A DNA stretch of 64,000 bases, taken from positions 20,803 to 84,802 of the forward strand of contig JAJDCG010000001.1 of NCBI GenBank assembly GCA_029260965.1, written 5' to 3'. The notes beneath the pieces were generated by a model that saw nothing but the letters and a program-made list of their open reading frames with translations, was not told where the DNA came from and did no database searches. Shown here piece by piece: positions 1-64,000 of the stretch. The DNA is from Candidatus Levyibacteriota bacterium (lineage in GTDB: Bacteria; Patescibacteriota; Microgenomatia; Levybacterales; UBA12049). Positions within the stretch are counted from its first letter, which is position 1. The number at the start of each line of letters is the position of its first letter. The position numbers and the translations under genes were made by a program.

Positions 1-264
1 CGAAACTTTAGCGAAAGAAAAATCCCTAGCATACAATAACTGTCCAGTCATCTTTACATGGATTGCAATACTGTAATCATTATCTAGATCTATTAACAGG
101 CCTTTACCAAATCTTCTCACCCTCTGAATTTTGGCACCTTTGCACATGCTTGTCTCTCCTGAAAAAATGCGTCTCAATCGAACATGAACATCTTCAATTT
201 CGTGATCAATTAAATATTTTTGAAGACCCAATCTGATTGTCTCAACCTCAGGTAATTCCGGCAT
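1..264 (-). CDS. Formamidopyrimidine-DNA glycosylase (Fpg/Nei family), N-terminal part only; gene runs off the window edge
   Basis: Reverse-complement translation from ATG at 262-264 gives MPELPEVETIRLGL..., the canonical Fpg/Nei N-terminus. Absent from ORF track because truncated by window edge. Confidence 0.6.
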   Translation of the reverse strand, partial: MPELPEVETIRLGLQKYLIDHEIEDVHVRLRRIFSGETSMCKGAKIQRVRRFGKGLLIDLDNDYSIAIHVKMTGQLLYARDFSFAKVS

Positions 265-294
265 CAGAGGAATTATATCAAAGAATATTGTATA

Positions 295-876
295 ATGCGG
301 AAAATGAAAACAAACATCAAATTTAAAAGCCCCGAGGAATACAAAACTAACGACATATTGATTTCCAGAGAAATAATCAAGAAAAAAATTGAAGAAATGG
401 CAAAACAAATCTCCAAGGAATATAAAAATAACCACATACTGATAATTGGCGTTCTAAAGGGTGCATTTGTACTTGTTGCAGACCTTGTTCAAGCTCTCCA
501 TAATCTAGGCTTTGATAATTTCTCGGTCGAATTCGTGACTGTTTCAAGCTATAAAGGCACGGTCTCAACAGGTATACCTCTAATAACTGACAATATGGAG
601 GAAAACCCCAGAGACGAACACGTGCTTCTAGTTGATGATATTGTAGAAACAGCACTTACACTCTCAACCATTAAAAAAATAATCACAAATCAAAAAGCAA
701 AAAGTGTGAAATCGTTTGTATTACTCTCAAAGCCAACCAGCACAAAACCAGCTCTTAAGCCTGATTTCGTGGGATTTGAAATTCCCGACGTCTGGGTTGA
801 GGGATATGGAATGGATACAAACCAAATAGGACGAGGCAATCCTGATATTATAATTGGACCATCCAGTCAATCTTAA
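295..876 (+). CDS. hpt: Hypoxanthine-guanine phosphoribosyltransferase
   Basis: PRTase PRPP-binding motif VLLVDDIVETALTL and C-terminal VGFEIPDVWVEGYGMD typical of HGPRT; TATAAT-like -10 at 288-293. Confidence 0.85.
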   Translation: MRKMKTNIKFKSPEEYKTNDILISREIIKKKIEEMAKQISKEYKNNHILIIGVLKGAFVLVADLVQALHNLGFDNFSVEFVTVSSYKGTVSTGIPLITDNMEENPRDEHVLLVDDIVETALTLSTIKKIITNQKAKSVKSFVLLSKPTSTKPALKPDFVGFEIPDVWVEGYGMDTNQIGRGNPDIIIGPSSQS

Positions 877-1277
877 AAAGATAATATCGCAACTCCAGCA
901 ATAGTCAAAACAATTCCCAATATCTTCATCGCACCCAAGGGTTCATGAAGAAAAATCCAAGAAAGTAACACTACTACAACAATATAGCTACTTGAAATCG
1001 CTGAGGCCAGTCCAACCGGCAGTTTGGTAAGAGAAAAAACAAATAACAGTGATCCTGCAGCCATCAAAAGTCCTGTAAAAATTCCAAGTGGTAACCCTTC
1101 TGTTGGAAATTTCAAATTCTTCTCGGCCAAATACATGGCTGGAAGCGTAATAATTAGCATGCCAAAAGCCATCAAAACATTTATCTGATAGGCACTAAGC
1201 GACTTCATGGCAAATTTCATCAAAAATGATGCTATTCCCACAAAAAAGACATATCCTGCTAAATATAGATATCCCAT
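873..1277 (-). CDS. Small DMT-superfamily (EamA/ArnE-like) 4-TM membrane protein, last gene of sugar-modification operon
   Basis: 134 aa, four hydrophobic helices, 4-bp overlap with upstream epimerase gene; family assignment by topology only. Confidence 0.45.
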   Translation of the reverse strand: MGYLYLAGYVFFVGIASFLMKFAMKSLSAYQINVLMAFGMLIITLPAMYLAEKNLKFPTEGLPLGIFTGLLMAAGSLLFVFSLTKLPVGLASAISSSYIVVVVLLSWIFLHEPLGAMKILGIVLTIAGVAILSF

Positions 1278-1302
1278 CTTTTTATTTTAACACAAGCTTT
1301 TT

Positions 1303-2277
1303 CTAGCGACTCAACGCTTTTTTAATTTCCACCAAACCTTCTTCAAAATCAACAATTACTTTATATCCCAACTCTTTTTTTATTTTTGCAATATTATATC
1401 GACGCGACTGAGCAGTAAATGCCCAGGTAAATCTGGTAAGAGGAGGATGCGATTTTAGAAATAAAACCTTCCATACAAGCTCAACTACTACCGCTAATCC
1501 ATAGGCAAAGCCTGATGAAATATTCTTTTTGGGAATTTTTAAATTATATATCTTCAGAAGCCTTATCAGATACTCACGAAATGTTAATCCTGCCTCATCT
1601 GTCACATAATAAATTTCTTTATCTTTCCCTTTTTCAAGACTAAGCATAATTGCCTCTGTTACATTCTCAACATGTGATGTTTCAAACAGGCTTTTTCCTT
1701 TATCTATCCAGACAAATCCACCTGATCTTATTTTATCAATAAGCGCATTCGTGCCGTTACTTCCAACTCCCCAAATATATGAGGGTCTTATGATGATAAT
1801 TTTTGTATTTGTTTTTTTAGAATTTGAAAGCGCTATTTCTGCTTCCTTTTTTGCTCTACCATAGTTTGAATTGGGATTTTTGGGATATAGGTATGATTCA
1901 TCAATATCAATTAATGGCTTTTTGTCCTGAAGCGCTGCTTCAGAGCTGATATAAATAAATCTTTTTACCTTTTGCCTAGACGCACTCTCAAACAATTTCT
2001 TGCTCGCAAGAGTTATTGCTTTGTAATAAAAATCCCACGGTCCCCAAAAAGTAACAGGTGCAGCAAGATGAATCACCACATCAACTCCTGAAAGCTGGTC
2101 TTTCCAGTTGTCAATATCATCAAGTGAGCCCTCAACTATTTTAATCCCCTTTTTCTCAAGATCTGAACTTTTATCAGGACTTCTTGAGAGAATACTCACA
2201 ACATGTTTTTCTTCCAGCAAACGCTTAAGCACATGCCTTCCCAAAAATCCTGTTGCTCCAGTTACAAACACTTTCAT
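1303..2277 (-). CDS. NAD-dependent epimerase/dehydratase (extended SDR family)
   Basis: N-terminal Rossmann motif MKVFVTGATGFLGRHV, YxxxK-type SDR architecture, length about 320 aa. Confidence 0.8.
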   Translation of the reverse strand: MKVFVTGATGFLGRHVLKRLLEEKHVVSILSRSPDKSSDLEKKGIKIVEGSLDDIDNWKDQLSGVDVVIHLAAPVTFWGPWDFYYKAITLASKKLFESASRQKVKRFIYISSEAALQDKKPLIDIDESYLYPKNPNSNYGRAKKEAEIALSNSKKTNTKIIIIRPSYIWGVGSNGTNALIDKIRSGGFVWIDKGKSLFETSHVENVTEAIMLSLEKGKDKEIYYVTDEAGLTFREYLIRLLKIYNLKIPKKNISSGFAYGLAVVVELVWKVLFLKSHPPLTRFTWAFTAQSRRYNIAKIKKELGYKVIVDFEEGLVEIKKALSR

Positions 2278-2777
2278 GTCTTATTTATTTTATTATTTAC
2301 AAACTCGCTTATTTGTTTTTTAAATCTCGCAGAAGAAAATTTCCCTGCTTGCTTGATACAATTTTCCTTAAAAATGTCATTCTGAGCAGAGAAAAGAATC
2401 TCAAATCTTTTTATAGCCTCATTCAGCGCCTCTGAAGTGTTCTTATCAAAGAACAATCCAGTCGCAGACCCTGAACTCTTCAAAGGGTCAATTACCGTTT
2501 CTTTTACTCCACCCGAATGATAAGCAATAACTGGCGTCCCACACATCATCGCCTCAACTGGTGTAATCCCAAAATCCTCATCAACGGATGCAAAAACAAA
2601 CGCCCTAGCATTTGTCATCAGTTCTAATTTCTGCTCATCAGTTACCTCACCCAAGAATTCTATATTTTCTTGCTTGTTGCTTTTTGCTTTTTGCTTTAAC
2701 TCCTCCTCAAATCCCGCAAATCCTTTCCCAAATATTTTAAGTGGTAATTTATTTTCATTAAAAGCTTTCACTATCAC
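2274..2777 (-). CDS. Glycosyltransferase family 1/4 C-terminal half (fragment; out of frame with N-terminal half at 2813-3454)
   Basis: GT-B C-terminal signature region EVTDEQKLELMTNARAFVFASVDEDFGITPVEAMMCGTPVIAYHSGG; start lies 35 nt downstream of the stop of the N-terminal fragment and in a different frame. Confidence 0.7.
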   Translation of the reverse strand: MIVKAFNENKLPLKIFGKGFAGFEEELKQKAKSNKQENIEFLGEVTDEQKLELMTNARAFVFASVDEDFGITPVEAMMCGTPVIAYHSGGVKETVIDPLKSSGSATGLFFDKNTSEALNEAIKRFEILFSAQNDIFKENCIKQAGKFSSARFKKQISEFVNNKINKT

Positions 2778-2812
2778 ATCAACACCTTTTGCTCTAGCCA
2801 GTCTCCCACCTG

Positions 2813-3454
2813 TCAGGTAATAATTACTGGATCTTGGATCTTGGATCTTGGATCTTGGATTTCAACTGGCGGATATATAACTGTCGCATCTTGCTGATAA
2901 AATTTCTTGATCCTGCCTTTTACTTCTTCAGAATTGGCAATAAAATAATCAACGTTTTTTGAAGCTAAAAAATCTACTTTTCTCAAAAAATAATTTGCAA
3001 TTTCTGCAAAAAAAGCAAAAAACTTGTTTTTTTTCCAGTCTCTGGCTGTCTTATATCCATATAAATATCTCGGAGGTGTATGGGTGTAGCAAATCAGAAT
3101 TGGATCTTTGATCTTTGATCTTTGATCTTTGAATCTGTTCCCAACCCAGTTGGGAAAATATGCTCCAGTTTGCGAGACAATCACCACGTCATAGCCTGAC
3201 AAATCAAGGCTGGAGAAAGCAAAAGGAGATAAAAGACGAAGAGGTGAAATCAATTTCTGGCGAAATGGAATCTTGTCCAGAAATGTCGTCTTTATTTTAT
3301 ATTTCTCAAACCTTTTTCTATGCGGACCAAGATAGTCTGGTGCATAAATAGATGTATAGACAGTAGCATCAGGATAAATCTGAAGAAGTGTCTCAAGCAC
3401 TCGCTCTGCCCCACCGTATTCTTTTATGTAATCATGAACTATCGCAACTTTCAT
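2813..3454 (-). CDS. Glycosyltransferase family 4 N-terminal half; reading frame terminates inside a (GGATCTT)n heptanucleotide tract
   Basis: N-terminal GT4 domain (MKVAIVHDYIKEYGGAERV...); C-terminal residues IQDPRSKIQDPVIIT-stop are encoded by the tandem repeat at 2829-2860; second in-frame heptad tract at 3102-3135 encodes KDQRSKIKDP. Confidence 0.7.
   Translation of the reverse strand: MKVAIVHDYIKEYGGAERVLETLLQIYPDATVYTSIYAPDYLGPHRKRFEKYKIKTTFLDKIPFRQKLISPLRLLSPFAFSSLDLSGYDVVIVSQTGAYFPNWVGNRFKDQRSKIKDPILICYTHTPPRYLYGYKTARDWKKNKFFAFFAEIANYFLRKVDFLASKNVDYFIANSEEVKGRIKKFYQQDATVIYPPVEIQDPRSKIQDPVIIT
2829..2860. repeat. Tandem heptanucleotide repeat (GGATCTT)x4.5, GATC every 7 bp; terminates GT N-fragment
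   Basis: Direct reading: ggatcttggatcttggatcttggatcttggat; unit length 7 is not a multiple of 3, so copy-number change shifts frame. Confidence 0.9.
3102..3135. repeat. Tandem heptanucleotide repeat (GATCTTT)x4 plus degenerate unit, in-frame inside GT N-fragment
   Basis: Direct reading: ggatctttgatctttgatctttgatctttgaatc. Confidence 0.85.
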
Positions 3455-3498
3455 TTCCTGATTATAGCTTTTTTATGAGTGTTTGGCGAGAAAAAATA

Positions 3499-3526
3499 TT
3501 GACAACTTTAACAAAACACTTATACT
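3499..3526 (+). promoter_or_regulatory. Sigma70-like promoter TTGACA-16bp-TATACT, probably leaderless for ORF at 3535
   Basis: ttgaca at 3499-3504, tatact at 3521-3526, ATG at 3535-3537 only 9 nt downstream of the -10. Confidence 0.5.
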
Positions 3527-3534
3527 TTCATTGC

Positions 3535-3744
3535 ATGGAAGATAAAGCTGACAGTAATGAGCAACAAACCCAAACTATAGAAGGTGTTTTTTTTGAGGTA
3601 AGAAATTACCTTTCAGATCCTTCACATCGCTTAAGAATCAATGTTGTTAATGACTGTGCAAAATTTATTGAAGGTGGAGCAACAAATAAAATAATACTAG
3701 AAGCAATAACGGATCCTGAAAATCAAATTAGTTCTTCTTCATAA
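3535..3744 (+). CDS. Small hypothetical protein (69 aa); the ORF-track start at 3388 overlaps the divergent GT gene and is unlikely
   Basis: Internal ATG at 3535 (MEDKADSNEQQ...) sits directly behind a consensus promoter. Confidence 0.35.
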   Translation: MEDKADSNEQQTQTIEGVFFEVRNYLSDPSHRLRINVVNDCAKFIEGGATNKIILEAITDPENQISSSS

Positions 3745-3753
3745 AACGCTAGA

Positions 3754-3990
3754 ATGGAACAAATAAAACAAGAAGTAAGAATCAATTGCTCTAAAAATAC
3801 TGACTACATTACTACACTGGCAGAATTCTGGGATAAATTTTATAAAAAACTTCTCAATGCTGAAAAAACAAGACTTAGATCTACTAGTCCTGCTATAAAA
3901 CCCGATTCAACACTTGAACAAAGAACAGCGGAGGGAAATATTGCAGCAGGTTTAAGAGAACAAATAGAACAAGCTAGCTTCAATGGCTAA
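3754..3990 (+). CDS. Small hypothetical protein (78 aa)
   Basis: ORF follows previous small gene with 9-nt gap; no recognisable motif. Confidence 0.3.
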   Translation: MEQIKQEVRINCSKNTDYITTLAEFWDKFYKKLLNAEKTRLRSTSPAIKPDSTLEQRTAEGNIAAGLREQIEQASFNG

Positions 3991-4988
3991 ACATCAAATC
4001 CAAGCTGTTCTCCATCACTCTTGCTGTCTTCTTTTTCTTCTTCAGGTTCTGATTTTTTATTCAAACCAAACACATCATCAAACCTCTTTGTCAGGCTTTT
4101 AAATCCCTGGTCCACAAACTCTTTATGAAGCGCCGTAGGGTCAAAATCCAAGATCTTGCATTTCTCAGGATCAAATTGGATTGGTACGTCTGTTACGATT
4201 TGCGCCAGCTTCTTGGCAAGTGCTGCCTGCTCAGCATCAGTTGCGAGTTTAAGACCTATTTTCTCAGGCAGATTCCCTACATGTTTGTAAAGATTCTCGA
4301 AAGTGCCATATTCTTGTATGAGCTTGGCTGCAGTCTTGGGCCCAATGCCCGCCACCCCTGGATAACCATCAGACGGGTCTCCAATCAGTGCTTTGTAATC
4401 AACAAACTGAGAAGGAGTAACACCATACTTCTCCTCAACTGACTTTTCATCCATCAAAAGCGTTTTAGTAATACCAGTTATCGGCATAAGGATCTTTACA
4501 TGCCCATTTACAAGCTGCAGCAAATCCCGATCACCTGTTACTATGATAATTTCCAATTTCAAATTTTTTTTCTTTTTTTTATTTGAAATTTGAGATTTGG
4601 AATTGGTATTATTGGTATTTATTCTGGCCGCTTGCGAAGCAATGGTGCCAAGGAGGTCATCTGCCTCATATCCATCCAGTTCAAATACCGCGACTTTCAG
4701 CTTTTCCAAAAAGTCATGAACAAGTGCGATTTGAGGCACAAAATCCTCAGGCAAATCAGGTCTACCCTGTTGGTATCCCGCAAACATAGTTTGTCTAAAA
4801 GTAGGCTTGGGTCTATCAAAACAAACCGCCAGATACTCTGGTTTTTGATCCTGGATAATAAGAAGAAGCATAGAGAAAAAGCCATAAACAGCATTTATTA
4901 CCATTCCCTGATTATTGGTAAGAGGTGGATATGCATGATAAGCCCTGTGCAGAATGGCATTCCCATCTATCAAAATAAGTCTACTCAC
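3987..4988 (-). CDS. Stand-alone 5'-3' exonuclease (FEN-like / PolA N-terminal domain homolog) with low-complexity K/N-rich insertion
   Basis: N-terminus MSRLILIDGNAILHRAYHA, LGTIASQA, IVTGDRDLLQL, helix-hairpin-helix GVAGIGPKTAAKLI are hallmark 5'-3' exo motifs; no polymerase domain follows; insertion NTNNTNSKSQISNKKKKKNLK is encoded by homopolymer-rich DNA at about 4545-4640. Confidence 0.8.
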   Translation of the reverse strand: MSRLILIDGNAILHRAYHAYPPLTNNQGMVINAVYGFFSMLLLIIQDQKPEYLAVCFDRPKPTFRQTMFAGYQQGRPDLPEDFVPQIALVHDFLEKLKVAVFELDGYEADDLLGTIASQAARINTNNTNSKSQISNKKKKKNLKLEIIIVTGDRDLLQLVNGHVKILMPITGITKTLLMDEKSVEEKYGVTPSQFVDYKALIGDPSDGYPGVAGIGPKTAAKLIQEYGTFENLYKHVGNLPEKIGLKLATDAEQAALAKKLAQIVTDVPIQFDPEKCKILDFDPTALHKEFVDQGFKSLTKRFDDVFGLNKKSEPEEEKEDSKSDGEQLGFDV

Positions 4989-4997
4989 CTTTGTATT

Positions 4998-5378
4998 CTA
5001 ACATAGGTTTATTTTTTTAACTTCCAAAATCTCAGAAACAAAATTTTCAAAGTCCGTAACAGTCTGACCAAACCATAAAACTCCGTGATCTTTCAATATT
5101 AACCAGTCATCCCCTATACGCTTTATCTCGCGCACAATTTTATCCACAGATTCAAATCTTCCGTACTCAATAACTTTTTCAGTTTTGTGATCATCAAACC
5201 TAGACCCCCGAGTTATTTCATTTTGATGAAAATGAATTGCCATTCTTTTCTTTCCCAACATTTCCAAAGCTGCAGCCATCTCAATATCAAATGTCGGGAT
5301 TTTCACACCTGTAAAATATGCTAAATTTTCTTTTTTTGAAAAATGATGAACCAAGCTAAAATTGTTTGGACTCATCAA
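4998..5378 (-). CDS. Hypothetical protein, possibly short class II aldolase/adducin-like
   Basis: C-terminal LILKDHGVLWFGQTVTDFENFVSEILE resembles the class II aldolase HG...G...EA segment; too short (126 aa) for a full aldolase; weak. Confidence 0.25.
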   Translation of the reverse strand: MMSPNNFSLVHHFSKKENLAYFTGVKIPTFDIEMAAALEMLGKKRMAIHFHQNEITRGSRFDDHKTEKVIEYGRFESVDKIVREIKRIGDDWLILKDHGVLWFGQTVTDFENFVSEILEVKKINLC

Positions 5379-5396
5379 AGTCTTATCTGTATATGT

Positions 5397-5582
5397 TTAC
5401 GAAACCAAATATTCTCTGTTAGTTCTGAAAGCTAATGCGCCATCTGTCGGCGCCCTGTTCCACAAATCATATTCATGATAAACTCTTCTTAATCCCTCAA
5501 TCTCTGGCTGCAAACTTTCCTGCGCACCCTGCAATCTCATCTCTGCATCCGCTGAGCTATCTCTTCTTGCCTCATATTTCAA
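5397..5582 (-). CDS. Hypothetical small protein, translationally coupled (ATGA overlap) to upstream gene
   Basis: 4-bp overlap 5579-5582 with preceding ORF; no motif. Confidence 0.3.
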   Translation of the reverse strand: MKYEARRDSSADAEMRLQGAQESLQPEIEGLRRVYHEYDLWNRAPTDGALAFRTNREYLVS

Positions 5583-6082
5583 ACGGACCGTCTCTCACAA
5601 ACCATACTGTCTGCTGCATATCTTGCAGAAACTGTCCTGATGCCACGCTCCCTATCTAACTCGCTTGGATAAATTGTATGTAAATTCAATCTCCTATCCA
5701 AATCCCGTATTTCACTTCCTTGCTTCATATCATAATTATCAGAGTATGCAGAAACAACATTGATTCTTGCATTCGGTATTTGCCCGAGTCTTTTCAAATA
5801 TTCTTGCTCTTGTTGATTTAAGCCTAGTGGATTTATGGGTCCGATCAAAACAAAAGATACAGATCTGCCCAATCTTGATAATTCTCCCCATGAAAGTCTT
5901 TGTGGAACAATTCCATACAGATCGCGCACTTCATCAAAAGCTGGTTTAAAAATACGCGATTCTACATAATCATTAAATCTACCCTTAGGAGGCACTACGA
6001 AATGGTATGAAAAATCAGAAACAGTCGGCTGCTCCCTGAAATCAATGAGATTAGGTCTTGTTCTCAAGCGTTTCTGAATCAT
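5579..6082 (-). CDS. Hypothetical protein (167 aa)
   Basis: Long ORF with typical coding composition; no confidently recognisable family. Confidence 0.4.
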   Translation of the reverse strand: MIQKRLRTRPNLIDFREQPTVSDFSYHFVVPPKGRFNDYVESRIFKPAFDEVRDLYGIVPQRLSWGELSRLGRSVSFVLIGPINPLGLNQQEQEYLKRLGQIPNARINVVSAYSDNYDMKQGSEIRDLDRRLNLHTIYPSELDRERGIRTVSARYAADSMVCERRSV

Positions 6083-6089
6083 AAATAAA

Positions 6090-6797
6090 TTATCTCTGTT
6101 TTAGGTTTATTATTAGCGGATTAAAGTCAGTCTTTTTATCAAAATAATCCTCGTTCTCAGCCTTTTTTACTTTAGCAACTGCATAGTATGTGACCGGTGT
6201 CATTACAGTCTCTACCATTACTTTCAACAACCAGCCTGAGAGGATTGTCTGAAATAACAAACCAGATGGTATAACATTTGACAGTGCAATAGAATAAAAA
6301 AGAACCGTGTCAAAAAACTGTCCGGCGATTGTGGACCCTATCGTTCTTGTCCAAAGATATTTTCCTTTTGTCATCACTTTCATCTTTGCCAAAACAAAAT
6401 CATTGACAAATTGTCCTGCAAAAAAAGCAATTAATCCTCCCACAACTATTCTAGGCGCCTGCCCAAATACAATCGTATATGCGTCATTAAATTTGAATCC
6501 AAGAGCCGGTGGCATAATAACTACAAAGGTGTAAATTACCGCTGTCAAAATCTGAGCAAATATCAATATCCATGTTGCGCGCCTTGCGTGTCTGTATCCA
6601 TAAACCTCGGTTAATAAATCCCCTATTAGGTAAGTTAAAGGAAAATAAAAAACTGTTACCGAAACAGGAAAGATCCATAGTTGGGTTATTTTCCCAGCAG
6701 TAGTATTGGCAATTATTATCATCGCCACATCAAGCCAGATGATAAGCTCTAAATACTTGTATGCCTTATTGGAGCTATTCTTTAAATAATTTTTCAT
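6090..6797 (-). CDS. Queuosine-precursor transporter family (YhhQ/COG1738, DUF165) membrane protein
   Basis: Motif PLTYLIGDLLTEVYGYRHARRATW matches the conserved YhhQ-family core (..TYxxxDxxxEVYG...A); about 6 TM helices, 235 aa. Confidence 0.6.
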   Translation of the reverse strand: MKNYLKNSSNKAYKYLELIIWLDVAMIIIANTTAGKITQLWIFPVSVTVFYFPLTYLIGDLLTEVYGYRHARRATWILIFAQILTAVIYTFVVIMPPALGFKFNDAYTIVFGQAPRIVVGGLIAFFAGQFVNDFVLAKMKVMTKGKYLWTRTIGSTIAGQFFDTVLFYSIALSNVIPSGLLFQTILSGWLLKVMVETVMTPVTYYAVAKVKKAENEDYFDKKTDFNPLIINLKQR

Positions 6798-6841
6798 TTG
6801 ATTTAGAGTATGATATCTGTTAATGATGTTTTAACCAAATT

Positions 6842-7567
6842 ATGTTAAAATTAATCATGACCAATTATTTGCTGCGCTCACTTACGCCTCAATCTATTGA
6901 GATCTACAAAGCATTACTCAAGAATGATAAGCTAACAGCTAAAGACATTGCAGAAAAACTAGATATCCTCCCCCATGCAGTTTACCGAAGTATTAAGCAG
7001 CTACTTGAGCTTGGCTTTGTTCGCGAACTTGATACGTACCCAAATGTCTATGATGCAACCACACTTGAGCGCGCGCTCAATCGCTATCAAGTAATAATAA
7101 GTGATAATTTTAACTCCATATTTGGACTTATTCAGCATAATAAAAACGAGCTACTTGATATCTCCTTTATCCAAAAAAGATCTCAGCTTCTTGACATGAC
7201 AAATGCAGATGTTGAGCGTGCAAAGAAAAAAATAAACTTTATTGTATCTGGATTTGAAGTACCTGCCGAGACTGTTCGCGTTTATAAAAAAGCGATTGAT
7301 AGAGGGGTCAAAATCCGCGTTCTTATTCAGGAATTAAACCAAAAAGAAATATTTAAAAATTGGCAAAAAATGGGTATAAAAGTCAAATATTTTCCCAGAA
7401 TGGAGGCCAGGATTTTTATTTTTGACGAAAAAATAGTCTTCTTCACATCATACGATAAAAAGCACAAACAAGAAGCCATTGGTATGCGATTTAACCATCC
7501 CCCATTTGCCAGGATGATGAGGGAGATGTTTGATGCGAGATGGAAAGTTGGGGAAGAAATTGATTAA
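6842..7567 (+). CDS. TrmB-like HTH transcriptional regulator
   Basis: N-terminal winged-helix segment IEIYKALLKNDKLTAKDIAEKLDILPHAVYRSIKQLLELGFV typical of TrmB family; C-terminal effector-like domain. Confidence 0.55.
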   Translation: MLKLIMTNYLLRSLTPQSIEIYKALLKNDKLTAKDIAEKLDILPHAVYRSIKQLLELGFVRELDTYPNVYDATTLERALNRYQVIISDNFNSIFGLIQHNKNELLDISFIQKRSQLLDMTNADVERAKKKINFIVSGFEVPAETVRVYKKAIDRGVKIRVLIQELNQKEIFKNWQKMGIKVKYFPRMEARIFIFDEKIVFFTSYDKKHKQEAIGMRFNHPPFARMMREMFDARWKVGEEID

Positions 7568-9456
7568 TTTTTGACAGGTACTGTTGCCAAACCTTTTTTA
7601 ACACCTATTAATTTAATAAAATCTTCAGAATCAATTGTTTCTTTTTTGAGAAGCTCCATAGCAAGAGTATCAAGCTTTTTTCTAAGCTTCACCAAGACCT
7701 CATTTGCCTTTTTGTAGGCTGCATCAGATATTTTTTTAACCTCTGCATCAATTTTGGCAGCCATTTCTGGTGAAACATCTGATTGTTCATAAATTGATCT
7801 ACCTGAATCGTATGTAATAGGACCCAAATCGCTCATGCCAAATTTGGTTACCATAGCTCGAGCAACCTGAGTCGCCTTGTCAATATCATCACTAGCTCCA
7901 GTTGTAATATCTTTAAAAACAAGACTCTCCGCAGCGCGCCCTCCCATCATCACAGCAATCTGCTCAAGAAGATGCGCCTTGGTCTCATGCACTCTTTCTA
8001 TTGATTCAGTCATCGTGTGTCCCAGGCTCATACCACGTGAGACAATTGAAATGCGATGGATTGGATCAACATGGGGCATTTCCCAGGCAACAAGTGCATG
8101 TCCTGCCTCGTGATAGGCTGTCATCTTGCGGTCATGATCTGACTGAAGCCTTTTTTTCTCAGGACCCAATTTAACACGTGTTGCTGATTCTTCAAGATCA
8201 GCCATGTCAATTGCTTTTTTAGAGTGTCTTGCTGCTGCAATTGCTGCCTCATTGAGCATATTCTCAAGATCAGCGCCCGAAAATCCAACAGTTCTCTTGG
8301 CTACTTTTTGCCAATCAACCTTACCATCAAAGGGCTTACCCTTAGCATGAATCTCAAGAATTTTCTTTCTTCCCTCAACATCTGGCAGATCCAAAACAAC
8401 TCGACGGTCGAATCGACCAGGCCTTACTAATGCGGGATCCAAAACGTCTGGTCTATTAGTTGCTGCCATCACAATAACATGCTCGTTTGGTGTAAATCCA
8501 TCCATCTCAACTAAAATCTGATTAAGGGTCTGCTCACGTTCATCATGGCCTCCCATCATGCCAACTCCCCGCTGACGACCAATTGCATCAACCTCGTCAA
8601 TGAATATTATTGCAGGCTGGGCTTTTTTGGCAGTATTAAATAAATCACGAACTCTGCTTGCACCCACCCCAACAAGCATTTCCATAAATTCTGAACCTGC
8701 CATTGAGAAAAAAGAAACCCCGGCCTCACCTGCTGTAGCTCGTGCCAAAAGCGTCTTGCCGGTTCCAGCAGGTCCAACCATCAAAACTCCTTTGGGGGTT
8801 CTAGCACCCATGGCGCGATATTTAACTGGACTTTTTAGAAAATCAACAATCTCAGCAAGCTCTTGCTTAGCCTCGTCAACTCCTGCAACATCAGCAAAAG
8901 TGACCTTGGGGTTATCTTTATTAAAAAGCTTGGCCCGAGACTGACCAAAAGAAAAAATACCCTCCTGTGCTCCTCGTGCCTGACGAAAAATAAAATAGAA
9001 AAACCCGATCATCAGAGCAATTGGGAGAACAGCTGAGAGAATACCAAACAAATTATTCATAGCAGTCTCATCCCTAACCGTTACCTTGGTCTTATCAAGA
9101 CTGATTCCTGCATCTCTAAAAATTGTATAAATATTTGAGCCGGGCTCTTTTACAGACTCAAACTCTTTATCGTCTTTTGTAGTTACTGTCAGTTGCTCAC
9201 CATTGATAGAAATCTCCTTAACATTACCCTTCTCGACCTCATCAATCACCCGTGACAAGGGTTCATTATTCTGCTGATCAGTTGTTGCACCTATTGCAGA
9301 GAATGTAAAAAGTGAAAAAAGAAGAAGGGTGCCATAAAGAAGTATGTTTTTCCAAGAAAAACCGCCTTTATGCTTATGGTTTCTTCTCTTACTGTTTGGG
9401 GAAAGCTTCCTACCTCGTACTACTGCCATATTAAAGTAGTTGTGAGTATAGCACAA
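7564..9456 (-). CDS. ftsH: ATP-dependent zinc metalloprotease FtsH
   Basis: N-terminal TM pair, AAA Walker [14 protein letters not shown], Walker [13 protein letters not shown], zinc motif HEAGHAL. Confidence 0.92.
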
Positions 9457-9465
9457 AAACTAGAC

Positions 9466-10767
9466 TCATGAAAGAGCGAGCACTTCTCTCTTAAACTGTT
9501 CCCCACGGTCTTTGTAGTTAGCAAACATGCCAAAACTCACACACCCAGGTGTTAAAATCACCACATCGCCAGAACGAGCAACTTTTGCTGCAGCTGAAAC
9601 AACAGTTTTCATATCTGTCGCATCCTCAATAATCAAGATCTTGGATCTTGGATCTTGAATCTTGGATTTGATCTCGTGCCACTCATCCCCAATACCAATA
9701 ATTGCTTTTATGTTTTTTGCCTCTCTTACCACTCTTCCAAGATCACTAAAATCATTTTTTCTTACTCCTGATCCTCCAAGGATTAATATTTCAGGAGAAT
9801 TAAACGCCTCAATTGCAGCAATTGCCGTTTCAGGCGTGGTTGAAAATGAATCATCATAATACTTCACGCCCCCTATCTCACGAACCAACTCAAGCCTATG
9901 CTCCAAACCTTTAAATGATTTCAAAACTGAAATTATATTTTTTGTCGAAACCCCCACAGTATTTGCAGCCATAACAGCAGCACAAACATTCTCATAATTA
10001 TGCTTTCCAGGAAGTAAGATTTCCTTGGTATCCCCGATCTCATTATCACTACCATTTTTGCGAACAATCACTTTTCCTCCTATTACAAAACAACCATTAT
10101 CAGTCTCCCTCTCACGCGAAACATAGAAAACTTTTCCTTGTGTTTCAATATCAGATTCGTTGCTTGCAGGATAGTCTCTGTTAACTATTGCAAAGTCATC
10201 AGCTGTTTGAAAACGCAAAATGTTTCTCTTTGCATCTATGTATTCTGATAAGTCTTTATGATGATCTAAATGATCTGATGTGATCATGAGAACTACAGCG
10301 ATATGTGGGCTTTTTTTTAGGTCTTTTAACTGAAAACTAGATAGCTCCAGCACAGTCCACGAATGAGTATCTAATTTATCCAAAAAGTTAACTGCAGGCT
10401 CTCCTATATTGCCACCCAGATATGCATCAACTCCTTCTTTTTTTAACATTTCATAGATAAGACTGGATGTTGTACCTTTTCCTTTTGTTCCAGTCACTCC
10501 TATTGCTTTTCCTTTTGCATTACTCAGAAAAATATTTGTTAATGTTGTATATGAGATTTGGATAAGTTCTGATTTCACACCAGGAGATTTTATCGCCAGA
10601 TCATAATCTTTTTGTCTATCCAGATAACCAGCCCCGTCCTTTTGATCAACTATTCCTATCTCTGCATCAGGAACATATTTTTTCAAAAACTTCTCTGCAG
10701 CATGTCCTTCCACTCCATAGCCGACAATTAAAATTTTTTTATTTTTTTTAATATCTTCGATTTTCAT
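9466..10767 (-). CDS. murD: Mur ligase, UDP-N-acetylmuramoyl-L-alanine--D-glutamate ligase-like (MurD or MurD2); carries in-frame heptad-repeat insertion
   Basis: Rossmann N-domain KKILIVGYGVEGHA, Mur ligase P-loop GVTGTKGKGTTSSL, C-terminal Mur ligase domain; in-frame repeat at 9634-9671 encodes KSKIQDPRSKIL. Confidence 0.8.
   Translation of the reverse strand: MKIEDIKKNKKILIVGYGVEGHAAEKFLKKYVPDAEIGIVDQKDGAGYLDRQKDYDLAIKSPGVKSELIQISYTTLTNIFLSNAKGKAIGVTGTKGKGTTSSLIYEMLKKEGVDAYLGGNIGEPAVNFLDKLDTHSWTVLELSSFQLKDLKKSPHIAVVLMITSDHLDHHKDLSEYIDAKRNILRFQTADDFAIVNRDYPASNESDIETQGKVFYVSRERETDNGCFVIGGKVIVRKNGSDNEIGDTKEILLPGKHNYENVCAAVMAANTVGVSTKNIISVLKSFKGLEHRLELVREIGGVKYYDDSFSTTPETAIAAIEAFNSPEILILGGSGVRKNDFSDLGRVVREAKNIKAIIGIGDEWHEIKSKIQDPRSKILIIEDATDMKTVVSAAAKVARSGDVVILTPGCVSFGMFANYKDRGEQFKREVLALS
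9634..9671. repeat. Tandem heptanucleotide repeat (GATCTTG)x3 plus two degenerate units, in-frame inside murD
   Basis: caagatcttggatcttggatcttgaatcttggatttgatc; flanks (aataatNa...ggattt) match the copy at 2820-2866. Confidence 0.85.
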
Positions 10768-12095
10768 ATTGTTAGTATTTGCTGGAATTCATGAGAAAGA
10801 TTATGCGCCCCTGATGTCTCAAAAGATTCTTCCAATAACTTTTTACTATCCATCCTTGTTAAGACATCTGATACAAAAAGTCTCATAGCTTCGTCTTCTT
10901 CATATTCTCCTTTTTTATGTGCTTTATAAAAGGCTATTTTTACCTCAGCAGGTGTTCCCACGCAATCAAAAGGCTTTATTGCGGATTCCCCCAAAAGCTC
11001 TTTGTAAGTCTCTAAAAGTTCTTTTTTTGCAAATAAATTTTCTCCAAAAATCTCAATCAATCTCTCCTTTGCTAAAAAAGCAGCAAGTAATGAAAAAACA
11101 AAAGCACATTTTGCGCACTCTCCACACCATTTTTTATCAGTTGTTTTGTTTATGGCAAAATTTCTGTTGCAGCTTGAAAAACTAGAGAAATATTTATCAT
11201 ATCTTGAAAAAATCTCAGCAATTTTTATCTCACTAAATGGTCTGAGAATTGAAAAATAACATACATCAGGTGTCACAAATTTCTGCAGATATTCTCCAAG
11301 CATGCACTCAAACTCAAACGACTTGCTCCACTGATGATTTATTTCCTGATCCAAATATCTAACGTTTCCATAACTTGATGATCTCTCATTGGCAACAATC
11401 ACATTTTTATAATCATAAAGTACTGCTGAAAAAACTCCGACAAATGCGTAAATAGCAGAGATTGGAACATGTCCGTTTTGAACATCTTTTCTCTTGTTAA
11501 GCTCAAAAATCTGTGGATCAAGAATTCTTTTTATATTTATTCCCCTTTTTCCAACCAGATTCATGACTTCATCCTGCAGATTTGTTTTCTTGAGAACAAA
11601 ACAGTCAAACTCACGACCAATTTTTTTCAAAAGCTCTGCGGCAACAATTGACTCCTTTCCTCCTCCCATGCCAAGCAGTGACCTTTCCTGACGTGGCAGC
11701 GAAACAGAAGTTGGAAAAACGTTATCTGAGTATGGAAAAGATATCAGACCTCGAAAATCAATTTGGTTTTTATAAAAAAACTCACCAAGGCCTTTTGTAT
11801 AGACTGTATTCCAAAATCCTGCTTGATTTTTTGAGAGAGCAAACTTTTCAATAATAATTTCGCGGGGGCAAAATACTTTGTAATAGCTGATGCCCAGGAT
11901 CAGATGCAGGCTCTGTAATACATTTTCTAAAAGCTCTTTTGGGATATCTGTATCAAAGGGCTTTGGAAACTCAAGCGTCTCTCTGAGCTCAATTTCTTCT
12001 CCATTGTGGTTGATCTGATAATCAAATTCTGCGACTCCTGTCTGCGGATCCCAAGTATAATTCTTGAAAATAAATGCGCTCTTCTCCATCTCCAT
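10764..12095 (-). CDS. Hypothetical protein with degenerate PP-loop (GGGKES) and Cys cluster CGECAKC; translationally coupled to murD; candidate MurL-like ATP-dependent enzyme
   Basis: LLGMGGGKESIVAAELLK resembles PP-loop SGGxDS of QueC-type ATP pyrophosphatases; CxxCxxC about 180 aa downstream as in QueC; 4-bp overlap with murD start. Confidence 0.4.
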   Translation of the reverse strand: MEMEKSAFIFKNYTWDPQTGVAEFDYQINHNGEEIELRETLEFPKPFDTDIPKELLENVLQSLHLILGISYYKVFCPREIIIEKFALSKNQAGFWNTVYTKGLGEFFYKNQIDFRGLISFPYSDNVFPTSVSLPRQERSLLGMGGGKESIVAAELLKKIGREFDCFVLKKTNLQDEVMNLVGKRGINIKRILDPQIFELNKRKDVQNGHVPISAIYAFVGVFSAVLYDYKNVIVANERSSSYGNVRYLDQEINHQWSKSFEFECMLGEYLQKFVTPDVCYFSILRPFSEIKIAEIFSRYDKYFSSFSSCNRNFAINKTTDKKWCGECAKCAFVFSLLAAFLAKERLIEIFGENLFAKKELLETYKELLGESAIKPFDCVGTPAEVKIAFYKAHKKGEYEEDEAMRLFVSDVLTRMDSKKLLEESFETSGAHNLSHEFQQILTI

Positions 12096-12126
12096 GAGGG
12101 TATTATAAGCGATTTGGCTATTTTTT

Positions 12127-12200
12127 ACTATTTTTGTACCAGGGGCGAGATTCGAACTCGCGACCTGAGGTTTATGATTCCTCTGCTCTAACCAACTGAG
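12127..12200 (-). tRNA. tRNA-Met (anticodon CAT); elongator or Ile2-lysidine type cannot be distinguished by eye
   Basis: Cloverleaf read by hand: acceptor GCCAGGG/CCCTGGT, D-arm GCTC-AGTTGGTTA-GAGC, anticodon loop ATCATAA, T-arm GCGAG-TTCGAAT-CTCGC, discriminator A; 74 nt. Confidence 0.75.
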
Positions 12201-12272
12201 CTACCCTGGCGTGATCACAAGTATACCAAGTTGACCACGCACAAATCAAATGCTATACTAGCTTTCTAATAC

Positions 12273-12339
12273 GCGGGGTAGTGTACGGTGCACGTGAGGC
12301 TCATAATCTCACAGGCTAGGTTCAACTCCTAGCCCCGCA
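12273..12339 (+). tRNA. tRNA-like gene with CAT anticodon and unusually short D-arm (67 nt)
   Basis: Acceptor GCGGGGT/GCCCCGC, anticodon arm TGAGG-CTCATAA-TCTCA, T-arm CTAGG-TTCAACT-CCTAG, discriminator A; only about 14 nt between acceptor and anticodon stems. Confidence 0.5.
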
Positions 12340-12397
12340 ACACCGAAATTCTTTGTTAAAATCGTGGGTACGAACCCCCCCTGGTACAATATAGCTA

Positions 12398-12643
12398 ATG
12401 TGGTATATTTATATCCTTCTCTGCTCTGACAACAGCCTCTATACAGGCGCGACAAACGATATTGCCAAGAGGTTTGAAACGCATAAAAATGGCAAAGGTG
12501 GCGCCTATACCAGATCTCACAAAGTACTAAAAATAATCCATAAGGAGAAATTCAAATCAAAATCCGAAGCGCTCAAACGTGAAGCTGAGATCAAAAGCTG
12601 GACGCGTAAAAAGAAACTAAAAAGCTTAAAGCTAAAAATCTAA
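12398..12643 (+). CDS. GIY-YIG nuclease superfamily small protein (UPF0213/YhbQ-like)
   Basis: WYIYILLCSDNSLYTGATNDIAKRFETH is the GIY-YIG core. Confidence 0.8.
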   Translation: MWYIYILLCSDNSLYTGATNDIAKRFETHKNGKGGAYTRSHKVLKIIHKEKFKSKSEALKREAEIKSWTRKKKLKSLKLKI

Positions 12644-13341
12644 ACCCATTTCCCTTTTTTTCCCTCTTTAAATGAAAAATAACCTGATTTGGCAACAATC
12701 AAATGATCAGTTAAGACGATCCCCAACATCTCCCCCGCCTCATGAATCCTTTTTGTAAACTCTATATCATCACTTGACGGATCAGGATCACCTGAGGGAT
12801 GATTGTGCACTAGGATAATTGAGGCACAAGGCATAGAAAATGCAGGAGCGAAAATATCCCGTGAGGAAAGAAGCATATTGTTTAGACTTCCCTGACCTGC
12901 TATTTCTTTCTTGAGAATTTCTTGCCTGGCGTTAAGATAAAACACAATCAAAAATTCCTGCTTTTTCCCAACAAATTCTTTAACATAAGGCAAAATATCT
13001 TTTGTTTTATATACAACATCTTTGGGGAACGCATCTTTTTCAAAAAGTCTTCTTCCAAGCTCCACACCTGCCAAAATTCTTGAGATCTTCGATCTGCCAA
13101 TTCCCTGAATTCCAACAAGCTCTGATGCTTTTATTTTGGATAATTTCATCAGAGGAAAATGCTTGAGAAAGCTTTTACCCAGCTGTACTGCGTTTTTTTT
13201 CAGAGAACCTGTACCCAATAAAATAGCTATAAGCTCGCTATCTGAGAGGTTTTCTGCGCCTTTTTCTATCAGCTTCTCCCTAGGACGTGAGGAAAGAGGC
13301 AAATCTTTTATTCGCTTTCTCTTCTTTTTTAGATTTCTCAT
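12640..13341 (-). CDS. radC: RadC-family JAB/MPN domain protein (UPF0758)
   Basis: HhH N-terminus (LSDSELIAILLGTGS) and JAMM motif LVHNHPSGDPDPSSDDIEFT. Confidence 0.85.
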   Translation of the reverse strand: MRNLKKKRKRIKDLPLSSRPREKLIEKGAENLSDSELIAILLGTGSLKKNAVQLGKSFLKHFPLMKLSKIKASELVGIQGIGRSKISRILAGVELGRRLFEKDAFPKDVVYKTKDILPYVKEFVGKKQEFLIVFYLNARQEILKKEIAGQGSLNNMLLSSRDIFAPAFSMPCASIILVHNHPSGDPDPSSDDIEFTKRIHEAGEMLGIVLTDHLIVAKSGYFSFKEGKKGKWV

Positions 13342-13368
13342 CCTGACTATAGTATAATAAGACTGTTC

Positions 13369-13686
13369 ATGAAAGTCGATTCAAAAAAACATAAAGTTCT
13401 CAATGAACTGGCACGGCGTATACGTACAGCAAGACGCGCATCTCGATTGTCTCAATCTGAACTAGGTAGAGGTATAGGCGTATCAGACAAATCTGTTTCT
13501 TCTTATGAAAAAGGTCGAAGCATTCCGCCCTTTGAAAAATTGCGAAAAATAGCCAAGTCCACCAACAGACCTGTAAGCTATTTTACCCAGGAAAATGAAA
13601 CAGATGCTGAAGTCACAACAAAACTTCTATCAATTGAGCGTGAACTTGCAGAGGTCAAAAAACTCCTCAAAAACTCTAAAAAATAA
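13369..13686 (+). CDS. XRE-family helix-turn-helix transcriptional regulator
   Basis: LSQSELGRGIGVSDKSVSSYEKGRSIP is a classic HTH_3 segment. Confidence 0.7.
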   Translation: MKVDSKKHKVLNELARRIRTARRASRLSQSELGRGIGVSDKSVSSYEKGRSIPPFEKLRKIAKSTNRPVSYFTQENETDAEVTTKLLSIERELAEVKKLLKNSKK

Positions 13687-13734
13687 CCTATTGCCTCTTG
13701 ACATATTATACAAAATTCTCATATTATTAGATAT

Positions 13735-14079
13735 ATGAGGCAAAAAATAGGAATTATTCTTTTAGAAAGAACGGAGATAATAATAAGAATCTATGAAGCT
13801 GATGGCAAAGAATGGAAACTGCAACACTATCAAAATAAAGAATTCCAAGTTTCAAAAGAAACTAAACAAACAGAGGTGGATATCATAATCAATGAGATTG
13901 CAAGTTTTATGCTGAGTGATTATGCAAAATTTATTTCTGAATGGAAAGCCTGCGCCCGCTACTTACCTACTCCATTTACTAAAGTAATTACATCAGCTAC
14001 TGGATTTCGAATCGAAAACCTGAGCCAAACACGTGAACAGGAACTAATCTGCAAGGGTATGTTTACTGAATTGTGGTAA
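13735..14079 (+). CDS. Hypothetical protein (114 aa)
   Basis: ORF only; no motif. Confidence 0.3.
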   Translation: MRQKIGIILLERTEIIIRIYEADGKEWKLQHYQNKEFQVSKETKQTEVDIIINEIASFMLSDYAKFISEWKACARYLPTPFTKVITSATGFRIENLSQTREQELICKGMFTELW

Positions 14080-14080
14080 G

Positions 14081-14425
14081 TTAAAAGAACAAATCCCACC
14101 ATTTTTCCCAATTCGCACGCGTATCTCTAGGCTCTGCTTCCGCAGTTGCTCTCAAAACCTCATTCGGAAGCACTACTACACTCTCACCTTGTCTGGACAT
14201 AAAAAGCTTATCTCGCGCCTCACGCTCTACAAAACCTGCATCTTGCACCTCTGTTAGTTTTGCTCGCAACTGCATGTTCTCAACCTTCTCACTATCAATT
14301 TCCTGCTTTGCGGTCTCTATTAGATCCTTTTTGCGATATAGATCATAAATTGAATGAACTAGGTTATTTATTACCAAAACTGAGGCTATAATTACTATAA
14401 AAAAAACTACCTTTCTAAAACCCAT
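14081..14425 (-). CDS. Septum-formation initiator family protein (FtsB/DivIC-like)
   Basis: N-terminal TM, then coiled-coil (DLYRKKDLIETAKQEIDSEKVENMQLRAKLTEVQD), then FVEREARDKLFMSRQGE, which matches the FtsB/DivIC conserved segment. Confidence 0.55.
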   Translation of the reverse strand: MGFRKVVFFIVIIASVLVINNLVHSIYDLYRKKDLIETAKQEIDSEKVENMQLRAKLTEVQDAGFVEREARDKLFMSRQGESVVVLPNEVLRATAEAEPRDTRANWEKWWDLFF

Positions 14426-14467
14426 GTATTTCTCAATATAATACGCGCTTGACTATAAGTCAATTAT

Positions 14468-15352
14468 ATGATATTATGGGATCCTGTTATGACAAATCAT
14501 GTCAAATTAGGCAATGCCCACAAAGATTTTATTGACTTTCTCAAGGACAAAAAACACTCAAGTGCGACTATTTTGGCCTATGGAAAAGATATTGAACAAC
14601 TCACAAACTTCCTGTCTGAGTTGGAAAAAGAGCACATTCACGAAGTGGACAAGGACGATATACAGGCATTTCTCGGCAAACTCTCTGAAAAAGGCTATAC
14701 CCCTAAATCTCTCTCTAGGAAGCTCAATTCTACACGCACATTTTATAGATTCCTCAAGGTAAACGAATACATAACAGATGATCCTTCTCTGCTTGTTAGT
14801 CACCCACAATACGAATTGGCACCGCCTCGTATGCTAAAACCAACAGAATATAGGGCACTTCGTGATGCTGCTCGTAATGATGCGCGTATGTATGCAATCA
14901 TTGAACTCTTGCTCCAAACTGGGATCAGGATAGGTGAACTAGCAGACCTGAGAACAACTGATATCAGAAACGATGAATTACGCATCCGTCAACATGAAAA
15001 ACATCCTGAACGCATGGTTCCCATGAACAAATCTGCCAAAGAAGCACTCAGTCGCTATATGGAAGTACGTCCTGAAGTTGAGGAAGACCACGTATTTGTC
15101 ACCAAATCTGGAAAACCATTTCTAGTCCGCAACATCAGAACAGCAATTGAACGCTATTTCAGAATTGCAGGTATTGAAAATGCCAAGGTAAACGATCTCC
15201 GACACACATTTGTTGCGCACCACCTCAAACATGGAGTTTCTCTAGTGTTGCTTTCAAAAATCCTGGGACACAAGAGACTTTCAACAACAGAGCGCTACCT
15301 CGAATACGTTCAAGATAGGGCAAAAGACACCAACAACCTCAGCGAGCTTTAA
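14468..15352 (+). CDS. Tyrosine site-specific recombinase (XerC/XerD / phage-integrase family)
   Basis: N-terminal SAM-like core-binding domain and C-terminal catalytic residues R...HxxR...Y (RHTFVAHHL..., LGHKRLSTTERYL). Confidence 0.8.
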   Translation: MILWDPVMTNHVKLGNAHKDFIDFLKDKKHSSATILAYGKDIEQLTNFLSELEKEHIHEVDKDDIQAFLGKLSEKGYTPKSLSRKLNSTRTFYRFLKVNEYITDDPSLLVSHPQYELAPPRMLKPTEYRALRDAARNDARMYAIIELLLQTGIRIGELADLRTTDIRNDELRIRQHEKHPERMVPMNKSAKEALSRYMEVRPEVEEDHVFVTKSGKPFLVRNIRTAIERYFRIAGIENAKVNDLRHTFVAHHLKHGVSLVLLSKILGHKRLSTTERYLEYVQDRAKDTNNLSEL

Positions 15353-15411
15353 GCCTATTTCCAAAGACTTAGCTTCACATCTCAACACACCTGATATATA
15401 ATCAATAACTA

Positions 15412-16692
15412 ATGGGCAACAACCAAAAGTCAGCACTCGATGATGATTTATTTGAAGAATTTAAAAATCTCTATTTTGATGACTACGAATACTTAGCAAT
15501 AGAAAAAATCGTAAAAGAAAAAAATAAAAAGGACTTCTTAAACGAAAAGATTGAAAATCCAACTTTTGAATATCCCTTGCTTGAATCCTTTGATTTCAAA
15601 ACAAGAGAAAAAGGATTTGAGAATTTAAAACAAAAAGTTAATAAAAATAAAAACCCAGTCGTGCGACTTGCATACACAAAACGCATTGATGAGATGCTCA
15701 TACAAATACAGATGCTAAAAGCCTCAAAACTAAGTGATGATCTTAAATTTAGTGAGTGTTCAAAACTTGTTTATGGAGATCCAAAACCTGAAATATTTGA
15801 ATATGATAAGAGAGTTGTAAAAATAGCTACTCATGAAGCTTTTGATTCAAAAGATTCAAAACGTATAAAGGCAGCAGAAAAATTACAAAACCTTCTGGGT
15901 GATTTATCTTACGATAAATCTATCGAAGAAAAACTAAACCTATTGCCAAAACCATCAAAAGACACAGGCAAAATTCTTAATTCTATCGAGATAAAGTCGG
16001 TTTTTGAAAAAGCGGTTGAAGAGATGAATCTTAAAAATTGGTCTGTAAAAATTGACACCACAGGCATTTTAACAAATCTAAATGCCAATCAGGAAACAAA
16101 AACAATAAATATACCTACGGATAAAAATCTGAGAAATAGAGAAGCACCTACCACAAAGAAAAATGTTCTTGCATTAATTGCCCATGAACTTGGAACACAT
16201 GCCAGAAGACGAGAAAATGGAGAAAAAAGTAAATTAAAACTTCTCGGTCTTGGACTTGATAGATTCCTCAAAGGCGAAGAAGGGCTTGCGTCTTTTGCAT
16301 ACCAGCAAATTCAAGGCGCCAAGAATTTTGCAGGATTTGGAAGTCATTTCTCAGTATCAATTGGCGTAGGGCTTGATGGAAAGAAAAGAGATTTTAGAAA
16401 AGTTTTTGAAATACTAAAACTTTATTTCCTGACATCGATTGAACCAGATATAGATAGACTAAAACAAGCAGAAAACCTTGCATGGAACACTTGTGCGAGG
16501 TGTTTTCGTGGAACAACCTGCAAAACACCAGGCGCTCTATTTACAAAAGGACATATCTATAGTGAAGGAAACATCAATATCTACAAACTAATTGCTTCTG
16601 GATCAAAAGAAATTGAGAGATTCATAATCGGAAAATATGATCCGATAAATAAAAACCACATCCAAATCCTTGACCGATTGAGAATAATATAA
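15412..16692 (+). CDS. DUF1704 / QEGLA-motif protein (flavohemoglobin expression-modulating family; putative zinc carboxypeptidase-like)
   Basis: HExxH-like HELGTHARR followed by GEEGLASFAYQQ (QEGLA motif) about 60 aa later. Confidence 0.55.
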   Translation: MGNNQKSALDDDLFEEFKNLYFDDYEYLAIEKIVKEKNKKDFLNEKIENPTFEYPLLESFDFKTREKGFENLKQKVNKNKNPVVRLAYTKRIDEMLIQIQMLKASKLSDDLKFSECSKLVYGDPKPEIFEYDKRVVKIATHEAFDSKDSKRIKAAEKLQNLLGDLSYDKSIEEKLNLLPKPSKDTGKILNSIEIKSVFEKAVEEMNLKNWSVKIDTTGILTNLNANQETKTINIPTDKNLRNREAPTTKKNVLALIAHELGTHARRRENGEKSKLKLLGLGLDRFLKGEEGLASFAYQQIQGAKNFAGFGSHFSVSIGVGLDGKKRDFRKVFEILKLYFLTSIEPDIDRLKQAENLAWNTCARCFRGTTCKTPGALFTKGHIYSEGNINIYKLIASGSKEIERFIIGKYDPINKNHIQILDRLRII

Positions 16693-16919
16693 AAATTTAA
16701 TAAATTATTCAGTCATGGCACATGTAGGGTTTTGTCTAAAAAGAGGCAGGCAGCGATCTATCGCCTAAATCCTATCTCTCAGATCTTCAAGGAATTTTTC
16801 CTCAACAGGACCCAAAGGCTCAAGTCCCGAAATAAATTTGTAACATAATCCTTGCGTTGAAGTTCTTATGTACATCTGTGGATCCTCTGTTGAAGATTTA
16901 ATCTCTATCGTGTTTCTAT

Positions 16920-17537
16920 CTAATACTCAGGGTTTATTCCTAACAAAAAACCCTTCCTGTTAGTCGCACCTTCGATCGCAGACTGTAGCAGTGCAATATC
17001 CACACCTCTGTAGCTAAAATAAGATACTTCATTTAATTCTGCTTCAGGAGAATTAAGCAAGGCAGCCATAGACAAAGGCAAGTCTTTAGTTATATTCCCA
17101 ATTTGCACAGAAAATATCAAATTACTAGCTCGATCTACATCTACTCTGTTATCAATAGAAAGACCTATTGTCTGTAACAAATAATGGGTTTGAGCATCTG
17201 CTTTTGCATATCCACGCGCTGACTCTTCAGCCTCTTCGGGCAAAAAAAGAAGGTCTTTTGCCCACTCAGATCCCTCACTAAATGTAGGAATCATCATTCC
17301 AGCTGTTGGAAAAACAGCAATATCTCCATGAGAAAAATCTACTAATCCATGACTACCACCTGATCTTTCCACCAATTTCCCATTTTCAATCGATCTCATG
17401 ACCATTTCTAGGCTCGTACCATGAAGAGCAGCATGTCTTTCATCCCTAGCGCTGATGCTTCCACGCCGAGCCACAGCAAGCAAGTGCGATGCGACTTCCC
17501 TTTGTGCTGGTGATAATTCTCCTGATTCTTTATTCAT
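16920..17537 (-). CDS. Hypothetical protein (205 aa)
   Basis: ORF only. Confidence 0.3.
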   Translation of the reverse strand: MNKESGELSPAQREVASHLLAVARRGSISARDERHAALHGTSLEMVMRSIENGKLVERSGGSHGLVDFSHGDIAVFPTAGMMIPTFSEGSEWAKDLLFLPEEAEESARGYAKADAQTHYLLQTIGLSIDNRVDVDRASNLIFSVQIGNITKDLPLSMAALLNSPEAELNEVSYFSYRGVDIALLQSAIEGATNRKGFLLGINPEY

Positions 17538-17604
17538 ATTGGAAATACTAAATTAGTCAATGGATAATAGCATATTCTTAGCTATAATTCAAACTATAGG
17601 GTTT

Positions 17605-18162
17605 TTATGATTTATTAAAAAGCTTTTTCCTAAATTTTTCCAATCTCTCAGGATCAAGGCGCATTCTGAGAATATCATTTGAAATATTTTGCCCCCAGAA
17701 CTCCTCACTTGAGACAATTTGGAGAAACTCATCAAAACTGACCTCTTTTACATCTATCTTTTCACCTGCATCAAGTGCGGGTTCTGCAACTTTTCTACAA
17801 CTACGAGCAATAAAAAAATACAAAGTCCAATCAATTTTTCCCTCGCTATTATAAGTTTTGTAAAGCTCCCAATCATCTGATTCTAGTCCAGCTTCTTCCA
17901 GAAGCTCTCTTTTAGCAGTTACCAAAGGGTCTTCCCCCTCCTCCTGACGGCCACCCAAAAGCGTATAAGCAGGGGGTCTTCCAGGCTGCTCTTCATGAGA
18001 GAGAAAAACTAGATTATTTGCGGTAGGTATGATTAGAATAGTATCTGGTCTTTTGAGTGCCTCAAATGTAGCATTTGTCCCATCATAAAGTTTTTGCTTC
18101 CATTGGTATGTATCAAAGATTTGTCCTTTAAAAACCCGCTTTGCTTTATCTGGTATTTTCAT
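17605..18162 (-). CDS. NUDIX hydrolase
   Basis: Nudix box GGRQEEGEDPLVTAKRELLEEAGL (GX5EX7REUXEEXGU). Confidence 0.85.
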   Translation of the reverse strand: MKIPDKAKRVFKGQIFDTYQWKQKLYDGTNATFEALKRPDTILIIPTANNLVFLSHEEQPGRPPAYTLLGGRQEEGEDPLVTAKRELLEEAGLESDDWELYKTYNSEGKIDWTLYFFIARSCRKVAEPALDAGEKIDVKEVSFDEFLQIVSSEEFWGQNISNDILRMRLDPERLEKFRKKLFNKS

Positions 18163-18763
18163 TTTTTTTCAAATTTTTTCTATCTCTTGTCACCCACCAA
18201 TCATCATCCTTGTGTGCAAACCACCAATCATCGGAATTGGTTTTGACGATTTCTGCTGCCAAATCTCGACCAACCTGGGTTTTTAATCTTTTGAGTGCTG
18301 GCTTTATGGCATCATCTGCTCTCTTATTCCCAATATCCACCTGTTCTTTGAGGGAAAGTATCCATTCAATCGTATCAGCATCCTTGGCAAGAAGCGATTC
18401 TGTTGTTTTTCGCTCTTTCCACTCACGCACAAGCGAACGAATTACCCCCCCAAACTCAACTGTTGATGTAACGTCTATAATAGCCTCATCCTCATCAGCT
18501 CTGGCATATTTCTGATGGACATAATTGAGATCACTGACGCGTGCCTCAGCCAAATCATGAAAAAGACAAAGTTGCATTACCTTGGCTGCATCGACTTTTT
18601 TCTCAAGATTTGCCAGAACAAAACCTACGTAAACAGTCCTATTAATATGCTCAGCAACAGATTGTTCTCCTGATCCGACAAAATAAAAACCAGAACGAGG
18701 GGTTTTTGAGAGAATACCTACCTCAAAAAGAAAATTTGCAATATTTTTATATGACTTTCCCAT
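18146..18763 (-). CDS. HD-domain phosphohydrolase (YfbR-like 5'-deoxynucleotidase family)
   Basis: H...HD...D pattern (AEHINRT..., LFHDLAEARVSD). Confidence 0.65.
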   Translation of the reverse strand: MGKSYKNIANFLFEVGILSKTPRSGFYFVGSGEQSVAEHINRTVYVGFVLANLEKKVDAAKVMQLCLFHDLAEARVSDLNYVHQKYARADEDEAIIDVTSTVEFGGVIRSLVREWKERKTTESLLAKDADTIEWILSLKEQVDIGNKRADDAIKPALKRLKTQVGRDLAAEIVKTNSDDWWFAHKDDDWWVTRDRKNLKKNENTR

Positions 18764-18768
18764 TTTAG

Positions 18769-18841
18769 TGGGCCAGGGAGGACTCGAACCTCCGACATGG
18801 AGTGTATAAGACGCCCGTTCTAGCCGCTGAACTACTGGCCC
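18769..18841 (-). tRNA. tRNA with apparent anticodon TAT (would read AUA, Ile); C29:U41 mismatch in anticodon stem
   Basis: Acceptor GGGCCAG/CTGGCCC, D-arm GTTC-AGCGGCTA-GAAC, anticodon arm GGCGT-CTTATAC-ACTCC, T-arm GGAGG-TTCGAGT-CCTCC, discriminator A. Confidence 0.6.
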
Positions 18842-18886
18842 CCATGTGTAGTGAAGTATACCAAAGTCTTTAAGGATAAGAAAGTA

Positions 18887-21280
18887 CTAGAGGCGTGAAC
18901 GCTTACCTATTTCCGACTCCACTACGTCAACAGCTTTGCCATATTTTAAACGTGAAAGCTCTTTTACAAGCTCGGCAACTCGTGAATTCTCGAGTACTTT
19001 TTCTTTCGAGATATCCTTTGTCGTATCAAGAGAAAATGGTGTCACTGGCTCACCCTGAACAATAGTCCGCATATAAGCATTATATTTGTCTACATTTATC
19101 AAATCATTCTCATTGAATGTAGGCTGGAATTCGTGCTGAAGATAATTTGCATCCGTCACACCAACACGGAATGAGGCAATCGTACCTACATTTCCAAAAA
19201 TAGCATTTTTGATCTCCTCCTCCATTTGTCCAATAAACTGATTAGCAACGATCAAATTCAAACGATATTTACGTGCCTCAGAAAGAATTTGCGCAAAATC
19301 AGGCGTTGCAAAATTCTGAAACTCATCAACATAAAGAAAAAAATCTTTTCGCTTTTCCATATCCATATCTTGCCTGCTCATTGCAGCAACCAAAATACGT
19401 GGAACGAGAATAAGACCAAGAAAGTTTGAGTTTTCCTCACCTATCTTTCCTTTTGACAGATTTATAAGAAGTATTTTTTGGGTATCCATCACGTCCCTGA
19501 AATTGAATGAACTCTTTGACTGACCAATTATATTACGTATCATTTTGTTGGTAACAAAACGACCAAATTTTGACGTAATGTAATCAAGAACTTCTGATTT
19601 ATGAAAATCAGAAGTCTGGGCAATCTGATCAGTCCAATACCTTCTAATAATCGGGTCATCGACCTTGGGTAACAATTCCTGCACATATGATTGATCTGTC
19701 AAAACACGCACAACTTCTATAAAAGTCGAACCCTCCTCTGACATAACTGTTAACATCGCATTTCGCACCGCATGCTCAAAACGAGGCCCGACAATACCAG
19801 TCTTATTTGGATCAAACAGCTTGTACATCAAGCCAATTATTGAGTTTGCCATGAAATGTTTTTGCTGCTCAGTTGACGCTTCCAGCATATTTACTCCAAG
19901 TGGTCTGTCTGTATCTGATGGATCAAAAAGTATGACATCTTCTGCTCTATTTGGAGGGATTACTTTGAGTAAATCCTCAATAAGATCACCATGGGGATCT
20001 ATAACTGCCAAGCCTTCACCAGCATTAATATCTTGCATGATCATTGTTTTTAAAAATTCAGATTTTCCAGTACCAGTCTTACCGATGATATACATATGTC
20101 TTTGTCTGTCATATTTTTCAATATGAACAGGACGAGTTATGCCACGAAATGTGCTTTTACCCAGATACAGACCTGTTGTTGGTATTTTTGAAGGCGCTGG
20201 AGCACGCTTGGCGTTGAGCCAATGAATACCTGGAGTTGTAATAGATTTGTTGGGAAAATGAAAAATAGTAGCCAGCTCCTCACTAGTCATTATTGACACT
20301 TGTCCCCAGAGAGGAAAATAACGATATATAAAATCATTCATAAACCAACCCTTCATGAGATGCGTGTTTTTCTTGAATGAATTAATACCTGATGAATACT
20401 GGGTAAACGCTCCTTTTATATTTGAAAGATGGTCCTTGGCTGCCTCGGTTGTCTTTGCTGAAACAACTATCCTAACTACTGTTTCAAATCCTGGTTTTGT
20501 TAGCTTATTTTCAATTCCCTCAAGCTCCTTGCTGTCTGCTTTGTAAGATGCCTTCTCAGGATTTGCTTCATTTTTCTTTGTTGCTCCGATATATGAACGC
20601 CCTTGCTTTTTCCATTCATTCCCAGCAGGCGAGACAAGAATCTGAATCACTGCTCCCTCACCTTCACCCATCTTAGCTAAAATCGACGTTACAGATGAAA
20701 GAGGATCAACGGGTAATTCTTTATAAATCTTTATAGGCATGTATTCTGCTGTTCTCAGTTTCAAAGATGTAAATTCAACCTTTCCATCTTCAGAAAAGAT
20801 ATTGTATTCTGAGCCGATCACAGTTCCTTTTGTCTGTTTTGCTGACGGATCATCAACCATTGTTATCTCTGCCTCTGGATATGCTCCATTTATCTGCTTC
20901 TCAACAAAATCTCTAATCTTTTTCGAAACATGAATATAAAACCTGATGTCTCCTGGAAGACCAACTATTTCAAATGCTATATGAGGTTGAGATTTGAAAA
21001 AAACAAGCTTATCCGAATACTTGGTAACACGAAGCGCTGAAAGTGCGGCAAACATTTGTTCTGCTGCATCTATTTTGGTCTCATTATTTTTGGGAACTGC
21101 CACCTGCAGAAGAACTGAAGAAAGAGATTCCTCTTCACGCTTTCTATATCGGATCCAAAGCAAGATAATGTGATAAATGGCGATTATTAAAATAATCCCA
21201 AATCCTGTTGCAAGTATGAATACTGAGATTGTCATAACCATACTTCCTGAGTCTGATGATGCCTGATTTATAAAATCCAT
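18887..21280 (-). CDS. Type IV secretion coupling-protein-like ATPase (VirD4/TraG/TraD, TrwB_AAD_bind-like; FtsK-HerA superfamily) with N-terminal TM
   Basis: N-terminal hydrophobic helix, Walker A YIIGKTGTGKSEF about residue 400, Walker B FFLYVDEFQNFA; 797 aa. Confidence 0.55.
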   Translation of the reverse strand: MDFINQASSDSGSMVMTISVFILATGFGIILIIAIYHIILLWIRYRKREEESLSSVLLQVAVPKNNETKIDAAEQMFAALSALRVTKYSDKLVFFKSQPHIAFEIVGLPGDIRFYIHVSKKIRDFVEKQINGAYPEAEITMVDDPSAKQTKGTVIGSEYNIFSEDGKVEFTSLKLRTAEYMPIKIYKELPVDPLSSVTSILAKMGEGEGAVIQILVSPAGNEWKKQGRSYIGATKKNEANPEKASYKADSKELEGIENKLTKPGFETVVRIVVSAKTTEAAKDHLSNIKGAFTQYSSGINSFKKNTHLMKGWFMNDFIYRYFPLWGQVSIMTSEELATIFHFPNKSITTPGIHWLNAKRAPAPSKIPTTGLYLGKSTFRGITRPVHIEKYDRQRHMYIIGKTGTGKSEFLKTMIMQDINAGEGLAVIDPHGDLIEDLLKVIPPNRAEDVILFDPSDTDRPLGVNMLEASTEQQKHFMANSIIGLMYKLFDPNKTGIVGPRFEHAVRNAMLTVMSEEGSTFIEVVRVLTDQSYVQELLPKVDDPIIRRYWTDQIAQTSDFHKSEVLDYITSKFGRFVTNKMIRNIIGQSKSSFNFRDVMDTQKILLINLSKGKIGEENSNFLGLILVPRILVAAMSRQDMDMEKRKDFFLYVDEFQNFATPDFAQILSEARKYRLNLIVANQFIGQMEEEIKNAIFGNVGTIASFRVGVTDANYLQHEFQPTFNENDLINVDKYNAYMRTIVQGEPVTPFSLDTTKDISKEKVLENSRVAELVKELSRLKYGKAVDVVESEIGKRSRL

Positions 21281-21282
21281 AA

Positions 21283-21768
21283 TTATTCCCCTCCTTTACT
21301 ACCATTCAAAAAAAGTATTTTTTTCCATTGTCTGATGATCTCTTTTGCTCTCCATTTAAGAGATGTTTTGATGCTAGATTTTTTTTCAACTGCAATTGCC
21401 TCAGGGAGGCTTACATTACTACCTGTTACGCTTAAAATTGGTTGACTTTGATTATTTGCATGAACTATGCCCGCATCCTGTGCTTCTCTATCAAGATCCG
21501 GCTTCTCCACATCAGGTGTAGGCGAAATAAACTCTCTCAACTCAGCTGAAATCTCAGGTGCGTGTTCTGTAGGGTCAGCTGGCCTTATATCAGACTTTGA
21601 CTCCAAAGCTTCTGCCGCTACATTTTGTGGCGGAAGTGGGGCATGCTCTTTAGCAGGACCTGATACTGGATTCTCCGGCTCTTCTATTGGTTTTTGGAGC
21701 TGGATCTCTTCGTTTTTTTTAACATCGTCTGATTGCTGATTGCTGATTGCTTGTTGGCTATTATCCAT
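21283..21768 (-). CDS. Hypothetical Pro/Glu-rich protein, immediately upstream of and co-oriented with coupling-protein gene
   Basis: 2-nt spacing to downstream gene; low-complexity P/E/A-rich sequence. Confidence 0.35.
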   Translation of the reverse strand: MDNSQQAISNQQSDDVKKNEEIQLQKPIEEPENPVSGPAKEHAPLPPQNVAAEALESKSDIRPADPTEHAPEISAELREFISPTPDVEKPDLDREAQDAGIVHANNQSQPILSVTGSNVSLPEAIAVEKKSSIKTSLKWRAKEIIRQWKKILFLNGSKGGE

Positions 21769-21845
21769 ACAAATATATTATCACTATTAAAGGGAGTGAG
21801 CAATTAAAAAAGCCTTATAAAATGATTACAAAAGAGAAACTAGTA

Positions 21846-22001
21846 TCAATCTGGTATCCATCCACAGAGAGGACATGAGGTTATTTCTTTTTTATAAACT
21901 TTTAATGTTTCCTCATCTGATGCTATCCATCCACAACTTTTGCAAATAATCTTGTAGCAGACTTCACAATCTTGATTTATATCTTGTGCATTATTATGCA
22001 T
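21846..22001 (-). CDS. Candidate small zinc-ribbon protein (51 aa, three CxxC pairs), below ORF-track length cutoff
   Basis: Hand translation of minus strand: MHNNAQDINQDCEVCYKIICKSCGWIASDEETLKVYKKEITSCPLCGWIPD-stop. Confidence 0.3.
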   Translation of the reverse strand: MHNNAQDINQDCEVCYKIICKSCGWIASDEETLKVYKKEITSCPLCGWIPD

Positions 22002-22037
22002 ATTTCATAGCTAGAAAAATAACGATAAGGATTTTGC

Positions 22038-22589
22038 TTATCTCTTTTTCCAGATTGTTTCTTTCACACCATCTGTATGATTCACAAAACGCGCCATTGT
22101 AAATAGCAAATCCGACAAGCGGTTAAGATACTTGACGATATTTTGATCCACCTCTTCTTTTTCCATAAGTGCAATAAGCATGCGCTCAGTACGCCGTGAG
22201 ATGGTGCGCGAGACATGAATCGCAGCTCCTGCGACTGATCCACCAGGTAGAATAAACTGCTTAAGCTCTGGGAGTTTTGCAGTCATATGGTCAATCAATT
22301 TCTCAAATTCGCCAGGTCTCTTATCAAGCCCTGTTACTGGCAGTGGATATGGATGAGCAAGCGCCGATCCTATCTCGAGGAGATCATGTTGAATTCTTTC
22401 CAATTCTTTTCCAATATCTATACTTAATACCTTTTGTCTATTACCTAATACTGCCAAGACTGTCCCTATCGCGCTATTGAGTTCATCAACTGTTCCATAA
22501 GTCTCAACTCTAATATTGGATTTTGAGACACGCGTCCCATCAAAAAGTGAAGTCTTCCCCTTATCTCCTGTTCGTGTGTAAATAGCCAT
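22038..22589 (-). CDS. ATP:cob(I)alamin adenosyltransferase, PduO type
   Basis: N-terminal IYTRTGDKGKTSL hallmark of PduO/MMAB family; 1-nt spacing after nrdJ. Confidence 0.85.
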   Translation of the reverse strand: MAIYTRTGDKGKTSLFDGTRVSKSNIRVETYGTVDELNSAIGTVLAVLGNRQKVLSIDIGKELERIQHDLLEIGSALAHPYPLPVTGLDKRPGEFEKLIDHMTAKLPELKQFILPGGSVAGAAIHVSRTISRRTERMLIALMEKEEVDQNIVKYLNRLSDLLFTMARFVNHTDGVKETIWKKR

Positions 22590-25025
22590 TTAACATGCAG
22601 AATATCCACATCCGTAGCATTTGCGGCAACCCTCTTCATATGCAAGGGTTCCAGATCCACATTCAGGACAAATATCAAATAATGATGTTGACCCACCAGA
22701 CGACTGCGTCTGAACCGAACCAGTTTCAGAAAGAGCCAGCTGAGCCGCAACCATTTCTACTTCTTCTTTTGGCGTCTCCACTTTTACATGACCATTTGAA
22801 GCACTATTGACAACCGCATCCATTTCTTTTTTAATCGACTCGATTGCTTGACGATCCTCAACTTTTCCGTTTACTCTGAAATTGTAGTGTTTTGCAAGAA
22901 TCTTCGATATCGCATCCGGAAGCGAACGAACTCTGTTCTCGCCAAATCCGATACTCCTGGACCCGCCAATTCCTGCAAGTTCTGATATAATCTCACGAAC
23001 TCTCTCTCTCGCTGGAACAGTGCTGTGAATCCTAAGCACAAATGAAATCATACGTCCAAGCGCATCAGCAAGCGCCATCAGATCAGATCCTGATTTACCA
23101 TGGTTTATAAAAACCTCAAACAAATTATCTTTTTCATCATGATTTAACGTCACATAGAGTTTTCCTGATGGGCTATCTGATTTATAAGTAAGTCCCTGAA
23201 GCATGGTTGGACGTGGCATACGTGGTGTTACGGGAACCACCTCTTTTTTGGGTTCTTCTTTTTTAGCCTGTCCTGAACTTGCCGAAGAATCAATACGCTC
23301 CAACACTCCCTGGCGTGAACCATCCCTCATGTAGGTAACACCCTTGAGTCCCAAATCATATGCAGCCATATAAAGATTTTTTACATCATCAACTGTATGC
23401 GAGTTAGGAGCATTAACTGTTTTTGAGATTGATGAATCAATGTACCCCTGTGCAATACCCTGAACCCTAGCATGCTCCAAAGGTGTCAGGTCATTTGCGC
23501 TCACAAAATAATCTGGTTTTTCTGCCTCTGGATTATCTTTTAGCCACTGATCATAAAGTGGATGATACATAGTCTCCTCCCCACCTCTCCAGCGCCTTTT
23601 GAAACTAAACTCATAAACAGGCTCAATTCCTGATGTTACACCTGCAACCAAACCTGTTGTACCAGTTGGCGCTATTGTCAAAAGAACTGCATTTCTTATC
23701 CCTTGTTTTTCTATTTTGTCACGAAGTTTTTTGGGAAGAGCTTTGATGTGATATCCCTTAAGATATTTTTTCTTATCAAAGAGAGGAAATGCGCCTTTTT
23801 CTTTCGCTAGATCCGCACTGGCATCATACGCACTATCACGCAGAGTCTGAAAAATTTTCTCTATCACAGGAAGAGACTCATCTGCCCCATATCGTAGCTT
23901 CATTTTAATTAAAGCGTCTCCAAGCCCCATGATCCCCAGTCCTGTTCTACGTATTTCTTTTGAACATTTTTCGTTTTCTTTGAAAAAATAATATGTTTGA
24001 TCAATCACATTATCAAGAAGTCTCATCGCGACCTTGGTATCTTTACCAAAGTTTTTGAAATCAAACTCTCCCGCATCATCAACATACGCTGCCAAATTCA
24101 TGGCTCCTAAATTACACACAGCCCATGCACCAAGAGGCTGCTCGCCACATGGGTTGGTCGCAACCAGTCTTTCAAAATACCATGTATTTGATCTTTTATT
24201 GGAGCGCTCCAGAAAATGCAGGCCAGGTTCTGCTGACCTCCAAGCAGCTGTGCAAATAAGATCCCAGAGCTTTCTAGCTTTAACGGTCTTGTGAACAATA
24301 ATTTTGCCACCCATTTCTTTCCATTTATCAATCTCCCCATCCCAATGGGTATCGTATTTCGGATCTGTGAGATCTGGATAAACAAGATCCCAATCAGCAT
24401 CTTTTTTAACCGCCTCCATAAATTTATCAGATACACAAACCGATAAATTGGCGCCATTTATCTTGGTCAAATCTTCTTTTACAGTTATAAATTCCTCAAC
24501 ATCTGGATGCCAATCCCAAAGCATAAGCATGGTCGCACCACGTCTGGAACCACCCTGCTGGACAATATCATGAGTTGCGACGGAAAAAAGCGTAGCCCAG
24601 TTAACAGGACCGCTGGATGTACCATTCACCTTTTTAACACGTGCGCCTTTGGGCCTCAGCGATGAGAGGTTTAACCCCACTCCACCTGATCTCGCCTGAA
24701 TCTCAACCAGTTGACCAAGAGCCTTAAGTATGCCTTCACGTGAATCTTTTGGACTGGGAATAACAAAACAATTAAAATAAGTTACTTGATATCCTGTGCC
24801 AGCACCTGAAAGGATACGACCTGCGGGTACAAATTTGAAATCATCCATGACACGGTAAAACTCATTTTCCCATTTCTTTTGATCCGCCTTTTTTTCATTG
24901 GCAGCAATTCCACGAGCAACCCTCTTCCACATCTCATCAGGTGTGTGTTCAGTCGCTTCGCCTTTCTCATCTTTCAGAGAATAACGATCCATAAATACTT
25001 TTTGTCTTACTCCATCAAGTTTCAT
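22590..25025 (-). CDS. nrdJ: Class II (adenosylcobalamin-dependent) ribonucleotide reductase
   Basis: Active-site loop NPCGEQPL, RNR barrel length (811 aa), C-terminal Cys-rich zinc ribbon CPECGSGTLAYEEGCRKCYGCGYSAC. Confidence 0.9.
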   Translation of the reverse strand: MKLDGVRQKVFMDRYSLKDEKGEATEHTPDEMWKRVARGIAANEKKADQKKWENEFYRVMDDFKFVPAGRILSGAGTGYQVTYFNCFVIPSPKDSREGILKALGQLVEIQARSGGVGLNLSSLRPKGARVKKVNGTSSGPVNWATLFSVATHDIVQQGGSRRGATMLMLWDWHPDVEEFITVKEDLTKINGANLSVCVSDKFMEAVKKDADWDLVYPDLTDPKYDTHWDGEIDKWKEMGGKIIVHKTVKARKLWDLICTAAWRSAEPGLHFLERSNKRSNTWYFERLVATNPCGEQPLGAWAVCNLGAMNLAAYVDDAGEFDFKNFGKDTKVAMRLLDNVIDQTYYFFKENEKCSKEIRRTGLGIMGLGDALIKMKLRYGADESLPVIEKIFQTLRDSAYDASADLAKEKGAFPLFDKKKYLKGYHIKALPKKLRDKIEKQGIRNAVLLTIAPTGTTGLVAGVTSGIEPVYEFSFKRRWRGGEETMYHPLYDQWLKDNPEAEKPDYFVSANDLTPLEHARVQGIAQGYIDSSISKTVNAPNSHTVDDVKNLYMAAYDLGLKGVTYMRDGSRQGVLERIDSSASSGQAKKEEPKKEVVPVTPRMPRPTMLQGLTYKSDSPSGKLYVTLNHDEKDNLFEVFINHGKSGSDLMALADALGRMISFVLRIHSTVPARERVREIISELAGIGGSRSIGFGENRVRSLPDAISKILAKHYNFRVNGKVEDRQAIESIKKEMDAVVNSASNGHVKVETPKEEVEMVAAQLALSETGSVQTQSSGGSTSLFDICPECGSGTLAYEEGCRKCYGCGYSAC

Positions 25026-25507
25026 AATGTTTTTGTTGTAATTGTTTTTATTTTTGGTGTCAAAGTTTTTACTTCTTTTTCAAAATCTTCAATATCTACA
25101 AACCTCTTAAATACACTAGCAAATCTGATATATGCTACTTTATCAAGCGTCTTCAATTTTTTAGCAACCATCTCACCGATTATTTTACTGTCAACCTCAA
25201 GTGTATCCATTCCCAAAAGTGATCGTGTTATTTCAGAAACAGTCTTTTCCACTTCTTCTGCTGGAACAGTTGTCTTCTCACAAGCCCTTATCACACCACT
25301 TTTGAGCTTCTCACGACTGAACTGCTCTCTCTTGCCATCTTTCTTTATAACTGCAAGCGTGACATTCTCTACTCTCTCATAGGTCGTGAACCTTTTCTCA
25401 CAGTTGAGACAAGACCTTCTTCTTCTTATAGAGTCAAGATCAGAACTCTCACGAGTTTCAACCACTTCAGAATTCTTGGTACCGCAGTAAGGACAATGCA
25501 TAATCAA
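25022..25507 (-). CDS. nrdR: Transcriptional repressor NrdR
   Basis: N-terminal zinc ribbon MHCPYCGTKNSEVVETRES...CLNCEKRFTTYERVE plus ATP-cone; overlaps nrdJ start by 4 bp. Confidence 0.9.
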   Translation of the reverse strand: MIMHCPYCGTKNSEVVETRESSDLDSIRRRRSCLNCEKRFTTYERVENVTLAVIKKDGKREQFSREKLKSGVIRACEKTTVPAEEVEKTVSEITRSLLGMDTLEVDSKIIGEMVAKKLKTLDKVAYIRFASVFKRFVDIEDFEKEVKTLTPKIKTITTKTL

Positions 25508-25568
25508 TTTAAAGTCTAGAATTAGAATTCAGAATTGACTATTACTTGAAAGTCGAACTTCTGAAATT

Positions 25569-25610
25569 ACGTTATCTAGTGCTGCAAAAATCATATTGCA
25601 CTAGATAACG
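25569..25610. promoter_or_regulatory. Two inverted NrdR-box-like palindromic sites upstream of nrdR-nrdJ-pduO operon
   Basis: Perfect 13-nt inverted repeat ACGTTATCTAGTGC ... GCACTAGATAACG, centres about 29-31 bp apart; each half matches recalled NrdR box consensus acaCwAtATaTwGtgt at about 12/16. Confidence 0.55.
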
Positions 25611-25746
25611 GGTGTCAACTATAAAGTAATAGATCAAAATCTATCAATAGCCTCATGTGATCAAATTCTTCCCCTTATTTTCTTACACAAGAAAAAGATA
25701 GCCAAAATTACTGAATAAAAAAATATATCAAAAATCAGGTTTTACT

Positions 25747-26343
25747 CTATTTATCTTGATTTATAGATTTTGCTTTTTCACCAAGTTCAGTAATTCTCTC
25801 CTGCCCCTCCTGGAGGCTAAAATCTTTTTTATCTTTTACCATGTTCTTGATATTCAAAAACATTTGTTGATGTTTTTTATTTGCTAAAAAAAGTTTTTCT
25901 GAAAAATCATCAATATTTATACCCTGTGTTCTTGCATCACCTGCAAGAACTATTGCTTTATCAAAATAATTAAGTGCTTTGGAAAAAGTATCACGAGATA
26001 ATATATATTCCTGCTCTCCTTTTTCAGCTAAATCATAACTTGCCTGAACTCTTTTATCTGCTTGCAGGAGGCTAAATTTAGCTTTTTCCAATGGATTGGA
26101 AATAAAAAATCCAACCACATTATCTCTGACCATTTTCAAAAAATACAAAGGATGATCTGGGAGAAGTCCTGGATATGGCAGTGCATATTCTATATCCCCC
26201 TCTTTTTCTACAGGACTAGCTGAAGTTGTCGCATCTTGAGCAAAAACACTATTTACAGGACTAAAATTGAAAAGCAGAAGAAAAAATAACAATGTTGTGA
26301 TGATTTTTATTAACATAAAATAAAAGAGGCAGTGGGGGCTCAA
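25747..26343 (-). CDS. Secreted hypothetical protein (signal peptide, 198 aa)
   Basis: Hydrophobic N-terminus LLFFLLLFNFSPVNSVFAQD with AXA-like cleavage site. Confidence 0.4.
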   Translation of the reverse strand: MSPHCLFYFMLIKIITTLLFFLLLFNFSPVNSVFAQDATTSASPVEKEGDIEYALPYPGLLPDHPLYFLKMVRDNVVGFFISNPLEKAKFSLLQADKRVQASYDLAEKGEQEYILSRDTFSKALNYFDKAIVLAGDARTQGINIDDFSEKLFLANKKHQQMFLNIKNMVKDKKDFSLQEGQERITELGEKAKSINQDK

Positions 26344-26924
26344 CCCCGATGAGAATCTATTATATCAGAGATTTTCTCTACTGCAACATCTAGCATTCCA
26401 TTGTCGTTTAAAATCACGAAATCGCAGTCTTTGGCTTGTTTCATCTCCCATGCAACAGGTGAATTATCAAAACGAGCTGCGCCATTCTCTTCTCCATCAG
26501 CCTCAATCACCCTTCTCCTAAGATCATCTATGTTTGAAACTGTCAAAAAAACAAAAACGGAGTTTGGAATAGCTGCTTTGATTTTGTCTTTGACCAGCTT
26601 TACACCTTGAGTCTCAATCTTCCAGATAAGATCTACTCCTTTTTCAAGCAGTGGCAAAAGATCGACTTTTTGAGTTCCATAAAGCTCTTTTCTGAACTCT
26701 ACATGCTCAAAAAATGCATCATTTTTTACCCTCTGCTCAAACTCATCGTGTGTCAGGAAATGATATGGTTCCCCCTCTGACTCTCCACTCCGCATCGAAC
26801 GAGTAGTTGTTGTAACGACTTTTCTAATATTGGGATTTTTTGCTATCAGCTTTTTGATAACTGCATCTTTTCCTGACCCTGTAGGACCTGTTAGAATAAG
26901 AAGTAAACCTTTTTTATCACTCAT
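26340..26924 (-). CDS. gmk: Guanylate kinase
   Basis: P-loop LTGPTGSGKD, TTTTRSMRSGESEGEPYHF guanylate-kinase signature. Confidence 0.85.
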   Translation of the reverse strand: MSDKKGLLLILTGPTGSGKDAVIKKLIAKNPNIRKVVTTTTRSMRSGESEGEPYHFLTHDEFEQRVKNDAFFEHVEFRKELYGTQKVDLLPLLEKGVDLIWKIETQGVKLVKDKIKAAIPNSVFVFLTVSNIDDLRRRVIEADGEENGAARFDNSPVAWEMKQAKDCDFVILNDNGMLDVAVEKISDIIDSHRG

Positions 26925-26926
26925 AA

Positions 26927-27997
26927 TCAGATTTGTGGGGCAGATGAAGTGTCTGAGACTTTTTGCCCAACCATTATTGCTTCCTCAACCAATCTGTTTG
27001 CATAGCCATATTCATTGTCATACCAAGCAATAACCTTGAGCATATTCCCCCCCACAACCTGCGTAAGTGAAAGATCAACTATACTTGAATGTGAATTACC
27101 AATAATATCAGACGAAACAACTGGATCCTCTGTTACTTCAAGAACACCCTTGAAAATAGGCTCTTTTGCCTTTTCAAGAAAAAGATTCTTCACTTCATCA
27201 ACTGTCACATCTCTTTTCAAAAGAAAAGTAAAATCAGATAGAGAACCTACAGGAACAGGCACACGCACTGCCATACCTGCAAAAATTCCCTGCAAAGAAG
27301 GAAAAGCCTGACCTGCTGCAATTGTAGCGCCAGTTGATGTTGGGATGATATTCTCAGCAGCTGACCTTGCCCTTCGATAGTCCTTGTGTCCCCCATCATG
27401 AATTCTTTGATCTGATGTATAACCATGAATTGTCGTCATCATGGCTTTGTCAATTCCATATGCTTCCTCAATTATTTTTGCAACAGGAGTAATACAATTA
27501 GTGGTACACGATGCGTTACTTATTATCTTCTCTCCCTTATATGCATTATCATTGACAGATATTACATAGGTTGCCATATCTTTCCCTTTGGATGGAGCCG
27601 ATAAGACAACTGATCTAGCACCAGATGTGATATGAGCTTGAGCTTTTTCAGTAGTTGTAAAATGCCCCGTTGATTCAATTACAACATCAATCCCCAAATC
27701 TCTCCATGGAAGAAGCGTAGGATCTTTTTGTGAATAAACAGGAATCTCTTGTCCCCCAACTACTAGATACCCAAGGAAGCTCTTGTCTTCAGGGTTAGGA
27801 TTTGGCTTCACACCAATCTCTTGTGGAAGAAGACCATAGACTGTGTCGTACTTGAGGAGATACATCCATCCTTTTAGATCGGTGGATGAACCTGCATTTA
27901 TAGCAACCACTTCTATATCTTCTTTGTGCCACTGTAGAATCACACGGTGTGCCATCCGCCCTATCCGACCATAACCATTTATCGCAACACGCACCAT
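26927..27997 (-). CDS. gap: Glyceraldehyde-3-phosphate dehydrogenase, type I
   Basis: NAD-binding VAINGYGRIGR, catalytic ASCTTNC. Confidence 0.92.
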   Translation of the reverse strand: MVRVAINGYGRIGRMAHRVILQWHKEDIEVVAINAGSSTDLKGWMYLLKYDTVYGLLPQEIGVKPNPNPEDKSFLGYLVVGGQEIPVYSQKDPTLLPWRDLGIDVVIESTGHFTTTEKAQAHITSGARSVVLSAPSKGKDMATYVISVNDNAYKGEKIISNASCTTNCITPVAKIIEEAYGIDKAMMTTIHGYTSDQRIHDGGHKDYRRARSAAENIIPTSTGATIAAGQAFPSLQGIFAGMAVRVPVPVGSLSDFTFLLKRDVTVDEVKNLFLEKAKEPIFKGVLEVTEDPVVSSDIIGNSHSSIVDLSLTQVVGGNMLKVIAWYDNEYGYANRLVEEAIMVGQKVSDTSSAPQI

Positions 27998-28186
27998 AAA
28001 TTTAGTATAGACAAGAATAAGATCTCTAGCAAGAGGGGGTTGGCATTCTAATTGAAGGTCTCCTGTCCAGGAGGAGGTCTCTTTGGTGATTTTGGTTTTC
28101 TTCTTGGAGATTTATCATATGCTTTTTTGGCTCTTTCAAAAGCATCCCCCACTGTTGTCCCCGGTGGTCTATTATTTTCTGACATA

Positions 28187-29179
28187 TTAATTACTAAAAA
28201 CCTGCGTGTACATAGTTCCATAAATCCCCCCATCGATTGCACCGATACCTACTTTTCCATAATCAGGGCTGAGAATGTTCCTACGGTGGCCTGGACTGTT
28301 CATCAATCCCTGCATCGCCAATTCAGTACTAGGCGCAAGCGCCAAATTTTCCCCTGCTGAAAGATACTTAATCCCTGCACGCTCTATACGATCAAATGGA
28401 GACAATTTTTCTGGCGTATAGTGGGAAAAATAACCTCTCTCAAACATATCACGAGAATGAGCACGTCCCACATCGCGCAAAGAGTTATCAAAAACCAATA
28501 GTTCAAGTCCTGCCTCAACTCGTTCATCGTTTACCATCTCAAACATCTGTTGCTCTGCCTCTTTACTCACAGTTCCTTTATCAGTCTTGAAATGAAGATT
28601 AACTGCCTCGTCTGATTCAGGCCTGACTGTAATAAAATTAAGCGACTCATTTAATGCTCCACCAAAAATATCATTAAGCTTTGACTCAAATAAATGTGTG
28701 TTTGCAATCATTCTTGAACCCACCTGTGAACCAGTAACCAAGTTCTTAATCAACGGCGAGGAGGGAAGAGACACTATCACGCTCAAAATAAAAGCAAGGA
28801 TAATAAACGCAGATAAAGCACCAGGAAATATGCCTAAAAAATGATCAATTTTTTTAAAAAACTGATAGATTCTGTTTTCTGATGAAATATTTGGCATGTA
28901 TCTAGCAGCTCTACGAAAAAGCAGACTCAGTATTAACTCCGACAGAAACGCAATCAGGAAAAACCCACCAGCGTTAGCAAAACCAATCGGTACATCAAAA
29001 ACACCGACAAGCACCTGCCCGACCGCACTATACAGTTTCAACGCCAAAATAAATGATATAATAAAAGTTGAAAGATCGATAAAAGCAAGCGTAAAGCCAA
29101 GCATATAACCCTCGTGTAAATAGAAAATAATTACAGCAAAGATAATGACATCAAGTAAATTAAAACCCAAAAAATCCAT
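28187..29179 (-). CDS. CvpA-like membrane domain fused to C-terminal CAP/SCP (PR-1-like) domain
   Basis: N-terminal 4-TM CvpA-like region, C-terminal GHRRNILSPDYGKVGIG / MYTQVFS resembling CAP-domain signatures. Confidence 0.5.
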   Translation of the reverse strand: MDFLGFNLLDVIIFAVIIFYLHEGYMLGFTLAFIDLSTFIISFILALKLYSAVGQVLVGVFDVPIGFANAGGFFLIAFLSELILSLLFRRAARYMPNISSENRIYQFFKKIDHFLGIFPGALSAFIILAFILSVIVSLPSSPLIKNLVTGSQVGSRMIANTHLFESKLNDIFGGALNESLNFITVRPESDEAVNLHFKTDKGTVSKEAEQQMFEMVNDERVEAGLELLVFDNSLRDVGRAHSRDMFERGYFSHYTPEKLSPFDRIERAGIKYLSAGENLALAPSTELAMQGLMNSPGHRRNILSPDYGKVGIGAIDGGIYGTMYTQVFSN

Positions 29180-29209
29180 AAATTCATTATAGTATAAAAC
29201 ATCTCTTTT

Positions 29210-31435
29210 ATGCTAAAATTAAAAAATCCTATGACCAATAAACGCTACCAAAAAATTTTCAAAAGAGCCAAGCACTTCTCCCTGAAAAGAAAAAGGGTTT
29301 TTATGTTTCTTGCCCCTTTCTTTCTAGTCTCAATCCTTTTTGGAATTCTTTACTTTACGCTACTCAAAGACCTACCATCACCCACAAAACTAAACACAAC
29401 TACAGCCTCATATTCCACTCATATTTATGATCGCAAGGGGCGCCTCCTCTATACTATCTATTCAGACCGCAACCAAACATTTGTATCTCTTGATAAAATA
29501 CCCAAATCAGTTCAAGAGGCGACAATCGCTCTGGAAGATAAAGATTTTTATCTACATGGTGCCATTGACTTGCGTGGTATTGCTAGATCGCTTTATTCAA
29601 TACTTGTTCACAAAGAACTCCAGGGTGGATCAACCCTTACCCAGCAACTAGTAAAAAACAGCCTACTCACACCCGAACGGACAATTGAAAGAAAAATCAA
29701 AGAAGTAATTTTGGCTTTTGCTACTGAAGCACTTTACAACAAAGATGAAATCCTTGAAATGTATCTAAATCAAGTACCATATGGTGGAACTGCTTATGGA
29801 GTGGAAGCAGCAGCAGTTCAGTATTTTGGTAAAAATGCCCGCAATCTGACGCTTGCAGAAGCTGCATTCATAGCAGGACTTCCTGAATCACCCAGTACAC
29901 TATCGCCCTTTGGATCACATCCTGAACTTGGCAAAAAACGTCAAGAGGAAGCACTCAGAAAAATGGTTGAACAAAAATTTATCACAGATTCAGAACGTGA
30001 AAAAGCACTAAATCAGGAATTGAAATTTCAGAAAATCACCAATCCCATAAAAGCACCCCATTTTGTTTTTTATGTCAAGGATATTCTTATCAAAAAGTAC
30101 GGTCAACAGGCTGTTGAACAAGGTGGATTTCGAGTACAAACAAGTTTAGATTTGGACCTACAGGAATTTGTTCAGACTACTGTTGCCTCTGAAATTGCCA
30201 AAGTTGAGCGATTTAATGTTGGAAACGGAGCAGCGCTTGTTACCGATCCTGGAACAGGAGAAGTGCTTGCAATGATTGGTGGTAAAGACTATTTTAGCGA
30301 TCCTCAACCTCCGGGCTGTACACCGGGTTATAATTGCAAATTTGAACCAAATGTAAATCTGTCAATCGCATCCCGACAACCAGGATCATCAATCAAGCCA
30401 ATCAATTACGCGGTCGGACTTCTAAAGGGCTACAGTGCTGCTACAAAATTTATTGATGCTCCTGTTTGCTATCCTATCGCAGGTCAACCTGCTTTTTGCC
30501 CAAAAAACTATGACAACAGATTTCATGGAGTAGTTTCAATGCGCCAAGCGCTTGCTAATTCATACAACATACCTGCTGTACAAATGTTAAAAATGAATAC
30601 CATTGAAAGCATGATCGCAACAGCATCAGCAATGGGCATACACTTTAATGATCCTCGTGGTTATGGACTATCCCTTACCCTAGGTGGTGGACAAGTAAAA
30701 ATGACAGATATGGCAACAGCATTTGGTGTGTTTGCAAATCAGGGATATAGAGTAGATCTACAGCCAATACTTAAAATAACTGATAGGGATGGGAAGGTGG
30801 TTGAAGAGTACAAGCCACCCAAAAGTCCTATTTTTGGTAAGAAGGTGTTACCATCTGAGGTTGCATTCATTATTTCAGACATGCTTGCTGATAACAATGC
30901 TCGCACCCCCGCTTTTGGACCGAATTCTGAACTAAAAATTGACGGCCAAAGAGTCTCTGTCAAAACAGGAACTACAAACGATTACCGCGACAACTGGACA
31001 ATTGGCTACACACCATCATATCTCACAGCTGTCTGGGTAGGTAACAACGACAACGCTGCTATGTCTTCTGGTGTTGTGTCAGGTTTGACAGGTGCATCTC
31101 CCATCTGGAATCGGATAATGACCCATCTTCTGGAGGGTAAAAAATCAGAAATCCCCCAAAAGCCCCCAAACGTAATAGGTAAATATTCCTGTGGCAGTAG
31201 TAGCAGCGCATCAGCAAATCAAAATTCAGGATGCAGCCAGTTTGAGTATTTTATACAAGGAACTGAAACCAAAACCTCTATAAAACAGTCTCTAGAAAAA
31301 GTCTTCATTGATAAAGCAACTAATACTTTAGCCAAACCAGGACAAACTGAAAACGTTGAAGAACGAGAGGAGACAATAGCAACAGATGAGCTGGGTAATA
31401 AATACTGCATCTCATGTGCCCAACCCACACCCTAG
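29210..31435 (+). CDS. Bifunctional class A penicillin-binding protein (PBP1A, transglycosylase + transpeptidase)
   Basis: GT51 motifs EDKDFYLHGAIDLRGIARS, QQLVKN; transpeptidase SxxK (SGSSIKP), SYN, KTGT (VKTGTTND). Confidence 0.88.
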   Translation: MLKLKNPMTNKRYQKIFKRAKHFSLKRKRVFMFLAPFFLVSILFGILYFTLLKDLPSPTKLNTTTASYSTHIYDRKGRLLYTIYSDRNQTFVSLDKIPKSVQEATIALEDKDFYLHGAIDLRGIARSLYSILVHKELQGGSTLTQQLVKNSLLTPERTIERKIKEVILAFATEALYNKDEILEMYLNQVPYGGTAYGVEAAAVQYFGKNARNLTLAEAAFIAGLPESPSTLSPFGSHPELGKKRQEEALRKMVEQKFITDSEREKALNQELKFQKITNPIKAPHFVFYVKDILIKKYGQQAVEQGGFRVQTSLDLDLQEFVQTTVASEIAKVERFNVGNGAALVTDPGTGEVLAMIGGKDYFSDPQPPGCTPGYNCKFEPNVNLSIASRQPGSSIKPINYAVGLLKGYSAATKFIDAPVCYPIAGQPAFCPKNYDNRFHGVVSMRQALANSYNIPAVQMLKMNTIESMIATASAMGIHFNDPRGYGLSLTLGGGQVKMTDMATAFGVFANQGYRVDLQPILKITDRDGKVVEEYKPPKSPIFGKKVLPSEVAFIISDMLADNNARTPAFGPNSELKIDGQRVSVKTGTTNDYRDNWTIGYTPSYLTAVWVGNNDNAAMSSGVVSGLTGASPIWNRIMTHLLEGKKSEIPQKPPNVIGKYSCGSSSSASANQNSGCSQFEYFIQGTETKTSIKQSLEKVFIDKATNTLAKPGQTENVEEREETIATDELGNKYCISCAQPTP

Positions 31436-31460
31436 ATCTTAAAAAACCAAAACTAACACT

Positions 31461-31631
31461 ATGGAATATACTAAATATGCTAAACGCTCAGGTAAAAAGA
31501 CTGCAATTCTGATTGGCGCGCTTATCGCGCTTATTCTCTTCTTTGCCATACTTTCAGTAATACTCACTGTGAGAAAAAATTCGGTGTTGGTAAAAAATAC
31601 GTCAATTGAAAAATCTACACCCCTGCACTGA
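31461..31631 (+). CDS. Candidate small membrane protein (56 aa), below ORF-track cutoff
   Basis: Hand translation MEYTKYAKRSGKKTAILIGALIALILFFAILSVILTVRKNSVLVKNTSIEKSTPLH-stop; single TM helix; more plausible than the antisense 67-aa ORF at 31439-31642. Confidence 0.25.
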   Translation: MEYTKYAKRSGKKTAILIGALIALILFFAILSVILTVRKNSVLVKNTSIEKSTPLH

Positions 31632-32241
31632 GAAGCTCCCATTGCTTTTTGATATCTTCTCCAACAAAAAGCGCGCTGTTGGCGCAGAATCTGGTAGCAC
31701 CTGCGTCCTTTGCAAGAAGTAAAGTTTTGTCATTTATCCCACCATCCACTTCAATTGGAATATCTGTTTTAGATCTCAGCTGCTTTATCTTTTCCAAAAG
31801 CTCAGGCTCAAACTTCTGCCCCGCAAAACCTGCGCTTATCATCATTACGGTTATACTATCTAGATCATCAAGTGGCACTTTTATATCATCTAGTCCTGAA
31901 TCTTTATCAAGGGCAAGCCCTACCTCACCAAACATCTGACCACGCGCTACGAACTCTACCTGATCTGACATCTTTTCAATGTGCCCGACGAAACGACGGA
32001 AACCAGCATCAGCAAAAGGCTTGAGATAATTAACTGGCTCATCCACCATCATATGTGCTTCAAGTAAAAATGTGTCTTTATATTTTGTAAATGGAACTGG
32101 ATCCAAAAAAGTAGTATTTGGTGCAAATCTACCATCTAGTAAATCAACATGAATGGTGCGAGCATATCCTTTTACTTTTTCAAGCTTTTGTTCAATTTCT
32201 GAAAAATCTGTCTCCAAAATTGCGGGAATTATTTCAAACAT
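31615..32241 (-). CDS. rpe: Ribulose-phosphate 3-epimerase
   Basis: IIPAILETDF...IHVDLLDGRFAPN TIM-barrel Rpe signatures. Confidence 0.85.
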   Translation of the reverse strand: MFEIIPAILETDFSEIEQKLEKVKGYARTIHVDLLDGRFAPNTTFLDPVPFTKYKDTFLLEAHMMVDEPVNYLKPFADAGFRRFVGHIEKMSDQVEFVARGQMFGEVGLALDKDSGLDDIKVPLDDLDSITVMMISAGFAGQKFEPELLEKIKQLRSKTDIPIEVDGGINDKTLLLAKDAGATRFCANSALFVGEDIKKQWELLSAGV

Positions 32242-32258
32242 AAAATAAAATGGCTAAA

Positions 32259-32768
32259 TTAGCTATCTAGCTTATTTTCTATTATTCTTATCTTATCCAC
32301 TCTTCTTGTATGTCTCTCAATCATCGCAATCTCTGCGTTTACGAAAATTTCAACAGCTTTAAAAATATCATCTTCTGTTAAGAACCGTACCCCAAGAGAA
32401 ACCATATTTGCATGATTATGCTCACGAGTCAAACGAAGCATCTCAAATGGATCTGTACTTTTTTTTCCTGTTATATCAATAGCTTGAACAGGAACTGCAG
32501 GTGTATAAAAAAGGGCACATCTGACATTCTTAAATTTATTAGCAACCATCGCCTCACCTTGTCCAGATCCACCAAAAATAATTCCAATACTTTCTGGGTT
32601 TTGAGAAACACCTTCTGCAGCTTTTCCTATAAAATCGGGGTAATCATCATCCAAGTTAAGCTCATAAGCCCCACAATCCTCAACCTCATGCCCTTTATCT
32701 TCAAGAAAATCTTTTACTTTATTTTTGATGTCTAATCCAGTATGATCGGTAGCAATAAAAACCTTCAT
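32259..32768 (-). CDS. rpiB: Ribose-5-phosphate isomerase B
   Basis: MKVFIATDHTGLDIKNKV N-terminus and RpiB/LacAB fold length (169 aa). Confidence 0.8.
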   Translation of the reverse strand: MKVFIATDHTGLDIKNKVKDFLEDKGHEVEDCGAYELNLDDDYPDFIGKAAEGVSQNPESIGIIFGGSGQGEAMVANKFKNVRCALFYTPAVPVQAIDITGKKSTDPFEMLRLTREHNHANMVSLGVRFLTEDDIFKAVEIFVNAEIAMIERHTRRVDKIRIIENKLDS

Positions 32769-32820
32769 TGAGATTTATAATATCAGATTTATGGAGAATT
32801 GACGAGAGCTTAGGGAGATT

Positions 32821-32855
32821 CAAAGATCCAAGAACAAAAATCCAAGATCCAAACT
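32821..32855. repeat. Degenerate intergenic copy of the GATC heptad repeat family (reverse orientation)
   Basis: Reverse complement reads agtttggatcttggatttttgttcttggatctttg. Confidence 0.6.
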
Positions 32856-33382
32856 TACTGTCCTACTATTACTTCAGCTCCAGTTGTGAGGCTAGCTGAA
32901 ACGCTTCCAGTTACTGTTCCTGATACTTTTTCTTTCAGGTCAGCAAGCAATAGCTCGAGATAATCTTTGCTTTCCTCACTTACGTTTACTGTAATTCCTT
33001 CGTAATCAAAATTATCCGCATTTCCTGTAGTACCTAGTGTGTATCCGAGATCTTCAATTATGTCTGCCATATCTCCTGCAGCTCCCGCTGTTCCAGATCC
33101 ATTGAGTACATCTACTGTTAGCTCTGAACGGTCAAGATCGGGCGCTTCAGTTGGCGTAGCCGTTGGATCTACCACTGGAGCACTGGTTGGTGCTTGTTCA
33201 TTGAGGGGGATTAGTGATACTTCTCCATTTTCACGGCTCTGCCCGAGGAAATAAAGACCAGCAACAATTGCAATAATAACCAGAATTGTCGTAATAATTA
33301 CAACAGGAGCTTTTGATTTTTTGCCTGTGTTCTCAACTTCTGCGTAGTTTGAGTAATCTTGAAATGGACCTTCTTCACTCAT
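32855..33382 (-). CDS. Membrane-anchored protein with LytR_C (cell-envelope attenuator C-terminal) domain
   Basis: N-terminal TM, P/T-rich linker, VDVLNGSGTAGAAGDMADIIEDLGY segment typical of LytR_C. Confidence 0.5.
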   Translation of the reverse strand: MSEEGPFQDYSNYAEVENTGKKSKAPVVIITTILVIIAIVAGLYFLGQSRENGEVSLIPLNEQAPTSAPVVDPTATPTEAPDLDRSELTVDVLNGSGTAGAAGDMADIIEDLGYTLGTTGNADNFDYEGITVNVSEESKDYLELLLADLKEKVSGTVTGSVSASLTTGAEVIVGQ

Positions 33383-33426
33383 CTTAGTGGTACTATATCA
33401 TATTTTTACAAAATTGCAACTCCTAT

Positions 33427-35157
33427 TTGAAAATTGAAGCAAAGTGGTATAATAGCATTATGCCCAAGAAGCTTCTAATTTTTATCTTTTCTTCTTTTCT
33501 TGTTCTTACAAGTTTTCTTGTGATATCGCCTGTGTTAACAAGAGCTGATGAGCTTGATGATATCAACCGCCAGCTTGCCAAGCTGCAGGAAGATCTCAAG
33601 AAGTCAATTGCAGCAACCGAGCCAGTAGAGACAGAGCTGAAGTCCATGCAAGCACAAATTAAATCTATCCAGGGACGAGTCGTGCAGATTGAACAAAATC
33701 TAATAGTTAAGAAAAAGGAAATTGACGATGGTTATAAAAAACTTGCCGAAAAAGATAAAATCCTCACTGAAACAATCAGAAATTATTATGTTAAATCATA
33801 CTATGATACACCGCTTCTGATTCTCTTCTCACTAACTGATGCATCGGACATTACCCAGGCGCTTTTCTATCAACAAGCAAAAACCAAACAGGACAAAGCT
33901 ATAATCACAGGTATCGCTCTTTCTGTTGTGGATCTGGAAAAGAAAAAAGCAAATCTAGAGCATGAACAAAAAACACTCATCTCAGTAAAGGCTAGCCTGG
34001 ATGAACAGAGTAAAAAACTCGATGAGGTAGTCAAAGGCGCCAAGAATTTCCAGTCCGAACTCTCTGGTAAAATAGCTGAACTATCCGTACAACAACAATC
34101 AATTATTAACGCAAGGTCTGGTAATTCAACATTTACAGTTGGTGGTGGTGAACTAGCAGATGAATATTTGTCATCAGGCAAGGGATTTAGAGAATCAGCA
34201 CCAGGTGGACATTTTGCAGTATTTTCATTTGGTGGATATACACATCGAAAAGGTATGAGCCAATACGGAGCAAGAGGACGAGCACAATCTGGACAAAATT
34301 TCAAACAAATCCTCAATGCTTATTATGGAAAAGAGCCAACTGGCAAAAATACTGATGGAGATATTAATGTCTCAGGCCATGGCTCAATGAATTTTGAAGA
34401 CAGATATCTGATGGGAATTGCAGAGATGCCATCAAGCTGGCCAGCAGAAGCATTGAAAGCCCAAGCAGTAGCAGCCAGAACATATGCTATCCGATTCAAA
34501 GACGAAGGCAAAGAAATCTGTACTACTGAATCTTGTCAGGTTTTCAATTCAGGTAAAGCTGATAATCCCCCTGCAGCATGGCGCGATGCAGTTCAGTCAA
34601 CAAGAGGACAAGTTCTTGATGGAGTAGTAACCTACTATGCATCAACTCATGGAGGCTTTGCATCCCCTATTGGTTGGGACACTACCGATGGAGCAGGAGG
34701 TTCAAATTTTATAGATAAAGCCTGGGATAATGCTGGAGGTTCTCCATGGCTATATAAAGCATGGTGGAGACAGGGTTACAGCAACAGTGGATCAACTTGT
34801 GGCAGATCAAATCCATGGCTTTCTCCCCAAGAAATGGCAGATATTGTCAATGCAGCAATAGCACTAAGAGATTCAGGGGGGATTGACACAGGACGAATAA
34901 CCCCCGTTACAACATCTTGTTGGGGAGGCAATCCCTACAGCATGGACGAGCTGCGCAATCTTACCTCTGGGAAAGGAGGAATATCTTCAGCAACAAGCGT
35001 TTCAGTATCGCAAGGAAATGGCACCACTGCAAGTGTTATAATCAATGGTGTGTCGCTTAGTGGCGATGATTTCAAGAGAGCATTTAATTTGAGAGCACCA
35101 GGATACCTCTCTGTTCCACAATCTGGCTTTGCATTTTTCAATATAGAGCATAAATAA
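33427..35157 (+). CDS. SpoIID/LytB-domain protein with N-terminal signal/TM and long coiled coil
   Basis: EALKAQAVAARTYAI and KGMSQYGARGRAQSGQNF are SpoIID/LytB signatures. Confidence 0.7.
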   Translation: MKIEAKWYNSIMPKKLLIFIFSSFLVLTSFLVISPVLTRADELDDINRQLAKLQEDLKKSIAATEPVETELKSMQAQIKSIQGRVVQIEQNLIVKKKEIDDGYKKLAEKDKILTETIRNYYVKSYYDTPLLILFSLTDASDITQALFYQQAKTKQDKAIITGIALSVVDLEKKKANLEHEQKTLISVKASLDEQSKKLDEVVKGAKNFQSELSGKIAELSVQQQSIINARSGNSTFTVGGGELADEYLSSGKGFRESAPGGHFAVFSFGGYTHRKGMSQYGARGRAQSGQNFKQILNAYYGKEPTGKNTDGDINVSGHGSMNFEDRYLMGIAEMPSSWPAEALKAQAVAARTYAIRFKDEGKEICTTESCQVFNSGKADNPPAAWRDAVQSTRGQVLDGVVTYYASTHGGFASPIGWDTTDGAGGSNFIDKAWDNAGGSPWLYKAWWRQGYSNSGSTCGRSNPWLSPQEMADIVNAAIALRDSGGIDTGRITPVTTSCWGGNPYSMDELRNLTSGKGGISSATSVSVSQGNGTTASVIINGVSLSGDDFKRAFNLRAPGYLSVPQSGFAFFNIEHK

Positions 35158-35160
35158 ACC

Positions 35161-35844
35161 ATGAGAACTATTTTTGAACTAAAAAAGAAAAAATCTACCA
35201 ATTCCAATCCTGATCAAAAAGGAATTCAGCCAACAACAGAAACCACAAACCAGCCACAAAACAACACTATTATCAAAACAGGACACATGGGGCTTTTTAC
35301 CGATATCTGCGAATACCCCGATAATATAGATTTTGTAAATCAGGAAAAGGATGAAAAAATAGTGCTCTTTCTCAGACAGCATTTTGCAACCAATTTTCCC
35401 TGGATTGCTTCTTCCACAATCGCACTCTTTATCCCCCCTGTTTTAGGATTTCTGATAAACACTCTAGAAATAGAATTGTTCACAGTTCCATCTGGGCTCT
35501 TGGTAGCACTTATTGTGTTTTATTACCTTGTCATTTTCGGATACGTATATACCTCCTTTCTCTCCTGGTTTTTCAACATCGGTATTGTAACCAAAAAAAG
35601 AATTGTTGACATTGACTACTCAAGCATCCTCCATAAAAACATCGCTTCAGTTCATCTCTCAGAAGTTGTTGACACGGATTTTACTCAACAGGGCTTTTTC
35701 TCTGGATTCTACAATTATGGAAATGTATTTATACAAACAGAAAGTGTCAAACCAAATTTTGAATTCACCGCAAGTCCCAGACCAGTACATGTAACAACAA
35801 TTATTCAAGATCTAATTGCAAAGAAGCGAAGAACTAATCAATAA
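35161..35844 (+). CDS. Membrane protein with bacterial PH-like (YdbS/YdbT, bPH_2-like) domain
   Basis: Two TM helices followed by a about 90-aa soluble domain; assignment by architecture. Confidence 0.35.
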   Translation: MRTIFELKKKKSTNSNPDQKGIQPTTETTNQPQNNTIIKTGHMGLFTDICEYPDNIDFVNQEKDEKIVLFLRQHFATNFPWIASSTIALFIPPVLGFLINTLEIELFTVPSGLLVALIVFYYLVIFGYVYTSFLSWFFNIGIVTKKRIVDIDYSSILHKNIASVHLSEVVDTDFTQQGFFSGFYNYGNVFIQTESVKPNFEFTASPRPVHVTTIIQDLIAKKRRTNQ

Positions 35845-35849
35845 CCAAT

Positions 35850-36089
35850 ATGTTTGAATTTGACCAACTACTTACACCCAGTGTGATCAACCTTACACTC
35901 AAAATTCCATTAGCAGTGCTTACCTTTCTCTTTTTTATCTTCACGCTAATTGTCGTCTCAAGAGTACGCACGCTTAACCGCTCATTACAGATTTACCATT
36001 CAGGAGCCTCATCAACTCTCATGACTATTGCAATTGCCTATTCAATCGTCGTATTCTTTCTTTTTCTATTTGTCCTTGTTATAGTATAA
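35850..36089 (+). CDS. Small 2-TM membrane protein (79 aa)
   Basis: ORF, two hydrophobic helices. Confidence 0.3.
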   Translation: MFEFDQLLTPSVINLTLKIPLAVLTFLFFIFTLIVVSRVRTLNRSLQIYHSGASSTLMTIAIAYSIVVFFLFLFVLVIV

Positions 36090-36092
36090 CTA

Positions 36093-37949
36093 ATGCCTAG
36101 TCTTTCATTTGCCAAGCTGGTTGCAACACCAACTGATCCTTCTTGGTCGCAGGCTTACAACGCCGGTAATCTATTTGTTTGTCTATCAGTCTCCAAAAAA
36201 GAAGACAGCAGTGAATCTCTCCATGAAATCGGCAAAGACATCCTAGACAATCTAGAGGCAGAATTCTTCACTCTGGAGGAAAAAAATCTTGATAACATCA
36301 AGCAAGCAATAGCAACCAGCATCAAAGAACGCTCTCCTGAAATAAGCATCAATCTAACACTCGCCTACTTCAAAGACAATCTTTTATATATTTTCATTGC
36401 AGGATCTGGAAAAGCTATTATGAAGCGCGGAATGCGAATCGGCACACTACTTGAAAAAGAGGATGATAATCACAAAAAAATAGACTCAGCATCAGGCTTT
36501 CTCGAGGACGGCGATATTATAGTCCTCCAAACACACCAATTTAGTAAAAACGTACCCCACGAACGAATAAAAGAAGCGCTGTCTATAGATCTACCAAGTG
36601 ACATAGCAGAAATTCTTTCACCCCACATGCACGAACAAGAAGATGGAGGACAAGCTGCGATAATTGTTGCTTATAAAGGAGGAAGCAAAAAAGAAGAACT
36701 ACTTGCATCTCTGGAAAGTGAAAATCAGGACACTGAATCAGAATTAAGTGTTGGTGAATCTCTAGAAAACGAGGACATTGCAAGCTTGCCACACAAAACT
36801 CAAGAATTAGAAAAAGAAAACTCTGCTGGGAGCGATGAACCAGTTGAGATAAACACTGAAAAACCGATTACAGCAGTGGACCCACTTATCAGTAGCGCGA
36901 AGAGAGAATCATTTCTTTCACGATTCATACCTCAATTTCTCAAAAAACAAGAAGGAGAATCCCACATTAACCACAGAAAAAAAGTAATTCTCAGCATTTT
37001 GATTATCCTGACCGTCCTACTTACGGTAAGTATTTTTATGAGCAAAAACCGAGAAGAACAGCAAAAGATCGAAGCTACATTTAACGAGATTTATGAGCCT
37101 GCTCTTAAAAATTATGAAGATGGAGTGGAGCTCAAATCCATCAATGAATCTTTTGCCAGAGAAAGCTTTATCAAAGCGCGCGAATTGATCACAAATGGTC
37201 TTAGCAAATTCAAAGACGGGTCAGACGAGAAAGAAAAACTTAACGATCTTTTGAAAAAAATAGAGAGCGAACTTGGCATTGGTGATGCATCAATAAAAAT
37301 TAAGGCAGAATCAATTACTGTTGACGACAATTCATATCTATCTGTTGTAAAAAATGAAACTGGTCTTGCTCATGCAGAAAATGACACTACTATTTATGTC
37401 CTGACAAAGAATTCTATTGTCTCAATAGATAAATCAGATGGTGATAAAGAAACAGTTATTGAAAATGACGAAGACTGGAAAGATGCAGTAGGGCTTTCTG
37501 TTTATCAAGGAAACATTTATATCCTTGACACAGCTGAGGGGATCATCAAATACGTCGCGGGGGCAGATGGATTTGGAAAAAATACTTACTTTTCTGGCAC
37601 AGGACCTAATCTGGGAAAAGCAACAGATATGGCAATTGACGGATCAATCTATATCCTCCTTACTGACAATCTGCTCAAATACACCAGTGGTACTTCTGAC
37701 AACCTCAAACTATCTGGTCTGGTCACACCTCTCAAGGATGCGACAAAAATAGCTACAGACATAAATATGGATAGTGTTTACGTGCTGGATAGAGGCAACA
37801 GCAGAATTGTCAAATTCAGTAAAGATGGCGCTTATGAAAACCAATATGTAGCCGATGTCCTGAAAGACGCAGAAGAATTTGTGATTGTTGATAACGAATC
37901 CAAAGCCCACATCCTCTCTGGTGACAAATATTGGGAAATAAAACTCTAA
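36093..37949 (+). CDS. Large bitopic protein: N-terminal PP2C/SpoIIE-like domain, central TM, C-terminal NHL-like beta-propeller repeats
   Basis: N-terminal region resembles degenerate PP2C (…LLYIFIAGSGKAIMKRG…DGDIIVLQTHQF); TM ILSILIILTVLLTVSIF; repeats IYILDTAEGIIKY / VYVLDRGNSRIVKFSKDG. Confidence 0.4.
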   Translation: MPSLSFAKLVATPTDPSWSQAYNAGNLFVCLSVSKKEDSSESLHEIGKDILDNLEAEFFTLEEKNLDNIKQAIATSIKERSPEISINLTLAYFKDNLLYIFIAGSGKAIMKRGMRIGTLLEKEDDNHKKIDSASGFLEDGDIIVLQTHQFSKNVPHERIKEALSIDLPSDIAEILSPHMHEQEDGGQAAIIVAYKGGSKKEELLASLESENQDTESELSVGESLENEDIASLPHKTQELEKENSAGSDEPVEINTEKPITAVDPLISSAKRESFLSRFIPQFLKKQEGESHINHRKKVILSILIILTVLLTVSIFMSKNREEQQKIEATFNEIYEPALKNYEDGVELKSINESFARESFIKARELITNGLSKFKDGSDEKEKLNDLLKKIESELGIGDASIKIKAESITVDDNSYLSVVKNETGLAHAENDTTIYVLTKNSIVSIDKSDGDKETVIENDEDWKDAVGLSVYQGNIYILDTAEGIIKYVAGADGFGKNTYFSGTGPNLGKATDMAIDGSIYILLTDNLLKYTSGTSDNLKLSGLVTPLKDATKIATDINMDSVYVLDRGNSRIVKFSKDGAYENQYVADVLKDAEEFVIVDNESKAHILSGDKYWEIKL

Positions 37950-38117
37950 AAAATCCCCATAACTCTTCTTTCTCCAAATATTAAAACTCACAAACTCACT
38001 CAAAGTATACGACTATGTAGTAGTGTACTTTATGTATAAATGCTCTGGCTAAATTTACAAAACAATCCCTATCTCAAGTTATTTTACATTTAGCTTGCAT
38101 TGAAGTATTATCAAAGC

Positions 38118-38546
38118 ATGAAGATTGTTAATAAAAAGGCTTATTTTGATTTTGAAGTTAGGGAAAAATTTGAGGCTGGAATTAATTTGACCGGTGCCGA
38201 GGTAAAGGCAATACGGCTTGGCCATGCGGATCTATCAGGTGCATTCGTCAAAATCCGTGGAAATGAAGCATACTTAATTGGAGCCAAAATTTTTCCTTAC
38301 CAATACGCAAGGCCTGATAATTATGATCCGACGAGGACAAGAAAGCTCCTTCTTCATAAAAAAGAGCTGATTGCGCTAAAGTCAAAGATTGAAGGTGGCA
38401 ATTTGACTTTGGTGCCTATCTCATGGTATACTACAAAGCGATTGATCAAACTTGAAGTAGCTTTGGGTAAATCAAAAAAGAAGTTTGACAAGAAAGCTGC
38501 GATCAAGAAAAAAGATCTTGACCGGGAGCTTGAGAGAGAACGCTAA
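38118..38546 (+). CDS. smpB: SsrA-binding protein SmpB
   Basis: MKIVNKKAYFDFEV...GAEVKAIR...LIGAKIFPY. The track start at 38100 is a TTG codon, so I use the ATG at 38118. Confidence 0.85.
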   Translation: MKIVNKKAYFDFEVREKFEAGINLTGAEVKAIRLGHADLSGAFVKIRGNEAYLIGAKIFPYQYARPDNYDPTRTRKLLLHKKELIALKSKIEGGNLTLVPISWYTTKRLIKLEVALGKSKKKFDKKAAIKKKDLDRELERER

Positions 38547-38682
38547 AAGCTAAATACGAATATCAAAACAATAAATGACAAAAAGTTTTGATATTTGAAA
38601 ATTATTTAGAATTTCGATATTCGTATTTCGAATTTATAAAAATCAACATTCACTTATAGAAATTAAAAATTGATTTTTATTG

Positions 38683-39091
38683 GGGGATGAATTGATTCGA
38701 CGAGAAACGTACCTTAAAAACTGCAAGCCGGCATTGAATCAAAGCCGTAAAACTGATTCAAAAAATAAATGCTAAAGAACGCATTTCAGCTTTGAAAGCT
38801 GAAGCACGAGCAATCGTTGCTGAACTTTCAAGCGGTTTTCAGCCTAACTACGCAGTAGTCTAAGCTCTAAGCCTGTTCATATAAGTCTTTCTCAACGGGA
38901 TTGTATGGGCATAAACACAGTTGGGAAAAAAATAAAAAGTTTGGTTTCACTTTTTATTGAATTTATCAGACCTAGGCTTTAAAATTCCTGTCAATTGGAT
39001 AATTTAAAGTTGAATTTAATAATTGACTATGCTTGTAGACGTTAAAAGATAATTTACTCGGACTCGATGTCACTCATCGACATCTCCACCA
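38683..39091 (+). ncRNA. ssrA: tmRNA (ssrA)
   Basis: 5' GGGGAUGAAUUGAUUCGACG matches conserved tmRNA 5' end; acceptor GGGGAUG pairs with CAUCUCC + ACCA, giving G3:U70 (alanine identity); T-arm UCGAU-GUCACUC-AUCGA; candidate tag ORF ends ...SSGFQPNYAVV-stop at about 38890; directly downstream of smpB. Confidence 0.65.
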
Positions 39092-39121
39092 CTAAAAACT
39101 ACCAGAAATGGTGGTTTTTTG
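39086..39121 (+). terminator. Rho-independent terminator overlapping tmRNA 3' end
   Basis: CCACCA ... TGGTGG stem (6 bp, 17-nt loop) followed by TTTTTTG. Confidence 0.5.
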
Positions 39122-39192
39122 TTGCCAAAACAACTCATCATAAAGCATGAGTAGTATACTTTAGATATAAAAATTGAAAGCTAAAATAAAAA

Positions 39193-39888
39193 TTATTCTC
39201 CATGCGCCAGGGTCAGACCGTAGACTTTTTTAACTCCTGCTTTTTTCAAAACTTTTGCCGCTTCTTTAATAGTTGCACCAGAAGTCAAGACATCATCCAC
39301 CAGAAAAACAGTTCCATAATTCATGATTCCTAATTCATTATTTTTAATCCCAAACGCTCCTCTAATATTCTCTTCACGCTCCTCTTTTTTAAGTCCAAAC
39401 TGCCGTTTGGTGTTTTTAGTACGATGGAGAATCTTTAAGACTTTGATATTAAATTTTTGGGAAAGACCCTTTGCCAAAATCTCTGAGTGGTTATAACCCC
39501 GCTCTCTCATTCTGCTCTGATGAAGCGGAATCGGGACAAAAACCGACTTCTTATCAAGAGTGATCATAAACTCTTCTTTTTGAATTATCCCTTCATAAAA
39601 AAGATCAAGGAGCATGTCGCTCATATCTGAAAGGAAAGGCTTGTATTTGAACCTATAAATCAATCTTTTAACAACACCTCTATAGACAAGGCTTGAGAAA
39701 GCTCCATCAGGTGTATATTTGTTAAGGCACTTTGGATGAGTCAGGCTGCCGATTGCTGCTTTTTGACAAACAATGCATGTGCCGCTGTCAATAAATGAGA
39801 TGTAGGAAAAACACTTGGCACAAATATAAGAACCAAATCTCTGACAGCTAACACAACGTCGAGGAAATATAAAATCAAGTAAGCCCAT
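39193..39888 (-). CDS. comFC: ComF-family competence protein (ComFC-type phosphoribosyltransferase with N-terminal zinc finger)
   Basis: N-terminal CxxC...CxxC (CVSCQR...CAKC, CIVCQK), C-terminal PRTase motif VFLVDDVLTSGATIKEA. Confidence 0.75.
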   Translation of the reverse strand: MGLLDFIFPRRCVSCQRFGSYICAKCFSYISFIDSGTCIVCQKAAIGSLTHPKCLNKYTPDGAFSSLVYRGVVKRLIYRFKYKPFLSDMSDMLLDLFYEGIIQKEEFMITLDKKSVFVPIPLHQSRMRERGYNHSEILAKGLSQKFNIKVLKILHRTKNTKRQFGLKKEEREENIRGAFGIKNNELGIMNYGTVFLVDDVLTSGATIKEAAKVLKKAGVKKVYGLTLAHGE

Positions 39889-39925
39889 CCTTAAAGTTTA
39901 GCAAAAAACCTGTTATGCTATAAAA

Positions 39926-41104
39926 ATGCCCGAATATTTACATCAACACCTCAAGGTTCACCATCCACATCTTACAGAGATGAATGAACTATATTTTTCA
40001 ATTTCACTTTATGTCTTCTCTTTTGGCCTGGTTGGAATTTTTGTACCAATTTACATCTACAATCTTGAATTTTCAACTGTACAGCTAGCTATGTATTTCA
40101 TGATTACAGAAGGTGTCAGAACTGTATTCAATCCTACTGCCTCTATGCTCGTAAAAAAATATGGTCCCAAACACATACTGATTTTCAGTTATGTTCTCAT
40201 GTTTTTCTATGTTCTTGCTTTATATGGACTCCCTTTCTATCGCTTTCTTCTTTATCCCGCAGGAACTATAGGAGGAATAGCATTGTGCATATTCTGGATG
40301 GCAAGACATATCGACCTGGCAACTATAATAAGCGACCATGAACCCACAACCCAATACACAACGCTTCTTATCTTTTCTTACATCGCACAAGGCATGGCTC
40401 CTCTTACTGGTGGGATTATAGCTACTCAATTTGGCATTGGCTATGGCTTTCTAGCAGCAGGGCTGGGACTACTCCTAGCATCATATCCACTTCTGAAGAC
40501 TCTTGAACCACACACTCTCAAAGGGGCAAATATAAAATTATTCAAAACTGCACCCACGAAACATCTGATCGCTAATTTTGCCATGAACGCTCAGAGCATC
40601 GTTGGTATACTTATTTGGCCACTTTTTATATTCTTGGCGGTTGAAACATATCAGGATGTAGGTCTGATAGCCACCGTATCTTTGCTCACATCCATATTAG
40701 TACTCAGAACTGTAGGTAAAATGGGTGATAGGGGTAAAAATTCAGCTGTTTTAAAACTGGGTTCAACCATGCGTTCAGCTGTTCATGTCATCCGTACTTT
40801 TTCCAGATCTTTTTTTAACACACTGGGAGTAAATTTGCTCGGTGACCTGACAGATAACATGACCGCTGTGCCCTACACCATGCGGTTTTATGAAGGGGCA
40901 AGAAAATACGGTATCGCCCCATACTTAACAGATATGGAAATCGCAGGAGGACTAGGCAAGGTCTTTCCATGGCTAATCATCCTCATCCTGGGCGCGCATT
41001 TAGATCTAAGAACCACGCTGATCGTGACGTTTGTAACAGCAGCGCTTTTGACCCCATTCATCCGACTAATTGAGCCCCTACAGGAAAAAGGTAGCAGAGA
41101 CTAG
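39926..41104 (+). CDS. Polytopic membrane protein, probable MFS-type transporter
   Basis: About 12 predicted hydrophobic helices over 392 aa; no specific motif. Confidence 0.4.
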   Translation: MPEYLHQHLKVHHPHLTEMNELYFSISLYVFSFGLVGIFVPIYIYNLEFSTVQLAMYFMITEGVRTVFNPTASMLVKKYGPKHILIFSYVLMFFYVLALYGLPFYRFLLYPAGTIGGIALCIFWMARHIDLATIISDHEPTTQYTTLLIFSYIAQGMAPLTGGIIATQFGIGYGFLAAGLGLLLASYPLLKTLEPHTLKGANIKLFKTAPTKHLIANFAMNAQSIVGILIWPLFIFLAVETYQDVGLIATVSLLTSILVLRTVGKMGDRGKNSAVLKLGSTMRSAVHVIRTFSRSFFNTLGVNLLGDLTDNMTAVPYTMRFYEGARKYGIAPYLTDMEIAGGLGKVFPWLIILILGAHLDLRTTLIVTFVTAALLTPFIRLIEPLQEKGSRD

Positions 41105-41133
41105 CTTCTTAATGCTATAATGCTCTGGCTCAT

Positions 41134-41221
41134 GGAGGAGTCGCATAGCTTGGTCCATTGCGGGGGTTTGCTAAATCCCTGAGTAGAAATACTCACGCAG
41201 GTTCGAATCCTGTCTCCTCCG
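41134..41221 (+). tRNA. tRNA-Ser (anticodon GCT)
   Basis: Acceptor GGAGGAG/CTCCTCC, anticodon loop TTGCTAA, long variable arm, T-loop TTCGAAT, discriminator G. Confidence 0.8.
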
Positions 41222-41229
41222 CAACATTT

Positions 41230-41733
41230 ATGAAAAACTTAAAATCCAATCTTCACGAAGATTATCTCAGGTCTCTGATGTTTGGTCTTCAAGATGGAAT
41301 TGTTTCTACAACTGGAGTTGTTGTTGGAATCTCAACCGGTGTTAACGATAAGGCAATTATCGTTCTGGCAGCAATCGTTGCAGTCATGGTGGAGGCATCA
41401 TCAATGGGTGCTGGACAATACTCCAGTGAAAAAGCAGTTCATCAAATGGATAAAACTGGCAAACATACAGACAACTTATTAATAGGCGCATTTATTATGT
41501 TTTTTGCATATTTGATCGGTGGTATGTTTTCAATTGTTCCAACCATAATTCTTGATCAGCCGATTGCGCGATATGCTGCCATTGCCTCATCTTTCATAGG
41601 ACTTTTTGTAATCGGATTTCTCAAAGGAAAAATAGTTGAACACAGACCATGGAGATCGGCTATTGAGCTCTTCATCATCGGCTCAATCGCCACAACAGTG
41701 GGAATAGTAGTTGGAAGTTTTTTGAAGGTCTAG
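41230..41733 (+). CDS. VIT1/CCC1-family (iron/manganese transporter-like) membrane protein
   Basis: FGLQDGIVSTTGVVVGI matches the VIT family conserved segment. The track start at 41158 overlaps tRNA-Ser, so I use the ATG at 41230. Confidence 0.5.
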   Translation: MKNLKSNLHEDYLRSLMFGLQDGIVSTTGVVVGISTGVNDKAIIVLAAIVAVMVEASSMGAGQYSSEKAVHQMDKTGKHTDNLLIGAFIMFFAYLIGGMFSIVPTIILDQPIARYAAIASSFIGLFVIGFLKGKIVEHRPWRSAIELFIIGSIATTVGIVVGSFLKV

Positions 41734-41760
41734 GTTAGTAATTCGTTGCTTTTCTAATTT

Positions 41761-41850
<90 letters not shown>

Positions 41851-41931
41851 AGATCATAGTATTGTAACAAAAACAAGTCATCCAGTCACGCACAAGTTGA
41901 CTAACAAGCCCATTCGTGTAAAAATATTTTT

Positions 41932-42459
41932 GTGGCCAAAAAAATTACCATCTATACAATCCTTGCTCTTGCTATCGGCATATCTCTAGGCTATTTTCTC
42001 GGCTATGATATCGGTTGGGAAAAAGCACTCTCCCAGCACGCGATAGATGAAACGGCACATGATGACTCAATGTACACAAACCATATGCAACACGAGCAAA
42101 TGGAAGCAACAACTCCTGTCCCATCTGTTGATCTGGTTATCCACAAAGACCCAAAAGGTGGATATAACGCACAGATCATTCTTACCAATATGGTTTTCTC
42201 GCCCGAAAACGTAAGCGGAGATCATGTACCAGGTCAGGGACATGCCCATATTTATGTTAACGGTATAAAGATAAACAGAGTTTATGGAGAATGGTATTAC
42301 CTAGGAGAACTTGAACCTGGCATTCATGAGGTATCTGTAAGGCTCTCAACCAATAACCATAAGGAGCTTGTCCAAGATGGGAAGATTATAACTGATATTG
42401 AAACAATTGAAGTTGCAGAGCAGGAAAATTCAATGAACAACATGCAAATGGAAAAATGA
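41932..42459 (+). CDS. Hypothetical membrane-anchored protein (175 aa)
   Basis: N-terminal TM, His-rich soluble domain. Confidence 0.35.
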   Translation: MAKKITIYTILALAIGISLGYFLGYDIGWEKALSQHAIDETAHDDSMYTNHMQHEQMEATTPVPSVDLVIHKDPKGGYNAQIILTNMVFSPENVSGDHVPGQGHAHIYVNGIKINRVYGEWYYLGELEPGIHEVSVRLSTNNHKELVQDGKIITDIETIEVAEQENSMNNMQMEK

Positions 42460-42869
42460 ACATGTTCAAGCCTGTTGCGGCAAAATCAGTTGATGAATAC
42501 ATAGGACTCCTTGAGCCCCAACGAAAAGAAATCATCAAACATCTCCACAGTCTTATTCAAAAAACCTCTCCAGATCTCAAGCCTCATTTCGCCTATAACA
42601 TGCTCGGCTATGGTAGTTTTAAATATAAAAATTATAAAAAAGAAATAATTGATTGGCCAATTATTGCTCTTGCAAGTCAAAAAAATTATGTCAGCCTTTA
42701 TGTTTGCTCGCTTGAGGGTGGTAAATATCTGGCTGAAAAGTACAAACAAAAACTGGGTAAGGTTAGTGTCGGCAAATCTTGCATCAGGTTCAAAAAACTT
42801 GAGGATTTGAATCTGGATGAAGTCAAAAAAATTATTAAAAAAGCAAGCAACAATCCAGGCTTATCTTAA
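42456..42869 (+). CDS. DUF1801 (YdhG-like) domain protein
   Basis: SVDEYIGLLEPQRKEIIKHLHSLI...HFAYNMLGYG pattern typical of DUF1801. Confidence 0.45.
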   Translation: MNMFKPVAAKSVDEYIGLLEPQRKEIIKHLHSLIQKTSPDLKPHFAYNMLGYGSFKYKNYKKEIIDWPIIALASQKNYVSLYVCSLEGGKYLAEKYKQKLGKVSVGKSCIRFKKLEDLNLDEVKKIIKKASNNPGLS

Positions 42870-42907
42870 AATTTGACTTTTAACCTTCGACTGTTTACAG
42901 TTTTAGT

Positions 42908-43468
42908 ATGCCCATCTCCCAAAAAACACACTCACAAAAACAAAAACCACTTGAAGATATTATGTATGAACATAATGTTCATACATATCTTGAATGGCAC
43001 GCACCCGGAAGACCTTTTAAAGAACATTCTTTTGAATACTACTTTAATATTTTCCTAATCATGATCGCTGTTGAGATAATATTATTTTTATTTGGTCAGT
43101 ATATTTTAATGCTTGTTGTTTTCTCATTAGTTTTTTTCACATTTAGCCTGTCTCTTGTGCCACCGAGAAACTTTTATTACACAATTTCTTCTGAGGGCAT
43201 ACGAGTCGAGGATCATTTTTTTATCTGGGAGGAGCTTTATGATTTCTTCTTTATCAAACACCATGGTAAAGATGTACTCTACGTAAGAACAAAGGCCTTT
43301 TTCCCAGGTGAATTGAACATAAATATAGACGGGATAACAACAGATGAAATAAAAAACACACTCCTTCCCTATCTTCCATTTCGTGAATACGTAAAACCCA
43401 CTTTTATAGAAAAGTCAGGAGATTGGCTTTCAAAAAACTTCCCATTGGAAAAAACTGCAAAACAATAA
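42908..43468 (+). CDS. Hypothetical membrane protein (186 aa)
   Basis: Two central TM helices. Confidence 0.35.
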   Translation: MPISQKTHSQKQKPLEDIMYEHNVHTYLEWHAPGRPFKEHSFEYYFNIFLIMIAVEIILFLFGQYILMLVVFSLVFFTFSLSLVPPRNFYYTISSEGIRVEDHFFIWEELYDFFFIKHHGKDVLYVRTKAFFPGELNINIDGITTDEIKNTLLPYLPFREYVKPTFIEKSGDWLSKNFPLEKTAKQ

Positions 43469-43503
43469 TATCGCGATTAATCCTCTTGTCTTTTACAAGC
43501 TAC

Positions 43504-43593
43504 TGCGGAGGGTACAGGATTTGAACCTGTGAATCCACCATAGGCGGATCGAGTTTTCGAAACTCGTGCAATTGGCCACTATGCGAACCCTCC
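43504..43593 (-). tRNA. tRNA-Ser (anticodon CGA)
   Basis: GGAGGGT...CGAGT-TTCGAAA-ACTCG...long variable arm...ACAGG-TTCAAAT-CCTGT-ACCCTCC-G. Confidence 0.8.
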
Positions 43594-43601
43594 ATCACCA
43601 G

Positions 43602-43675
43602 TACTCCCGAGAAGATTCGAACTTCCGACCTCAACATCCGCAATGTTGCGCTCTATCCAGCTGAGCTACGGGAGC
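43602..43675 (-). tRNA. tRNA-Arg (anticodon GCG)
   Basis: GCTCCCG-TA-GCTC-AGCTGGATA-GAGC-G-CAACA-TTGCGGA-TGTTG-AGGTC-GGAAG-TTCGAAT-CTTCT-CGGGAGT-A. Confidence 0.75.
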
Positions 43676-43729
43676 AATACGCGTATTTTACCTAAATATT
43701 AAAAGAGGTGCAATTAAATGACCTAGGTT

Positions 43730-44569
43730 TTAATTCCCTTTTCCTCGAGGTGCTGTACCACCTGCTGTTGCGGAAAGTCCAAATATAACTGCATAATAAC
43801 TAAGAAGAGTTCCGATAATAATCGTATACATAGCTATCTTAATTGTTTTTTTCAGCTTTGGATGTTCTACGGAGAATAATTTACTTTCTTGTTTAATCTT
43901 CATCATTCTTGACATTCCCACCTTTAATCTCTCTCTATCTTCCTCTGTTAGTTGATCGTGCTCTTTGTCTTTTAGTTCATCAACATCAGCTTTTTCTTGC
44001 TTGAGTTCTGCCATTATTTTATTATAATCAGCTAACATTTTTTCCTGCTCTTCGGGAGCAAGTTCTTCCTCTGTAAGCTCCTCTGTGTTTATTACCTTTT
44101 CTGCCGCACTTATCACATCATCTCTGACATTCCCCTTTTCATCAAGGATTTCTGGTCCTGCTTCATCAACTGAACCACCCTCTACTGCTAGAACCTCCTT
44201 CAACAAATTGTGCGCTTCTTCGTGTCGCCCTGCTGCTCCCAGTCTCAAAACCTCAGCAATTAATTCTTCTAGAGATGTCTCCCTCTCATCTCTTACAGGT
44301 ACATCAGACGACTCATCACCTGCAGGATTATTTGGAGGACGCATTCGCCCAGGCGCTCCTCCACGAGGACCGAAAGAGCGCCTACCTCCAGTAAGCGGTC
44401 TTCTTCTTTCCTCGCCCTCGTCCACCGCATCCTCCCCAGTGGGGCGCTGTTCGTCTGGATTTGTAGGATTTTCTCCGTTTTCTGGCTCCATATATAATGC
44501 TTCTGTCATTTTATATCCTCCTTTTAGTTTATGCAAATAATAGGCTATAATTAGATTGATTATAAACAA
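43730..44569 (-). CDS. Hypothetical acidic, Pro/Glu-rich tail-anchored protein
   Basis: Low-complexity acidic sequence with single C-terminal TM (IAMYTIIIGTLLSYYAVIFGL). Confidence 0.35.
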   Translation of the reverse strand: MFIINLIIAYYLHKLKGGYKMTEALYMEPENGENPTNPDEQRPTGEDAVDEGEERRRPLTGGRRSFGPRGGAPGRMRPPNNPAGDESSDVPVRDERETSLEELIAEVLRLGAAGRHEEAHNLLKEVLAVEGGSVDEAGPEILDEKGNVRDDVISAAEKVINTEELTEEELAPEEQEKMLADYNKIMAELKQEKADVDELKDKEHDQLTEEDRERLKVGMSRMMKIKQESKLFSVEHPKLKKTIKIAMYTIIIGTLLSYYAVIFGLSATAGGTAPRGKGN

Positions 44570-44629
44570 AGATTGTAAGCACAGCTTTATATTAATCTTA
44601 TAGCTAAATTATAATTTTAAAAAAATGAT

Positions 44630-44716
44630 GGAGGGATCGCATAGTGGTCTAGTGCGCGGGCTTGGAAAGCTCGTATGGTCGAAAGACTATCGGGGGTTCG
44701 AATCCCCCTCCCTCCG
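44630..44716 (+). tRNA. tRNA-Ser (anticodon GGA)
   Basis: GGAGGGA...CGGGC-TTGGAAA-GCTCG...long variable arm...GGGGG-TTCGAAT-CCCCC-TCCCTCC-G. Confidence 0.8.
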
Positions 44717-44758
44717 CAACTTGACAACACTATCAAAATACCTCACACTAAAATAGCT

Positions 44759-47011
44759 ATGCTCTCTGCCCGCAAAGTCTTCTTATCTTTTTGTTTGTTT
44801 TTAGTTACATTTCTTGCAGCTCCATCCTTATCTTTTGCCCAATTACCAACATCCAATCTTAATCCAGAAGTCCCACGCAACCAACACACCCTCGCACAAT
44901 CAACAATGATCGAAATAATGTCTGCAGTCATTTGCCAAATGACAGGCATAGATCCACTTTATCCAGAACAGGGTTGTCTAGGGTTCAATACAGAAACAAA
45001 AAAGTTAGGACTTATACCTCCAGAGTATGATGATAATGGCAAACTTCAGGCAGGAGGGATGTTGGGGGGCACATCGGATATGATTGCAGCACTTTATACA
45101 CCAATTACATCTACTACAGAATTTGTGCACTATATGACGCGCGATTTTGGAATCGTAAAAGACGCTAATGCACAGGCAGGATATGGTTTTCAAGCACTCA
45201 GTCCAGTACTTGCTGTCTGGGAAGTTGTCCGTAACGCAGCCTACACCCTTCTGGTGCTTGCATTCGTTTTCATTGGCATCGGCATTATGCTCAGGGTCAA
45301 AATCGACCCCAGAACAGTTATGGGTATTCAAAACCAAATCCCTAGAGTCATAATTGCAATACTTCTTATCACCTTTTCCTATGCAATCTCTGCTGTGCTG
45401 ATTGATATGATGTGGGTCACAACATATGCAGGAGTAAACCTGCTCACAAACGCCCAGGGAGAAAGTATCAAGGTTGATTCCTGTAAGTCCACAAACAACA
45501 AAGTAGGAATAGCAGAACAAGTAAATAAAAATATTCTTCAGACACCAATGACCTTCTTCCATCAAGTATTTGCTGAATGCGACGACAGCGAACAGGAGGG
45601 AGTTTTACAGGGAAGGGGATACCTACAGGGCAACAACAGGGACGGCGGATTTCATGTAATGACCAAAGCAATAGGGGGTGCTACGGGACAATTGATTAAT
45701 AATACTGTAAGAAGTATTTTTCTTGACGAAGACGATGAATCAAGAGACTGTGGTTTGCTCAGTACGCTGGGGAATCCAATCCAGTGTGTTAAAAAGGGCC
45801 TGATTAATGGACTTGGTTTTTTTGCAAGCCTTCTCACAACTATCATCATCTTTACAGTCCTCCTTACCACGCTTTTTAGAATCTGGTTTATGCTTCTGAA
45901 GGCGTTTGCCTATACTCTTATCTACACAATCACCGGACCCATCTATATCGCGTTTGGGCTTCTACCTTCAAAACCGCTTGGATTTGAAAAATGGCTTCGT
46001 TCAATATTTGCAAACCTTGCGGTTTTTCCTCTGACTGCTTTTCTATTGGTAGGAGCCAGGCTTATGGTTGGTCTTTATGAAAACGCCTCAACTACTGCGT
46101 TCACACCACCGCTTCTTGGGAATACCGCAAACACGAACTATGGTGTTTTAATTGCACTAGGCATCCTTCTCCTAGGGCCTGCAATAGGAGACATCCTACG
46201 AGACAAGATGGGTGCACAAAATCTGAAAACACCTGGCATTGTCAAAACAGGACTGATACTTGGTGCTGCACCAGTTGGGCAGCTTGCCAATAGAATAAAA
46301 GCCAATGCCACAAGACGCGATAATGCAGGAAATCCAATCGGCAGCTTTTCAGCTGGCGTGGAGCGCAGCACTTCTGCTGCCAAACAATCACTTGGAAAAA
46401 TACCGATTATAAAAAGTCTAGGAGGAGAAAAATATGCCATTAATGAAGCTGAAAAACGCACCAACAGGCAGCGCTATGGAATGGCCGCAACCAATAAACA
46501 AATCCTTAAAAACAACGAGCATTTTGGTCTGGAAAAAGTAAAAGGTAAAGCAAAACTCAAAAACGGAAATACTGTCCAAAGTGCTAGCGATTATCGAAAG
46601 TGGGTAGGTGAAATGAGCACGGATGATAGAAAAAAACACATACAAGACGTGATGGGTGGCAGGCGCTTGGGCGCACATGGTTGGTACGGAGACGAACACG
46701 CATCAAGAACTGGAGGAGAAAGGGGATCAGAAGGTAGCAGCAACCAAAATAGCAGCACAAACATAAACACTCCTCATGTAACCATAAGGGCAGGAAGCAT
46801 CGAGGGTCTGCATGAACGTATGGATGAAAAATTAAGAAACAGCACGCCTGAAGCAAGAGAACGATTCCAAAACAACTATCATGCAAAAACTGCTAATAAG
46901 TTCATCAACAAAGATCAATCCTCTTACAGCACCGAGGAGCGAGAGGAAGCAAAACGTGTTCTCGAGGAAATACTCAGCGAAGAAAACGGGGATGGGAACA
47001 ACTCTGCTTGA
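44759..47011 (+). CDS. Large polytopic membrane protein with signal peptide; possible VirB6/TrbL-like T4SS channel component
   Basis: Signal peptide MLSARKVFLSFCLFLVTFLAAPSLSFAQ, at least 6 TM helices, long hydrophilic C-terminal tail. The track start at 44675 overlaps tRNA-Ser, so I use the ATG at 44759. Confidence 0.35.
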   Translation: MLSARKVFLSFCLFLVTFLAAPSLSFAQLPTSNLNPEVPRNQHTLAQSTMIEIMSAVICQMTGIDPLYPEQGCLGFNTETKKLGLIPPEYDDNGKLQAGGMLGGTSDMIAALYTPITSTTEFVHYMTRDFGIVKDANAQAGYGFQALSPVLAVWEVVRNAAYTLLVLAFVFIGIGIMLRVKIDPRTVMGIQNQIPRVIIAILLITFSYAISAVLIDMMWVTTYAGVNLLTNAQGESIKVDSCKSTNNKVGIAEQVNKNILQTPMTFFHQVFAECDDSEQEGVLQGRGYLQGNNRDGGFHVMTKAIGGATGQLINNTVRSIFLDEDDESRDCGLLSTLGNPIQCVKKGLINGLGFFASLLTTIIIFTVLLTTLFRIWFMLLKAFAYTLIYTITGPIYIAFGLLPSKPLGFEKWLRSIFANLAVFPLTAFLLVGARLMVGLYENASTTAFTPPLLGNTANTNYGVLIALGILLLGPAIGDILRDKMGAQNLKTPGIVKTGLILGAAPVGQLANRIKANATRRDNAGNPIGSFSAGVERSTSAAKQSLGKIPIIKSLGGEKYAINEAEKRTNRQRYGMAATNKQILKNNEHFGLEKVKGKAKLKNGNTVQSASDYRKWVGEMSTDDRKKHIQDVMGGRRLGAHGWYGDEHASRTGGERGSEGSSNQNSSTNINTPHVTIRAGSIEGLHERMDEKLRNSTPEARERFQNNYHAKTANKFINKDQSSYSTEEREEAKRVLEEILSEENGDGNNSA

Positions 47012-47035
47012 TAAACTTGCCTGATCCAGGCAGGC

Positions 47036-50000
47036 TTATCTTCCTTCTGATGTCTGTATAGCACCTTTTAGCAGAGTGCCCAATACAGCCAGGTATGTAG
47101 CCAGGCCTATCCTGCTATCAGGACTTCCTCTTTGTCCCAAAAACGCTTCTTTCAAAGCACTCCTGAGCGTAGAGCGCAGCAGTGATGTTTTGGTTATATT
47201 CCCAAACCACTGCATCTCTTCTTGTTCATAATATCCTGGTATCAGCCTGACATCACCTAGACTAAATTCGCTCCCTAAAATATCTTTTGGCAAAGTTTTG
47301 AGCGCGTCTGCGACAGTCAGAAAATATGCCTCATTATATCGAGAATCCGTCATCGAATAGCTTCTGAAGCTTACGAATTTAGATGCCAACTCTGTAAGCA
47401 CAGCTCTTCTTACAAGAAGCTTCATATGTTTTGGGTCATTTAGCTTGTTATAATCTATCTTTATTCGCCCATCAACATCCTTTACGACTTTACCTTTTTT
47501 ATCTCTCATCCAAAAAGAACTGCTGTTGAGCAGGTCATAACCAAACATATGCTCACCCAGAGTCATGTCTCGCCATATAGCCTCACCTGCTGTCAGTGAT
47601 GCTTCTTGATCAAGATAGCGATCCTTTTTCGAGTAATCGAGACTACCATAATCAGAAATAAGATATCTATATGGAGTAACAAGCTTTTTCTGAAAATCCT
47701 GTATAAACACTTCTTTTTGAAAAACAGGACCCTGAACAGGATGATGCTCTGTAAAATTTTTAAAATCAAACTCCTCCTTAGCGCTCATTATGTGGTCATA
47801 CATGTCAAGCCCTTTTCCGAGCTGGTCATTTGCCCAATTAAACAATGCATTTTCATTAAATGCTATCCTTCCCGTCATTTTCTGATATTGTTCCTGAAAG
47901 TATCTGGTCAAAAACCTGAGTCCATTTTCTTCCTTCTCTATCTCCGCTTCAGACGCACCCTGCCTCCTCATCTCTTCAATTTTCTTCCTGTATTTCTGGA
48001 GTTGCCTTTCTTGGGCTGTTTTCATTATGTCTGTTTCATCAAACTGTTCTTTTGCCGTGGTGTAATGCCTTCTACCCTCTTTATCCACTGTGAAGTGCAC
48101 TGTGTTTACTCCTCTCCATGTATCAGTAACCAAAGCTTTTTCCTGAAAAGTTCCAGGGTAATAACCGCCAGGATCTCCTTTCTTAAGTACCTTCACACGA
48201 TAAGCCGAAAGATTCATGGCTCTACCAGGGATCGTAACCGAGGGCTCATAGACATCATTTCTTGCCCAAATTAGCGCAGGTGCGGTCATGCCATATGAAA
48301 GCAGATCTGCAAATTTCAGGTTAATTTCATGCTCATCCCCCGTCTTTGTCCTGAGATGGAACTGCTCAGCAACTGTTGCCTTCATCACCTCACGCAAGGG
48401 CAGCACTACTTTTTTATTTTCGTTTTTCTGGACAAAAAAATTAATAAATTTTACAAAATTATCAGCATTGCTTTTGGTGGTTATCTGTCCGTTTTTATCA
48501 AAAGCTTTCACAAACTGTTCATGCGTCTCAAATCCCCAAAAGGCCTGCACTTCTTTTTCCCCTGTTGACTTTGTGCTTTCACCAAGTATTTTCATTAAGC
48601 CCTTTTCCCAGGTTTCTCTTTTGAAAAAATTTGAATCCTGACCTAATATTTCCTGAAGCTTTGAAAAATCAGAAAGCGCATCATAAACTCTGTACATCTT
48701 ATTGTATGCAGCCCCGACATCACTGTCGCTATAAAGAGGTTCTCCTTTTCTGGAGCTCTTGAACTCATTTGGAAAAAGCATCATATGGCTCATCAGGTTC
48801 TTACCCAAGGCATCCTTGGTAAGAGTACTCCCAGCCATCATCTCAGTAATAGTTTCTTTAAACTTTTCTCCATCTGCTCTTACTTTCTTAAGTTGCGCTG
48901 TCTGGGTTAAAAGAGTGGACAAAACCCAGGCTTCTTTTATCCATTGTGCGTAAAGATCGTTATATCTTGTTTCTCCATCTTCTGATTTAAAAAACCCTCC
49001 AGTAGGATTTGCAAACATACTCATAAGATTAGTTAAAGTCCCTCCATAACCTATACGTGCAAGACTTACTTCTTCGAAAAAATTATGTGGATCATCAGGA
49101 TTCAAGTCATACATCTCATACATTTTATTTCTCACCCACTCAACCATATTTCCTTCATTCACATAGTACTTGCTTCTCTCTGCATCAACAACCTTGTGTC
49201 CTTTTTCCATTTTTGTGACAATTCTCATCTCAAGAAGAGGAAATTTATCTGCAATTCCCCATTTATCATGCGATGTAGAATGCATCATGCGCCAAGCAAG
49301 CTCCTCAATGGTATCTGGTGATGCATCATACTCCTCTATGTTAAGGTTACCAGTTGCATTTCTACCTGTCTTGAGAAGTGCTTTGGGGAAAACAAGCCTC
49401 CTAACCCACTCTTCTGGCAAGTCAAGACTAATGGCAACTCCCTTTTTATCATCATCTAGCCACCTGTCATGCTCTCCTGTCAGTATTTTATACTTTTTTC
49501 TCAGATTCTCATTGCTGGATGAATGATCAATTTCTTCACCAGTCTCCCTCTTGTATGCAGCCATTGCTGTTTTGATAGAACTGATGAGCTCATCTGGCTT
49601 CCTGCCTCGAGCCAAAAACATCTCAAGAAGCATCCTTGTCTCATCATCTGAAACATGAAGATTTTTAATAAGCTCCTCTCCTACCTCAACTATTTTCTCA
49701 GTTGGCCAACCATATTCGCTCCAGTCCTCTTTCCTCCAGCTTTTCCTTGCAGCCTTCTGCTCAACCTCACTAGCACCCTCTCTAGCATAGGGTAAATTTT
49801 TTTCACTTCTGAGTACCTCGCCCGGAACAGGCTCATCCCCACCGCCTTCAAGCCTTTCCTGCTCTGTGAAAGCTTTTACTTTCTCTTCAATCTCGTAAAG
49901 TTGTCTATGCGTGCTGGCAAGAACAGCCTCATTACTCAACTCCTCATTTTCCATTATTTCCTTAAACCTTCTTTCCTCTTCGCTTGTAAGTATTTTCTTT

Positions 50001-50311
50001 TGTTTTTCTGCCTTCTGATACTCCTCTTTGGAGCTTGCATTTCCTATAAAGGGTTTTTCTTTGCGGTTGATAAATTCTCTAATTTGATAGTAAAGATCTC
50101 TTGTTCCTGCATCTTGCCGGATTTCATCAAGGCTTCTACCATGATTTTCTTGCACAAATTCATCCCAAGCTTGATATATTTCTCTTGTCTCACTGTTTCC
50201 TTCAAGAACTGCTGCACCTGCTTCTGACATACCTCTATCATATCGACTGGCAGACTGTGGTGTCAATTTAATTTCATGCTCCATAATGATTGGATTGTAA
50301 TCAAAACCCAT
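47036..50311 (-). CDS. Very large hypothetical soluble protein (1091 aa), no recognisable motif
   Basis: Uninterrupted ORF, no signal peptide/TM, embedded between VirB6-like gene and T4SS-like cluster on opposite strand. Confidence 0.5.
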   Translation of the reverse strand: MGFDYNPIIMEHEIKLTPQSASRYDRGMSEAGAAVLEGNSETREIYQAWDEFVQENHGRSLDEIRQDAGTRDLYYQIREFINRKEKPFIGNASSKEEYQKAEKQKKILTSEEERRFKEIMENEELSNEAVLASTHRQLYEIEEKVKAFTEQERLEGGGDEPVPGEVLRSEKNLPYAREGASEVEQKAARKSWRKEDWSEYGWPTEKIVEVGEELIKNLHVSDDETRMLLEMFLARGRKPDELISSIKTAMAAYKRETGEEIDHSSSNENLRKKYKILTGEHDRWLDDDKKGVAISLDLPEEWVRRLVFPKALLKTGRNATGNLNIEEYDASPDTIEELAWRMMHSTSHDKWGIADKFPLLEMRIVTKMEKGHKVVDAERSKYYVNEGNMVEWVRNKMYEMYDLNPDDPHNFFEEVSLARIGYGGTLTNLMSMFANPTGGFFKSEDGETRYNDLYAQWIKEAWVLSTLLTQTAQLKKVRADGEKFKETITEMMAGSTLTKDALGKNLMSHMMLFPNEFKSSRKGEPLYSDSDVGAAYNKMYRVYDALSDFSKLQEILGQDSNFFKRETWEKGLMKILGESTKSTGEKEVQAFWGFETHEQFVKAFDKNGQITTKSNADNFVKFINFFVQKNENKKVVLPLREVMKATVAEQFHLRTKTGDEHEINLKFADLLSYGMTAPALIWARNDVYEPSVTIPGRAMNLSAYRVKVLKKGDPGGYYPGTFQEKALVTDTWRGVNTVHFTVDKEGRRHYTTAKEQFDETDIMKTAQERQLQKYRKKIEEMRRQGASEAEIEKEENGLRFLTRYFQEQYQKMTGRIAFNENALFNWANDQLGKGLDMYDHIMSAKEEFDFKNFTEHHPVQGPVFQKEVFIQDFQKKLVTPYRYLISDYGSLDYSKKDRYLDQEASLTAGEAIWRDMTLGEHMFGYDLLNSSSFWMRDKKGKVVKDVDGRIKIDYNKLNDPKHMKLLVRRAVLTELASKFVSFRSYSMTDSRYNEAYFLTVADALKTLPKDILGSEFSLGDVRLIPGYYEQEEMQWFGNITKTSLLRSTLRSALKEAFLGQRGSPDSRIGLATYLAVLGTLLKGAIQTSEGR

Positions 50312-50397
50312 TCAGTCCACTTTATTTTTATTTTATAGAAACATTACAAAATATTAAAAAAGTTGTGCTATATAAGCAGAACAATTACAATAGCCTC

Positions 50398-51723
50398 ATG
50401 GGACCAGAACGTTTTGAATCTATATATCCCGATACTGTTCGTTCAGAAGAGATAAAAAAAATAATATCTTATGTAAAAGAAGGAAAGTCTACGCAACTCA
50501 TAAGCATACCTGGTGCTGGACGATCATCTATACTTGGTCTTCTTTCCCACAATGATGCTATTAGAAAAAAATATCTCGGAGACAAAAAAGATATTCATTT
50601 TGTGCTTGCCAATTTTTCTGAGATTAGAAAACGACCCCTCTTCGACGCAATAAAATTTCTATTTCTGAGCCTGACCAACTCATTAAAAGAGAAAAAAATG
50701 AACGAATACAATAAGATTAACTCACTATTTAAAGAAAATCTTGCTTATAATGATGAGCTTGTACTTTTTCAGGCTCTGAAAGAAGCCATTGACTATCTAA
50801 CAATTGAAAGAAAAACAAAAATTGTTTTCTTGTTTGATCGTTTTGATGAATACATTCCGTATTTGACACCAGAATTTTTTACTAATTTGCGCTCCCTCAG
50901 ACAAAGAGCTAAATACAGCCTTTCTGTTGTTTTTTCAATCAACAGACCACTTGAAGACGCTCTTGAGCCTACATTATTGTCAGATTTCTACGAATTTGTG
51001 GCAGGCAATCAAATCTATGTAGGGCTTGTGGATCTTGAAATGACAACCTTCAGGGTTAGGTATATTGAAAAAATTTCCCATAAAAAACTGCCATCAGGAG
51101 TATTTGAACAGATTATGAAACTCACTGGTGGTGATGGAAGATTGGTAAAGCTGTCTGTTGAAATTCTATTGTCAAATCCTAAGCCTAAGAATCTCAACGA
51201 TTTTTTACTGTCCCAGGAATCAATCAAAAGCGCTTTAAGCGAATTATGGCGCTCTTTTCTCCCTTCAGAGCAATCAGACCTCATAGAAGGAAACTTTGAT
51301 AATGAAAATATAAGAACTCATCTTGAAAACGTGGGTGTTGTTAAAAATAAAAAAATACAAATACCTCTTTTCTCAGAATTTATAAAAACACAGTATCAAA
51401 AACTCAAAAATGGAAAAAATCAGTTTATGTATGATGAGAATACAAACAGCATTAAAAATAATGATGCCATATTCTCTGACCAACTAACATCTTCAGAATT
51501 CAGGCTGCTCAAATTCCTCATCCTCAACAAGGATCGAATTATTAATAGAGAAGAGATTATAAATTTTGTCTGGTCTGATCAAAAATCAACTGCAGGAATT
51601 ACTGACCAGGCAGTAGATCAGCTAATTTTTCGCTTGCGACAAAAAATTGAAGAGAACCCGAATAGCCCCATTCATCTTCAAACAATCAAGGGACGAGGAT
51701 TTCGCTTTTTACCAAAATGCTAA
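50398..51723 (+). CDS. Putative regulator: N-terminal P-loop/AAA-like ATPase domain + C-terminal OmpR/PhoB-type winged-helix DNA-binding domain
   Basis: Walker-A-like ISIPGAGRSSILGLL, Walker-B-like KIVFLFDRFDEY; C-terminal LTSSEFRLLKFLILNKDRIINREEIINFVW...QAVDQLIFRLRQKIE...IKGRGFRF is a trans_reg_C signature. The track start at 50290 overlaps the divergent gene, so I use the ATG at 50398. Confidence 0.55.
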   Translation: MGPERFESIYPDTVRSEEIKKIISYVKEGKSTQLISIPGAGRSSILGLLSHNDAIRKKYLGDKKDIHFVLANFSEIRKRPLFDAIKFLFLSLTNSLKEKKMNEYNKINSLFKENLAYNDELVLFQALKEAIDYLTIERKTKIVFLFDRFDEYIPYLTPEFFTNLRSLRQRAKYSLSVVFSINRPLEDALEPTLLSDFYEFVAGNQIYVGLVDLEMTTFRVRYIEKISHKKLPSGVFEQIMKLTGGDGRLVKLSVEILLSNPKPKNLNDFLLSQESIKSALSELWRSFLPSEQSDLIEGNFDNENIRTHLENVGVVKNKKIQIPLFSEFIKTQYQKLKNGKNQFMYDENTNSIKNNDAIFSDQLTSSEFRLLKFLILNKDRIINREEIINFVWSDQKSTAGITDQAVDQLIFRLRQKIEENPNSPIHLQTIKGRGFRFLPKC

Positions 51724-51766
51724 CCAATCAATTGCATTTTTATCTCCAACTTAGTAATCTAGACTT

Positions 51767-52093
51767 ATGAGCATTTTGTCACAAGCCAAGCTTCCGAAGC
51801 CACCTTCAAGTATTCCCAGCGTGCCAACTGGTCAATCAGGTCTATCATATACTGGAGAGATTTTAAGAAACGCCATTACAATCATGATAATAATTGCTAT
51901 AATCTTGTCTGTTATTTTTCTTATCATCTCAGGTATCAAGTGGATCACATCAGGCGGAGACAAAGAAAAACTCCAAGCTGCAAAAGCAAGACTAACATGG
52001 GCCATTGTTGGCCTGATAGTTGCCTTTGTGGCATTTTTCTTAGTAAATATTTTGGGCTACATCTTTGGAGTAGAGTTGCTTGGATTCTTTTAA
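51767..52093 (+). CDS. VirB2/TrbC-like pilin-family small membrane protein, paralog 1
   Basis: Two hydrophobic helices flanking conserved IKWITSGGDKEKLQAAKARLTWAIVGL shared with the next two ORFs. Confidence 0.4.
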   Translation: MSILSQAKLPKPPSSIPSVPTGQSGLSYTGEILRNAITIMIIIAIILSVIFLIISGIKWITSGGDKEKLQAAKARLTWAIVGLIVAFVAFFLVNILGYIFGVELLGFF

Positions 52094-52145
52094 ACTTAAG
52101 TATTGACAAAAACAAAACAAGTGTTCTAGTATAAAGACAACCTAT

Positions 52146-52538
52146 ATGAAAAAACTAGTAAGCGCAGCCGTGGGAGTAGTATCTTATCTTTCGTTAGCAG
52201 GTGGTGCTTTTGCGCAGACGGTTGATCCCTGTCCAAAAGGTGAATTCAACGCACTTTGTTCAAAATTTAATGCAAGTGATACTGGAAGCATTATTGGCAC
52301 AGTGCTAACCTTTCTTCTCATCGCAGCTGTAATTGTTGCGCTTTTCTTTCTGATCTGGGGGGGCATCCGTTGGATTACATCAGGCGGAGACAAAACCAAG
52401 GTTGACTCAGCCAGAGGGCACATAGTTGCAGCAATCGTAGGTCTACTAATTGCTTTTGTTGCTTACTTTATAGTACAAATAATACTGAACGTATTCGGTC
52501 TTGGCCCTGTCAGTAGCCTAGAGCTTCCAACTTTCTAA
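52146..52538 (+). CDS. VirB2/TrbC-like pilin-family small membrane protein, paralog 2 (signal peptide)
   Basis: Signal peptide MKKLVSAAVGVVSYLSLAGGAFAQ, Cys pair, TM, IRWITSGGDKTKVDSARGHIVAAIVGL, second TM. Confidence 0.45.
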   Translation: MKKLVSAAVGVVSYLSLAGGAFAQTVDPCPKGEFNALCSKFNASDTGSIIGTVLTFLLIAAVIVALFFLIWGGIRWITSGGDKTKVDSARGHIVAAIVGLLIAFVAYFIVQIILNVFGLGPVSSLELPTF

Positions 52539-52589
52539 TCTAAATCTTCTTGTGTTTTACTTTTCCCTCTGATATTCTGAATTAGTCTT

Positions 52590-53000
52590 ATGAAAAAAAT
52601 CCTTCACTTCTTTCTGCTTTTTACGACAGCTAGTCTTGCACATCCATCAAATGCACACGCGCAGCTTTTTAAAAACTGGGATCAGGTAGTATCTGGATGT
52701 GTAATTGATGGAGTGCCCACTCTCCGATGCTTACCTGCTGTATTTGGAAACCTCATAAATGCAGGCATTGCTTTTGTGGGTGTTGTTGCTGTAATTCTCA
52801 TAGTTTACTCTGGAATAAGACTTATAACCTCAGGTGGAGATCCAAAAAAAGTTGCAGGAGCTCGTCAAATTATGACCTATGCCATAATTGGCTTAGTACT
52901 CGTGCTCTCATCCTTTGCTATAGTATTGTTCATCGGCTATGCTACCGGTAGCAGCGACTGTATTGGAGACCTAAACAACATAGCCTCTGGATGTAAATAA
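52590..53000 (+). CDS. VirB2/TrbC-like pilin-family small membrane protein, paralog 3 (signal peptide)
   Basis: Signal peptide MKKILHFFLLFTTASLAHPSNAHAQ, Cys pair, TM, IRLITSGGDPKKVAGARQIMTYAIIGL, second TM. Confidence 0.45.
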   Translation: MKKILHFFLLFTTASLAHPSNAHAQLFKNWDQVVSGCVIDGVPTLRCLPAVFGNLINAGIAFVGVVAVILIVYSGIRLITSGGDPKKVAGARQIMTYAIIGLVLVLSSFAIVLFIGYATGSSDCIGDLNNIASGCK

Positions 53001-53102
53001 CAAATTCTCCAAGTTTTCACAGACCCAGCCTCAAAGAAAATTTTTTTGATCTACTTTGAAAGAGTTGCAAACATATTTTTCACGTTATACACTTTTTTTA
53101 CT

Positions 53103-54356
53103 ATGGACAACCACCCTATACCCCAAGACGTAACAGGCTTCAAATTCAAGCTTATTGGCAGCATGACAGTAAAACAATTCGCCTACGTTGCAGCAGGCGT
53201 CATTACCTCAGTAATTTTATACTATCTTCCCCTGAAGGGTATTGCAGGGGGCCTCATAAAGGCATTGTTAATACCCGTATCTTTTGGTAGTGGAATTATG
53301 ATTGCCTTTCTTCCAATTGATGGAAGACCGATGGATGTAATGCTGGGTAATTTTATAAAGGCAGTTTTTTCACCCAATCAATACCTTTATCACAAAAACG
53401 GTCGAAGATTTAGCTTCATGACCATCTCGCTACCAACACGAGGCGCTTTCCAAAACACGCAACAAACGATGCAGGATCACCCAACCCATACAAACACCAA
53501 AAATAAACAGCTCAGAGAATTTCTTGACAAGAATAAAAGTCCTGAAATAAAAAATAACCTTGACAACAAAGAGCTTGCTTTTCTCAAATCCTTGGCAAGC
53601 AGCTATACCCAGACACCTGCATTACAACAGCATGCAGCAACACAACCACCCATACAGCAACCCCCACAACCTGCGTCTATACAAAAAGCTGAAAATCAAA
53701 CCATCCAAGAACCAATTGCTCGACCAGTGCAAAAAACTACTCCTGCTGTTCAGACAGCACCCGTGCAGCCACCATTAACAGCGCGGGTCGCAAATCCTGA
53801 ACCTACAAAAAACACAAATCCGCAAAACAATAAACCAGAACAATTAAAACAGCAGATCCAGAATGCCCATGATCAAAAAAAACTGCTTGAGAATGAACTA
53901 TCAAAACTTAAAAATCAGCTCCAAGAACACAAACCAGAAACACCTACTACAGCAGTAAGCCCATCTTCTGCACCCATACACACAACCCCAAACCCCACAC
54001 ATGTTCGGTCAATTCCTAAAGAAAGCGTACAAAAAATGGGAATCCTCGTCCCTGATTCTCCTAATGTTGTTGTGGGAATAGTAAAAGACCCAAGAGGAAA
54101 CATACTACAAAACATACTTGTTGAAATAACCGATAAGGATGGTAACGCTGTACGCGCTTTCAAAACTAACGCTCTCGGACAGTTTGCCTCAGCCACCCCT
54201 TTACCCACAGGCTCCTATACGGTTACACTTGAGGATCCCAGAAATCAACACAAGTTTGACTCAATTAAGATAGCTGCCAGAGATCAGGTTATGCTACCAA
54301 TTGAAATAATATCCTATGACAAACGGGAAGAATTAAGAAGAGACTTATTTAACTAA
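53103..54356 (+). CDS. PrgI/TcpE (VirB3-like) family membrane protein with Q/P-rich linker and C-terminal beta-sandwich (carboxypeptidase-regulatory-like) domain
   Basis: N-terminal FKFKLIGSMTVKQFAYVAAGVITSVILYYLP...IPVSFGSGIMIAFLPIDGRPMDVMLGNFIKAV resembles PrgI-family two-helix module; position directly upstream of VirB4. Confidence 0.45.
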   Translation: MDNHPIPQDVTGFKFKLIGSMTVKQFAYVAAGVITSVILYYLPLKGIAGGLIKALLIPVSFGSGIMIAFLPIDGRPMDVMLGNFIKAVFSPNQYLYHKNGRRFSFMTISLPTRGAFQNTQQTMQDHPTHTNTKNKQLREFLDKNKSPEIKNNLDNKELAFLKSLASSYTQTPALQQHAATQPPIQQPPQPASIQKAENQTIQEPIARPVQKTTPAVQTAPVQPPLTARVANPEPTKNTNPQNNKPEQLKQQIQNAHDQKKLLENELSKLKNQLQEHKPETPTTAVSPSSAPIHTTPNPTHVRSIPKESVQKMGILVPDSPNVVVGIVKDPRGNILQNILVEITDKDGNAVRAFKTNALGQFASATPLPTGSYTVTLEDPRNQHKFDSIKIAARDQVMLPIEIISYDKREELRRDLFN

Positions 54357-54359
54357 AGT

Positions 54360-55046
54360 ATGGCACAAAAAATTAACGCGTCTACGCAAAAATTTACAGA
54401 GATTGTTGACTTTGTTGATAATATAGTTGTTCTAGAGGGTGGAAACGCCTGTTTAATCATTGAAATCACTGCAAGTAACTTTGCATTGTTATCAAAAAGA
54501 GAACAAGACTCAAGAGTGGCCTCATATGCATCCCTTCTCAACTCGCTTTCTTTTCCTATACAGATTCTAATACGCAACAAGCGGATGGATATATCAAACT
54601 ACTTAAACGAATTGGATGAGGCAAAGAAAAATTCAAAGAACGATAGGCTGGCAACATACATTAGCTACTACCGCGATTTCGTTGAGGAGATAGTAACTGT
54701 AAATGTAGTTCTGAACAAATCTTTCTTTATTGTGGTGCCATACTCTTTTCTAGAAGGCAACATGCCCAATGCAAGCCAGCCACAACAAGCAAAAAAACAA
54801 AAAGATACTGTTTCTAAGTCTCAGAAAATTGCAGAAAATGCCAAAAGAGCTTTAGAGTCCAAGTCATCAACCGTTATGGCTCAGCTTCAAAAATTTGCTG
54901 TATCTGCAAAAATCCTCGAAAAAGACGAGCTGGTTAAGCTCTTTTATGACATATACAACCAGGGTGACGCACTGAATGTTGAACAAGCAGAGCCAGACAC
55001 TCAGAATGCATTCGTTGCAACAGCAGGAGGAGGAGAAAATACATGA
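54360..55046 (+). CDS. VirB4 N-terminal-domain-like protein (possible split VirB4 or frameshift), coupled by ATGA overlap to VirB4 ATPase ORF
   Basis: VVLEGGNACLIIEITASNFALLSKREQDSRVASYASLLNSLSFPIQILI resembles the N-terminal segment of Gram-positive-type VirB4 ATPases; stop overlaps next start at 55043-55046. Confidence 0.35.
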   Translation: MAQKINASTQKFTEIVDFVDNIVVLEGGNACLIIEITASNFALLSKREQDSRVASYASLLNSLSFPIQILIRNKRMDISNYLNELDEAKKNSKNDRLATYISYYRDFVEEIVTVNVVLNKSFFIVVPYSFLEGNMPNASQPQQAKKQKDTVSKSQKIAENAKRALESKSSTVMAQLQKFAVSAKILEKDELVKLFYDIYNQGDALNVEQAEPDTQNAFVATAGGGENT

Positions 55047-57187
55047 AAATCCCATTTCTAAAAAACAAAGACACCCAAACACAGCCCACCACTCAGACAC
55101 CTGCACAAAACAACAAAATGGCTGTAAGTCAAAACACTCAACAATCCACAAAAGCTCTTGAAAAACTTGAAAAGGGCCTAACCTCAGTAATCGACATTAT
55201 TGCTCCATCTTCAGTAGAAGTAGATTTCCGTTATATTAGAGTTGGTGAGACTTTTTACACTACTCTTTTTATCGCTGGCTATCCACGCTATGTTTCTCCT
55301 GGCTGGCTTACTCCAATTGTTGACTATGATCACACCCTTGATATATCCATGTTTTGCTATCCTACCTCGTCGACAGACATTCTTTCAGATCTAAAAAGAA
55401 AAATCGGAGAGATGCAAGCAACCCTTTCATCAGATGCTGAACAGGGAAAGGTTGCAGACCCCTCTGTTGAAGCTGCCCTTGAGGATGCCCTTGGCCTTCA
55501 GGAGGAATTAGCAAAGGGGGTTGAACGGTTTTTCCAGTTTGGATTTTACATAACAGTTTCAGCCGAAAGCCTAAATGAACTCAACCAAACAGTAAAAGAA
55601 CTAAAAACCACACTTTCATCCCTGCTTCTGACAGGCAAAACCTCCACACTCCAAATGGAGGAAGGCTTCAAATCCACACTTCCAATCGGCCAAGACAAGC
55701 TCTATATCACACGGAACATGGATACAACATCTCTCGCATCAACCTTTCCTTTTACATCTGCTGTTCTCACCCAAAACAAGGGTGTTATGTATGGCGTGAA
55801 TCAACAAAACGGATCCCTGATAATCTTTGATAGATTTTCACTAGAAAATGCCAATGAAATCGTTCTTGGTAAGTCTGGTGCTGGAAAATCTTATGCCATA
55901 AAGCTGGAAATTGCCCGACAATTTATGCTCGGCACTGAAGTGATAGTTATTGATCCAGAGGGAGAATATGAAGTGTTAACTCCTGTTCTAGGCGGTGAGG
56001 TTGTAGATTTTTCTTCAAATTCTGAAATAAAAATTAATCCTTTTGATCTTGCCGATGTCTATGAAGAGGGGGAAAATCAACTTGGACTTAAAATACTCTC
56101 ACTTCATGGCCTCTTAAAAATAATTACTGGAGAGCTTGATGCTGAACATGATGCAATCATGGATCGTGCACTTATTGAAGCGTACAGACAGAAAGGCATC
56201 ACTACTGACCCAGCAACTCAAAAAAAAGAACCGCCATTGATGGAGGATCTTTACAAAACCCTTCTCGGCATGGAAAATCAGCCGGCTAAGGATCTTGCAT
56301 ACAGGCTTGAAAAATTCATCAAAGGATCAGCCCAGGGCATATTTAACCAGCAATCAAATTTCGAGATCAATAATCCCCTAACTGTTTTCTCGATAAGAAA
56401 TCTTGAAGAAGAACTAAGACCTGTTGCAATGCACATAATTCTTGACTTTGTCTGGACCAGAGTCAAAAAATCACTTAAAAAGCGTATTTTAATACTTGAC
56501 GAGGCATGGTACATGATGAAATATCAAGACAGCGCATCATTTGTCTACTCAATCGCCAAAAGAGCACGTAAATATTATTTAGGAATGACTACTGCAACAC
56601 AAGATGTGGAAGATTTTCTCAAAAATGAATACGGGAAGGCAGTTCTAACTAATTCTTCAATTCAGATTCTTCTCAAACAAGGAACAGCCGAGGTTGACAT
56701 GATATCTGAAACTTTTTATCTATCTGAAGGGGAAAAAGCACTTCTTCTATCTTCTGATGTTGGAGAAGGACTTTTCTTTGCAGGACAAAACCATGTTGTT
56801 ATGAAGGTTTTTGCAGCTCCTTTTGAACACGAATTAATCACCTCTAATCCTGAGGAGGTTTCAAAAAGACAGGAAGCAGACGCGGAATATGCAAAAGCTG
56901 AGGCTAACGCTGCACAAGTGGAACAAGCCACTGCTCCTACTGAGACTTCGCAAGCATCAGCCCCATTATCTCAGAAACCAATACAGGAATACACACCCCC
57001 ACAAGAAACACAAACCCAATCTCAAACGTCTTCAATCCAGGCATCGGACCCCATTCCTCCACAACAAGCCCAAAACACACCTGCTAACACAGATGTTGTG
57101 AACAACCCACCAACACCACAACAACCCATTACAAGCGCATACACACCACCACAGCCACCCACCACAAACCCTACCAACGAGTCCTAA
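55043..57187 (+). CDS. VirB4/TrbE/CagE-family T4SS ATPase with P/T/Q-rich C-terminal tail
   Basis: FIAGYPRYVSPGWLTPI segment, Walker A LGKSGAGKSYAIKLEI, Walker B RILILDEAWYMM, arginine-finger region; 714 aa. Confidence 0.8.
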   Translation: MKIPFLKNKDTQTQPTTQTPAQNNKMAVSQNTQQSTKALEKLEKGLTSVIDIIAPSSVEVDFRYIRVGETFYTTLFIAGYPRYVSPGWLTPIVDYDHTLDISMFCYPTSSTDILSDLKRKIGEMQATLSSDAEQGKVADPSVEAALEDALGLQEELAKGVERFFQFGFYITVSAESLNELNQTVKELKTTLSSLLLTGKTSTLQMEEGFKSTLPIGQDKLYITRNMDTTSLASTFPFTSAVLTQNKGVMYGVNQQNGSLIIFDRFSLENANEIVLGKSGAGKSYAIKLEIARQFMLGTEVIVIDPEGEYEVLTPVLGGEVVDFSSNSEIKINPFDLADVYEEGENQLGLKILSLHGLLKIITGELDAEHDAIMDRALIEAYRQKGITTDPATQKKEPPLMEDLYKTLLGMENQPAKDLAYRLEKFIKGSAQGIFNQQSNFEINNPLTVFSIRNLEEELRPVAMHIILDFVWTRVKKSLKKRILILDEAWYMMKYQDSASFVYSIAKRARKYYLGMTTATQDVEDFLKNEYGKAVLTNSSIQILLKQGTAEVDMISETFYLSEGEKALLLSSDVGEGLFFAGQNHVVMKVFAAPFEHELITSNPEEVSKRQEADAEYAKAEANAAQVEQATAPTETSQASAPLSQKPIQEYTPPQETQTQSQTSSIQASDPIPPQQAQNTPANTDVVNNPPTPQQPITSAYTPPQPPTTNPTNES

Positions 57188-57206
57188 ACTTTGCTAGTAT
57201 TAAATA

Positions 57207-58691
57207 ATGGATGATGAAGAAAGACAGGATGACGCTCCTGAAGAGGAACCCCAGGATGAAGATGGCGAAAACGATCAAGGAGTTAGCCAACCTGGTGCTC
57301 CAGGTCGTGGGGCCCGTGTATCACAAAAGGGTGGCAGAATAAAAAATGCTCTTAAAGAAGGTGCAAGGGGACTCAGCAAGGGTAAGGGAAAAAACGCAGC
57401 AACAGACGCATTGAAAGGATTCAGGCATGGCAGTATAAACAAAGATGATGAAGACAGTAAACATAAACGACCGTCCCTGAGGCAAATCCGTCGTTTTAGC
57501 AAAATGGCAAAAGGACTTAAGGGCGCAGGTGGCGCAGCTGGTGGAGGAGCAGCAGCTGGTGGAGAAGCAGTAGCAGCAGGCGCAGCAGCAGCTGGTGCAG
57601 GAATGCCTGTTGCATTAATTGTATTAATCGTGGTTTTTGTAATTATTCTGCTTTTTGGCTTTATATTTATGTTTAATAATCCCGAACCCTCAATCCTTTC
57701 AATAACTAAAACTGGCCCAGAAACAGCTTCCTCAGGAGAGGAAATAACTTATCAGATAAATGTCTCATATCCCGACACGGCAGAAAATATAATAATAAAA
57801 GATCGTATTCCTTCTGAAACCGACTATGTATCCTCCTCTCCCTCTGCTAGATTTGACGCTTCTACAAGGACAGCTACGTGGAGCCTAAGCGAGTTTATTT
57901 CCCCTATAAATAATGTGAACACCACTCTAAACATCAGCCTGCGCATAAAAGATGGGCTAACAAATGTCAACATAATCAACCTGTCCGAGGGTGAAGTTAT
58001 TGGTGGCGGAACTGACCCAGGCACCGGAACTCCGACAGGCGATATCGCAAAACTATTGCCCCAACCCCTACCCCCAGACTCTCCCTCGGTTCTAAACCGC
58101 AAATCAGCAGTCATACTATCAACACAAAACACCACGAACAAGGAAGCATACGAAAAAGCCTCTCTAGCCACAGGCTTACCCTGGCAGGTTTTTGCAGGCA
58201 TACACTACAGAGAGGGAGGGGCTGCTCCAAACAAATCTATTGTCAGTGGTAGAACTATTGGCTCCCGAGAACCAGATGTTGAAAATGGACCAGGGTGCAG
58301 CGTGCATAATACAAAAGGAGCTACTGATGGTCTTGCTGAAAAACTCAGCAGTGGGGGCTGTGGTTTTAGTTCTCTTGCTGATTCAGCAATCTATGCAGGA
58401 ATTCTTTTGAAAAAAAAGGTTAACGGTAACCTGAATAGCTACGAGGACCTTGTAAAAGCTTTGTCAAGATACAATGGCGGTGGTAACGCAAACTGTGGAA
58501 AGACACCCTATACTGGTTGTCCAAAACTCTTCTACGGAGAAGACGACACTTATGTCGTAAACCTTTTTGATGAAAAGCACGCAACTATGTATGTTGTTTA
58601 TTGTGCTGATCACACCTTGTGTAATCCTCCCAAAACAGACTCTCGACCAGGCGCAGCAACAGCTATAAAATGGGTTTCGCAGTCAAATTAA
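57207..58691 (+). CDS. Surface/membrane protein: acidic N-terminus, Gly/Ala-rich segment, TM, DUF11 (conserved repeat) domain, Cys-containing C-terminal domain
   Basis: ITKTGPETASSGEEITYQINVSYPDTAENIIIKDRIPSETDYVSSSPSARFDASTRTATWSL fits the DUF11 repeat pattern; single TM VALIVLIVVFVIILLFGFIFMF. Confidence 0.4.
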   Translation: MDDEERQDDAPEEEPQDEDGENDQGVSQPGAPGRGARVSQKGGRIKNALKEGARGLSKGKGKNAATDALKGFRHGSINKDDEDSKHKRPSLRQIRRFSKMAKGLKGAGGAAGGGAAAGGEAVAAGAAAAGAGMPVALIVLIVVFVIILLFGFIFMFNNPEPSILSITKTGPETASSGEEITYQINVSYPDTAENIIIKDRIPSETDYVSSSPSARFDASTRTATWSLSEFISPINNVNTTLNISLRIKDGLTNVNIINLSEGEVIGGGTDPGTGTPTGDIAKLLPQPLPPDSPSVLNRKSAVILSTQNTTNKEAYEKASLATGLPWQVFAGIHYREGGAAPNKSIVSGRTIGSREPDVENGPGCSVHNTKGATDGLAEKLSSGGCGFSSLADSAIYAGILLKKKVNGNLNSYEDLVKALSRYNGGGNANCGKTPYTGCPKLFYGEDDTYVVNLFDEKHATMYVVYCADHTLCNPPKTDSRPGAATAIKWVSQSN

Positions 58692-58727
58692 ATTGTTATT
58701 GTCGTTTGTTTTTAATAAACTAGAACT

Positions 58728-59291
58728 ATGTATGCTTTAAAAGGTAAGTTTATTCTTTTTGCTTTAGCTATTATTCTCATAATAATCTTGACTGTTCTTG
58801 TGTTTTTTTCTTTTTCACAAACAGACAATCAAGACGACACAGGAACCACGCCCATAAAACAAACGGGTTCGGAAAACAAAATTCCTGCTTTTAAAACAAT
58901 CACCAACATACCAACAACTACTGAAGGCATAGACGAAAACTCTATAGAAGTAAAAAATTCGATTAAAGAGATAGAAAATCTCTATCCACACTTACCATAT
59001 TCTGAAGAACTCGTCTCATCCACAGGAGTAGATCTATCAATACTCATTCCTTCCAGGGAGTTTCAAACAAACAGTTTTACTTTGTCTGTTGAGGTATTTG
59101 GAATTGACTATAACATGCCTGTTGATGATCCTAATTACAGCAATATGCAAGCCTCTTTTCTGGAAGGAGCAGAGAAAATTTTTTCATTCATAAAAAGCAA
59201 GAATGTTGATCCCAAAAAAATTATCTTCTCCTGGGGTGATCGATTGTTTATACAGGAAAGGGCACAGGAGTGGTTAAAGGATGTTCAATAA
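58728..59291 (+). CDS. Bitopic membrane protein (N-terminal TM + periplasmic domain), T4SS-associated hypothetical
   Basis: Topology only; within T4SS-like cluster. Confidence 0.35.
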   Translation: MYALKGKFILFALAIILIIILTVLVFFSFSQTDNQDDTGTTPIKQTGSENKIPAFKTITNIPTTTEGIDENSIEVKNSIKEIENLYPHLPYSEELVSSTGVDLSILIPSREFQTNSFTLSVEVFGIDYNMPVDDPNYSNMQASFLEGAEKIFSFIKSKNVDPKKIIFSWGDRLFIQERAQEWLKDVQ

Positions 59292-59294
59292 ATT

Positions 59295-59993
59295 ATGAAG
59301 AAAATATCTGTTTTTATCATCACATTAATTTTTGTTTTCGTGAGTCTTTTTTTGCCGCTTAAAAGCTTTGCACAAAGCTCTGTAAGTTGTTGGGTAACTA
59401 AAATAGGCACTCCTAGTGAAGAAGCTGTGCTCCCTTTTCCATGTAGGGGAGCCGAAGATATCAATGGGCTGATTTATCCCCAACCATTAACAAAACACCC
59501 GACTAGAGCCGGCTATTATCAACTTCCCCCTTCTACTGATGGTTCTTACCGTATTGAGACGTGTCCTGGGCAATCATGGGGCTCACAGGAGTTGGTGGGC
59601 GTACTCTATACTGTTGCTAAAAGATGGAAAGAACTACACCCTAGAGGAAGATTAAACATAGGTGATTTGAACGCTTTTGGTCATAAATCACACAACTGGG
59701 GACGTGCAGTAGACCTTGACGCAACCACAACAGGTTCAGATTGGGTTGCTGACTTCACAAAGGGCAATTACAACAGGAGTGCAACAATTGAACTTGGCAA
59801 GCTGTTTGTGGATACGAATCTAATTTTAAATATTTGGTATAATGATCAAGCCGTAAACAATGAGGTATTGGCCTATTCAAGAGCTACAGGAAAGTCTTTA
59901 GGAATGAATATGAAACCCATAGTTGGACACAACAATCATTTCCATGTCGACATCAACACAGAAAAGCTTGGTTTTTGGGTTCCGGGATGTTAA
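59295..59993 (+). CDS. Secreted LAS-type zinc metallopeptidase, peptidase M15 (MepA-like murein endopeptidase)
   Basis: Signal peptide; H-x-x-H...D (FGHKSHNWGRAVDLD) and HxH (HNNHFHVDI) zinc-ligand pattern characteristic of MepA/VanY/M15 enzymes. Confidence 0.55.
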   Translation: MKKISVFIITLIFVFVSLFLPLKSFAQSSVSCWVTKIGTPSEEAVLPFPCRGAEDINGLIYPQPLTKHPTRAGYYQLPPSTDGSYRIETCPGQSWGSQELVGVLYTVAKRWKELHPRGRLNIGDLNAFGHKSHNWGRAVDLDATTTGSDWVADFTKGNYNRSATIELGKLFVDTNLILNIWYNDQAVNNEVLAYSRATGKSLGMNMKPIVGHNNHFHVDINTEKLGFWVPGC

Positions 59994-60595
59994 ATATGAG
60001 AAATTTTATAATAAAATATAGGTTTTTTTTAATCCCCATTGTCCCTCTTTTATTCGTTTTTTTTATGTTTTATTTTATAATATCCAACTCGCCAGCTCCA
60101 CACTCAAACACAGTACCCTCTCAAGCACCCAATAACTCAGACAACACAATACAAACAGATCAACAACTAGTTAATGATTTTGACGTACTTGAAGGAAACG
60201 AAGAACCAATTGGCACAGAAGGTCTAATACGTACAGAGAGTCTTTCTGATGGTACTGAAAAAAAATATTTTTTATCTTCTGTTCCTGGTCGGGAGAGAAT
60301 AATAACAACCAAAGGAAAAGATAATATTATTTTTGAATCCATACCTATAGGTGCAGATTTTTCTGTGAATTTAAATGACTTCACACAGGTATATGGTGAT
60401 GCGCGTTTTGTTTTCCTGGGATCTTCTTTTTATGGAGGATCTGCAGAAACTCACATCTACGCGGACGAGGGTATTGCTATAATCGTAAACCCTGCAACAG
60501 GACAGGTTTATGAGCAGCATGTTTTCATACCGGTTAGAACAGAGGATTATGTGAGGCTCTTTGGAGAAGATATCTCTTCTAGTTCTGGACCCTGA
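59975..60595 (+). CDS. Bitopic membrane protein, possible VirB8-like T4SS component
   Basis: N-terminal TM FLIPIVPLLFVFFMFYFIIS followed by about 170-aa soluble domain; assignment by topology and context only. Confidence 0.3.
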   Translation: MGSGMLNMRNFIIKYRFFLIPIVPLLFVFFMFYFIISNSPAPHSNTVPSQAPNNSDNTIQTDQQLVNDFDVLEGNEEPIGTEGLIRTESLSDGTEKKYFLSSVPGRERIITTKGKDNIIFESIPIGADFSVNLNDFTQVYGDARFVFLGSSFYGGSAETHIYADEGIAIIVNPATGQVYEQHVFIPVRTEDYVRLFGEDISSSSGP

Positions 60596-61688
60596 CTGGC
60601 ATTATTAAATGAAGATATGAGTTGTCATCTTTTATTTTAAAAACACCGGGATTAAGCGGCCCCGTCATTTCAAAAATCATGTCTTCCTCCTCCACCCCCC
60701 CCAATATATCTTGTAAATATCTTGCGTTAAATGCTATTTCATTTTCTTCTCCACTTAATTTCGCATCTACTTCTACAGAATTTTCTCCTGTTTGTGGAGT
60801 ATGAGAAGAAATTATAATTTTGTCTTTTGACAATGACATTTTTATTATATTTGCGCTGTCTCTAGCAAAAATAGAACATATTTTAACAGCCCTCTGCATC
60901 TCTTCCCTGTCGAATTCTATTTTGCTTGAAAAATCTGTAGGGATTATTTTTTTATAATCAGGGTATATTGCTTCTATCAACCTACCTATTAGGATTGTTT
61001 TCCCTTGTTCAAAAATAATCTGGCTACTCTCTTTAGACGTGTAAACGTTTATTTCTTCACTGTCTTCTTTTAAGACTAACAATTCTCTGAAAACTCTTGA
61101 TGGTACTATGATATTTTCTGTTTCTTCCTCATTGCTGCCTTTTATTTTGTGGTGTTTTAATGAAAGCCTGTAACCGTCTGTTGCAACAAGAAGAAATCCT
61201 TCTTCTTCTTTTTTAATCAACACTCCTGATAACGCTGGTCTGGTTGTATCCATACTAGAGGCAAATATGATAGATGAGAAATCTTTTTTTATTAAAACAG
61301 CGTCTAGAGTTGCAATCTTGTTTCCTTTGTTTTTATATAGTTTAGGGAATTCTTCGCTTTTGATTGTTTGAAGAACTGATTTTGTTTTCTTTGTTTTTAT
61401 TATCAATGTTTCTCTGTCCTCCTCTAGAACGATTTCTTCTTCTGAAAGAGATCCTATTAGGTCTATAAATGTCCTTGCTGGTATTGTTACAGAGCCTTCT
61501 TCTTCTGTTGCTGCATCTATATCTACCTCTATTCCAATTTCTAAATCTGTACTTGCTATTCTCAAATTATTTTTTTTTGCTTCTAGGAGGATGTTTAGAA
61601 GAACAGGAAGTTGGCTTTTTGGTGAAACAGCTCGGTTTATAAAAGGTAATTTCTCTTGGAGTTTTTTTATGGATATCTTTGTCTTCAT
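60579..61688 (-). CDS. dnaN: DNA polymerase III beta sliding clamp
   Basis: MKTKISIKKLQEKLPFINRAVSPKSQLPVLLNILLEA N-terminus and three-domain length (369 aa); downstream of dnaA. Confidence 0.85.
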   Translation of the reverse strand: MKTKISIKKLQEKLPFINRAVSPKSQLPVLLNILLEAKKNNLRIASTDLEIGIEVDIDAATEEEGSVTIPARTFIDLIGSLSEEEIVLEEDRETLIIKTKKTKSVLQTIKSEEFPKLYKNKGNKIATLDAVLIKKDFSSIIFASSMDTTRPALSGVLIKKEEEGFLLVATDGYRLSLKHHKIKGSNEEETENIIVPSRVFRELLVLKEDSEEINVYTSKESSQIIFEQGKTILIGRLIEAIYPDYKKIIPTDFSSKIEFDREEMQRAVKICSIFARDSANIIKMSLSKDKIIISSHTPQTGENSVEVDAKLSGEENEIAFNARYLQDILGGVEEEDMIFEMTGPLNPGVFKIKDDNSYLHLIMPVRVQN

Positions 61689-61837
61689 ATAATACTTTTT
61701 GTTGTTGTAGTAGTGTATCTGGAAAAGTGGAAAAAAGCAATATTTACCAAATTTTCAGGCATAAAAAAATGTGGATAAAAAGTTGATAAAAATGGGTATA
61801 TCTTGTAGATTAATTTTATTTTTGTAATTATCATAAG
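61689..61837. promoter_or_regulatory. dnaA-dnaN intergenic region with perfect DnaA box TGTGGATAA (61770-61778) and AT-rich unwinding-like tract; candidate oriC component
   Basis: Direct reading; second perfect box at 63242-63250 upstream of dnaA. Confidence 0.55.
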
Positions 61838-63211
61838 TTATCCCCTAAATAATTTTCTTATCCCTACAATATCCCCAAAATAATCAGTCTTATTGTCCAC
61901 CATATTTTCTATTTTATCCACACCATGCATCACCGTGGTGTGATCCCTCCCCCCTAGAATACCCCCCACATCTTTAAGCGTTAGCCCAAGGTCTTTATTA
62001 AGAAGAAACATTGTTATATGTCGTGCTTTTACAAAAGAAGCATCTCTCTTAGCACCCTTTAACTGGGTTGATTTGATTCTGTAAAACTCACAAACAGACT
62101 TTATTATATCTTCTGCGTGGAGATGTTCTCTTTTTTCCTCAAACATACCTCCTATTGCTCGTTCAGCCATCTCCAGTGTTATAGGAGAGTTGGTGGTGGT
62201 TGCTTCAGTGATTATTCTCAATAAAAAACCTTCTAAACTTCTTGTGTCTTCTGCTTTTTCTGCGAGAAACTTGGCGACTTCAATTGGCAGCTCATGTCCA
62301 AATTTTTTTGCCTTTATGAGGAGGATTGCAGTTTTTAATTCAAAGTCGGGGGCTTGTATGTCAACTGCAAGTCCTCCTGCAAAGCGAGAGGAAAGTCTTT
62401 TTTCAAGTTTTTTTATTTCCTGTGGGGGTCTGTCTGAAGAGAGGACGATCTGGGCGCTTTTGTCTATCAATATATTAAACGTATGAAACAGCTCTTCCTG
62501 TACCTTTTCTTTTCCTTCTACAAATTGGATATCGTCAATCAGAAGAAGACTTGCCGACCTAAATCGCCTTTTCATCCTAGCAGTGTCATTGTTTCTTATC
62601 GCCTCAACTACTTCATTGGTAAATTCTTCACTTGTGAGATAGATGATTTTACGATCAGGATTTTTGATATAAACCTCATTAGCAATAGCGTGCATTAGGT
62701 GGGTTTTGCCTACCCCAACAGGGCCATAAATAAAGAGGGGATTGTATGAAGTTCCAGGATTTTTAGCAACAGTAGAGGATGAAACAAATGCTAGTTGATT
62801 GCTTCCAGATACTGCAAAGTTTGAAAATGTATAGTCTGCTCTTACACGAGGAAGATGGCCTATTGTTGGGGAGGATAGTTTTTTTTCATCAGATTCAGGT
62901 GTGAATAGAGGTGTTTTTCCATCGTCATTTCTTTTTTTTACTTTCGCTCCAACCATGGGAGCGCCTGGAACGAATACTACTGATATGTCTGCTTCTCCTG
63001 TATATTTTTCAAGTTTCTTCTCAATATCCTTAACGAGTCTTTCTCGAAGCATGTTGATGATTATTGGGGATGATGTTTTTACAGTTGCAACCCCTTTTTC
63101 AATAGAAGAGAGGACAGCAGGTTTCAAGAGGGTGCCATAATGTCCCTCTGACACAGTGGGCCTAATATCTTCTATGACTTTTTCCCAAACACTGTTTAAA
63201 TCTCGGTTCAT
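61838..63211 (-). CDS. dnaA: Chromosomal replication initiator DnaA
   Basis: AAA+ Walker A GPVGVGKTHLMHA, Walker B LLLIDDIQF, C-terminal DnaA-box-binding HTH (GGRDHTTVMHG). Confidence 0.92.
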   Translation of the reverse strand: MNRDLNSVWEKVIEDIRPTVSEGHYGTLLKPAVLSSIEKGVATVKTSSPIIINMLRERLVKDIEKKLEKYTGEADISVVFVPGAPMVGAKVKKRNDDGKTPLFTPESDEKKLSSPTIGHLPRVRADYTFSNFAVSGSNQLAFVSSSTVAKNPGTSYNPLFIYGPVGVGKTHLMHAIANEVYIKNPDRKIIYLTSEEFTNEVVEAIRNNDTARMKRRFRSASLLLIDDIQFVEGKEKVQEELFHTFNILIDKSAQIVLSSDRPPQEIKKLEKRLSSRFAGGLAVDIQAPDFELKTAILLIKAKKFGHELPIEVAKFLAEKAEDTRSLEGFLLRIITEATTTNSPITLEMAERAIGGMFEEKREHLHAEDIIKSVCEFYRIKSTQLKGAKRDASFVKARHITMFLLNKDLGLTLKDVGGILGGRDHTTVMHGVDKIENMVDNKTDYFGDIVGIRKLFRG

Positions 63212-63298
63212 ATTTCATGGGGCAGGGTTAACATTAAATAATGTGGATAACTTTTTGTCAAGTAGCACTTTATAAGATCTTGTGGTATACTAACGAGC
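63212..63298. promoter_or_regulatory. dnaA-rpmH divergent intergenic region with perfect DnaA box (TGTGGATAA, 63242-63250)
   Basis: Direct reading. Confidence 0.5.
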
Positions 63299-63433
63299 AT
63301 GGAAAGGTTGACCAAGCCCAAGAAAATAAAAAGAAAAAGAAAGCATGGATTCTTAGTCTTAATGAGATCTCATTCAGGGCAAAAACTGCTTCAGAGAAGA
63401 CGGCAGACGGGTAGAAAAAGACTTGCAGTTTAA
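63299..63433 (+). CDS. rpmH: 50S ribosomal protein L34
   Basis: Hand translation MERLTKPKKIKRKRKHGFLVLMRSHSGQKLLQRRRQTGRKRLAV matches L34 consensus (...KRKRTHGF..R..T..G..VL.RRR.KGRKRL.V). Confidence 0.8.
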   Translation: MERLTKPKKIKRKRKHGFLVLMRSHSGQKLLQRRRQTGRKRLAV

Positions 63434-63442
63434 TGCTAGAAA

Positions 63443-63772
63443 ATGTTAAAGAAGAGCCACCGTTTACCAGCAGGACAACGTCTGAAAAATCCTATTTTTC
63501 AAAACACAACATACTTTCTGCTTAAATATTCAAAAAACAAAAAAGAAGTTAGTAGATTTGCTTTTGTGATAAAAAAGAGTGTGGAAAAAACAGCAGTTGG
63601 CAGAAATAGAGCAAGGAGGGTGTTGAGATCATGCGTTGAAGAGACTCTTGGAGAGATAAAAACAGGATACGATATGATTTTTTTTATTCAAAAAGGTATA
63701 ATAGGCAAGAAGCAAGAGGAAGTCTGTGATCTTTTGAAAAAGCAGATGTTAAAAAACAATTTGATAAAATGA
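63443..63772 (+). CDS. rnpA: Ribonuclease P protein component
   Basis: Basic 109-aa protein with RNR motif AVGRNRARRVLR; follows rpmH. Confidence 0.8.
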   Translation: MLKKSHRLPAGQRLKNPIFQNTTYFLLKYSKNKKEVSRFAFVIKKSVEKTAVGRNRARRVLRSCVEETLGEIKTGYDMIFFIQKGIIGKKQEEVCDLLKKQMLKNNLIK

Positions 63773-63978
63773 AGCAAGTTTTAATAGTTCTTATAAAAAT
63801 ATATAAAATAACAATTTCGCCAATTTTGGACCAGGTTGTTCAGGTTCATTGTAGGCATGTAGAAACATGCTCAGACTACTCAATGCGAGCGATAAAAGAG
63901 AATGGAGCCTTAAAAGGTTTAATGATTTCTTTTAAAAGATTTTTGAGATGTCAGCCGTTTGCCCAAAAATATGTTTGA
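63769..63978 (+). CDS. yidD: Membrane protein insertion efficiency factor YidD
   Basis: IKIYKITISPIL...CRHVETCSDYSMRAIKENGALKGLMISFKRFLRCQPF matches YidD (DUF37) signature; 4-bp overlap with rnpA. Confidence 0.75.
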   Translation: MKQVLIVLIKIYKITISPILDQVVQVHCRHVETCSDYSMRAIKENGALKGLMISFKRFLRCQPFAQKYV

Positions 63979-64000
63979 TACCCTAATTGTAAATCCACTT

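Follow-up and report, generated by a model that had tools for sequence, protein, structure and literature searches.

A large protein family linked to T4SS genes in Patescibacteria, a candidate component or cargo

The largest gene in a 64,000-nucleotide stretch of a Candidatus Levyibacteriota genome (hereafter the window) is associated with the T4SS of Patescibacteria, as component or cargo, by a linkage that was conserved across independent loci. The family of the encoded protein is undescribed, and the protein itself, of about 120 kDa, has no detectable relative of known function or structure, as judged from database searches and a predicted model. We regard it as a strong candidate for a T4SS part that has gone unrecognised, or for the cargo.

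Genomic setting, extent and promoter of the large gene

The gene, its parts and its neighbours in the window are as follows.

44756..47011, plus strand: convergent VirB6/TrbL-like polytopic membrane gene, with corrected start (751 aa)
47016..47034, no strand assigned: GC-rich hairpin with an 8-bp stem, filling the 24-nt gap between the convergent stop codons
47036..50230, minus strand: probable coding sequence of the large protein (1064 aa, ~123 kDa, pI 5.8), starting at the family-conserved Met
47057..47110, minus strand: C-terminal hydrophobic helix IGLATYLAVLGTLLKGAI, after a Gly/Pro/Ser-rich linker
48119..48331, minus strand: most conserved block of the family, ORF residues 661-731
50231..50311, minus strand: in-frame 27-codon extension of the maximal ORF, carrying the gene's own promoter
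50237..50266, minus strand: near-consensus sigma-70 promoter of the large gene (-35 TTGACA at 50266-50261, 18-nt spacer, -10 TATGAT at 50242-50237)
50331..50358, minus strand: degenerate copy of a conserved upstream element, TTTAATA-TTT-TGTAATG-TTTC-TATAAAA
50398..51723, plus strand: regulator with a P-loop-like N-terminus and an OmpR/PhoB-type wHTH C-terminus
51767..53000, plus strand: three VirB2-like T4SS pilin genes (51767-52093, 52146-52538 and 52590-53000; PF18895, E=1e-10 to 7e-8)
53046-54356, plus strand: PrgI/VirB3-like gene of the T4SS cluster, from domain searches
54360-55046, plus strand: TrsD-like gene of the T4SS cluster, from domain searches
55043-57187, plus strand: VirB4 ATPase gene (conju_CD1110, E=3e-117)

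At all 11 independent loci, a single copy of the large gene lay tail-to-tail with a VirB6/TrbL-like gene, the stop-to-stop junction measuring -4 to +137 nt, and its 5' end adjoined the wHTH regulator gene and the VirB2-like pilin array; the regulator was always beside that end, in either orientation. The adjacency outlasted rearrangements in which the regulator was inverted, other genes were inserted or VirB4 lay apart: where no VirB4 module occurred within 10 kb, the VirB6-like gene, large gene, regulator and pilins were still together. The linkage reached members beyond single-sequence phmmer detection and was bidirectional, three of the 11 loci having been reached from the VirB6-like gene. 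Each locus had exactly one copy, with no paralog in its flanks or elsewhere in the window, and among the 11 loci the family occurred in no other genomic context. The first-pass annotation had proposed that the gene belongs with the adjacent T4SS and had suggested looking for co-occurrence in related genomes; conserved linkage to T4SS genes at 11 of 11 loci strongly backs that view. It had also described the gene as wedged between a VirB6-like gene and a T4SS-like cluster, and of this the position was confirmed, while the name "VirB6-like" is weakly backed, by the occurrence of PF04610 in some homologs.

The neighbour in question, which may be a divergent VirB6/TrbL-like protein, has a signal peptide, approximately 5-6 TM segments and a hydrophilic tail of about 270 aa. 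It has 365 homologs, some of which carry PF04610; since the homologs align over only 61-75% of the query, the tail is considered unconserved. The originally listed start of its gene is overlapped by tRNA-Ser (44630-44717), and the hairpin at its 3' end is a probable bidirectional terminator. In the regulator, the P-loop-like N-terminal domain was read by eye (GAGRSS, LFDRFDE) and the C-terminal domain matched Trans_reg_C (E=2e-18). A T4CP (VirD4-like) homolog was located 26 kb from the large gene, at 18887..21280.

The minus-strand ORF at 47036..50311 comprises 1091 codons from its ATG without interruption and is the longest in the window (the runner-up encodes 811 aa), in agreement with the earlier listing of a 1091-aa ORF on the opposite strand as the largest. 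The true start, however, most likely lies 81 nt inside this maximal ORF, at ATG 50230, because the Met at ORF residue 28 (50230..50228) was retained in 99% of 68 aligned homologs and because the resulting 1064 aa fit the closest homologs, which span 1043-1064 aa. The 27-codon extension is probably untranslated, because the gene's own promoter sits there; AlphaFold pLDDT was below 50 over model residues 1-37. (Alignments and model were based on window positions 47036-50308, with the first Met dropped, such that alignment or model residue i is ORF residue i+1.) The reported overlap of the start region with the regulator's divergent promoter thus probably belonged to the maximal-ORF listing. The regulator most likely begins at ATG 50398 and not at TTG 50290, giving 441 aa as compared to 441-444 aa in homologs; with both revised starts, the divergent intergenic region is 167 nt long (50231..50397).

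The promoter of the large gene matches 11 of 12 consensus positions, and its -10 hexamer ends 6 nt before the ATG, a leaderless geometry. The exact string TTGACA-N18-TATGAT occurs once in the 64-kb window. In 10 of 11 related loci this element recurs as conserved DNA, at a distance of 6-36 nt before the conserved Met; in L007, L010 and L011 it is out of frame or contains a stop, and in all 51 family members that read the element in frame the implied spacer is 18 nt. An N-terminal "K-L-T-x6-Y-D" signature, considered as a conserved leader or secretion peptide, was rejected because of the frame shifts or stops in those three loci and the invariant spacer: it is TTGACA-N18-TATGAT, kept as DNA. 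Approximately half of the family's database entries appear to have a mis-called start that translates the promoter.

Further upstream, the family carries a direct-repeat element with the consensus TGTAATC-N4-TGTAATC-N4-TATAAAG. Strict TGTAAT direct-repeat matches were confined to sites upstream of the large-gene family in 526 kb scanned on both strands, and the cis-element is specific to the large gene, missing from the pilin operon. The window yielded no match to the consensus at three or fewer mismatches; its copy at 50331..50358, with more than three, was placed by position only. A promoter-like match (50357-50330) lies within this region, and the element may be an operator for the adjacent wHTH regulator, an upstream promoter, or both.

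Family, predicted structure and C-terminal tail

A word-indexed search recovered five homologs of the large protein at 29-32% identity; repeating it with a profile brought hardly any more. Among 1.84 billion representatives, a profile search returned 313 matches at E<=1e-3, 177 of them at E<=1e-30. Counted as clusters at 50% identity, the family comprises at least 313, and the protein is no orphan, as it had been called at first. The clusters are nearly all 850-1900 aa long, and none has a Pfam domain. When 47 diverse and six long members (1394-1890 aa) were scanned against Pfam, no family was matched by more than two of them and no toxin or enzyme domain was found; none of the long members showed a fused architecture of VirB6 plus large protein, their extensions being hydrophilic.

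The description of the window protein as soluble and motif-less held up. No 19-residue window reached 1.6 on the Kyte-Doolittle scale, no signal peptide was detected, and a TM segment was absent in 149 of 153 family members; the exceptions comprised the C-terminal helix in three and a marginal internal segment (240-258, KD 1.71) in P0038. Walker A was absent from the window protein and not conserved across the 68 homologs. No significant match to the large protein came from Pfam, NCBIfam, PHROGs, PADLOC or PDB sequences, and PADLOC at E<=0.01 also had no match for the VirB6-like protein or regulator; weak matches to Cybc1_Eros (E=0.007), a phage pilot protein (E=0.036) and TBP (E=0.07) were discarded as noise. 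By class, an HUH relaxase was not indicated (no H-hydrophobic-H anywhere in the protein, no relaxase match in Pfam or NCBIfam, no PDB chain at E<=1e-3 with Foldseek), nor was a T4SS ATPase of the VirB4, VirB11 or VirD4/T4CP type (no P-loop, no AAA/TraG/TrwB match in Pfam), nor a VirB6/TrbL protein, which would have at least five TM helices and PF04610 (no TM segment).

AlphaFold, given 68 homologs, predicted a compact, mostly helical structure (pLDDT 85.1, pTM 0.83). With six sequences the pLDDT was 51, too poor for use, and the prediction thus depends on covariation within the family. When the model was compared with PDB and BFVD by Foldseek, nothing rose above noise (best PDB E ~1, TM <0.11), and matches to tape-measure, solenoid and RNA-polymerase structures were not accepted as evidence; the top non-significant matches were alpha-solenoids, a hint only. 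Remote-homology searching and structure prediction had been suggested in the first-pass annotation as a check, and no homology to a housekeeping family emerged from either.

Sequence conservation is greatest in the block at ORF residues 661-731, with the consensus AE..A.SM.R..GA.ARND....G.DA.TK......YR.KQ....RGG..GN, in which the window copy is unusually degenerate. Of 38 near-invariant sites overall, the window copy departs from the consensus at 12, a tally that ranks second among the 68 members, with Y473L, G679L and H981F among the changes; P0012, its nearest relative, has part of these deviations. The large gene is the fastest-evolving of the locus (21-36% identity across loci, compared with 52-87% for VirB4, 43-64% for the regulator, 38-71% for the pilins and 27-64% for the VirB6-like protein), and the N-terminal region of the family is hypervariable and modular. 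The 68-sequence alignment contains no conserved stretch of 7-10 columns. The scarcity of cysteine (0.08% family-wide) was weighed as a possible sign of export and dropped as uninformative, because the cytoplasmic proteins VirB4, T4CP and DnaA are equally Cys-poor and exported proteins here are richer in Cys.

The C-terminus takes the form of a flexible linker, a hydrophobic or amphipathic helix and terminal basic residues. Across the family the tail is an amphipathic helix that follows a Gly-rich linker and ends in F-[KR]-x, its pattern being conserved and not its sequence; its hydrophobic moment has a median at the 95th percentile of the protein's own values, and 54% of members fall in the top 5%. 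The tail of the window copy stands at the 74th percentile, with a mean hydropathy of ~1.4-1.6 over 15-19 residues, and the model places its helix at residues 1070-1089 (pLDDT ~50). The helix in P0012, P0091, P0036 and the window copy is hydrophobic enough for insertion in the producer's membrane. MinD and FtsA are proteins with C-terminal membrane-targeting amphipathic helices. Like the large protein, they have a flexible linker followed by a short, pattern-conserved helix at the extreme C-terminus; the helix of the window copy, however, is hydrophobic and not amphipathic, and the likeness is one of sequence form only.

Possible functions of the large protein

We tentatively propose, while regarding it as somewhat short of an even prospect, that the large protein serves the chromosomal T4SS as a cytoplasmic accessory subunit peripheral to the membrane, acting with VirB6 and specific to the lineage of Microgenomatia/Levyibacteriota-type Patescibacteria. 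The C-terminal helix would keep the protein against the membrane's inner face, where it might serve as a platform or adaptor for the VirB6-like protein with its long, hydrophilic, unconserved tail, and the adjacent regulator may bind the direct repeats and tune the level of the protein. This proposal draws on the synteny at 11 of 11 loci, the single copy, the compact fold, the tail-helix pattern and the gene-specific cis-element; in the subclade of the window, the near-TM-like tail would anchor the protein in the producer's membrane. It draws also on the Saccharimonadia, where, as given in Wang 2023 Tables S1/S2 and PMC12857230, essential VirB6-like T4SS proteins of ~1000 aa have ARM-like C-terminal domains: the role of the large protein may parallel that of the large helical ARM-like domains fused to such "extended" VirB6. 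In extended VirB6 (S. epibionticum SEML1_0011 and SEML1_0013, Rickettsiales paralogs, ConG/TcpH), as here, a large helical soluble mass accompanies VirB6 in a monoderm-type T4SS; by the published domain calls used for the comparison, the large protein differs in being a separate polypeptide, encoded convergently and not fused. Like VirD4 and the DotL-DotM-DotN-IcmSW-LvgA platform, the proposed subunit would be cytoplasmic and membrane-proximal, linking channel to substrates, but it has no P-loop, TrwB/TraG domain or TM anchor, and the T4CP homolog is encoded elsewhere in the window. Because neither its sequence nor its fold matched any known T4SS subunit, the role is drawn from context. Several observations count against it. 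Fast evolution and lengths of 850-1890 aa are more typical of host-facing proteins, an amphipathic tail might just as well be directed at a host membrane or act as a secretion signal, and the window copy deviates at many near-invariant sites. To our knowledge, known T4SSs also have no cytoplasmic subunit of such size and kind.

The main alternative is that the large protein is a dedicated translocated cargo, or core effector, of the T4SS, which we consider doubtful but deserving of serious attention. The protein, synthesised in the cytoplasm, would be recruited through its flexible C-terminal tail, with the VirD4-like T4CP as a possible intermediary, and the pilus-bearing T4SS would deliver it onto or into a host, where the amphipathic tail would target a membrane. 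Such a role would suit the fastest-evolving gene of the locus (given the contrast with VirB4), its modular N-terminal region and range of lengths, its own strong promoter and dedicated regulator, and a product lacking both signal peptide and TM segment; the window also encodes a T4CP homolog, and the unstructured, hydrophobic or basic C-terminus appears to resemble the general form of T4SS signals. Single large substrates encoded beside their own T4SS have precedents in CagA and in pertussis toxin/Ptl. CagA of the Helicobacter pylori cag T4SS is, like the large protein, a single T4SS-encoded polypeptide of ~120-145 kDa with its own fold, without homologs of known function, evolving rapidly and varying in length by modules; membrane binding or targeting and an information-bearing C-terminal tail, as in CagA, may apply to the large protein as well. 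The two nevertheless share no sequence or fold similarity (CagA PDB structures were not matched by Foldseek), hosts here would be bacteria or archaea and not animal cells, and translocation of the large protein is putative. The T4SSs of Patescibacteria have no relaxases, and transport of proteins or of something else has been suggested for them (PMC12102498, PMC10633639), which again fits a cargo. On the other hand, effectors seldom show strict single-copy synteny over a class-level clade; the C-terminal helix keeps its pattern and could, in four members including the window copy, insert in the producer's membrane; the T4CP is non-essential in S. epibionticum while the T4SS is essential; and the Pfam scan revealed no toxin or enzyme domain.

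The remaining explanations are less probable. That the gene is a regulon target of the neighbouring regulator, unrelated to secretion and kept beside the T4SS by genomic inertia near the replication origin, is unlikely. In its favour, the cis-element is specific to the large gene and the T4SS region adjoins dnaA/dnaN, where gene order is generally stable (PMC12102498), yet the VirB6-like junction and pilin adjacency persist through rearrangement of the surroundings and the family has no second context among the loci. It is slightly harder still to credit a new kind of enzyme or nucleic-acid-handling factor serving the T4SS, for instance an unrecognised protein of relaxase-like or processing type, or one that receives or processes macromolecules imported from the host. 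The near-invariant polar residues and Gly-rich loops of the family (ARND...G.DA.TK...YR.KQ...RGG..GN, and R881, R897 and H981 in alignment numbering) could be read in this way, and N387, R393, D547, N623, N684 and D685 are near-invariant as well, but there is neither an HUH motif nor a P-loop nor a fold match to a relaxase, nuclease or polymerase, and the family is acidic (median pI 5.7). The window copy has, moreover, lost several of these residues while its ORF and promoter stay intact, which argues for a structural role of the near-invariant positions. The 12 deviations at near-invariant sites, with the degenerate upstream repeat, might signal a decaying or non-functional gene in the window genome; this we regard as very improbable, given an uninterrupted frame of 1064 codons, an exact promoter and a terminator hairpin, and the deviations shared in part with P0012 suggest a diverged subclade instead.

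Implications for the T4SS of Patescibacteria

The locus fits the description of the Patescibacteria T4SS by Quinonero-Coronel et al. 2025 (PMC12102498) and Wang et al. 2023 (PMC10633639): an MPF-FATA-like VirB4, TrsD, PrgI/VirB3, a VirB2-like pilin array and dnaA/dnaN next door, and, again as in that description, no relaxase close by. Neither study lists the large-protein family or the wHTH regulator as T4SS-associated. Both report VirB6 as scarce in Microgenomatia, whereas at the loci studied here the large gene always has a divergent VirB6/TrbL-like gene for a neighbour, which places such a gene in a class with few reported VirB6.

A large part of bacterial diversity belongs to the Patescibacteria, an ultra-small, probably host-dependent group, and their T4SS is essential for epibiotic growth in the sole genetically tractable species, a cultivated member of the Saccharimonadia. 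The system presents a puzzle, in that it has no relaxase, its coupling protein is dispensable, and VirB6 and VirB8 are often undetectable. The large-protein family offers a concrete candidate for a "missing subunit" or "cargo": it is confidently folded in prediction, unannotated, and linked as tightly as a core component. The conserved promoter/operator architecture is directly testable. A bolder reading, offered as speculation that we would not yet favour, is that the family is the specific macromolecular cargo, or the cytoplasmic gate that selects the cargo, of the pilus-bearing, relaxase-less Patescibacteria T4SS: a 120-kDa protein of entirely new fold, governed by a dedicated ATPase-wHTH regulator switch and acting at, or delivered to, the host interface. 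If true, it would explain what a widespread T4SS does in one major CPR class.

The conserved gene order beside the secretion genes

The window is a segment of a Patescibacteria chromosome, carrying dnaA and dnaN at 60579-63211, a tmRNA, and housekeeping genes, on a source contig of 549,591 bp. Its type IV secretion system (T4SS) neighbourhood encodes three VirB2-like pilins, a PrgI/VirB3-like protein, a TrsD-like protein, and VirB4 (conju_CD1110, E=3e-117), with envelope and hydrolase-like genes on the 3' side and then dnaN/dnaA alongside; such neighbourhoods have been described in Patescibacteria (Quinonero-Coronel et al. 2025, PMC12102498; Wang et al. 2023, PMC10633639). The features considered here are:

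44756..47011, + strand: VirB6-like gene, corrected start; signal peptide, ~5-6 TM segments, ~270-aa hydrophilic tail
47036..50230, − strand: probable CDS of the large protein; 1064 aa, 123 kDa, pI 5.8
TTGACA 50266-50261, 18 nt, TATGAT 50242-50237, 6 nt, ATG 50230, − strand: promoter of the large gene, preceded by aaa
50358..50331, − strand: upstream element, degenerate window copy
50398..51723, + strand: regulator gene; wHTH, Trans_reg_C E=2e-18

The listed start (44675) of the 778-aa VirB6-like ORF falls within tRNA-Ser(GGA) (44630-44717), which makes Met 28 (44756), followed by a signal-peptide-like sequence, the more likely start of this gene. At least 365 homologs were found, and PF04610 (TrbL/VirB6) was present in nine of the 120 matches listed; these homologs and the membrane topology point to a divergent VirB6-like protein. 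VirB6 has been reported as scarce in Microgenomatia (PMC12102498; PMC10633639). Where this gene and the large gene converge, a GC-rich hairpin, probably a bidirectional terminator, fills the 24 nt that separate their stop codons.

The order VirB6-like (convergent), large gene, regulator, pilins was observed at every locus, 11 of 11 independent ones, and the co-occurrence with T4SS genes in relatives that the first-pass annotation proposed to look for was thus found throughout. Seven contexts were reached via family members (window/L001, L002-5, L006, L008, L009, L010, L011/12, L013, and short contigs of P0121) and three (L014-L016) via VirB6-like homologs. Each locus held exactly one family member, separated from the VirB6-like gene by -4 to +137 nt. 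The four-part module was still whole in L002 and L014, where VirB4 is not within 10 kb. The VirB4/TrsD/PrgI genes lie outside that distance in L002-L005 and L014; the T4SS genes of these relatives are therefore split over at least two chromosomal sites. Small genes for a '23S rRNA intervening-sequence protein' (PF05635; L002/L004 9516..9887, L013 4005..4379, P0121 contigs) sit between regulator and large gene or inside the T4SS operon, depending on the relative; their absence from the otherwise near-identical L003 and L005 suggests mobile insertion.

Other genes of the window were also recorded. A homolog of the VirD4/TrwB-type coupling protein (T4CP; 18887..21280, − strand, 797 aa; TrwB_AAD_bind E=7e-11, TraG-D_C) stands 26 kb from the T4SS cluster, in agreement with the reported placement of Patescibacteria T4CP genes, usually far from virB4. 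Directly 5' of the VirB6-like gene, 41134..44717 holds four tRNA-Ser isoacceptors (GCT, TGA, CGA, GGA) and tRNA-Arg(GCG) among small genes, including a 186-aa gene (42908..43468) with a homolog near the module in L002 and L011. Adjoining the VirB6-like gene, 43730..44569 (− strand) encodes a protein of 279 aa that has a TM segment at its C-terminus; its weak PADLOC match to DrmB (E=0.0015) is probably noise. Unannotated genes of similar size (263-276 aa) stand at this position in L009, L014, and L016. On the 3' side of VirB4, 57207..60595 (+ strand) holds genes for a DUF11/CLIPPER-like membrane protein of 494 aa, for two small proteins that are exported or membrane-bound, and for a protein of 232 aa whose match to Peptidase_M74 (murein endopeptidase) falls below the threshold; the last is possibly a functional stand-in for VirB1. 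Further away, a 426-aa protein (15412..16692, + strand) matched Pfam MATCAP (E=1e-23), named for microtubule-associated tyrosine carboxypeptidases and as such a surprising family to meet in an ultra-small bacterium.

The large protein family and its predicted fold

The maximal ORF (47036..50311, − strand) is uninterrupted over 1091 codons from its ATG and is the largest in the 64 kb window, as first annotated; the runner-up has 811 aa. The description of its product as soluble and motif-less also held: neither a hydrophobic stretch qualifying as a TM segment, nor Walker A, nor HUH was found, the protein has zero cysteine, and nothing significant was matched in Pfam, NCBIfam, PHROGs, PADLOC, or PDB sequences. 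It is not, however, an orphan. A word-indexed search returned just five homologs (1043-1064 aa, 29-32% identity), whereas a profile of the resulting six sequences, window protein included, detected 313 proteins at E<=1e-3 among 1.84 billion representative proteins; 271 of them reached E<=1e-10, and 177 reached E<=1e-30. Their lengths are mostly 850-1100 aa, with some up to 1890 aa; genome matches with names were Candidatus Levyibacteriota MAGs. No consistent Pfam domain was present in 47 diverse and six long members, the family profile matched no PDB sequence, and our literature search found no description of the family. Tests for membership among relaxases, T4SS ATPases, VirB6, and defence systems were negative; the association with the T4SS comes from genomic context only.

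When loci were compared in pairs (28 comparisons), the most divergent gene product was always the large protein, with 21-36% identity (often over partial alignments), against 52-87% for VirB4, 43-64% for the regulator, 39-73% for TrsD, 38-71% for the pilins, and 27-64% for the VirB6-like protein. In the alignment the N-terminal third varies and has poor occupancy; in long members it is lengthened by helical modules that are hydrophilic and repetitive. Such extensions span 400-900 aa in P0038, P0041, P0043, P0049, P0050, and P0052, with two recurring motifs: short helical modules, 'h-x-x-x-G-[IVL]-[ST]-P-x-x-[FY]', UBA/HeH-like by eye, and 'AH..G.G..GK.G...V[YF][ND]YT..Q...K...L'. The core (ORF residues ~320-1050) holds a handful of near-invariant residues, best conserved in the block AE..A.SM.R..GA.ARND....G.DA.TK......YR.KQ....RGG..GN. 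Of 38 near-invariant sites, 12 differ from consensus in the window copy (e.g. Y473L, G679L, H981F), where the median is 3 and its nearest relative, P0012, deviates at 7. Since the gene is otherwise intact despite these changes, the residues are more likely structural than catalytic.

Nearly all members end in a Gly-rich linker and a helix of ~15 residues, e.g. 'GIGKALKVFFGSAFK' or 'SFSIFINTVFRGY', of which the pattern is kept but not the sequence. Its hydrophobic moment lies at a median 95th percentile of the 14-residue windows of its own protein. Hydrophobic character is spread more uniformly along the helix in the subclade to which the window copy belongs (IGLATYLAVLGTLLKGAI in the window copy; Kyte-Doolittle 1.8-2.0 in P0012, P0036, and P0091). 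Such a helix resembles a tail anchor or membrane-targeting helix, and would be compatible with a C-terminal recognition signal too.

AlphaFold with six sequences gave an unusable model (pLDDT 51); with 68 homologs, the structure prediction suggested at first annotation became confident (pLDDT 85.1, pTM 0.83, 673 residues >=90). Alignments and model were built on window:47036-50308 with the first Met removed, such that residue i is ORF residue i+1. The model is a single compact, mainly helical body with a few small sheets; residues 1-37 at the N-terminus are disordered, and beyond a loop the terminal helix (1070-1089) packs poorly. Neither the 350,542 PDB chains nor BFVD yielded a Foldseek match at E<=1e-3; the best PDB matches (E ~1, TM-scores <0.11) were mostly alpha-solenoids, transporters, and tape-measure-like helices. 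Because the PDB library covers every solved T4SS subunit, coupling protein, and relaxase as well as CagA, the predicted fold appears to have no detectable known relative in PDB or BFVD at this sensitivity.

Start codon, promoter, and regulator

About half of the family shares a semi-conserved N-terminus, 'M-K-E ... L-T-x6-Y-[DA] ... M-[SAP]-E', in which the second Met is 99% conserved. A leader-peptide reading of this stretch was dropped, for at the DNA level it is a promoter. Exact TTGACA-N18-TATGAT occurs once in the window, upstream of the large gene, and in 10 of the 11 loci with DNA the element lies 6-36 nt 5' of the conserved Met. Selection acts on the DNA and not the peptide, because in L007, L010, and L011 stop codons interrupt the element or it lies out of frame; the implied spacer is 18 nt in 51/51 members that read it in frame; the residue following Tyr in those 51 always allows a codon ending in T (TATxxT); and start geometry follows the gap to ATG. 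Where this gap is 12-19 nt (L002, L007, L011, L013, L016), a GGAG-type Shine-Dalgarno is present. With a gap of 6 nt (window, L006, L009, L015), transcription would be expected to begin on the A of ATG, and a leaderless start of the large gene is predicted from this geometry. Conserved upstream DNA being promoter, the CDS is therefore placed at 47036..50230, starting at ATG 50230; the resulting 1064 aa agree with homolog lengths.

The regulator's listed TTG start (50290) is a maximal-ORF artefact. From ATG 50398 it has 441 aa (homologs 441-444 aa), and the overlap of the large gene's start region with the regulator's promoter, as first annotated, gives way to divergent, non-overlapping genes with a 167-nt spacer. 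Its wHTH is of OmpR/PhoB type (Trans_reg_C, E=2e-18). The N-terminal domain has P-loop-like GAGRSS and LFDRFDE motifs and no Pfam ATPase match at E<=0.01. In loci with upstream DNA read, TGTAAnC-N4-TGTnAnC-N4-TATAAAG occurs ~100-130 nt 5' of the conserved Met, with degeneracy varying between loci (L009: TGTAATC TACT TGTAATC TCTT TATAAAG). Six loci carry the element in its strict form, and a pattern of two repeats brought in L014; all matches were 5' of the large gene, with none elsewhere in 526 kb (both strands). The direct repeats of the element have an 11-bp period, as is classical for OmpR/PhoB-type operators, and by this analogy we infer that the regulator binds the TGTAA repeats as a putative operator; the same sequence can be read as a TTGTAA-N17-TATAAA promoter. 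Regulator orientation is flipped between lineages: co-directional with the large gene in L002, L006, L009, L010, L011, and L014-L016, whereas in the window and L013 the regulator diverges from that gene and is transcribed in the direction of the pilin operon. The cis-elements hold their position 5' of the large gene whichever way the regulator points.

Possible roles as secretion component or cargo

The linkage data make a T4SS role for the large protein very likely. We tentatively favour a cytoplasmic, membrane-peripheral accessory subunit that would partner the VirB6-like protein, because synteny is strict, single-copy, bidirectional, and tightest to the VirB6-like gene and pilins; because the kept tail pattern would anchor some members in the producer's own membrane; and because the unconserved VirB6-like tail could be a docking partner. 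Saccharimonadia offer an analogy, with essential VirB6-like proteins of ~1000 aa that carry ARM-like helical cytoplasmic domains (PMC10633639; PMC12857230), a role like that proposed here for a separate protein beside VirB6.

The main rival, a dedicated translocated T4SS cargo, we consider possible if somewhat doubtful; it would fit the extreme evolutionary rate, the length variability, the separate, dedicated regulation, the lack of a relaxase, the T4CP homolog at 18887..21280, and precedents such as CagA. Given the module's strict synteny, it is improbable that the large gene is an unrelated regulon member, and a new kind of enzyme or nucleic-acid factor is quite unlikely for a protein whose conserved residues look structural. 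Decay of the gene in the window's genome, to which the off-consensus sites might point, is highly improbable for an uninterrupted ORF. We read the locus as a T4SS whose conserved accessory protein or cargo, of novel fold, has not been described before, and which has a putative dedicated regulator and operator. As the favoured accessory subunit or as cargo, the large protein is a specific, testable candidate for T4SS function, and for the composition of its cytoplasmic face, in Patescibacteria.

Follow-up and report, generated by a model that had tools for sequence, protein, structure and literature searches.

T4SSs of the Patescibacteria have been described in a small body of recent work. According to Wang et al. 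(2023; PMC10633639), the T4SS is essential to the epibiotic growth of Southlakia epibionticum, where a locus homologous to the one analysed here and similarly arranged, SEML1_0004-0019, adjoins dnaA-dnaN-recF and consists of genes nearly all of which are essential by Tn-seq. A survey of 3,035 Patescibacteria genomes, Levybacteria among them, by Quinonero-Coronel et al. (2025; PMC12102498) described a VirB4 clade together with TrsD, PrgI, arrays of VirB2 genes, a distant coupling protein (T4CP) and proximity to dnaA/dnaN, and found relaxases to be scarce (109 in the 3,035 genomes). These systems are also treated in a FEMS review of 2025, and a perspective of 2024 (PMC11665869), which terms the role of the Saccharibacteria T4SS "completely unknown", raised the idea of ComB-like uptake.

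The locus that we have analysed, in a stretch of 64 kb referred to below as the window, is a system of this known kind, described between 2023 and 2025, so that the observation stands but is no novelty. A preliminary description had regarded the combination and several of its members as undescribed, which is wrong, since published work already covers TrsD and PrgI, arrays of pilins, a coupling protein encoded at a distance, a location near dnaA/dnaN and the lack of a relaxase. Its observation of the cluster is confirmed and its interpretation is, overall, partly supported. We consider it probable, at roughly 85%, that the cluster represents, in Levybacteria (class Microgenomatia), the chromosomal, vertically inherited T4SS of the Patescibacteria clade, derived from monoderm MPF_FATA conjugation machinery and serving host contact rather than conjugation. 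HMM scores, taxonomy and synteny point to a placement within the published Patescibacteria VirB4 clade. The S. epibionticum locus likewise contains VirB6, PrgI, a TrsD-like gene, VirB4 and a pilin array, with a large protein carrying a LAS peptidase domain and with lysozyme-like and exported proteins, and is also convergent on recF-dnaN-dnaA, so that the same dnaA/dnaN-side position is found in Saccharibacteria.

Components of the locus

Eleven co-oriented ORFs fill positions 50290-60595 of the forward strand and are convergent on dnaN-dnaA (Table 1). Profile matches support their assignment to a chromosomal T4SS of Gram-positive type (PrgI/VirB4, MPF_FATA-like) with VirB2-like pilins. The VirB4 ATPase matches the NCBIfam model conju_CD1110 with 392.8 bits (cut-off 325; E 3e-117) over positions 172-732 of the 752 in the model, as well as P-loop_TraG of Pfam (E 9.9e-27) and the VirB4 C-domain of PDB 4AG5 (E 1e-45), and contains both Walker motifs (A, GKSGAGKS, residue 276; B, ILILDE, residue 482). 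Its best class is thus the CD1110 family of Firmicutes conjugative transposons, scores for TraC-F, VirB4_CagE and TrbE being 183, 123 and 26 bits. The preceding TrsD-like ORF, whose stop overlaps the virB4 start, gives matches to TrsD (E 7.6e-5) and, over model positions 102-235, to VirB4_plasma (E 1.6e-8), neither of which reaches the curated NCBIfam cut-off. It is a separate ORF of 215-247 aa in 46 of 47 loci, and in locus L038 the domain forms a single reading frame with VirB4, encoding 832 aa (residues 3-219, E 6.6e-42).

Table 1. Coordinates and predicted properties of the T4SS-related genes and of other features of the window
Feature	Position	Strand	Properties
RadC	12640-13341		
XerC/D-like recombinase	14468-15352		
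VirD4-like coupling-protein homologue	18887-21280	-	one N-terminal TM helix; Walker A GKTGTGKS; Walker B FLYVDE
ComFC-like gene	39193-39888		
tRNA-Ser	44630-44717		
VirB6/TrbL-like polytopic membrane protein	44759-47011	+	signal peptide; 5-6 TM helices; long hydrophilic C-terminal tail
1091-aa protein	47036-50311	-	mostly helical; without TM segment or signal peptide
Putative transcription regulator	50398-51723	+	N-terminal degenerate P-loop-like motif; C-terminal OmpR/PhoB/ToxR-type winged helix
VirB2-like T4SS pilin 1	51767-52093	+	PF18895 E 1.3e-10; two TM helices by hydropathy; IKWITSGGD
VirB2-like T4SS pilin 2	52146-52538	+	PF18895 E 7.2e-8; signal peptide and two TM helices; IRWITSGGD
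VirB2-like T4SS pilin 3	52590-53000	+	PF18895 E 2.3e-8; signal peptide and two TM helices; IRLITSGGD
PrgI/VirB3-like membrane protein	53046-54356	+	two TM helices; Gln/Pro-rich linker; C-terminal CarboxypepD_reg (prealbumin-like) domain
TrsD-like protein, split-off VirB4 N-terminal domain	54360-55046	+	228 aa; NCBIfam
VirB4-family T4SS ATPase	55043-57187	+	first ~170 model positions missing; Gln/Pro/Thr-rich C-terminal tail
Bitopic surface protein	57207-58691	+	charged Gly/Ala-rich N-terminal region; one TM helix (residues 121-161); DUF11; Cys-rich C-terminal domain
Bitopic 187-aa protein	58728-59291	+	N-terminal TM
Secreted LAS-superfamily metallopeptidase	59295-59993	+	MepA/M74- or M15-like; weak concordant matches
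Bitopic 206-aa protein	59975-60595	+	TM residues 10-41; final gene before dnaN
dnaN	60579-61688	-	Pfam
dnaA	61838-63211	-	Pfam
rnpA	63443-63772		

The PrgI/VirB3-like protein also exceeds its curated threshold (PF12666, E 1.3e-8, 35.7 bits against 27) and carries PF13620 (E 5.9e-8) at residues 342-411. Its translation probably starts at 53103, and orthologues, mostly of 400-470 aa, are present in 45 loci. All three pilins lie above the gathering score of T4SS_pilin (PF18895; 26.6), and TrbC (PF04956) is matched at sub-threshold level only. The second is 49% identical to the first over the core, the third 35-39% identical to the other two, and the motif of the ..ITSGGD type is found in these three ORFs only within the whole window. 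Pilin arrays in relatives comprise between one and five genes.

The surface proteins encoded downstream of virB4 vary among relatives. Here the first of them has a DUF11 domain (Pfam, E 2.2e-9, above the curated threshold). Of 16 positional orthologues, 11 or more instead have an SLT-like motif ('ES.YNPNA...GAWGL.QM'), and two have Peptidase_M15_4. Its Cys-rich C-terminal domain, for which no homologue was found among the 48 loci compared, is on this evidence lineage-specific. The 187-aa protein occupies the position of a conserved family of ~180-190 aa in relatives, at an aligned identity of only 10-19%, whereas the 206-aa protein, whose gene shares 17 nt with the 3' end of dnaN, is conserved in 14 loci with orthologues 22-37% identical; neither has a match in Pfam, NCBIfam, PHROG or PDB. 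The metallopeptidase between them had been labelled M15, which overstates family matches that are weak and of M74/MepA type (Pfam M74, E 4.6e-5, 23.6 bits, under the cut-off of 25; NCBIfam MepA, E 4.5e-4; PDB profile 1TZP MepA, E 0.11). What stands is the LAS motif H-x2-H-x2-G-x-A-x-D plus H-x2-H-F-H, invariant in six of six orthologues (H130, H133, D140, H212, H215 and H217), and the protein is probably a peptidoglycan endopeptidase. The window yielded no demonstrable VirB8-like or VirB1-like protein.

Two further components are encoded outside the block. The start of the VirB6-like gene is placed at 44759 because a longer ORF, from 44675, overlaps the tRNA-Ser. The VirD4-like gene, 30 kb away with housekeeping genes around it, encodes a protein that passes the cut-offs of TrwB_AAD_bind (E 7.3e-11, 42 bits against 20.5) and TraG-D_C (24.9 bits against 22) and matches conju_CD1115 (E 2e-12). 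The preliminary assignments of the pilins, the PrgI-like protein, VirB4 with its Walker motifs, the 228-aa VirB4 N-domain, the DUF11 protein, both bitopic proteins with one TM each and these two outlying components are all retained.

Chromosomal position and inheritance

The window contains five perfect DnaA boxes, of which three are at 61770, 61914 and 63242, and its cumulative GC skew reaches a minimum at ~61.5-62.5 kb. These signals place oriC at or near dnaA, in keeping with the origin-proximal position proposed at the outset, so that the T4SS operon would run head-on to replication as it converges on dnaN. The order pilins-PrgI-TrsD-VirB4 is common to 48 related loci, mostly labelled Levybacteria or Patescibacteria, and dnaN-dnaA is convergent on the cluster in every one of them where it was detected. 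In 29 loci, with VirB4 identities ranging from 55 to 86%, the cluster keeps the same position relative to dnaN-dnaA. Median identity is 79% for VirB4 (29 loci), 61% for DnaA and 59% for DnaN, and the divergence of VirB4 correlates with that of both DnaA (Spearman 0.60) and DnaN (Spearman 0.68). The higher conservation of VirB4 and its co-divergence with the replication proteins fit vertical inheritance under strong constraint and, together with the conserved synteny, speak for a machine of the cell that is inherited vertically and against a conjugative element, which the preliminary description had also rejected.

Proposed function and its alternatives

We favour a role in contact-dependent translocation, whether of proteins or of other macromolecules, between the presumed epibiont and its host; by analogy with S. 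epibionticum, the T4SS would be essential for host-dependent growth. The VirB4 ATPase, its N-domain encoded in a separate TrsD-like ORF, would dock at the membrane via the PrgI/VirB3-like protein, the VirB6-like polytopic protein would be the membrane channel, and the three divergent pilins may form a pilus or conduit projecting from the monoderm envelope. Local opening of peptidoglycan, either the cell's own or that of the host, could fall to the secreted LAS peptidase and the DUF11 surface protein, which in relatives bears an SLT-like domain. A dedicated winged-helix regulator would sit at the pilin promoter.

A conceivable but doubtful alternative is that the machine imports, its T4SS and pilus taking up DNA, nucleotides or other host molecules, like ComB of H. 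pylori or archaeal Ced, and feeding a cell unable to make building blocks, as put forward in PMC11665869 and the FEMS review. The absence of a detected relaxase, the distance of the coupling protein, and the ComFC-like gene and RadC in the window would suit such a role, and T4SS loci of the class ABY1 are found together with comF, recG and radA (PMC12102498). However, the ComFC-like gene lies 11 kb off among unrelated genes, and the matches of VirB4 and of the VirD4-like protein to CedB/CedD, import ATPases of archaea (E 2e-13 and 7e-7; 2e-5), are far under cut-offs and much weaker than those to conjugative VirB4 families; the direction of transport is not readable from sequence. In S. epibionticum, moreover, deletion of comEC abolishes competence and leaves viability intact while the T4SS is essential, so that transformation-type DNA uptake does not explain this essentiality.

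It is unlikely that the VirB4 machine is an organelle of adhesion or attachment only, which assembles a VirB2-type pilus and surface adhesins such as the DUF11 protein and translocates nothing. The diversity of the pilin paralogues, both here and in the arrays of relatives, and the variable surface proteins would fit the host-range adaptation proposed for VirB2 arrays (PMC12102498), but type IV pili already serve Patescibacteria in adhesion and motility, the system has kept a VirD4-like protein and a channel subunit of VirB6 type, and the conservation of VirB4 is extreme for mere pilus assembly.

An integrated conjugative element or its decayed remnant, inserted near the origin with relaxase and integrase lost or elsewhere, is disfavoured as highly improbable, for although its parts are homologous to Firmicutes conjugative T4SSs (CD1110, CD1115, TrsD, PrgI), a tRNA-Ser lies just upstream of the VirB6-like gene and relaxases do occur in a few Patescibacteria, Pfam and NCBIfam models find no relaxase family among the substantial ORFs of the 64 kb, no element-type integrase was found there (the sole recombinase, XerC/D-like, is 35 kb off), no direct repeats were found flanking the cluster, its GC content is that of the flanks, and the inheritance pattern set out above and the identical position of the Saccharibacteria T4SS both speak against it.

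The regulator and the 1091-aa protein

We found no mention, in the papers on Patescibacteria T4SSs that we consulted, of the wHTH regulator with a degenerate P-loop, of the fast-evolving 1091-aa protein linked to regulator and pilins, or of the lineage-specific C-terminal domain on the DUF11 protein. The first of these had been described as an ATPase plus winged-helix regulator. Its winged helix is solid (Trans_reg_C of Pfam, E 2.2e-18; wHTH domains of RegX3, WalR, PhoB and ToxR among PDB profiles, E 2e-12), but the ATPase label is overstated, as almost every orthologue has the Lys of the Walker-A-like motif replaced by Arg (G-x-P-G-x-x-R-S-[ST]). These orthologues are 441-442 aa long, for which reason the start is probably at 50398 and not, as first given, at 50290. 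The regulator is present in 21 loci at ~54% identity and adjoins the pilin array in most. Promoter-like -35 (TTGCAT, 51732-51737) and -10 (TAATCT, 51755-51760) elements lie 5' of pilin 1, the latter ending 6 nt before the ATG, and in an upstream alignment of 13 loci the TTG is invariant, the -10 element conserved and its distance to the ATG fixed.

The 1091-aa protein has no match in Pfam, NCBIfam, PHROG or PDB, and its AF2 model (pLDDT 46) is unusable. It belongs to a family of 313 representatives at E <= 1e-3 and evolves fast, with a median identity of ~25% to positional orthologues. Its gene is consistently linked with those for the regulator, the pilins and the VirB6-like protein, and this linkage is kept in loci L050 and L051 though virB4 is not nearby.

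Components of the secretion machine

The motor of the cluster at 50290-60595 is a 714-aa VirB4 ATPase, which scores above the cut-off of the NCBIfam conju_CD1110 model (E 3e-117, 392.8 bits against 325) and far higher with this model than with the TraC-F, VirB4_CagE and TrbE models of the same profile search. It also matches P-loop_TraG in Pfam (E 9.9e-27) and the VirB4 C-terminal domain structure 4AG5 in the PDB (E 1e-45), and carries both a Walker A (GKSGAGKS) and a Walker B motif (ILILDE). The nearest relatives are found in Levybacteria and Patescibacteria MAGs (47-88% identity), and from the HMM scores and the taxonomy of these relatives we infer that the protein belongs to the Patescibacteria clade of MPF_FATA. 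The CD1110 alignment begins only at model position 172, so the protein lacks the N-terminal part that a canonical VirB4 has. This part is supplied by the 228-aa ORF directly 5' of virB4, which overlaps the virB4 start and has NCBIfam matches both to positions 102-235 of a VirB4 model, in its N-terminal part (E 1.6e-8), and to TrsD (E 7.6e-5). In L038, a related locus at 9401-11899 of the Candidatus Microgenomates MAG JACQJR010000001.1, the two are fused in a single 832-aa protein, in which the 228-aa ORF aligns with residues 3-219 (E 6.6e-42) and VirB4 with residues 201-795, and it is this natural fusion that identifies the separate TrsD-like ORF as a split-off VirB4 N-terminal domain. The split is both real and old, since the small ORF stands apart from virB4 in 46 of the 47 other loci.

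The three pilins are small proteins with two TM helices each, are encoded in tandem and are 35-49% identical to one another, with a common motif, I-[KR]-[WL]-I-T-S-G-G-D, that occurs in no other ORF of the window. Pilin 1 is preceded by a promoter-like element (-35 TTGCAT at 51732-51737, a 17-nt spacer and -10 TAATCT at 51755-51760) ending 6 nt before the ATG, which an alignment of the relatives' upstream DNA showed to be kept at equal spacing in 13 loci; the fixed gap from -10 to ATG suggests a leaderless or near-leaderless pilin mRNA. A generic consensus promoter scan was uninformative, returning 44 sites against 34 expected and missing this element. The PrgI-like protein consists of an N-terminal PrgI domain, two predicted TM helices, a Gln/Pro-rich linker and a C-terminal CarboxypepD_reg domain, and the length of its long linker and prealbumin-like extension is conserved in most Levybacteria orthologues. 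Judged by the two TM helices and the charged residues (positive-inside rule), the CarboxypepD_reg domain would be cytoplasmic, which is an unusual placement for a prealbumin-like fold.

The evidence that the 44759-47011 product is a VirB6/TrbL-like polytopic channel protein is indirect but concordant: the window copy on its own gave no HMM match, 27 of the 45 members of its family match PF04610, and the predicted topology comprises 5-6 TM helices. A start at 44675, as in the longest ORF (44675-47011), was rejected in favour of 44759 because it lies inside tRNA-Ser(GGA) (44630-44717), so that the N-terminal 'MVERLSGVRIPLPP' of that ORF is tRNA sequence read as protein.

Coordinates of the cluster, its partners and other features of the window
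Feature	Coordinates	Strand	Evidence or remark
Mur ligase and MurL-like UDP-MurNAc-L-Ala-L-Glu epimerase genes, in that order	9466-12095		NCBIfam MurL E 5.7e-117, below equivalog cut-off
RadC	12640-13341
MATCAP-family protein, 426 aa	15412-16692		Pfam MATCAP E 1.3e-23
VirD4-like coupling ATPase	18887-21280		Above Pfam thresholds for TrwB_AAD_bind and TraG-D_C; 30 kb off the cluster
CvpA-CAP protein	28187-29179
SmpB, then full-length tmRNA	38100-39091		tmRNA: Rfam 113.9 bits
ComFC-like protein	39193-39888		Double zinc ribbon and phosphoribosyltransferase
VirB6-like protein	44759-47011
1091-aa protein	47036-50311	-
Pilin 1	51767-52093	+	T4SS_pilin PF18895 E 1.3e-10, above gathering score
Pilin 2	52146-52538	+	T4SS_pilin PF18895 E 7.2e-8, above gathering score
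Pilin 3	52590-53000	+	T4SS_pilin PF18895 E 2.3e-8, above gathering score
PrgI/VirB3-like protein, 436 aa	53046-54356	+	PF12666 35.7 bits against cut-off 27
Cys-rich domain of the DUF11 protein	58062-58688	+
Putative LAS-type peptidase, 232 aa	59295-59993	+
dnaN	60579-61688	-
dnaA	61838-63211	-

Downstream of virB4 lies the gene for a 494-aa protein that combines a DUF11 domain (E 2.2e-9) with a single TM helix. In the related loci the gene in this position usually ends in an SLT-like domain ('ES.YNPNA...GAWGL.QM') or, in two cases, in Peptidase_M15_4, and we regard these as positional orthologues; in the window the lytic-transglycosylase motif domain is replaced by a Cys-rich domain of ~210 aa, for which neither the 48 related loci nor Pfam, NCBIfam, PHROGs or, by sequence, the PDB yielded a counterpart. 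The 187-aa and 206-aa proteins that follow are both bitopic, and a VirB8-like identity for either would be speculation only. Sequence and profile searches of the PDB with the DUF11-protein C-domain, the two bitopic proteins and the VirB6-like family gave low-complexity or chance matches only, and the PHROGs scan added nothing. The peptidase encoded between the bitopic proteins has weak matches, all of them to LAS-superfamily members of the MepA/M74 branch (23.6 bits in Pfam, where the cut-off is 25; E 4.5e-4 in NCBIfam; E 0.11 with the PDB profile 1TZP), and its motifs H-x2-H-x2-G-x-A-x-D and H-x2-H-F-H are invariant in 6/6 orthologues, from which it can with fair confidence be predicted to be a LAS-type peptidoglycan metallopeptidase.

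The regulator at the head of the cluster has a C-terminal OmpR/PhoB/ToxR-type winged helix (Trans_reg_C E 2.2e-18; PDB profile matches E 2e-12) and an N-terminal motif G-x-P-G-x-x-R-S-[ST], in which the Walker-A Lys is replaced by Arg in nearly all orthologues. Its start is probably 50398, because the orthologues are 441-442 aa long; the TTG at 50290 was rejected as a start since it overlaps the divergent 1091-aa gene and the orthologues begin 36 codons later. In most loci the regulator gene (50398-51723 in the window) is a neighbour of the pilin array. Its strand varies: in 16 of 21 loci it runs opposite to the pilins, where it lies 5' of the 1091-aa gene and shares its direction, and in the window and the related loci L017, L031, L019 and L047 it runs with the pilins. 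Two JGI metagenome contigs (L050 and L051, positions 7165-17164) hold two pilins, the regulator, a 1091-aa homologue, a VirB6-like gene and a 512-aa protein (pilin-like with PG_binding_1), with no PrgI, TrsD-like, VirB4 or dnaN gene within 10 kb, and the window cluster is thus made up of two separable modules.

The 1091-aa protein itself is soluble, fast-evolving (median identity 25%) and devoid of recognisable domains, with nothing returned by a Pfam scan of 36 diverse family members or by a PDB profile search. Its family counts 313 representatives (E <= 1e-3). Two word-indexed homologue searches, the second of them profile-based, yielded 6 proteins, none of which was added by the second, and the AF2 model built from the 6-sequence alignment had a pLDDT of 46 and was left out of the fold search. 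We consider it possible, if rather improbable, that the T4SS either translocates this protein as an effector or has in it a new cytoplasmic component that recruits substrates; the protein would then be co-regulated with the pilus and diversify with host range. As part of that same doubtful reading, the regulator and the 1091-aa protein would form a lineage-specific Levybacteria addition to the Patescibacteria T4SS. If true, the 1091-aa protein would be the first candidate cargo for this system. Both it and the dedicated regulator are candidates for follow-up.

Nearly all of the component list of the preliminary description is borne out by these results, namely the three VirB2-like pilins, the PrgI/VirB3-like protein, the VirB4 ATPase with Walker A and B motifs, the DUF11 surface protein, the bitopic membrane proteins and, encoded elsewhere, the VirB6-like protein and the distant VirD4-like coupling ATPase. 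Two of its labels need amending: the 'M15 peptidase' has the motifs of a LAS-type metallopeptidase but weakly matches MepA/M74 instead of M15, and the 'ATPase plus winged-helix regulator' has a solid winged helix but in place of an ATPase only a degenerate P-loop-like motif.

Setting at the replication origin

The cluster consists of eleven co-oriented + strand ORFs, the last of which overlaps the dnaN 3' end by 17 nt. The window contains five perfect DnaA boxes, of which three are at or next to dnaA; the cumulative GC-skew minimum falls at ~62 kb and rnpA lies beyond dnaA, so that the preliminary description was correct in calling this block both adjacent to dnaN and origin-proximal. Lying to the left of the origin (oriC ~61.7-63.4 kb) and on the + strand, the whole operon is on the lagging-strand side, is transcribed head-on to replication and converges on dnaN. 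This convergent arrangement recurs in 29 related loci and in Candidatus Southlakia epibionticum ML1, a member of the Saccharibacteria (SEML1_0004-0013 against dnaA-dnaN-recF). Published accounts of Patescibacteria T4SSs treat origin proximity as a gene-dosage effect, and we found no discussion of the head-on orientation in them.

A scan of GTDB species genomes with VirB4 recovered 48 loci at 47-88% identity. Where their labels are informative, most read Candidatus Levyibacteriota, Levybacteria or Patescibacteria. The others look mislabelled: the contigs of L002, L003, L007-L010, L036, L037 and further loci bear the names Gammaproteobacteria, Acidiferrales, Sulfotelmatobacter, Limnocylindrales or Nanoarchaeia, carry near-identical Levybacteria-type T4SS-dnaN-dnaA loci and are probably mislabelled MAG records. 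The order of pilins, PrgI, TrsD-like gene and VirB4 is retained in most of the 48 loci, the upstream VirB6-like gene, 1091-aa gene and regulator are also kept in ~20, and dnaN and dnaA, wherever detected, are convergent on the cluster. Across the 29 loci holding VirB4, DnaN and DnaA, median identity to the window proteins is highest for VirB4 (79%), followed by DnaA (61%), DnaN and the TrsD-like protein (59% each), the regulator (54%), the pilins (45-51%), PrgI (43%), the VirB6-like protein (36%) and the 1091-aa protein, and VirB4 identity correlates with that of DnaN (Spearman 0.68) and DnaA (0.60).

The better conservation of VirB4 than of DnaA, the fixed chromosomal site and the co-divergence with the chromosome together argue that the cluster is a cellular organelle and not a mobile element. 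No relaxase family was matched in a Pfam or NCBIfam scan of the substantial ORFs of the 64-kb window, and the sole recombinase is XerC/D-like, 35 kb away beside divIC. A repeat search found no flanking direct repeats and no att-like or oriT-like repeats beyond short chance matches, and the intergenic regions hold no notable inverted repeat. The GC content of the cluster is that of its flanks, which with the fixed position and the co-divergence with DnaA and DnaN argues against an ICE, a prophage or another mobile element. The earlier statements that no relaxase, oriT-like site or integrase is adjacent and that this is not a conjugative element therefore hold within the window.

Published relatives and likely function

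The preliminary description regarded the combination of genes and several of its members as undescribed. This claim of novelty fails, because the system has been described in the literature of 2023-2025, and the cluster is a clean Levybacteria example of it and no new kind of system; the biological reading offered with the claim is retained. Wang et al. (2023, Cell; PMC10633639) reported an 'apparent T4SS' (SEML1_0006-0019) in S. epibionticum. By their account it most closely resembles Gram-positive conjugative systems, its pilins are essential, and neither a relaxase nor a coupling protein is recognisable in it. In their gene order dnaA, dnaN and recF are faced on the opposite strand by 0004 and 0005 (prealbumin-like, PEGA exported proteins), the lysozyme-like 0006, 0007 (1113 aa, with a C-terminal Hedgehog/DD-peptidase domain), VirB4 (0008), 0009, PrgI (0010), 0011, the NTF2-like 0012 and the TrbL/VirB6 protein 0013, followed by six PF18895 pilins, and nearly all of SEML1_0004-0019 are essential by Tn-seq. 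Essentiality for epibiotic growth has been shown in this species only, which belongs to a different class, and a 2025 FEMS review singles out its T4SS as the first found to be essential to the bacterium encoding it.

The two layouts are closely parallel. Both loci combine a VirB6/TrbL-like protein, PrgI, a small TrsD-like protein 5' of VirB4, VirB4 itself, a LAS (Hedgehog/DD-peptidase) domain, exported Ig/prealbumin-like domains and a PF18895 pilin array, neither has a relaxase, the coupling protein lies outside both, and both operons converge on the dnaA-dnaN region. They differ in the pilins, of which S. epibionticum has six, divergently transcribed, and the window three, co-oriented and upstream of PrgI. 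By the published descriptions they differ also between VirB6 and PrgI, where S. epibionticum has the NTF2-like, VirB8-like 0012 and the 998-aa 0011, and the window the wHTH regulator and, encoded on the opposite strand, a 1091-aa protein that looks unrelated. A further difference concerns the hydrolases: S. epibionticum has a VirB1 analogue, the lysozyme-like 0006, and a LAS domain fused within the 1113-aa protein, whereas the LAS peptidase of the window is a separate protein of 232 aa.

The survey of Quinonero-Coronel et al. (2025, Microb Genom; PMC12102498) covered 3,035 genomes, Levybacteria among them, and found a monophyletic Patescibacteria VirB4 clade nested in MPF_FATA, with TrsD adjoining virB4, a PrgI-type VirB3, VirB2 arrays that are abundant in Microgenomatia, 109 relaxases only, T4CP genes mostly far from virB4, and dnaA, dnaN and rnpA enriched nearby. 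The window shares with this clade an MPF_FATA-related VirB4, a TrsD homologue beside virB4, a PrgI-type VirB3, an array of VirB2-like pilins, a T4CP gene far from virB4, the absence of a relaxase and the position near dnaA/dnaN/rnpA found in Microgenomatia. It differs in that the Microgenomatia of the survey have VirB3 mostly away from virB4 (22.6%) and few VirB6 homologues, whereas here and in the Levybacteria relatives virB4 is preceded at two genes' distance by the PrgI-like gene and at ~8 kb by a divergent VirB6-like gene, so that both do lie near virB4, where the published HMM searches found few. The main text of the survey does not mention the regulator, the 1091-aa protein or the head-on orientation, and in the published Patescibacteria T4SS accounts as a whole we found no mention of a TrsD-VirB4 fusion, the regulator, the pilin/regulator/1091-aa/VirB6-like module, the Cys-rich domain of the DUF11 protein or the pilin 1 promoter element.

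The Patescibacteria T4SS is widespread across a huge uncultured phylum, and a 2024 perspective called its role 'completely unknown', raising the analogy of ComB uptake (PMC11665869); the FEMS review restates the survey findings and speculates on a pilus conduit. In our reading the genes would encode an envelope-spanning machine used in contact with a host cell, in which a split VirB4 motor would be anchored by the PrgI/VirB3-like protein, the VirB6-like protein would form the channel and the three pilin paralogues would build a VirB2-type pilus, accompanied by wall-opening enzymes and controlled by the dedicated regulator. Translocation of proteins or other macromolecules is favoured as the function.

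Import rather than export is a live alternative. Like the window cluster, H. pylori ComB and archaeal Ced are relaxase-less, T4SS-derived machines with a non-conjugative function, and the ATPases of the window show weak HMM similarity to CedB and CedD; these matches are, however, far below the family cut-offs (CedB 49.8 bits against 700, CedD 28.3 against 600). ComB is a diderm VirB2-4/6-10 system. Moreover, S. epibionticum becomes competent through T4P and ComEC and can do without competence, but not without its T4SS, in contrast with import by ComB or Ced. Pure adhesion by the pilus is less favoured than translocation. Conjugation is very unlikely. The Gram-positive MPF_FATA conjugation systems (pCF10 Prg/Pcf, pGO1 Trs and the conjugative transposons of Clostridioides difficile) do share with the window a CD1110-family VirB4, PrgI, TrsD, a VirB6/PrgH-type protein and VirD4 (CD1115-like), as well as cell-wall hydrolases and the lack of outer-membrane core components, but no relaxase, oriT-like repeat or PrgB-type adhesin was found in the window, and its locus is chromosomal, origin-proximal and vertically inherited. 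To our knowledge these conjugation systems also have no VirB2-like pilins, which the window does.

Other genes of the window

The rest of the window is housekeeping in character, encoding FtsH, a Mur ligase, MurL, a class II RNR with NrdR, GAPDH, a PBP, SmpB, tmRNA and eight tRNA genes. The Mur ligase and MurL-like pair presumably hints at an alternative MurD2/MurL route to D-Glu in peptidoglycan, a route known from Xanthomonadales. The ComFC-like and RadC genes are competence- or recombination-associated and are not adjacent to the T4SS. The MATCAP protein, of the microtubule-associated tyrosine carboxypeptidase family, is encoded beside the XerC/D-like recombinase, and the CvpA-CAP protein unites a Colicin V production membrane domain with a CAP/cysteine-rich secretory protein domain in a single chain.

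Follow-up and report, generated by a model that had tools for sequence, protein, structure and literature searches.

Much of bacterial diversity falls within the Patescibacteria, most of which live attached to host cells. "VirB2 arrays" have been described in 383 Patescibacteria assemblies, especially from Microgenomatia (Quinonero-Coronel et al. 2025, Microb Genom; PMC12102498); these pilin arrays comprise 2-11 genes near virB4 and dnaA, whose products are 25% identical on average and at most 54% identical (PMC12102498). In Southlakia epibionticum ML1 the pilin series is essential, and the T4SS has no recognisable relaxase or coupling protein (Wang et al. 2023, Cell; PMC10633639). No pilus or filament has been observed so far for any Patescibacteria T4SS (PMC12857230). 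Published arrays have been described as variable only, and host-range or antigenic versatility has been suggested for them (PMC12102498, PMC10633639). The VirB2 paralogs of Bartonella and Anaplasma have been proposed to be antigenic or host-adaptive variants, a proposal tentatively extended to the Patescibacteria arrays (PMC12102498).

The window analysed here, 64,000 nt of DNA taken as a whole, contains a chromosomal, origin-proximal T4SS locus of a Candidatus Levyibacteriota (Patescibacteria/CPR) bacterium, with three tandem pilin genes that we call p1, p2 and p3. We take the Levyibacteriota to belong to Microgenomatia, where arrays are especially abundant. The locus is like the published arrays in having tandem, low-identity genes of Pfam family PF18895 beside PrgI/VirB3 and TrsD genes and a VirB4 gene akin to monoderm MPF-FATA; in lying beside dnaN (60579-61688), dnaA (61838-63211) and rnpA (63443-63772); and in the absence of a relaxase domain from a Pfam scan of the 16 neighbouring ORFs (44.7-63.8 kb). 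Nothing essential sets it apart; it is a further clean example of the published system and so leaves the known picture unchanged. The new detail is that the array of this lineage is a fixed trio of orthologous classes. We consider it probable that these are three anciently diverged classes of VirB2-like pilins (PF18895) belonging to the origin-proximal T4SS of Levyibacteriota.

The gene order is a candidate VirB6-like gene, a regulator, p1-p2-p3, a PrgI/VirB3-like gene, a TrsD-like gene and virB4, then dnaN and dnaA, with the pilin trio ~2 kb upstream of virB4; the genes from the VirB6-like candidate to the 206-aa gene described below are on the forward strand. The first, at 44756..47011, encodes a polytopic membrane protein with a signal peptide and ~5 TM segments, syntenic in relatives, and is a candidate divergent VirB6/TrbL channel subunit: TrbL/VirB6 (PF04610) is matched by 5 of 12 orthologs (best E = 5.4e-5) and not by the window copy, and an hhalign comparison with the VirB6-like protein from the T4SS of a Pontibacillus plasmid reaches 90% probability across 34 columns. 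The true start of the window gene is uncertain because a tRNA (44630-44716) covers the earliest ATG of its ORF (44675). Directly upstream of the pilins, at 50365..51723 (start taken from the Logan gene call), is a candidate regulator with a P-loop-like N-terminal domain and an OmpR-type winged-helix C-terminus (Trans_reg_C, 66.5 bits). The regulator gene adjoins p1 in most relatives, mostly on the opposite strand, and may control the pilins. Downstream of them, at 53103..54356, is a 417-aa PrgI/VirB3-family membrane protein (PF12666, 35.7 bits) fused to a carboxypeptidase-regulatory-like domain (PF13620, 33.4 bits); its start (ATG 53103) was set from orthologs beginning MDQHPIPQ and the Logan gene call. 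The TrsD-like protein (54360..55046, 228 aa) resembles the N-terminal part of VirB4 and is syntenic in nearly all related loci, and its NCBIfam matches are sub-threshold (VirB4_plasma region 102-235, E = 1.6e-8; TrsD NF041427, E = 7.6e-5). Its end overlaps the start of the gene for the VirB4-type T4SS ATPase (55043..57187, 714 aa), which scores 392.8 bits against NCBIfam conju_CD1110 (cut-off 325) and 94 bits against the Pfam TraG P-loop. Four further genes may, from their position, belong to the T4SS: a DUF11-repeat protein with one TM segment (57207..58691), a 187-aa single-TM protein (58728..59291), a secreted protein of endopeptidase-like type, weakly similar to M74 and a possible VirB1 analogue (59295..59993), and a 206-aa single-TM protein (59975..60595). 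Only the M74-like and 206-aa genes among these recur in several relatives. A coupling-protein homolog is distant from the cluster (18887-21280), and no VirB5 tip protein and no cyclisation or acetylation enzymes were recognised.

The pilin genes occupy 51767..52093 (p1, 108 aa), 52146..52538 (p2, 130 aa) and 52590..53000 (p3, 136 aa) of the forward strand. A sequence-only reading of this DNA had called them tandem paralogs, and its call held: their alignment has 22 invariant columns, with pairwise identities of 42% (p1-p2), 29% (p1-p3) and 28% (the remaining pair). All three pass the gathering threshold of Pfam PF18895 (T4SS_pilin; 26.6 bits), p1 scoring 41.6 bits, p2 32.8 and p3 34.4 (E = 1e-10 to 7e-8), so that their similarity is not due to chance, and precomputed annotation of the proteins likewise gives PF18895. 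The core I[KR][WL]ITSGGD that had been reported is indeed shared, although the motif in its literal form had the wrong spacing and fits none of the three; one that fits all is I[KR][WL]ITSGGD..K.{10}AI[VI]GL, in which p3 has IGL, not VGL. Outside p1, p2 and p3, the hexapeptide ITSGGD is present in no six-frame ORF of the window that is 50 aa or longer. A homolog search yielded at least 4,532 homologs, and PF18895 is present in all 120 best listed.

The same reading had assigned p2 and p3 a VirB2/TrbC pilin topology, to be checked by profile search. The TrbC/VirB2 profile PF04956 is matched by p1 (20.1 bits) and p2 (18.5 bits over residues 3-112) below its gathering score of 27.9 bits, and not at all by p3, while 45 of the 120 best listed family members match it at E <= 0.01 (best 1.1e-6). 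Judged by these scores, the tie of the window pilins to PF04956 is a remote relationship and not membership. Matches to NCBIfam NF045849 are also sub-threshold (E = 2e-7 to 2e-4, 21-30 bits versus a cut-off of 40). Like the Gram-negative TrbC/VirB2/TraA pilins, those of the window are small, have two hydrophobic helices, a basic loop and, in p2 and p3, a predicted cleavable leader, and are encoded with VirB3 and VirB4 homologs. Unlike them, they score below gathering, belong to a monoderm envelope, include the leaderless p1 and, in p2 and p3, bear Cys pairs. To our knowledge a Cys pair is no hallmark of VirB2/TrbC. The core of the assignment is right: because PF18895 is passed, 45 of the 120 relatives match PF04956 and T4SS genes surround the trio, p1-p3 are VirB2-like T4SS pilin-family proteins.

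Two-helix membrane proteins of other kinds, such as holins, bacteriocin-immunity proteins or transporter subunits, might look pilin-like by hydrophobic composition only. The pilins do have low-scoring, compositional Pfam matches (DUF6112, DUF2165, TctB and others), and fold searches are uninformative. Yet all three proteins exceed a curated threshold, the conserved polar loop ITSGGD..K means that the likeness is not merely hydrophobic, and linkage to PrgI, TrsD and VirB4 is kept across dozens of genomes as well as in the T4SS of a Bacillota plasmid, all of which makes an unrelated origin scarcely credible. Holins and other small membrane families were rejected on the sub-threshold, compositional nature of their matches and on the conserved T4SS linkage.

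The three proteins differ outside their common core. p1 has no signal peptide and no Cys, and begins with a Pro/Gly/Ser-rich N-tail of ~26-35 aa before its two-helix hairpin. p2 has a predicted Sec-type signal peptide (residues 1-23, AFA↓Q), a Cys29/Cys38 pair, the hairpin and a conserved C-terminal L.LP; p3 has a predicted signal peptide (residues 1-24, AHA↓Q), N-terminal Cys37/Cys47, the hairpin and C-terminal Cys124/Cys135. The p2 and p3 leaders, found by reading the sequence, consist of MKK, a hydrophobic stretch and A-x-A↓Q, and the A-x-A-Q site is kept in orthologs, in agreement with the earlier claim of signal peptides in p2 and p3 and, by implication, of none in p1. One Cys pair had been claimed for each of these two, which is right for p2, but p3 has four Cys in two pairs. 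The claimed hairpin is confirmed by hydropathy and, in the p1 and p2 models, by AlphaFold2, with helices at 27-61 and 66-100 in p1 and at 43-78 and 83-116 in p2 (block-mean pLDDT about 86-97; overall pLDDT of the p2 model, 79.7). The loop between the helices is polar and basic, with a net charge of +2 to +3. Foldseek matched neither solved conjugative pilins nor any other PDB entry significantly, and a profile search of PDB sequences matched nothing. The fold itself, a helical hairpin, is generic. Pilins of type IV pili have a class III leader (short, basic, ending in Gly), Glu5 in a hydrophobic N-terminal helix, and a fold made up of one such helix with a globular head. They were ruled out since the leaders here are of the Sec-type A-x-A kind, the G↓F(T/M)L.E motif is absent and the fold is a two-helix hairpin.

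We retrieved 48 related loci, mostly from Levyibacteriota. In 24 of these species-level loci, as in the window, exactly three pilins stand in tandem and their order is the same, and for 73 of the 75 pilins in this set the nearest neighbour is the ortholog in the same position; orthologs share 47-54% identity, versus 27-36% for paralogs. The p2 class is the best conserved (mean ortholog identity, 54%). Orthologs also keep the class pattern, p1 being without a signal peptide and usually without Cys, p2 having a signal peptide and one Cys pair, and p3 usually having a signal peptide, with two Cys pairs; the outside segments, Cys pairs included, are conserved within each class. With the same classes in the same order in 24 loci and the window, and same-position neighbours for nearly every pilin, the triplet is ancient and not a recent amplification. 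The three-class set is common, not universal: copy number ranges from 1 to 7 among relatives, a single one having seven. The pilin adjoining the PrgI-like gene is always p3, which is the sole pilin within ~10 kb of virB4 in four loci (L001, L034, L036 and L046); in another, L024, the sequenced contig stops just upstream.

Promoter-like elements on the forward strand precede each pilin gene. That of p1 (51732..51760; TTGCAT, 17-nt spacer, TAATCT) ends 6 nt before the ATG, which supports the p1 start codon and predicts a leaderless p1 mRNA. p2 has a near-consensus sigma-70-type promoter (52103..52132; TTGACA, 18-nt spacer, TAGTAT) whose end lies 13 nt short of the ATG, and p3 an element (52550..52578; TTGTGT, 17-nt spacer, TATTCT) that stops 11 nt short of its ATG and is a diverged copy of the p1/p3-type promoter. 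The pattern of this promoter type, CTTGnnTT ... T[TA]G(n)TAnn[CGT]T, precedes 11/25 p1, 17/25 p3 and 0/25 p2 orthologs and is met with at 0.04% of random positions, counts that are descriptive because the pattern was defined post hoc from the same sequences; the element lies at a median of 6 nt before the ATG. TTGAC[AT]-17..19-TANNNT stands upstream of 22/25 p2 orthologs versus 0.14% of random positions, and only p2 has the near-consensus promoter (TTGACA/TATGAT). A generic promoter/terminator scan of 50200-55200 found 16 sites versus 12.8 in shuffles, no excess, so the promoter argument rests on ortholog conservation; by that measure each pilin gene has its own conserved predicted promoter.

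The sequence-only reading took the triplication as a sign of antigenic or functional diversification. In the antigenic version the pilins would be interchangeable major subunits, and the array would have been amplified and diversified for surface variation, whether for antigenic or phage evasion or for adaptation to host strains. Low within-array identity (28-42% here; a published average of ~25%, PMC12102498) and the varying copy number fit this, and a separate promoter per gene permits alternative expression in principle. The pilins also change non-synonymously 2-3 times faster than VirB4, TrsD and DnaN; their rate of divergence, however, is similar to that of the PrgI-like membrane protein and not higher. 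Gene-wide dN/dS, where computable, is about 0.05-0.17, a rough range used qualitatively (dS is at or near saturation, many pairs are uncomputable and the measure is blind to site-specific diversifying selection), and pN is far below pS; gene-wide selection on the pilins is purifying. Between paralogs no DNA repeats able to drive inter-copy recombination were found except one exact 18-nt p1/p2 match. Against surface variation stand as well the orthologous classes with their fixed order and the retention of class-specific features, among them the Cys-paired outside regions, and we regard it as improbable. Bartonella and Anaplasma are comparable in that several divergent VirB2 genes lie in tandem in the T4SS locus of a host-dependent bacterium, whereas the window copies represent long-established orthologous classes on which selection is purifying; the lineage-specific, recent and accelerated copies of the Bartonella/Anaplasma type are not what the trio presents. 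The triplication is not a recent amplification such as antigenic variation would call for. Orthologous ordered classes, purifying selection and separate conserved promoters support the other half of the claim, and functional specialisation of the subunits is favoured over antigenic variation.

The closest non-CPR relatives, the Mbov_0395-family "pilin-like conjugal transfer proteins" (PF18895/NF045849, the latter sub-threshold for the window pilins), come from Mycoplasma ICEs and Bacillota elements and share the hairpin with an ITS(G/Q)GD(P)KK loop. A tblastn search of plasmids with p2 gave only two weak matches, Pontibacillus and Embleya (unannotated). The Pontibacillus plasmid has two tandem PF18895 pilins upstream of VirB6-like, PrgI/TraL-like, CD1110-type VirB4 and peptidoglycan endopeptidase genes. 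Elements of this family differ from the window system in being annotated conjugal-transfer elements, the window system being chromosomal with no relaxase in the ORFs scanned, and the window array differs in its three classes, two of which have predicted disulfide-bearing outside segments. These relatives bear on whether a pilus is formed at all. The window proteins might be T4SS parts without an extended pilus, namely subunits of a membrane- or wall-spanning channel or stalk, or monoderm assembly factors; a possible precedent comes from conjugative elements of Mycoplasma and Bacillota, which have pilin-like proteins but no known pilus, and the Pontibacillus pair, in its CD1110-type VirB4 cluster, speaks for this reading too. 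Gram-positive T4SSs are usually called pilus-less (PMC10633639; PMC12857230), and Gram-negative VirB2 is needed for substrate transfer too (PMC12857230). Three classes, predicted outside disulfides and one strong promoter, however, fit a polymer of abundant subunits better than a low-copy channel, and the field tends, as speculation, to a pilus-like structure (PMC12857230). A short conduit and a long pilus are indistinguishable from the present data, and we hold the absence of an extended pilus to be rather unlikely, if still a serious alternative.

With the trio read as three specialised pilin classes, the system could work as follows. Going by their leaders, p2 and p3 would be exported by Sec and cleaved after A-x-A, and p1 would insert into the membrane without a leader. 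All three would lie in the membrane with both termini on the outer side and the positively charged ITSGGD..K loop facing the cytoplasm, and the outside Cys pairs would be joined as disulfides. The VirB4 ATPase would, by analogy with VirB2/TraA, extract the pilins from the membrane and polymerise them into what, again by analogy, may be a short pilus or a conduit through the wall that touches the host bacterium; the window pilins would in this way make a surface filament. Promoter quality and conservation make p2 the candidate major pilin, presumably an abundant one, while p1 and p3 would be scarcer, specialised subunits with a role in initiation, at the tip or in anchoring. The apparatus would serve the epibiotic lifestyle, in protein export or exchange with the host cell rather than in conjugation. 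We advance more tentatively, as a possibility that we lean somewhat against, that in Levyibacteriota the filament or conduit of the T4SS requires all three components, a highly expressed major p2 being combined with co-regulated minor p1 and p3. The distinct promoter type of p1 and p3 may perhaps be under the adjacent ATPase/winged-helix regulator.

The origin-proximal T4SS of Patescibacteria is essential in the sole species tested, and its pilin series distinguishes it from other monoderm T4SSs. Added here is a fixed trio with class-specific leaders, Cys patterns and promoters, which speaks against antigenic variation and leads to concrete, testable predictions on which subunit forms the structure. 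The presence of the same pilin-VirB6-VirB3-VirB4 module on a Bacillota plasmid bears on the origin of the pilins: PF18895 pilins may have entered Patescibacteria with monoderm MPF-FATA machinery and not have been co-opted from Gram-negative systems. If so, some Gram-positive T4SSs would also have VirB2-like subunits.

Three ORFs lie in tandem on the forward strand, p1 (51767-52093, +, 108 aa), p2 (52146-52538, +, 130 aa) and p3 (52590-53000, +, 136 aa), exactly where the sequence-only reading had placed them. They are separated by 52 nt (p1-p2) and 51 nt (p2-p3), and ORFs inside them in other frames or on the opposite strand are short and unsupported. The aligned proteins have 22 invariant columns, identities to p1 of 42% (p2) and 29% (p3), and the common pattern I[KR][WL]ITSGGD..K.{10}AI[VI]GL; a shared motif had been rightly noticed, but the string first written for it matches none of the three because its spacing was wrong. 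ITSGGD is absent from all other window ORFs of at least 50 aa. Two strongly hydrophobic segments, as had been claimed, flank the motif in each protein, one on either side. The N-terminus of p2 is MKKLVSAAVGVVSYLSLAGGAFA followed by Q, and that of p3 is MKKILHFFLLFTTASLAHPSNAHA followed by Q. The Cys pair attributed to both is found in p2 (Cys29 and Cys38), but p3 has four Cys (37, 47, 124 and 135); the p1 sequence has neither an N-terminal hydrophobic segment nor Cys.

An exact 18-nt match between p1 (51947-51964) and p2 (52377-52394), ACATCAGGCGGAGACAAA, encodes TSGGDK, although the two proteins are only ~40% identical. The chance expectation is 0.06 per window, even with up to 3 mismatches; the match was not reported by a general repeat search, and either codon constraint or a small tract of gene conversion might explain it. 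The p1 protein was found only in the Logan assembly of SRR15505512, while p2 and p3 are additionally listed with an NCBI source (a 549,591-bp contig), so p1 may have been missed in the NCBI annotation or given another start.

All three proteins exceed the curated threshold (26.6 bits) of PF18895, Type IV secretion system (T4SS) pilin, with 41.6 (p1), 32.8 (p2) and 34.4 bits (p3), which together with the T4SS linkage bears out their original interpretation as VirB2-like T4SS pilins. Among T4SS families the TrbC/VirB2 family proposed for the HMM check, PF04956, ranks second for p1 (20.1 bits) and p2 (18.5 bits), but both fall below its gathering threshold of 27.9. A profile search of a large protein collection gave at least 4,532 relatives, the best 120 of which all carry PF18895 and a few also PF04956. 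Scanned individually, 120 family members matched PF18895 in every case and TrbC in 45 (E <= 0.01, best 1.1e-6), with no other family close to these two. AlphaFold2 confidently models the anticipated two-helix hairpin both in p2 (helices 43-78 and 83-116, with the signal peptide forming a helix of its own before them) and in p1 (helices 27-61 and 66-100, preceded by a disordered tail). The connecting loop has a net charge of +2 to +3 in p1-p3, so by the positive-inside rule it would be cytoplasmic and both termini would lie outside.

Downstream of the pilins are genes for a protein of the PrgI/VirB3 family that includes a carboxypeptidase-regulatory-like domain (its true start is the ATG at 53103), a TrsD-like protein similar to the N-terminal part of VirB4, and the VirB4 ATPase (NCBIfam CD1110-family, 392.8 bits; cut-off 325). 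VirB4 is followed by genes for a DUF11-repeat protein, a secreted endopeptidase-like protein and two proteins with a single TM segment, and beyond them lie dnaN, dnaA and rnpA. On the upstream side are a candidate regulator (50365-51723, +), which is ATPase-like with a degenerate P-loop, GAGRSS, and an OmpR-type winged helix; a soluble protein of 1,091 aa encoded on the opposite strand; and a membrane protein that is polytopic (44756-47011, +). The regulator adjoins p1 in most relatives in varying orientation: the window and loci L017, L019, L031 and L047 have it on the + strand, all other relatives with the gene on the - strand.

In a survey of 3,035 Patescibacteria genomes with PF18895, PF04956 and other profiles, Quinonero-Coronel et al. 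(2025; PMC12102498) found VirB2-like pilins in 1,948 assemblies that also have VirB4. They describe the pilins as occurring together with TrsD, PrgI/VirB3 and a VirB4 whose clade is related to the monoderm MPF-FATA systems, with few relaxases and with dnaA, dnaN and rnpA nearby. The window locus agrees with this description point by point; the three-pilin feature is therefore already known, an instance of the published system. A 797-aa protein with a TrwB/VirD4-type coupling-protein domain (18887-21280, -; PF10412, 42 bits) lies ~30 kb from the T4SS cluster, in agreement with the reported pattern that T4CP homologs of Patescibacteria seldom adjoin virB4.

The conserved polytopic membrane protein at 44756-47011 looks like a very divergent VirB6/TrbL. 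Five of 12 orthologs match PF04610 (best E = 5.4e-5), and an hhalign match to the VirB6-like protein of a Pontibacillus plasmid T4SS has 90% probability over a short motif; the window copy itself has no Pfam match. Since VirB6 is reported to be scarce in Microgenomatia (PMC12102498), this candidate may be the missing subunit. The first ATG (44675) of its 778-aa ORF is probably not the true start because it overlaps a same-strand tRNA gene (44630-44716); the window also contains genes for a tmRNA (38683-39091) and seven more tRNAs.

Relatives were collected by scanning the VirB4 sequence against GTDB species genomes, which gave 48 loci, titled mostly Candidatus Levyibacteriota and some other Patescibacteria; several have evidently wrong bin names, e.g. 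"Gammaproteobacteria". Among L007-L010, L016, L018-L020, L022, L033, L040, L042 and L043, many public MAGs bear the title 'uncultured Gammaproteobacteria bacterium', and further titles are Sulfotelmatobacter, Acidiferrales, Limnocylindrales or Nanoarchaeia; their locus is clearly of Patescibacteria type, and the bins are probably mislabelled or contaminated.

When the pilin HMM was run on all ORFs of these loci, exactly three tandem pilins were found at the same place in 24 of the 48, as in the window, with the order VirB6-like, 1,091-aa protein, regulator, p1, p2, p3, PrgI, TrsD, VirB4, dnaN, dnaA kept. The nearest neighbour was the same-position pilin of another genome for 73 of 75 pilins, and pilins sharing a position are on average 47% (position 1), 54% (position 2) and 50% (position 3) identical, against 27-36% between positions; by sequence, then, the positions are orthologous classes. 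Class 1 proteins (~105-115 aa) lack a leader and usually also Cys, and their commonest N-terminus is of the type M(D/E)YLALTLPGG, from which window p1 has diverged. In class 2 the leader ends in AFA before Q, the Cys pair reads PC..LC and the C-terminus carries L.LP; in class 3, whose leader is missing in some genomes, the Cys pairs read C..VATL.C and, C-terminally, C...CK. In some relatives the class-3 gene, adjoining PrgI, is the sole pilin within ~10 kb of virB4, and in the more distant Patescibacteria, where VirB4 identity drops below ~60%, no more than one pilin lies within 10 kb. A groundwater Levyibacteriota locus (L027, 3225-7036) has seven tandem pilins, by best BLAST match one class-1-like, five class-2-like and one class-3-like; in this one genome it is apparently the class-2 gene that multiplies as the array expands. 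Proteins of 337-591 aa with a pilin-like hairpin occur upstream of the array in L019 (2676-3761), L020 (5421-6491), L022 (158-1171), L028 (415-1476) and L047 (2470-4245), and none in the window; they are reminiscent of the MMCAP2_0566 family (322 aa) of Mycoplasma ICEs, which p1 and p2 match weakly.

Arrays have been proposed to provide antigenic or host-range variation (PMC12102498), and the sequence-only reading had suggested antigenic or functional diversification. The Levyibacteriota array appears instead to be a fixed trio of specialised classes with no pool of recent variants, which counts against the variation idea and leaves the antigenic suggestion unsupported. Nei-Gojobori dN/dS in the closest pairs is 0.05-0.17 for the pilins, indicating only gene-wide purifying selection because dS is at or near saturation; pilin dN is close to the PrgI value and exceeds those of VirB4, TrsD and DnaN, being 2-3 times as high.

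Shine-Dalgarno sequences are largely missing in this genome: most genes lack one and carry a TATAAT-like box that ends 5-15 nt before the start codon, e.g. upstream of 2813-3454, 10764-12095, 26927-27997 and 36093-37949. This suggests widespread leaderless or very-short-leader mRNAs. Of 57 ORFs, 10 have a strict -35/-10 pair whose end lies no more than 20 nt from the start (2.8% at random positions). Upstream of p2, 22 of the 25 orthologous loci carry TTGAC[AT]-17..19-TANNNT (0.14% at random positions). Its typical form is TATTGACAA...TATGAT ending ~11-13 nt before ATG, and in the window it is TTGACA-18-TAGTAT (52103-52132). A different element, CTTGC(T/A)TTT ... TTTG(C)TA(C/G)GCTA, ends ~6 nt before ATG at 11/25 p1, 17/25 p3 and 0/25 p2 loci, by a pattern written after inspection of the sequences. 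Its conserved position supports the p1 start codon, and hence the lack of a signal peptide. We infer three separate, essentially leaderless transcription units, with expression highest for p2; the promoter differences between the classes point to a single major pilin accompanied by two minor ones that are co-regulated.

PF18895 also extends beyond Patescibacteria. NCBIfam gave sub-threshold matches to the Mycoplasma ICE "Mbov_0395 pilin-like conjugal transfer protein". The Pontibacillus sp. (Bacillota) megaplasmid NZ_CP062975.1 (L049, 8776-15090) has two tandem PF18895 pilin-like genes, followed by VirB6/TrbL-like, PrgI/TraL-like, 274-aa and CD1110-type VirB4 genes and then a peptidoglycan endopeptidase. 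The CPR pilin profile aligned with the first of these pilins by hhalign at 97% probability (E = 3e-11; loop YITSQGDPKK). The general view in the literature that Gram-positive T4SSs lack VirB2-like genes thus does not hold for all of them. Whether the pilins came with the monoderm machinery was left undecided in the 2025 paper (PMC12102498); the Mycoplasma and Pontibacillus relatives favour joint inheritance.

Beyond the family membership, hairpin fold, T4SS linkage, three-class conservation and separate promoters, which the data show, we propose a mechanism. Sec would export p2 and p3 for cleavage by signal peptidase I, p1 would insert independently of a leader, and the pilins would sit N-out/C-out with their disulfides on the outside. 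Driven by VirB4, they would be extracted and would polymerise to give a short pilus or conduit reaching the host cell, with p2 as the bulk subunit and p1 and p3 specialised. The main rival holds that p1-p3 are parts of a channel or stalk and never form an extended filament; a 2025 review calls a possible pilus an intriguing, unproven idea (PMC12857230). Predicted pilin subunits of the Southlakia epibionticum T4SS cluster are essential (Wang et al. 2023; PMC10633639). Under our pilus or conduit proposal the T4SS would serve epibiosis, not conjugation. The new content is modest: a fixed trio of pilin classes, class-specific promoters, and PF18895 beyond Patescibacteria.
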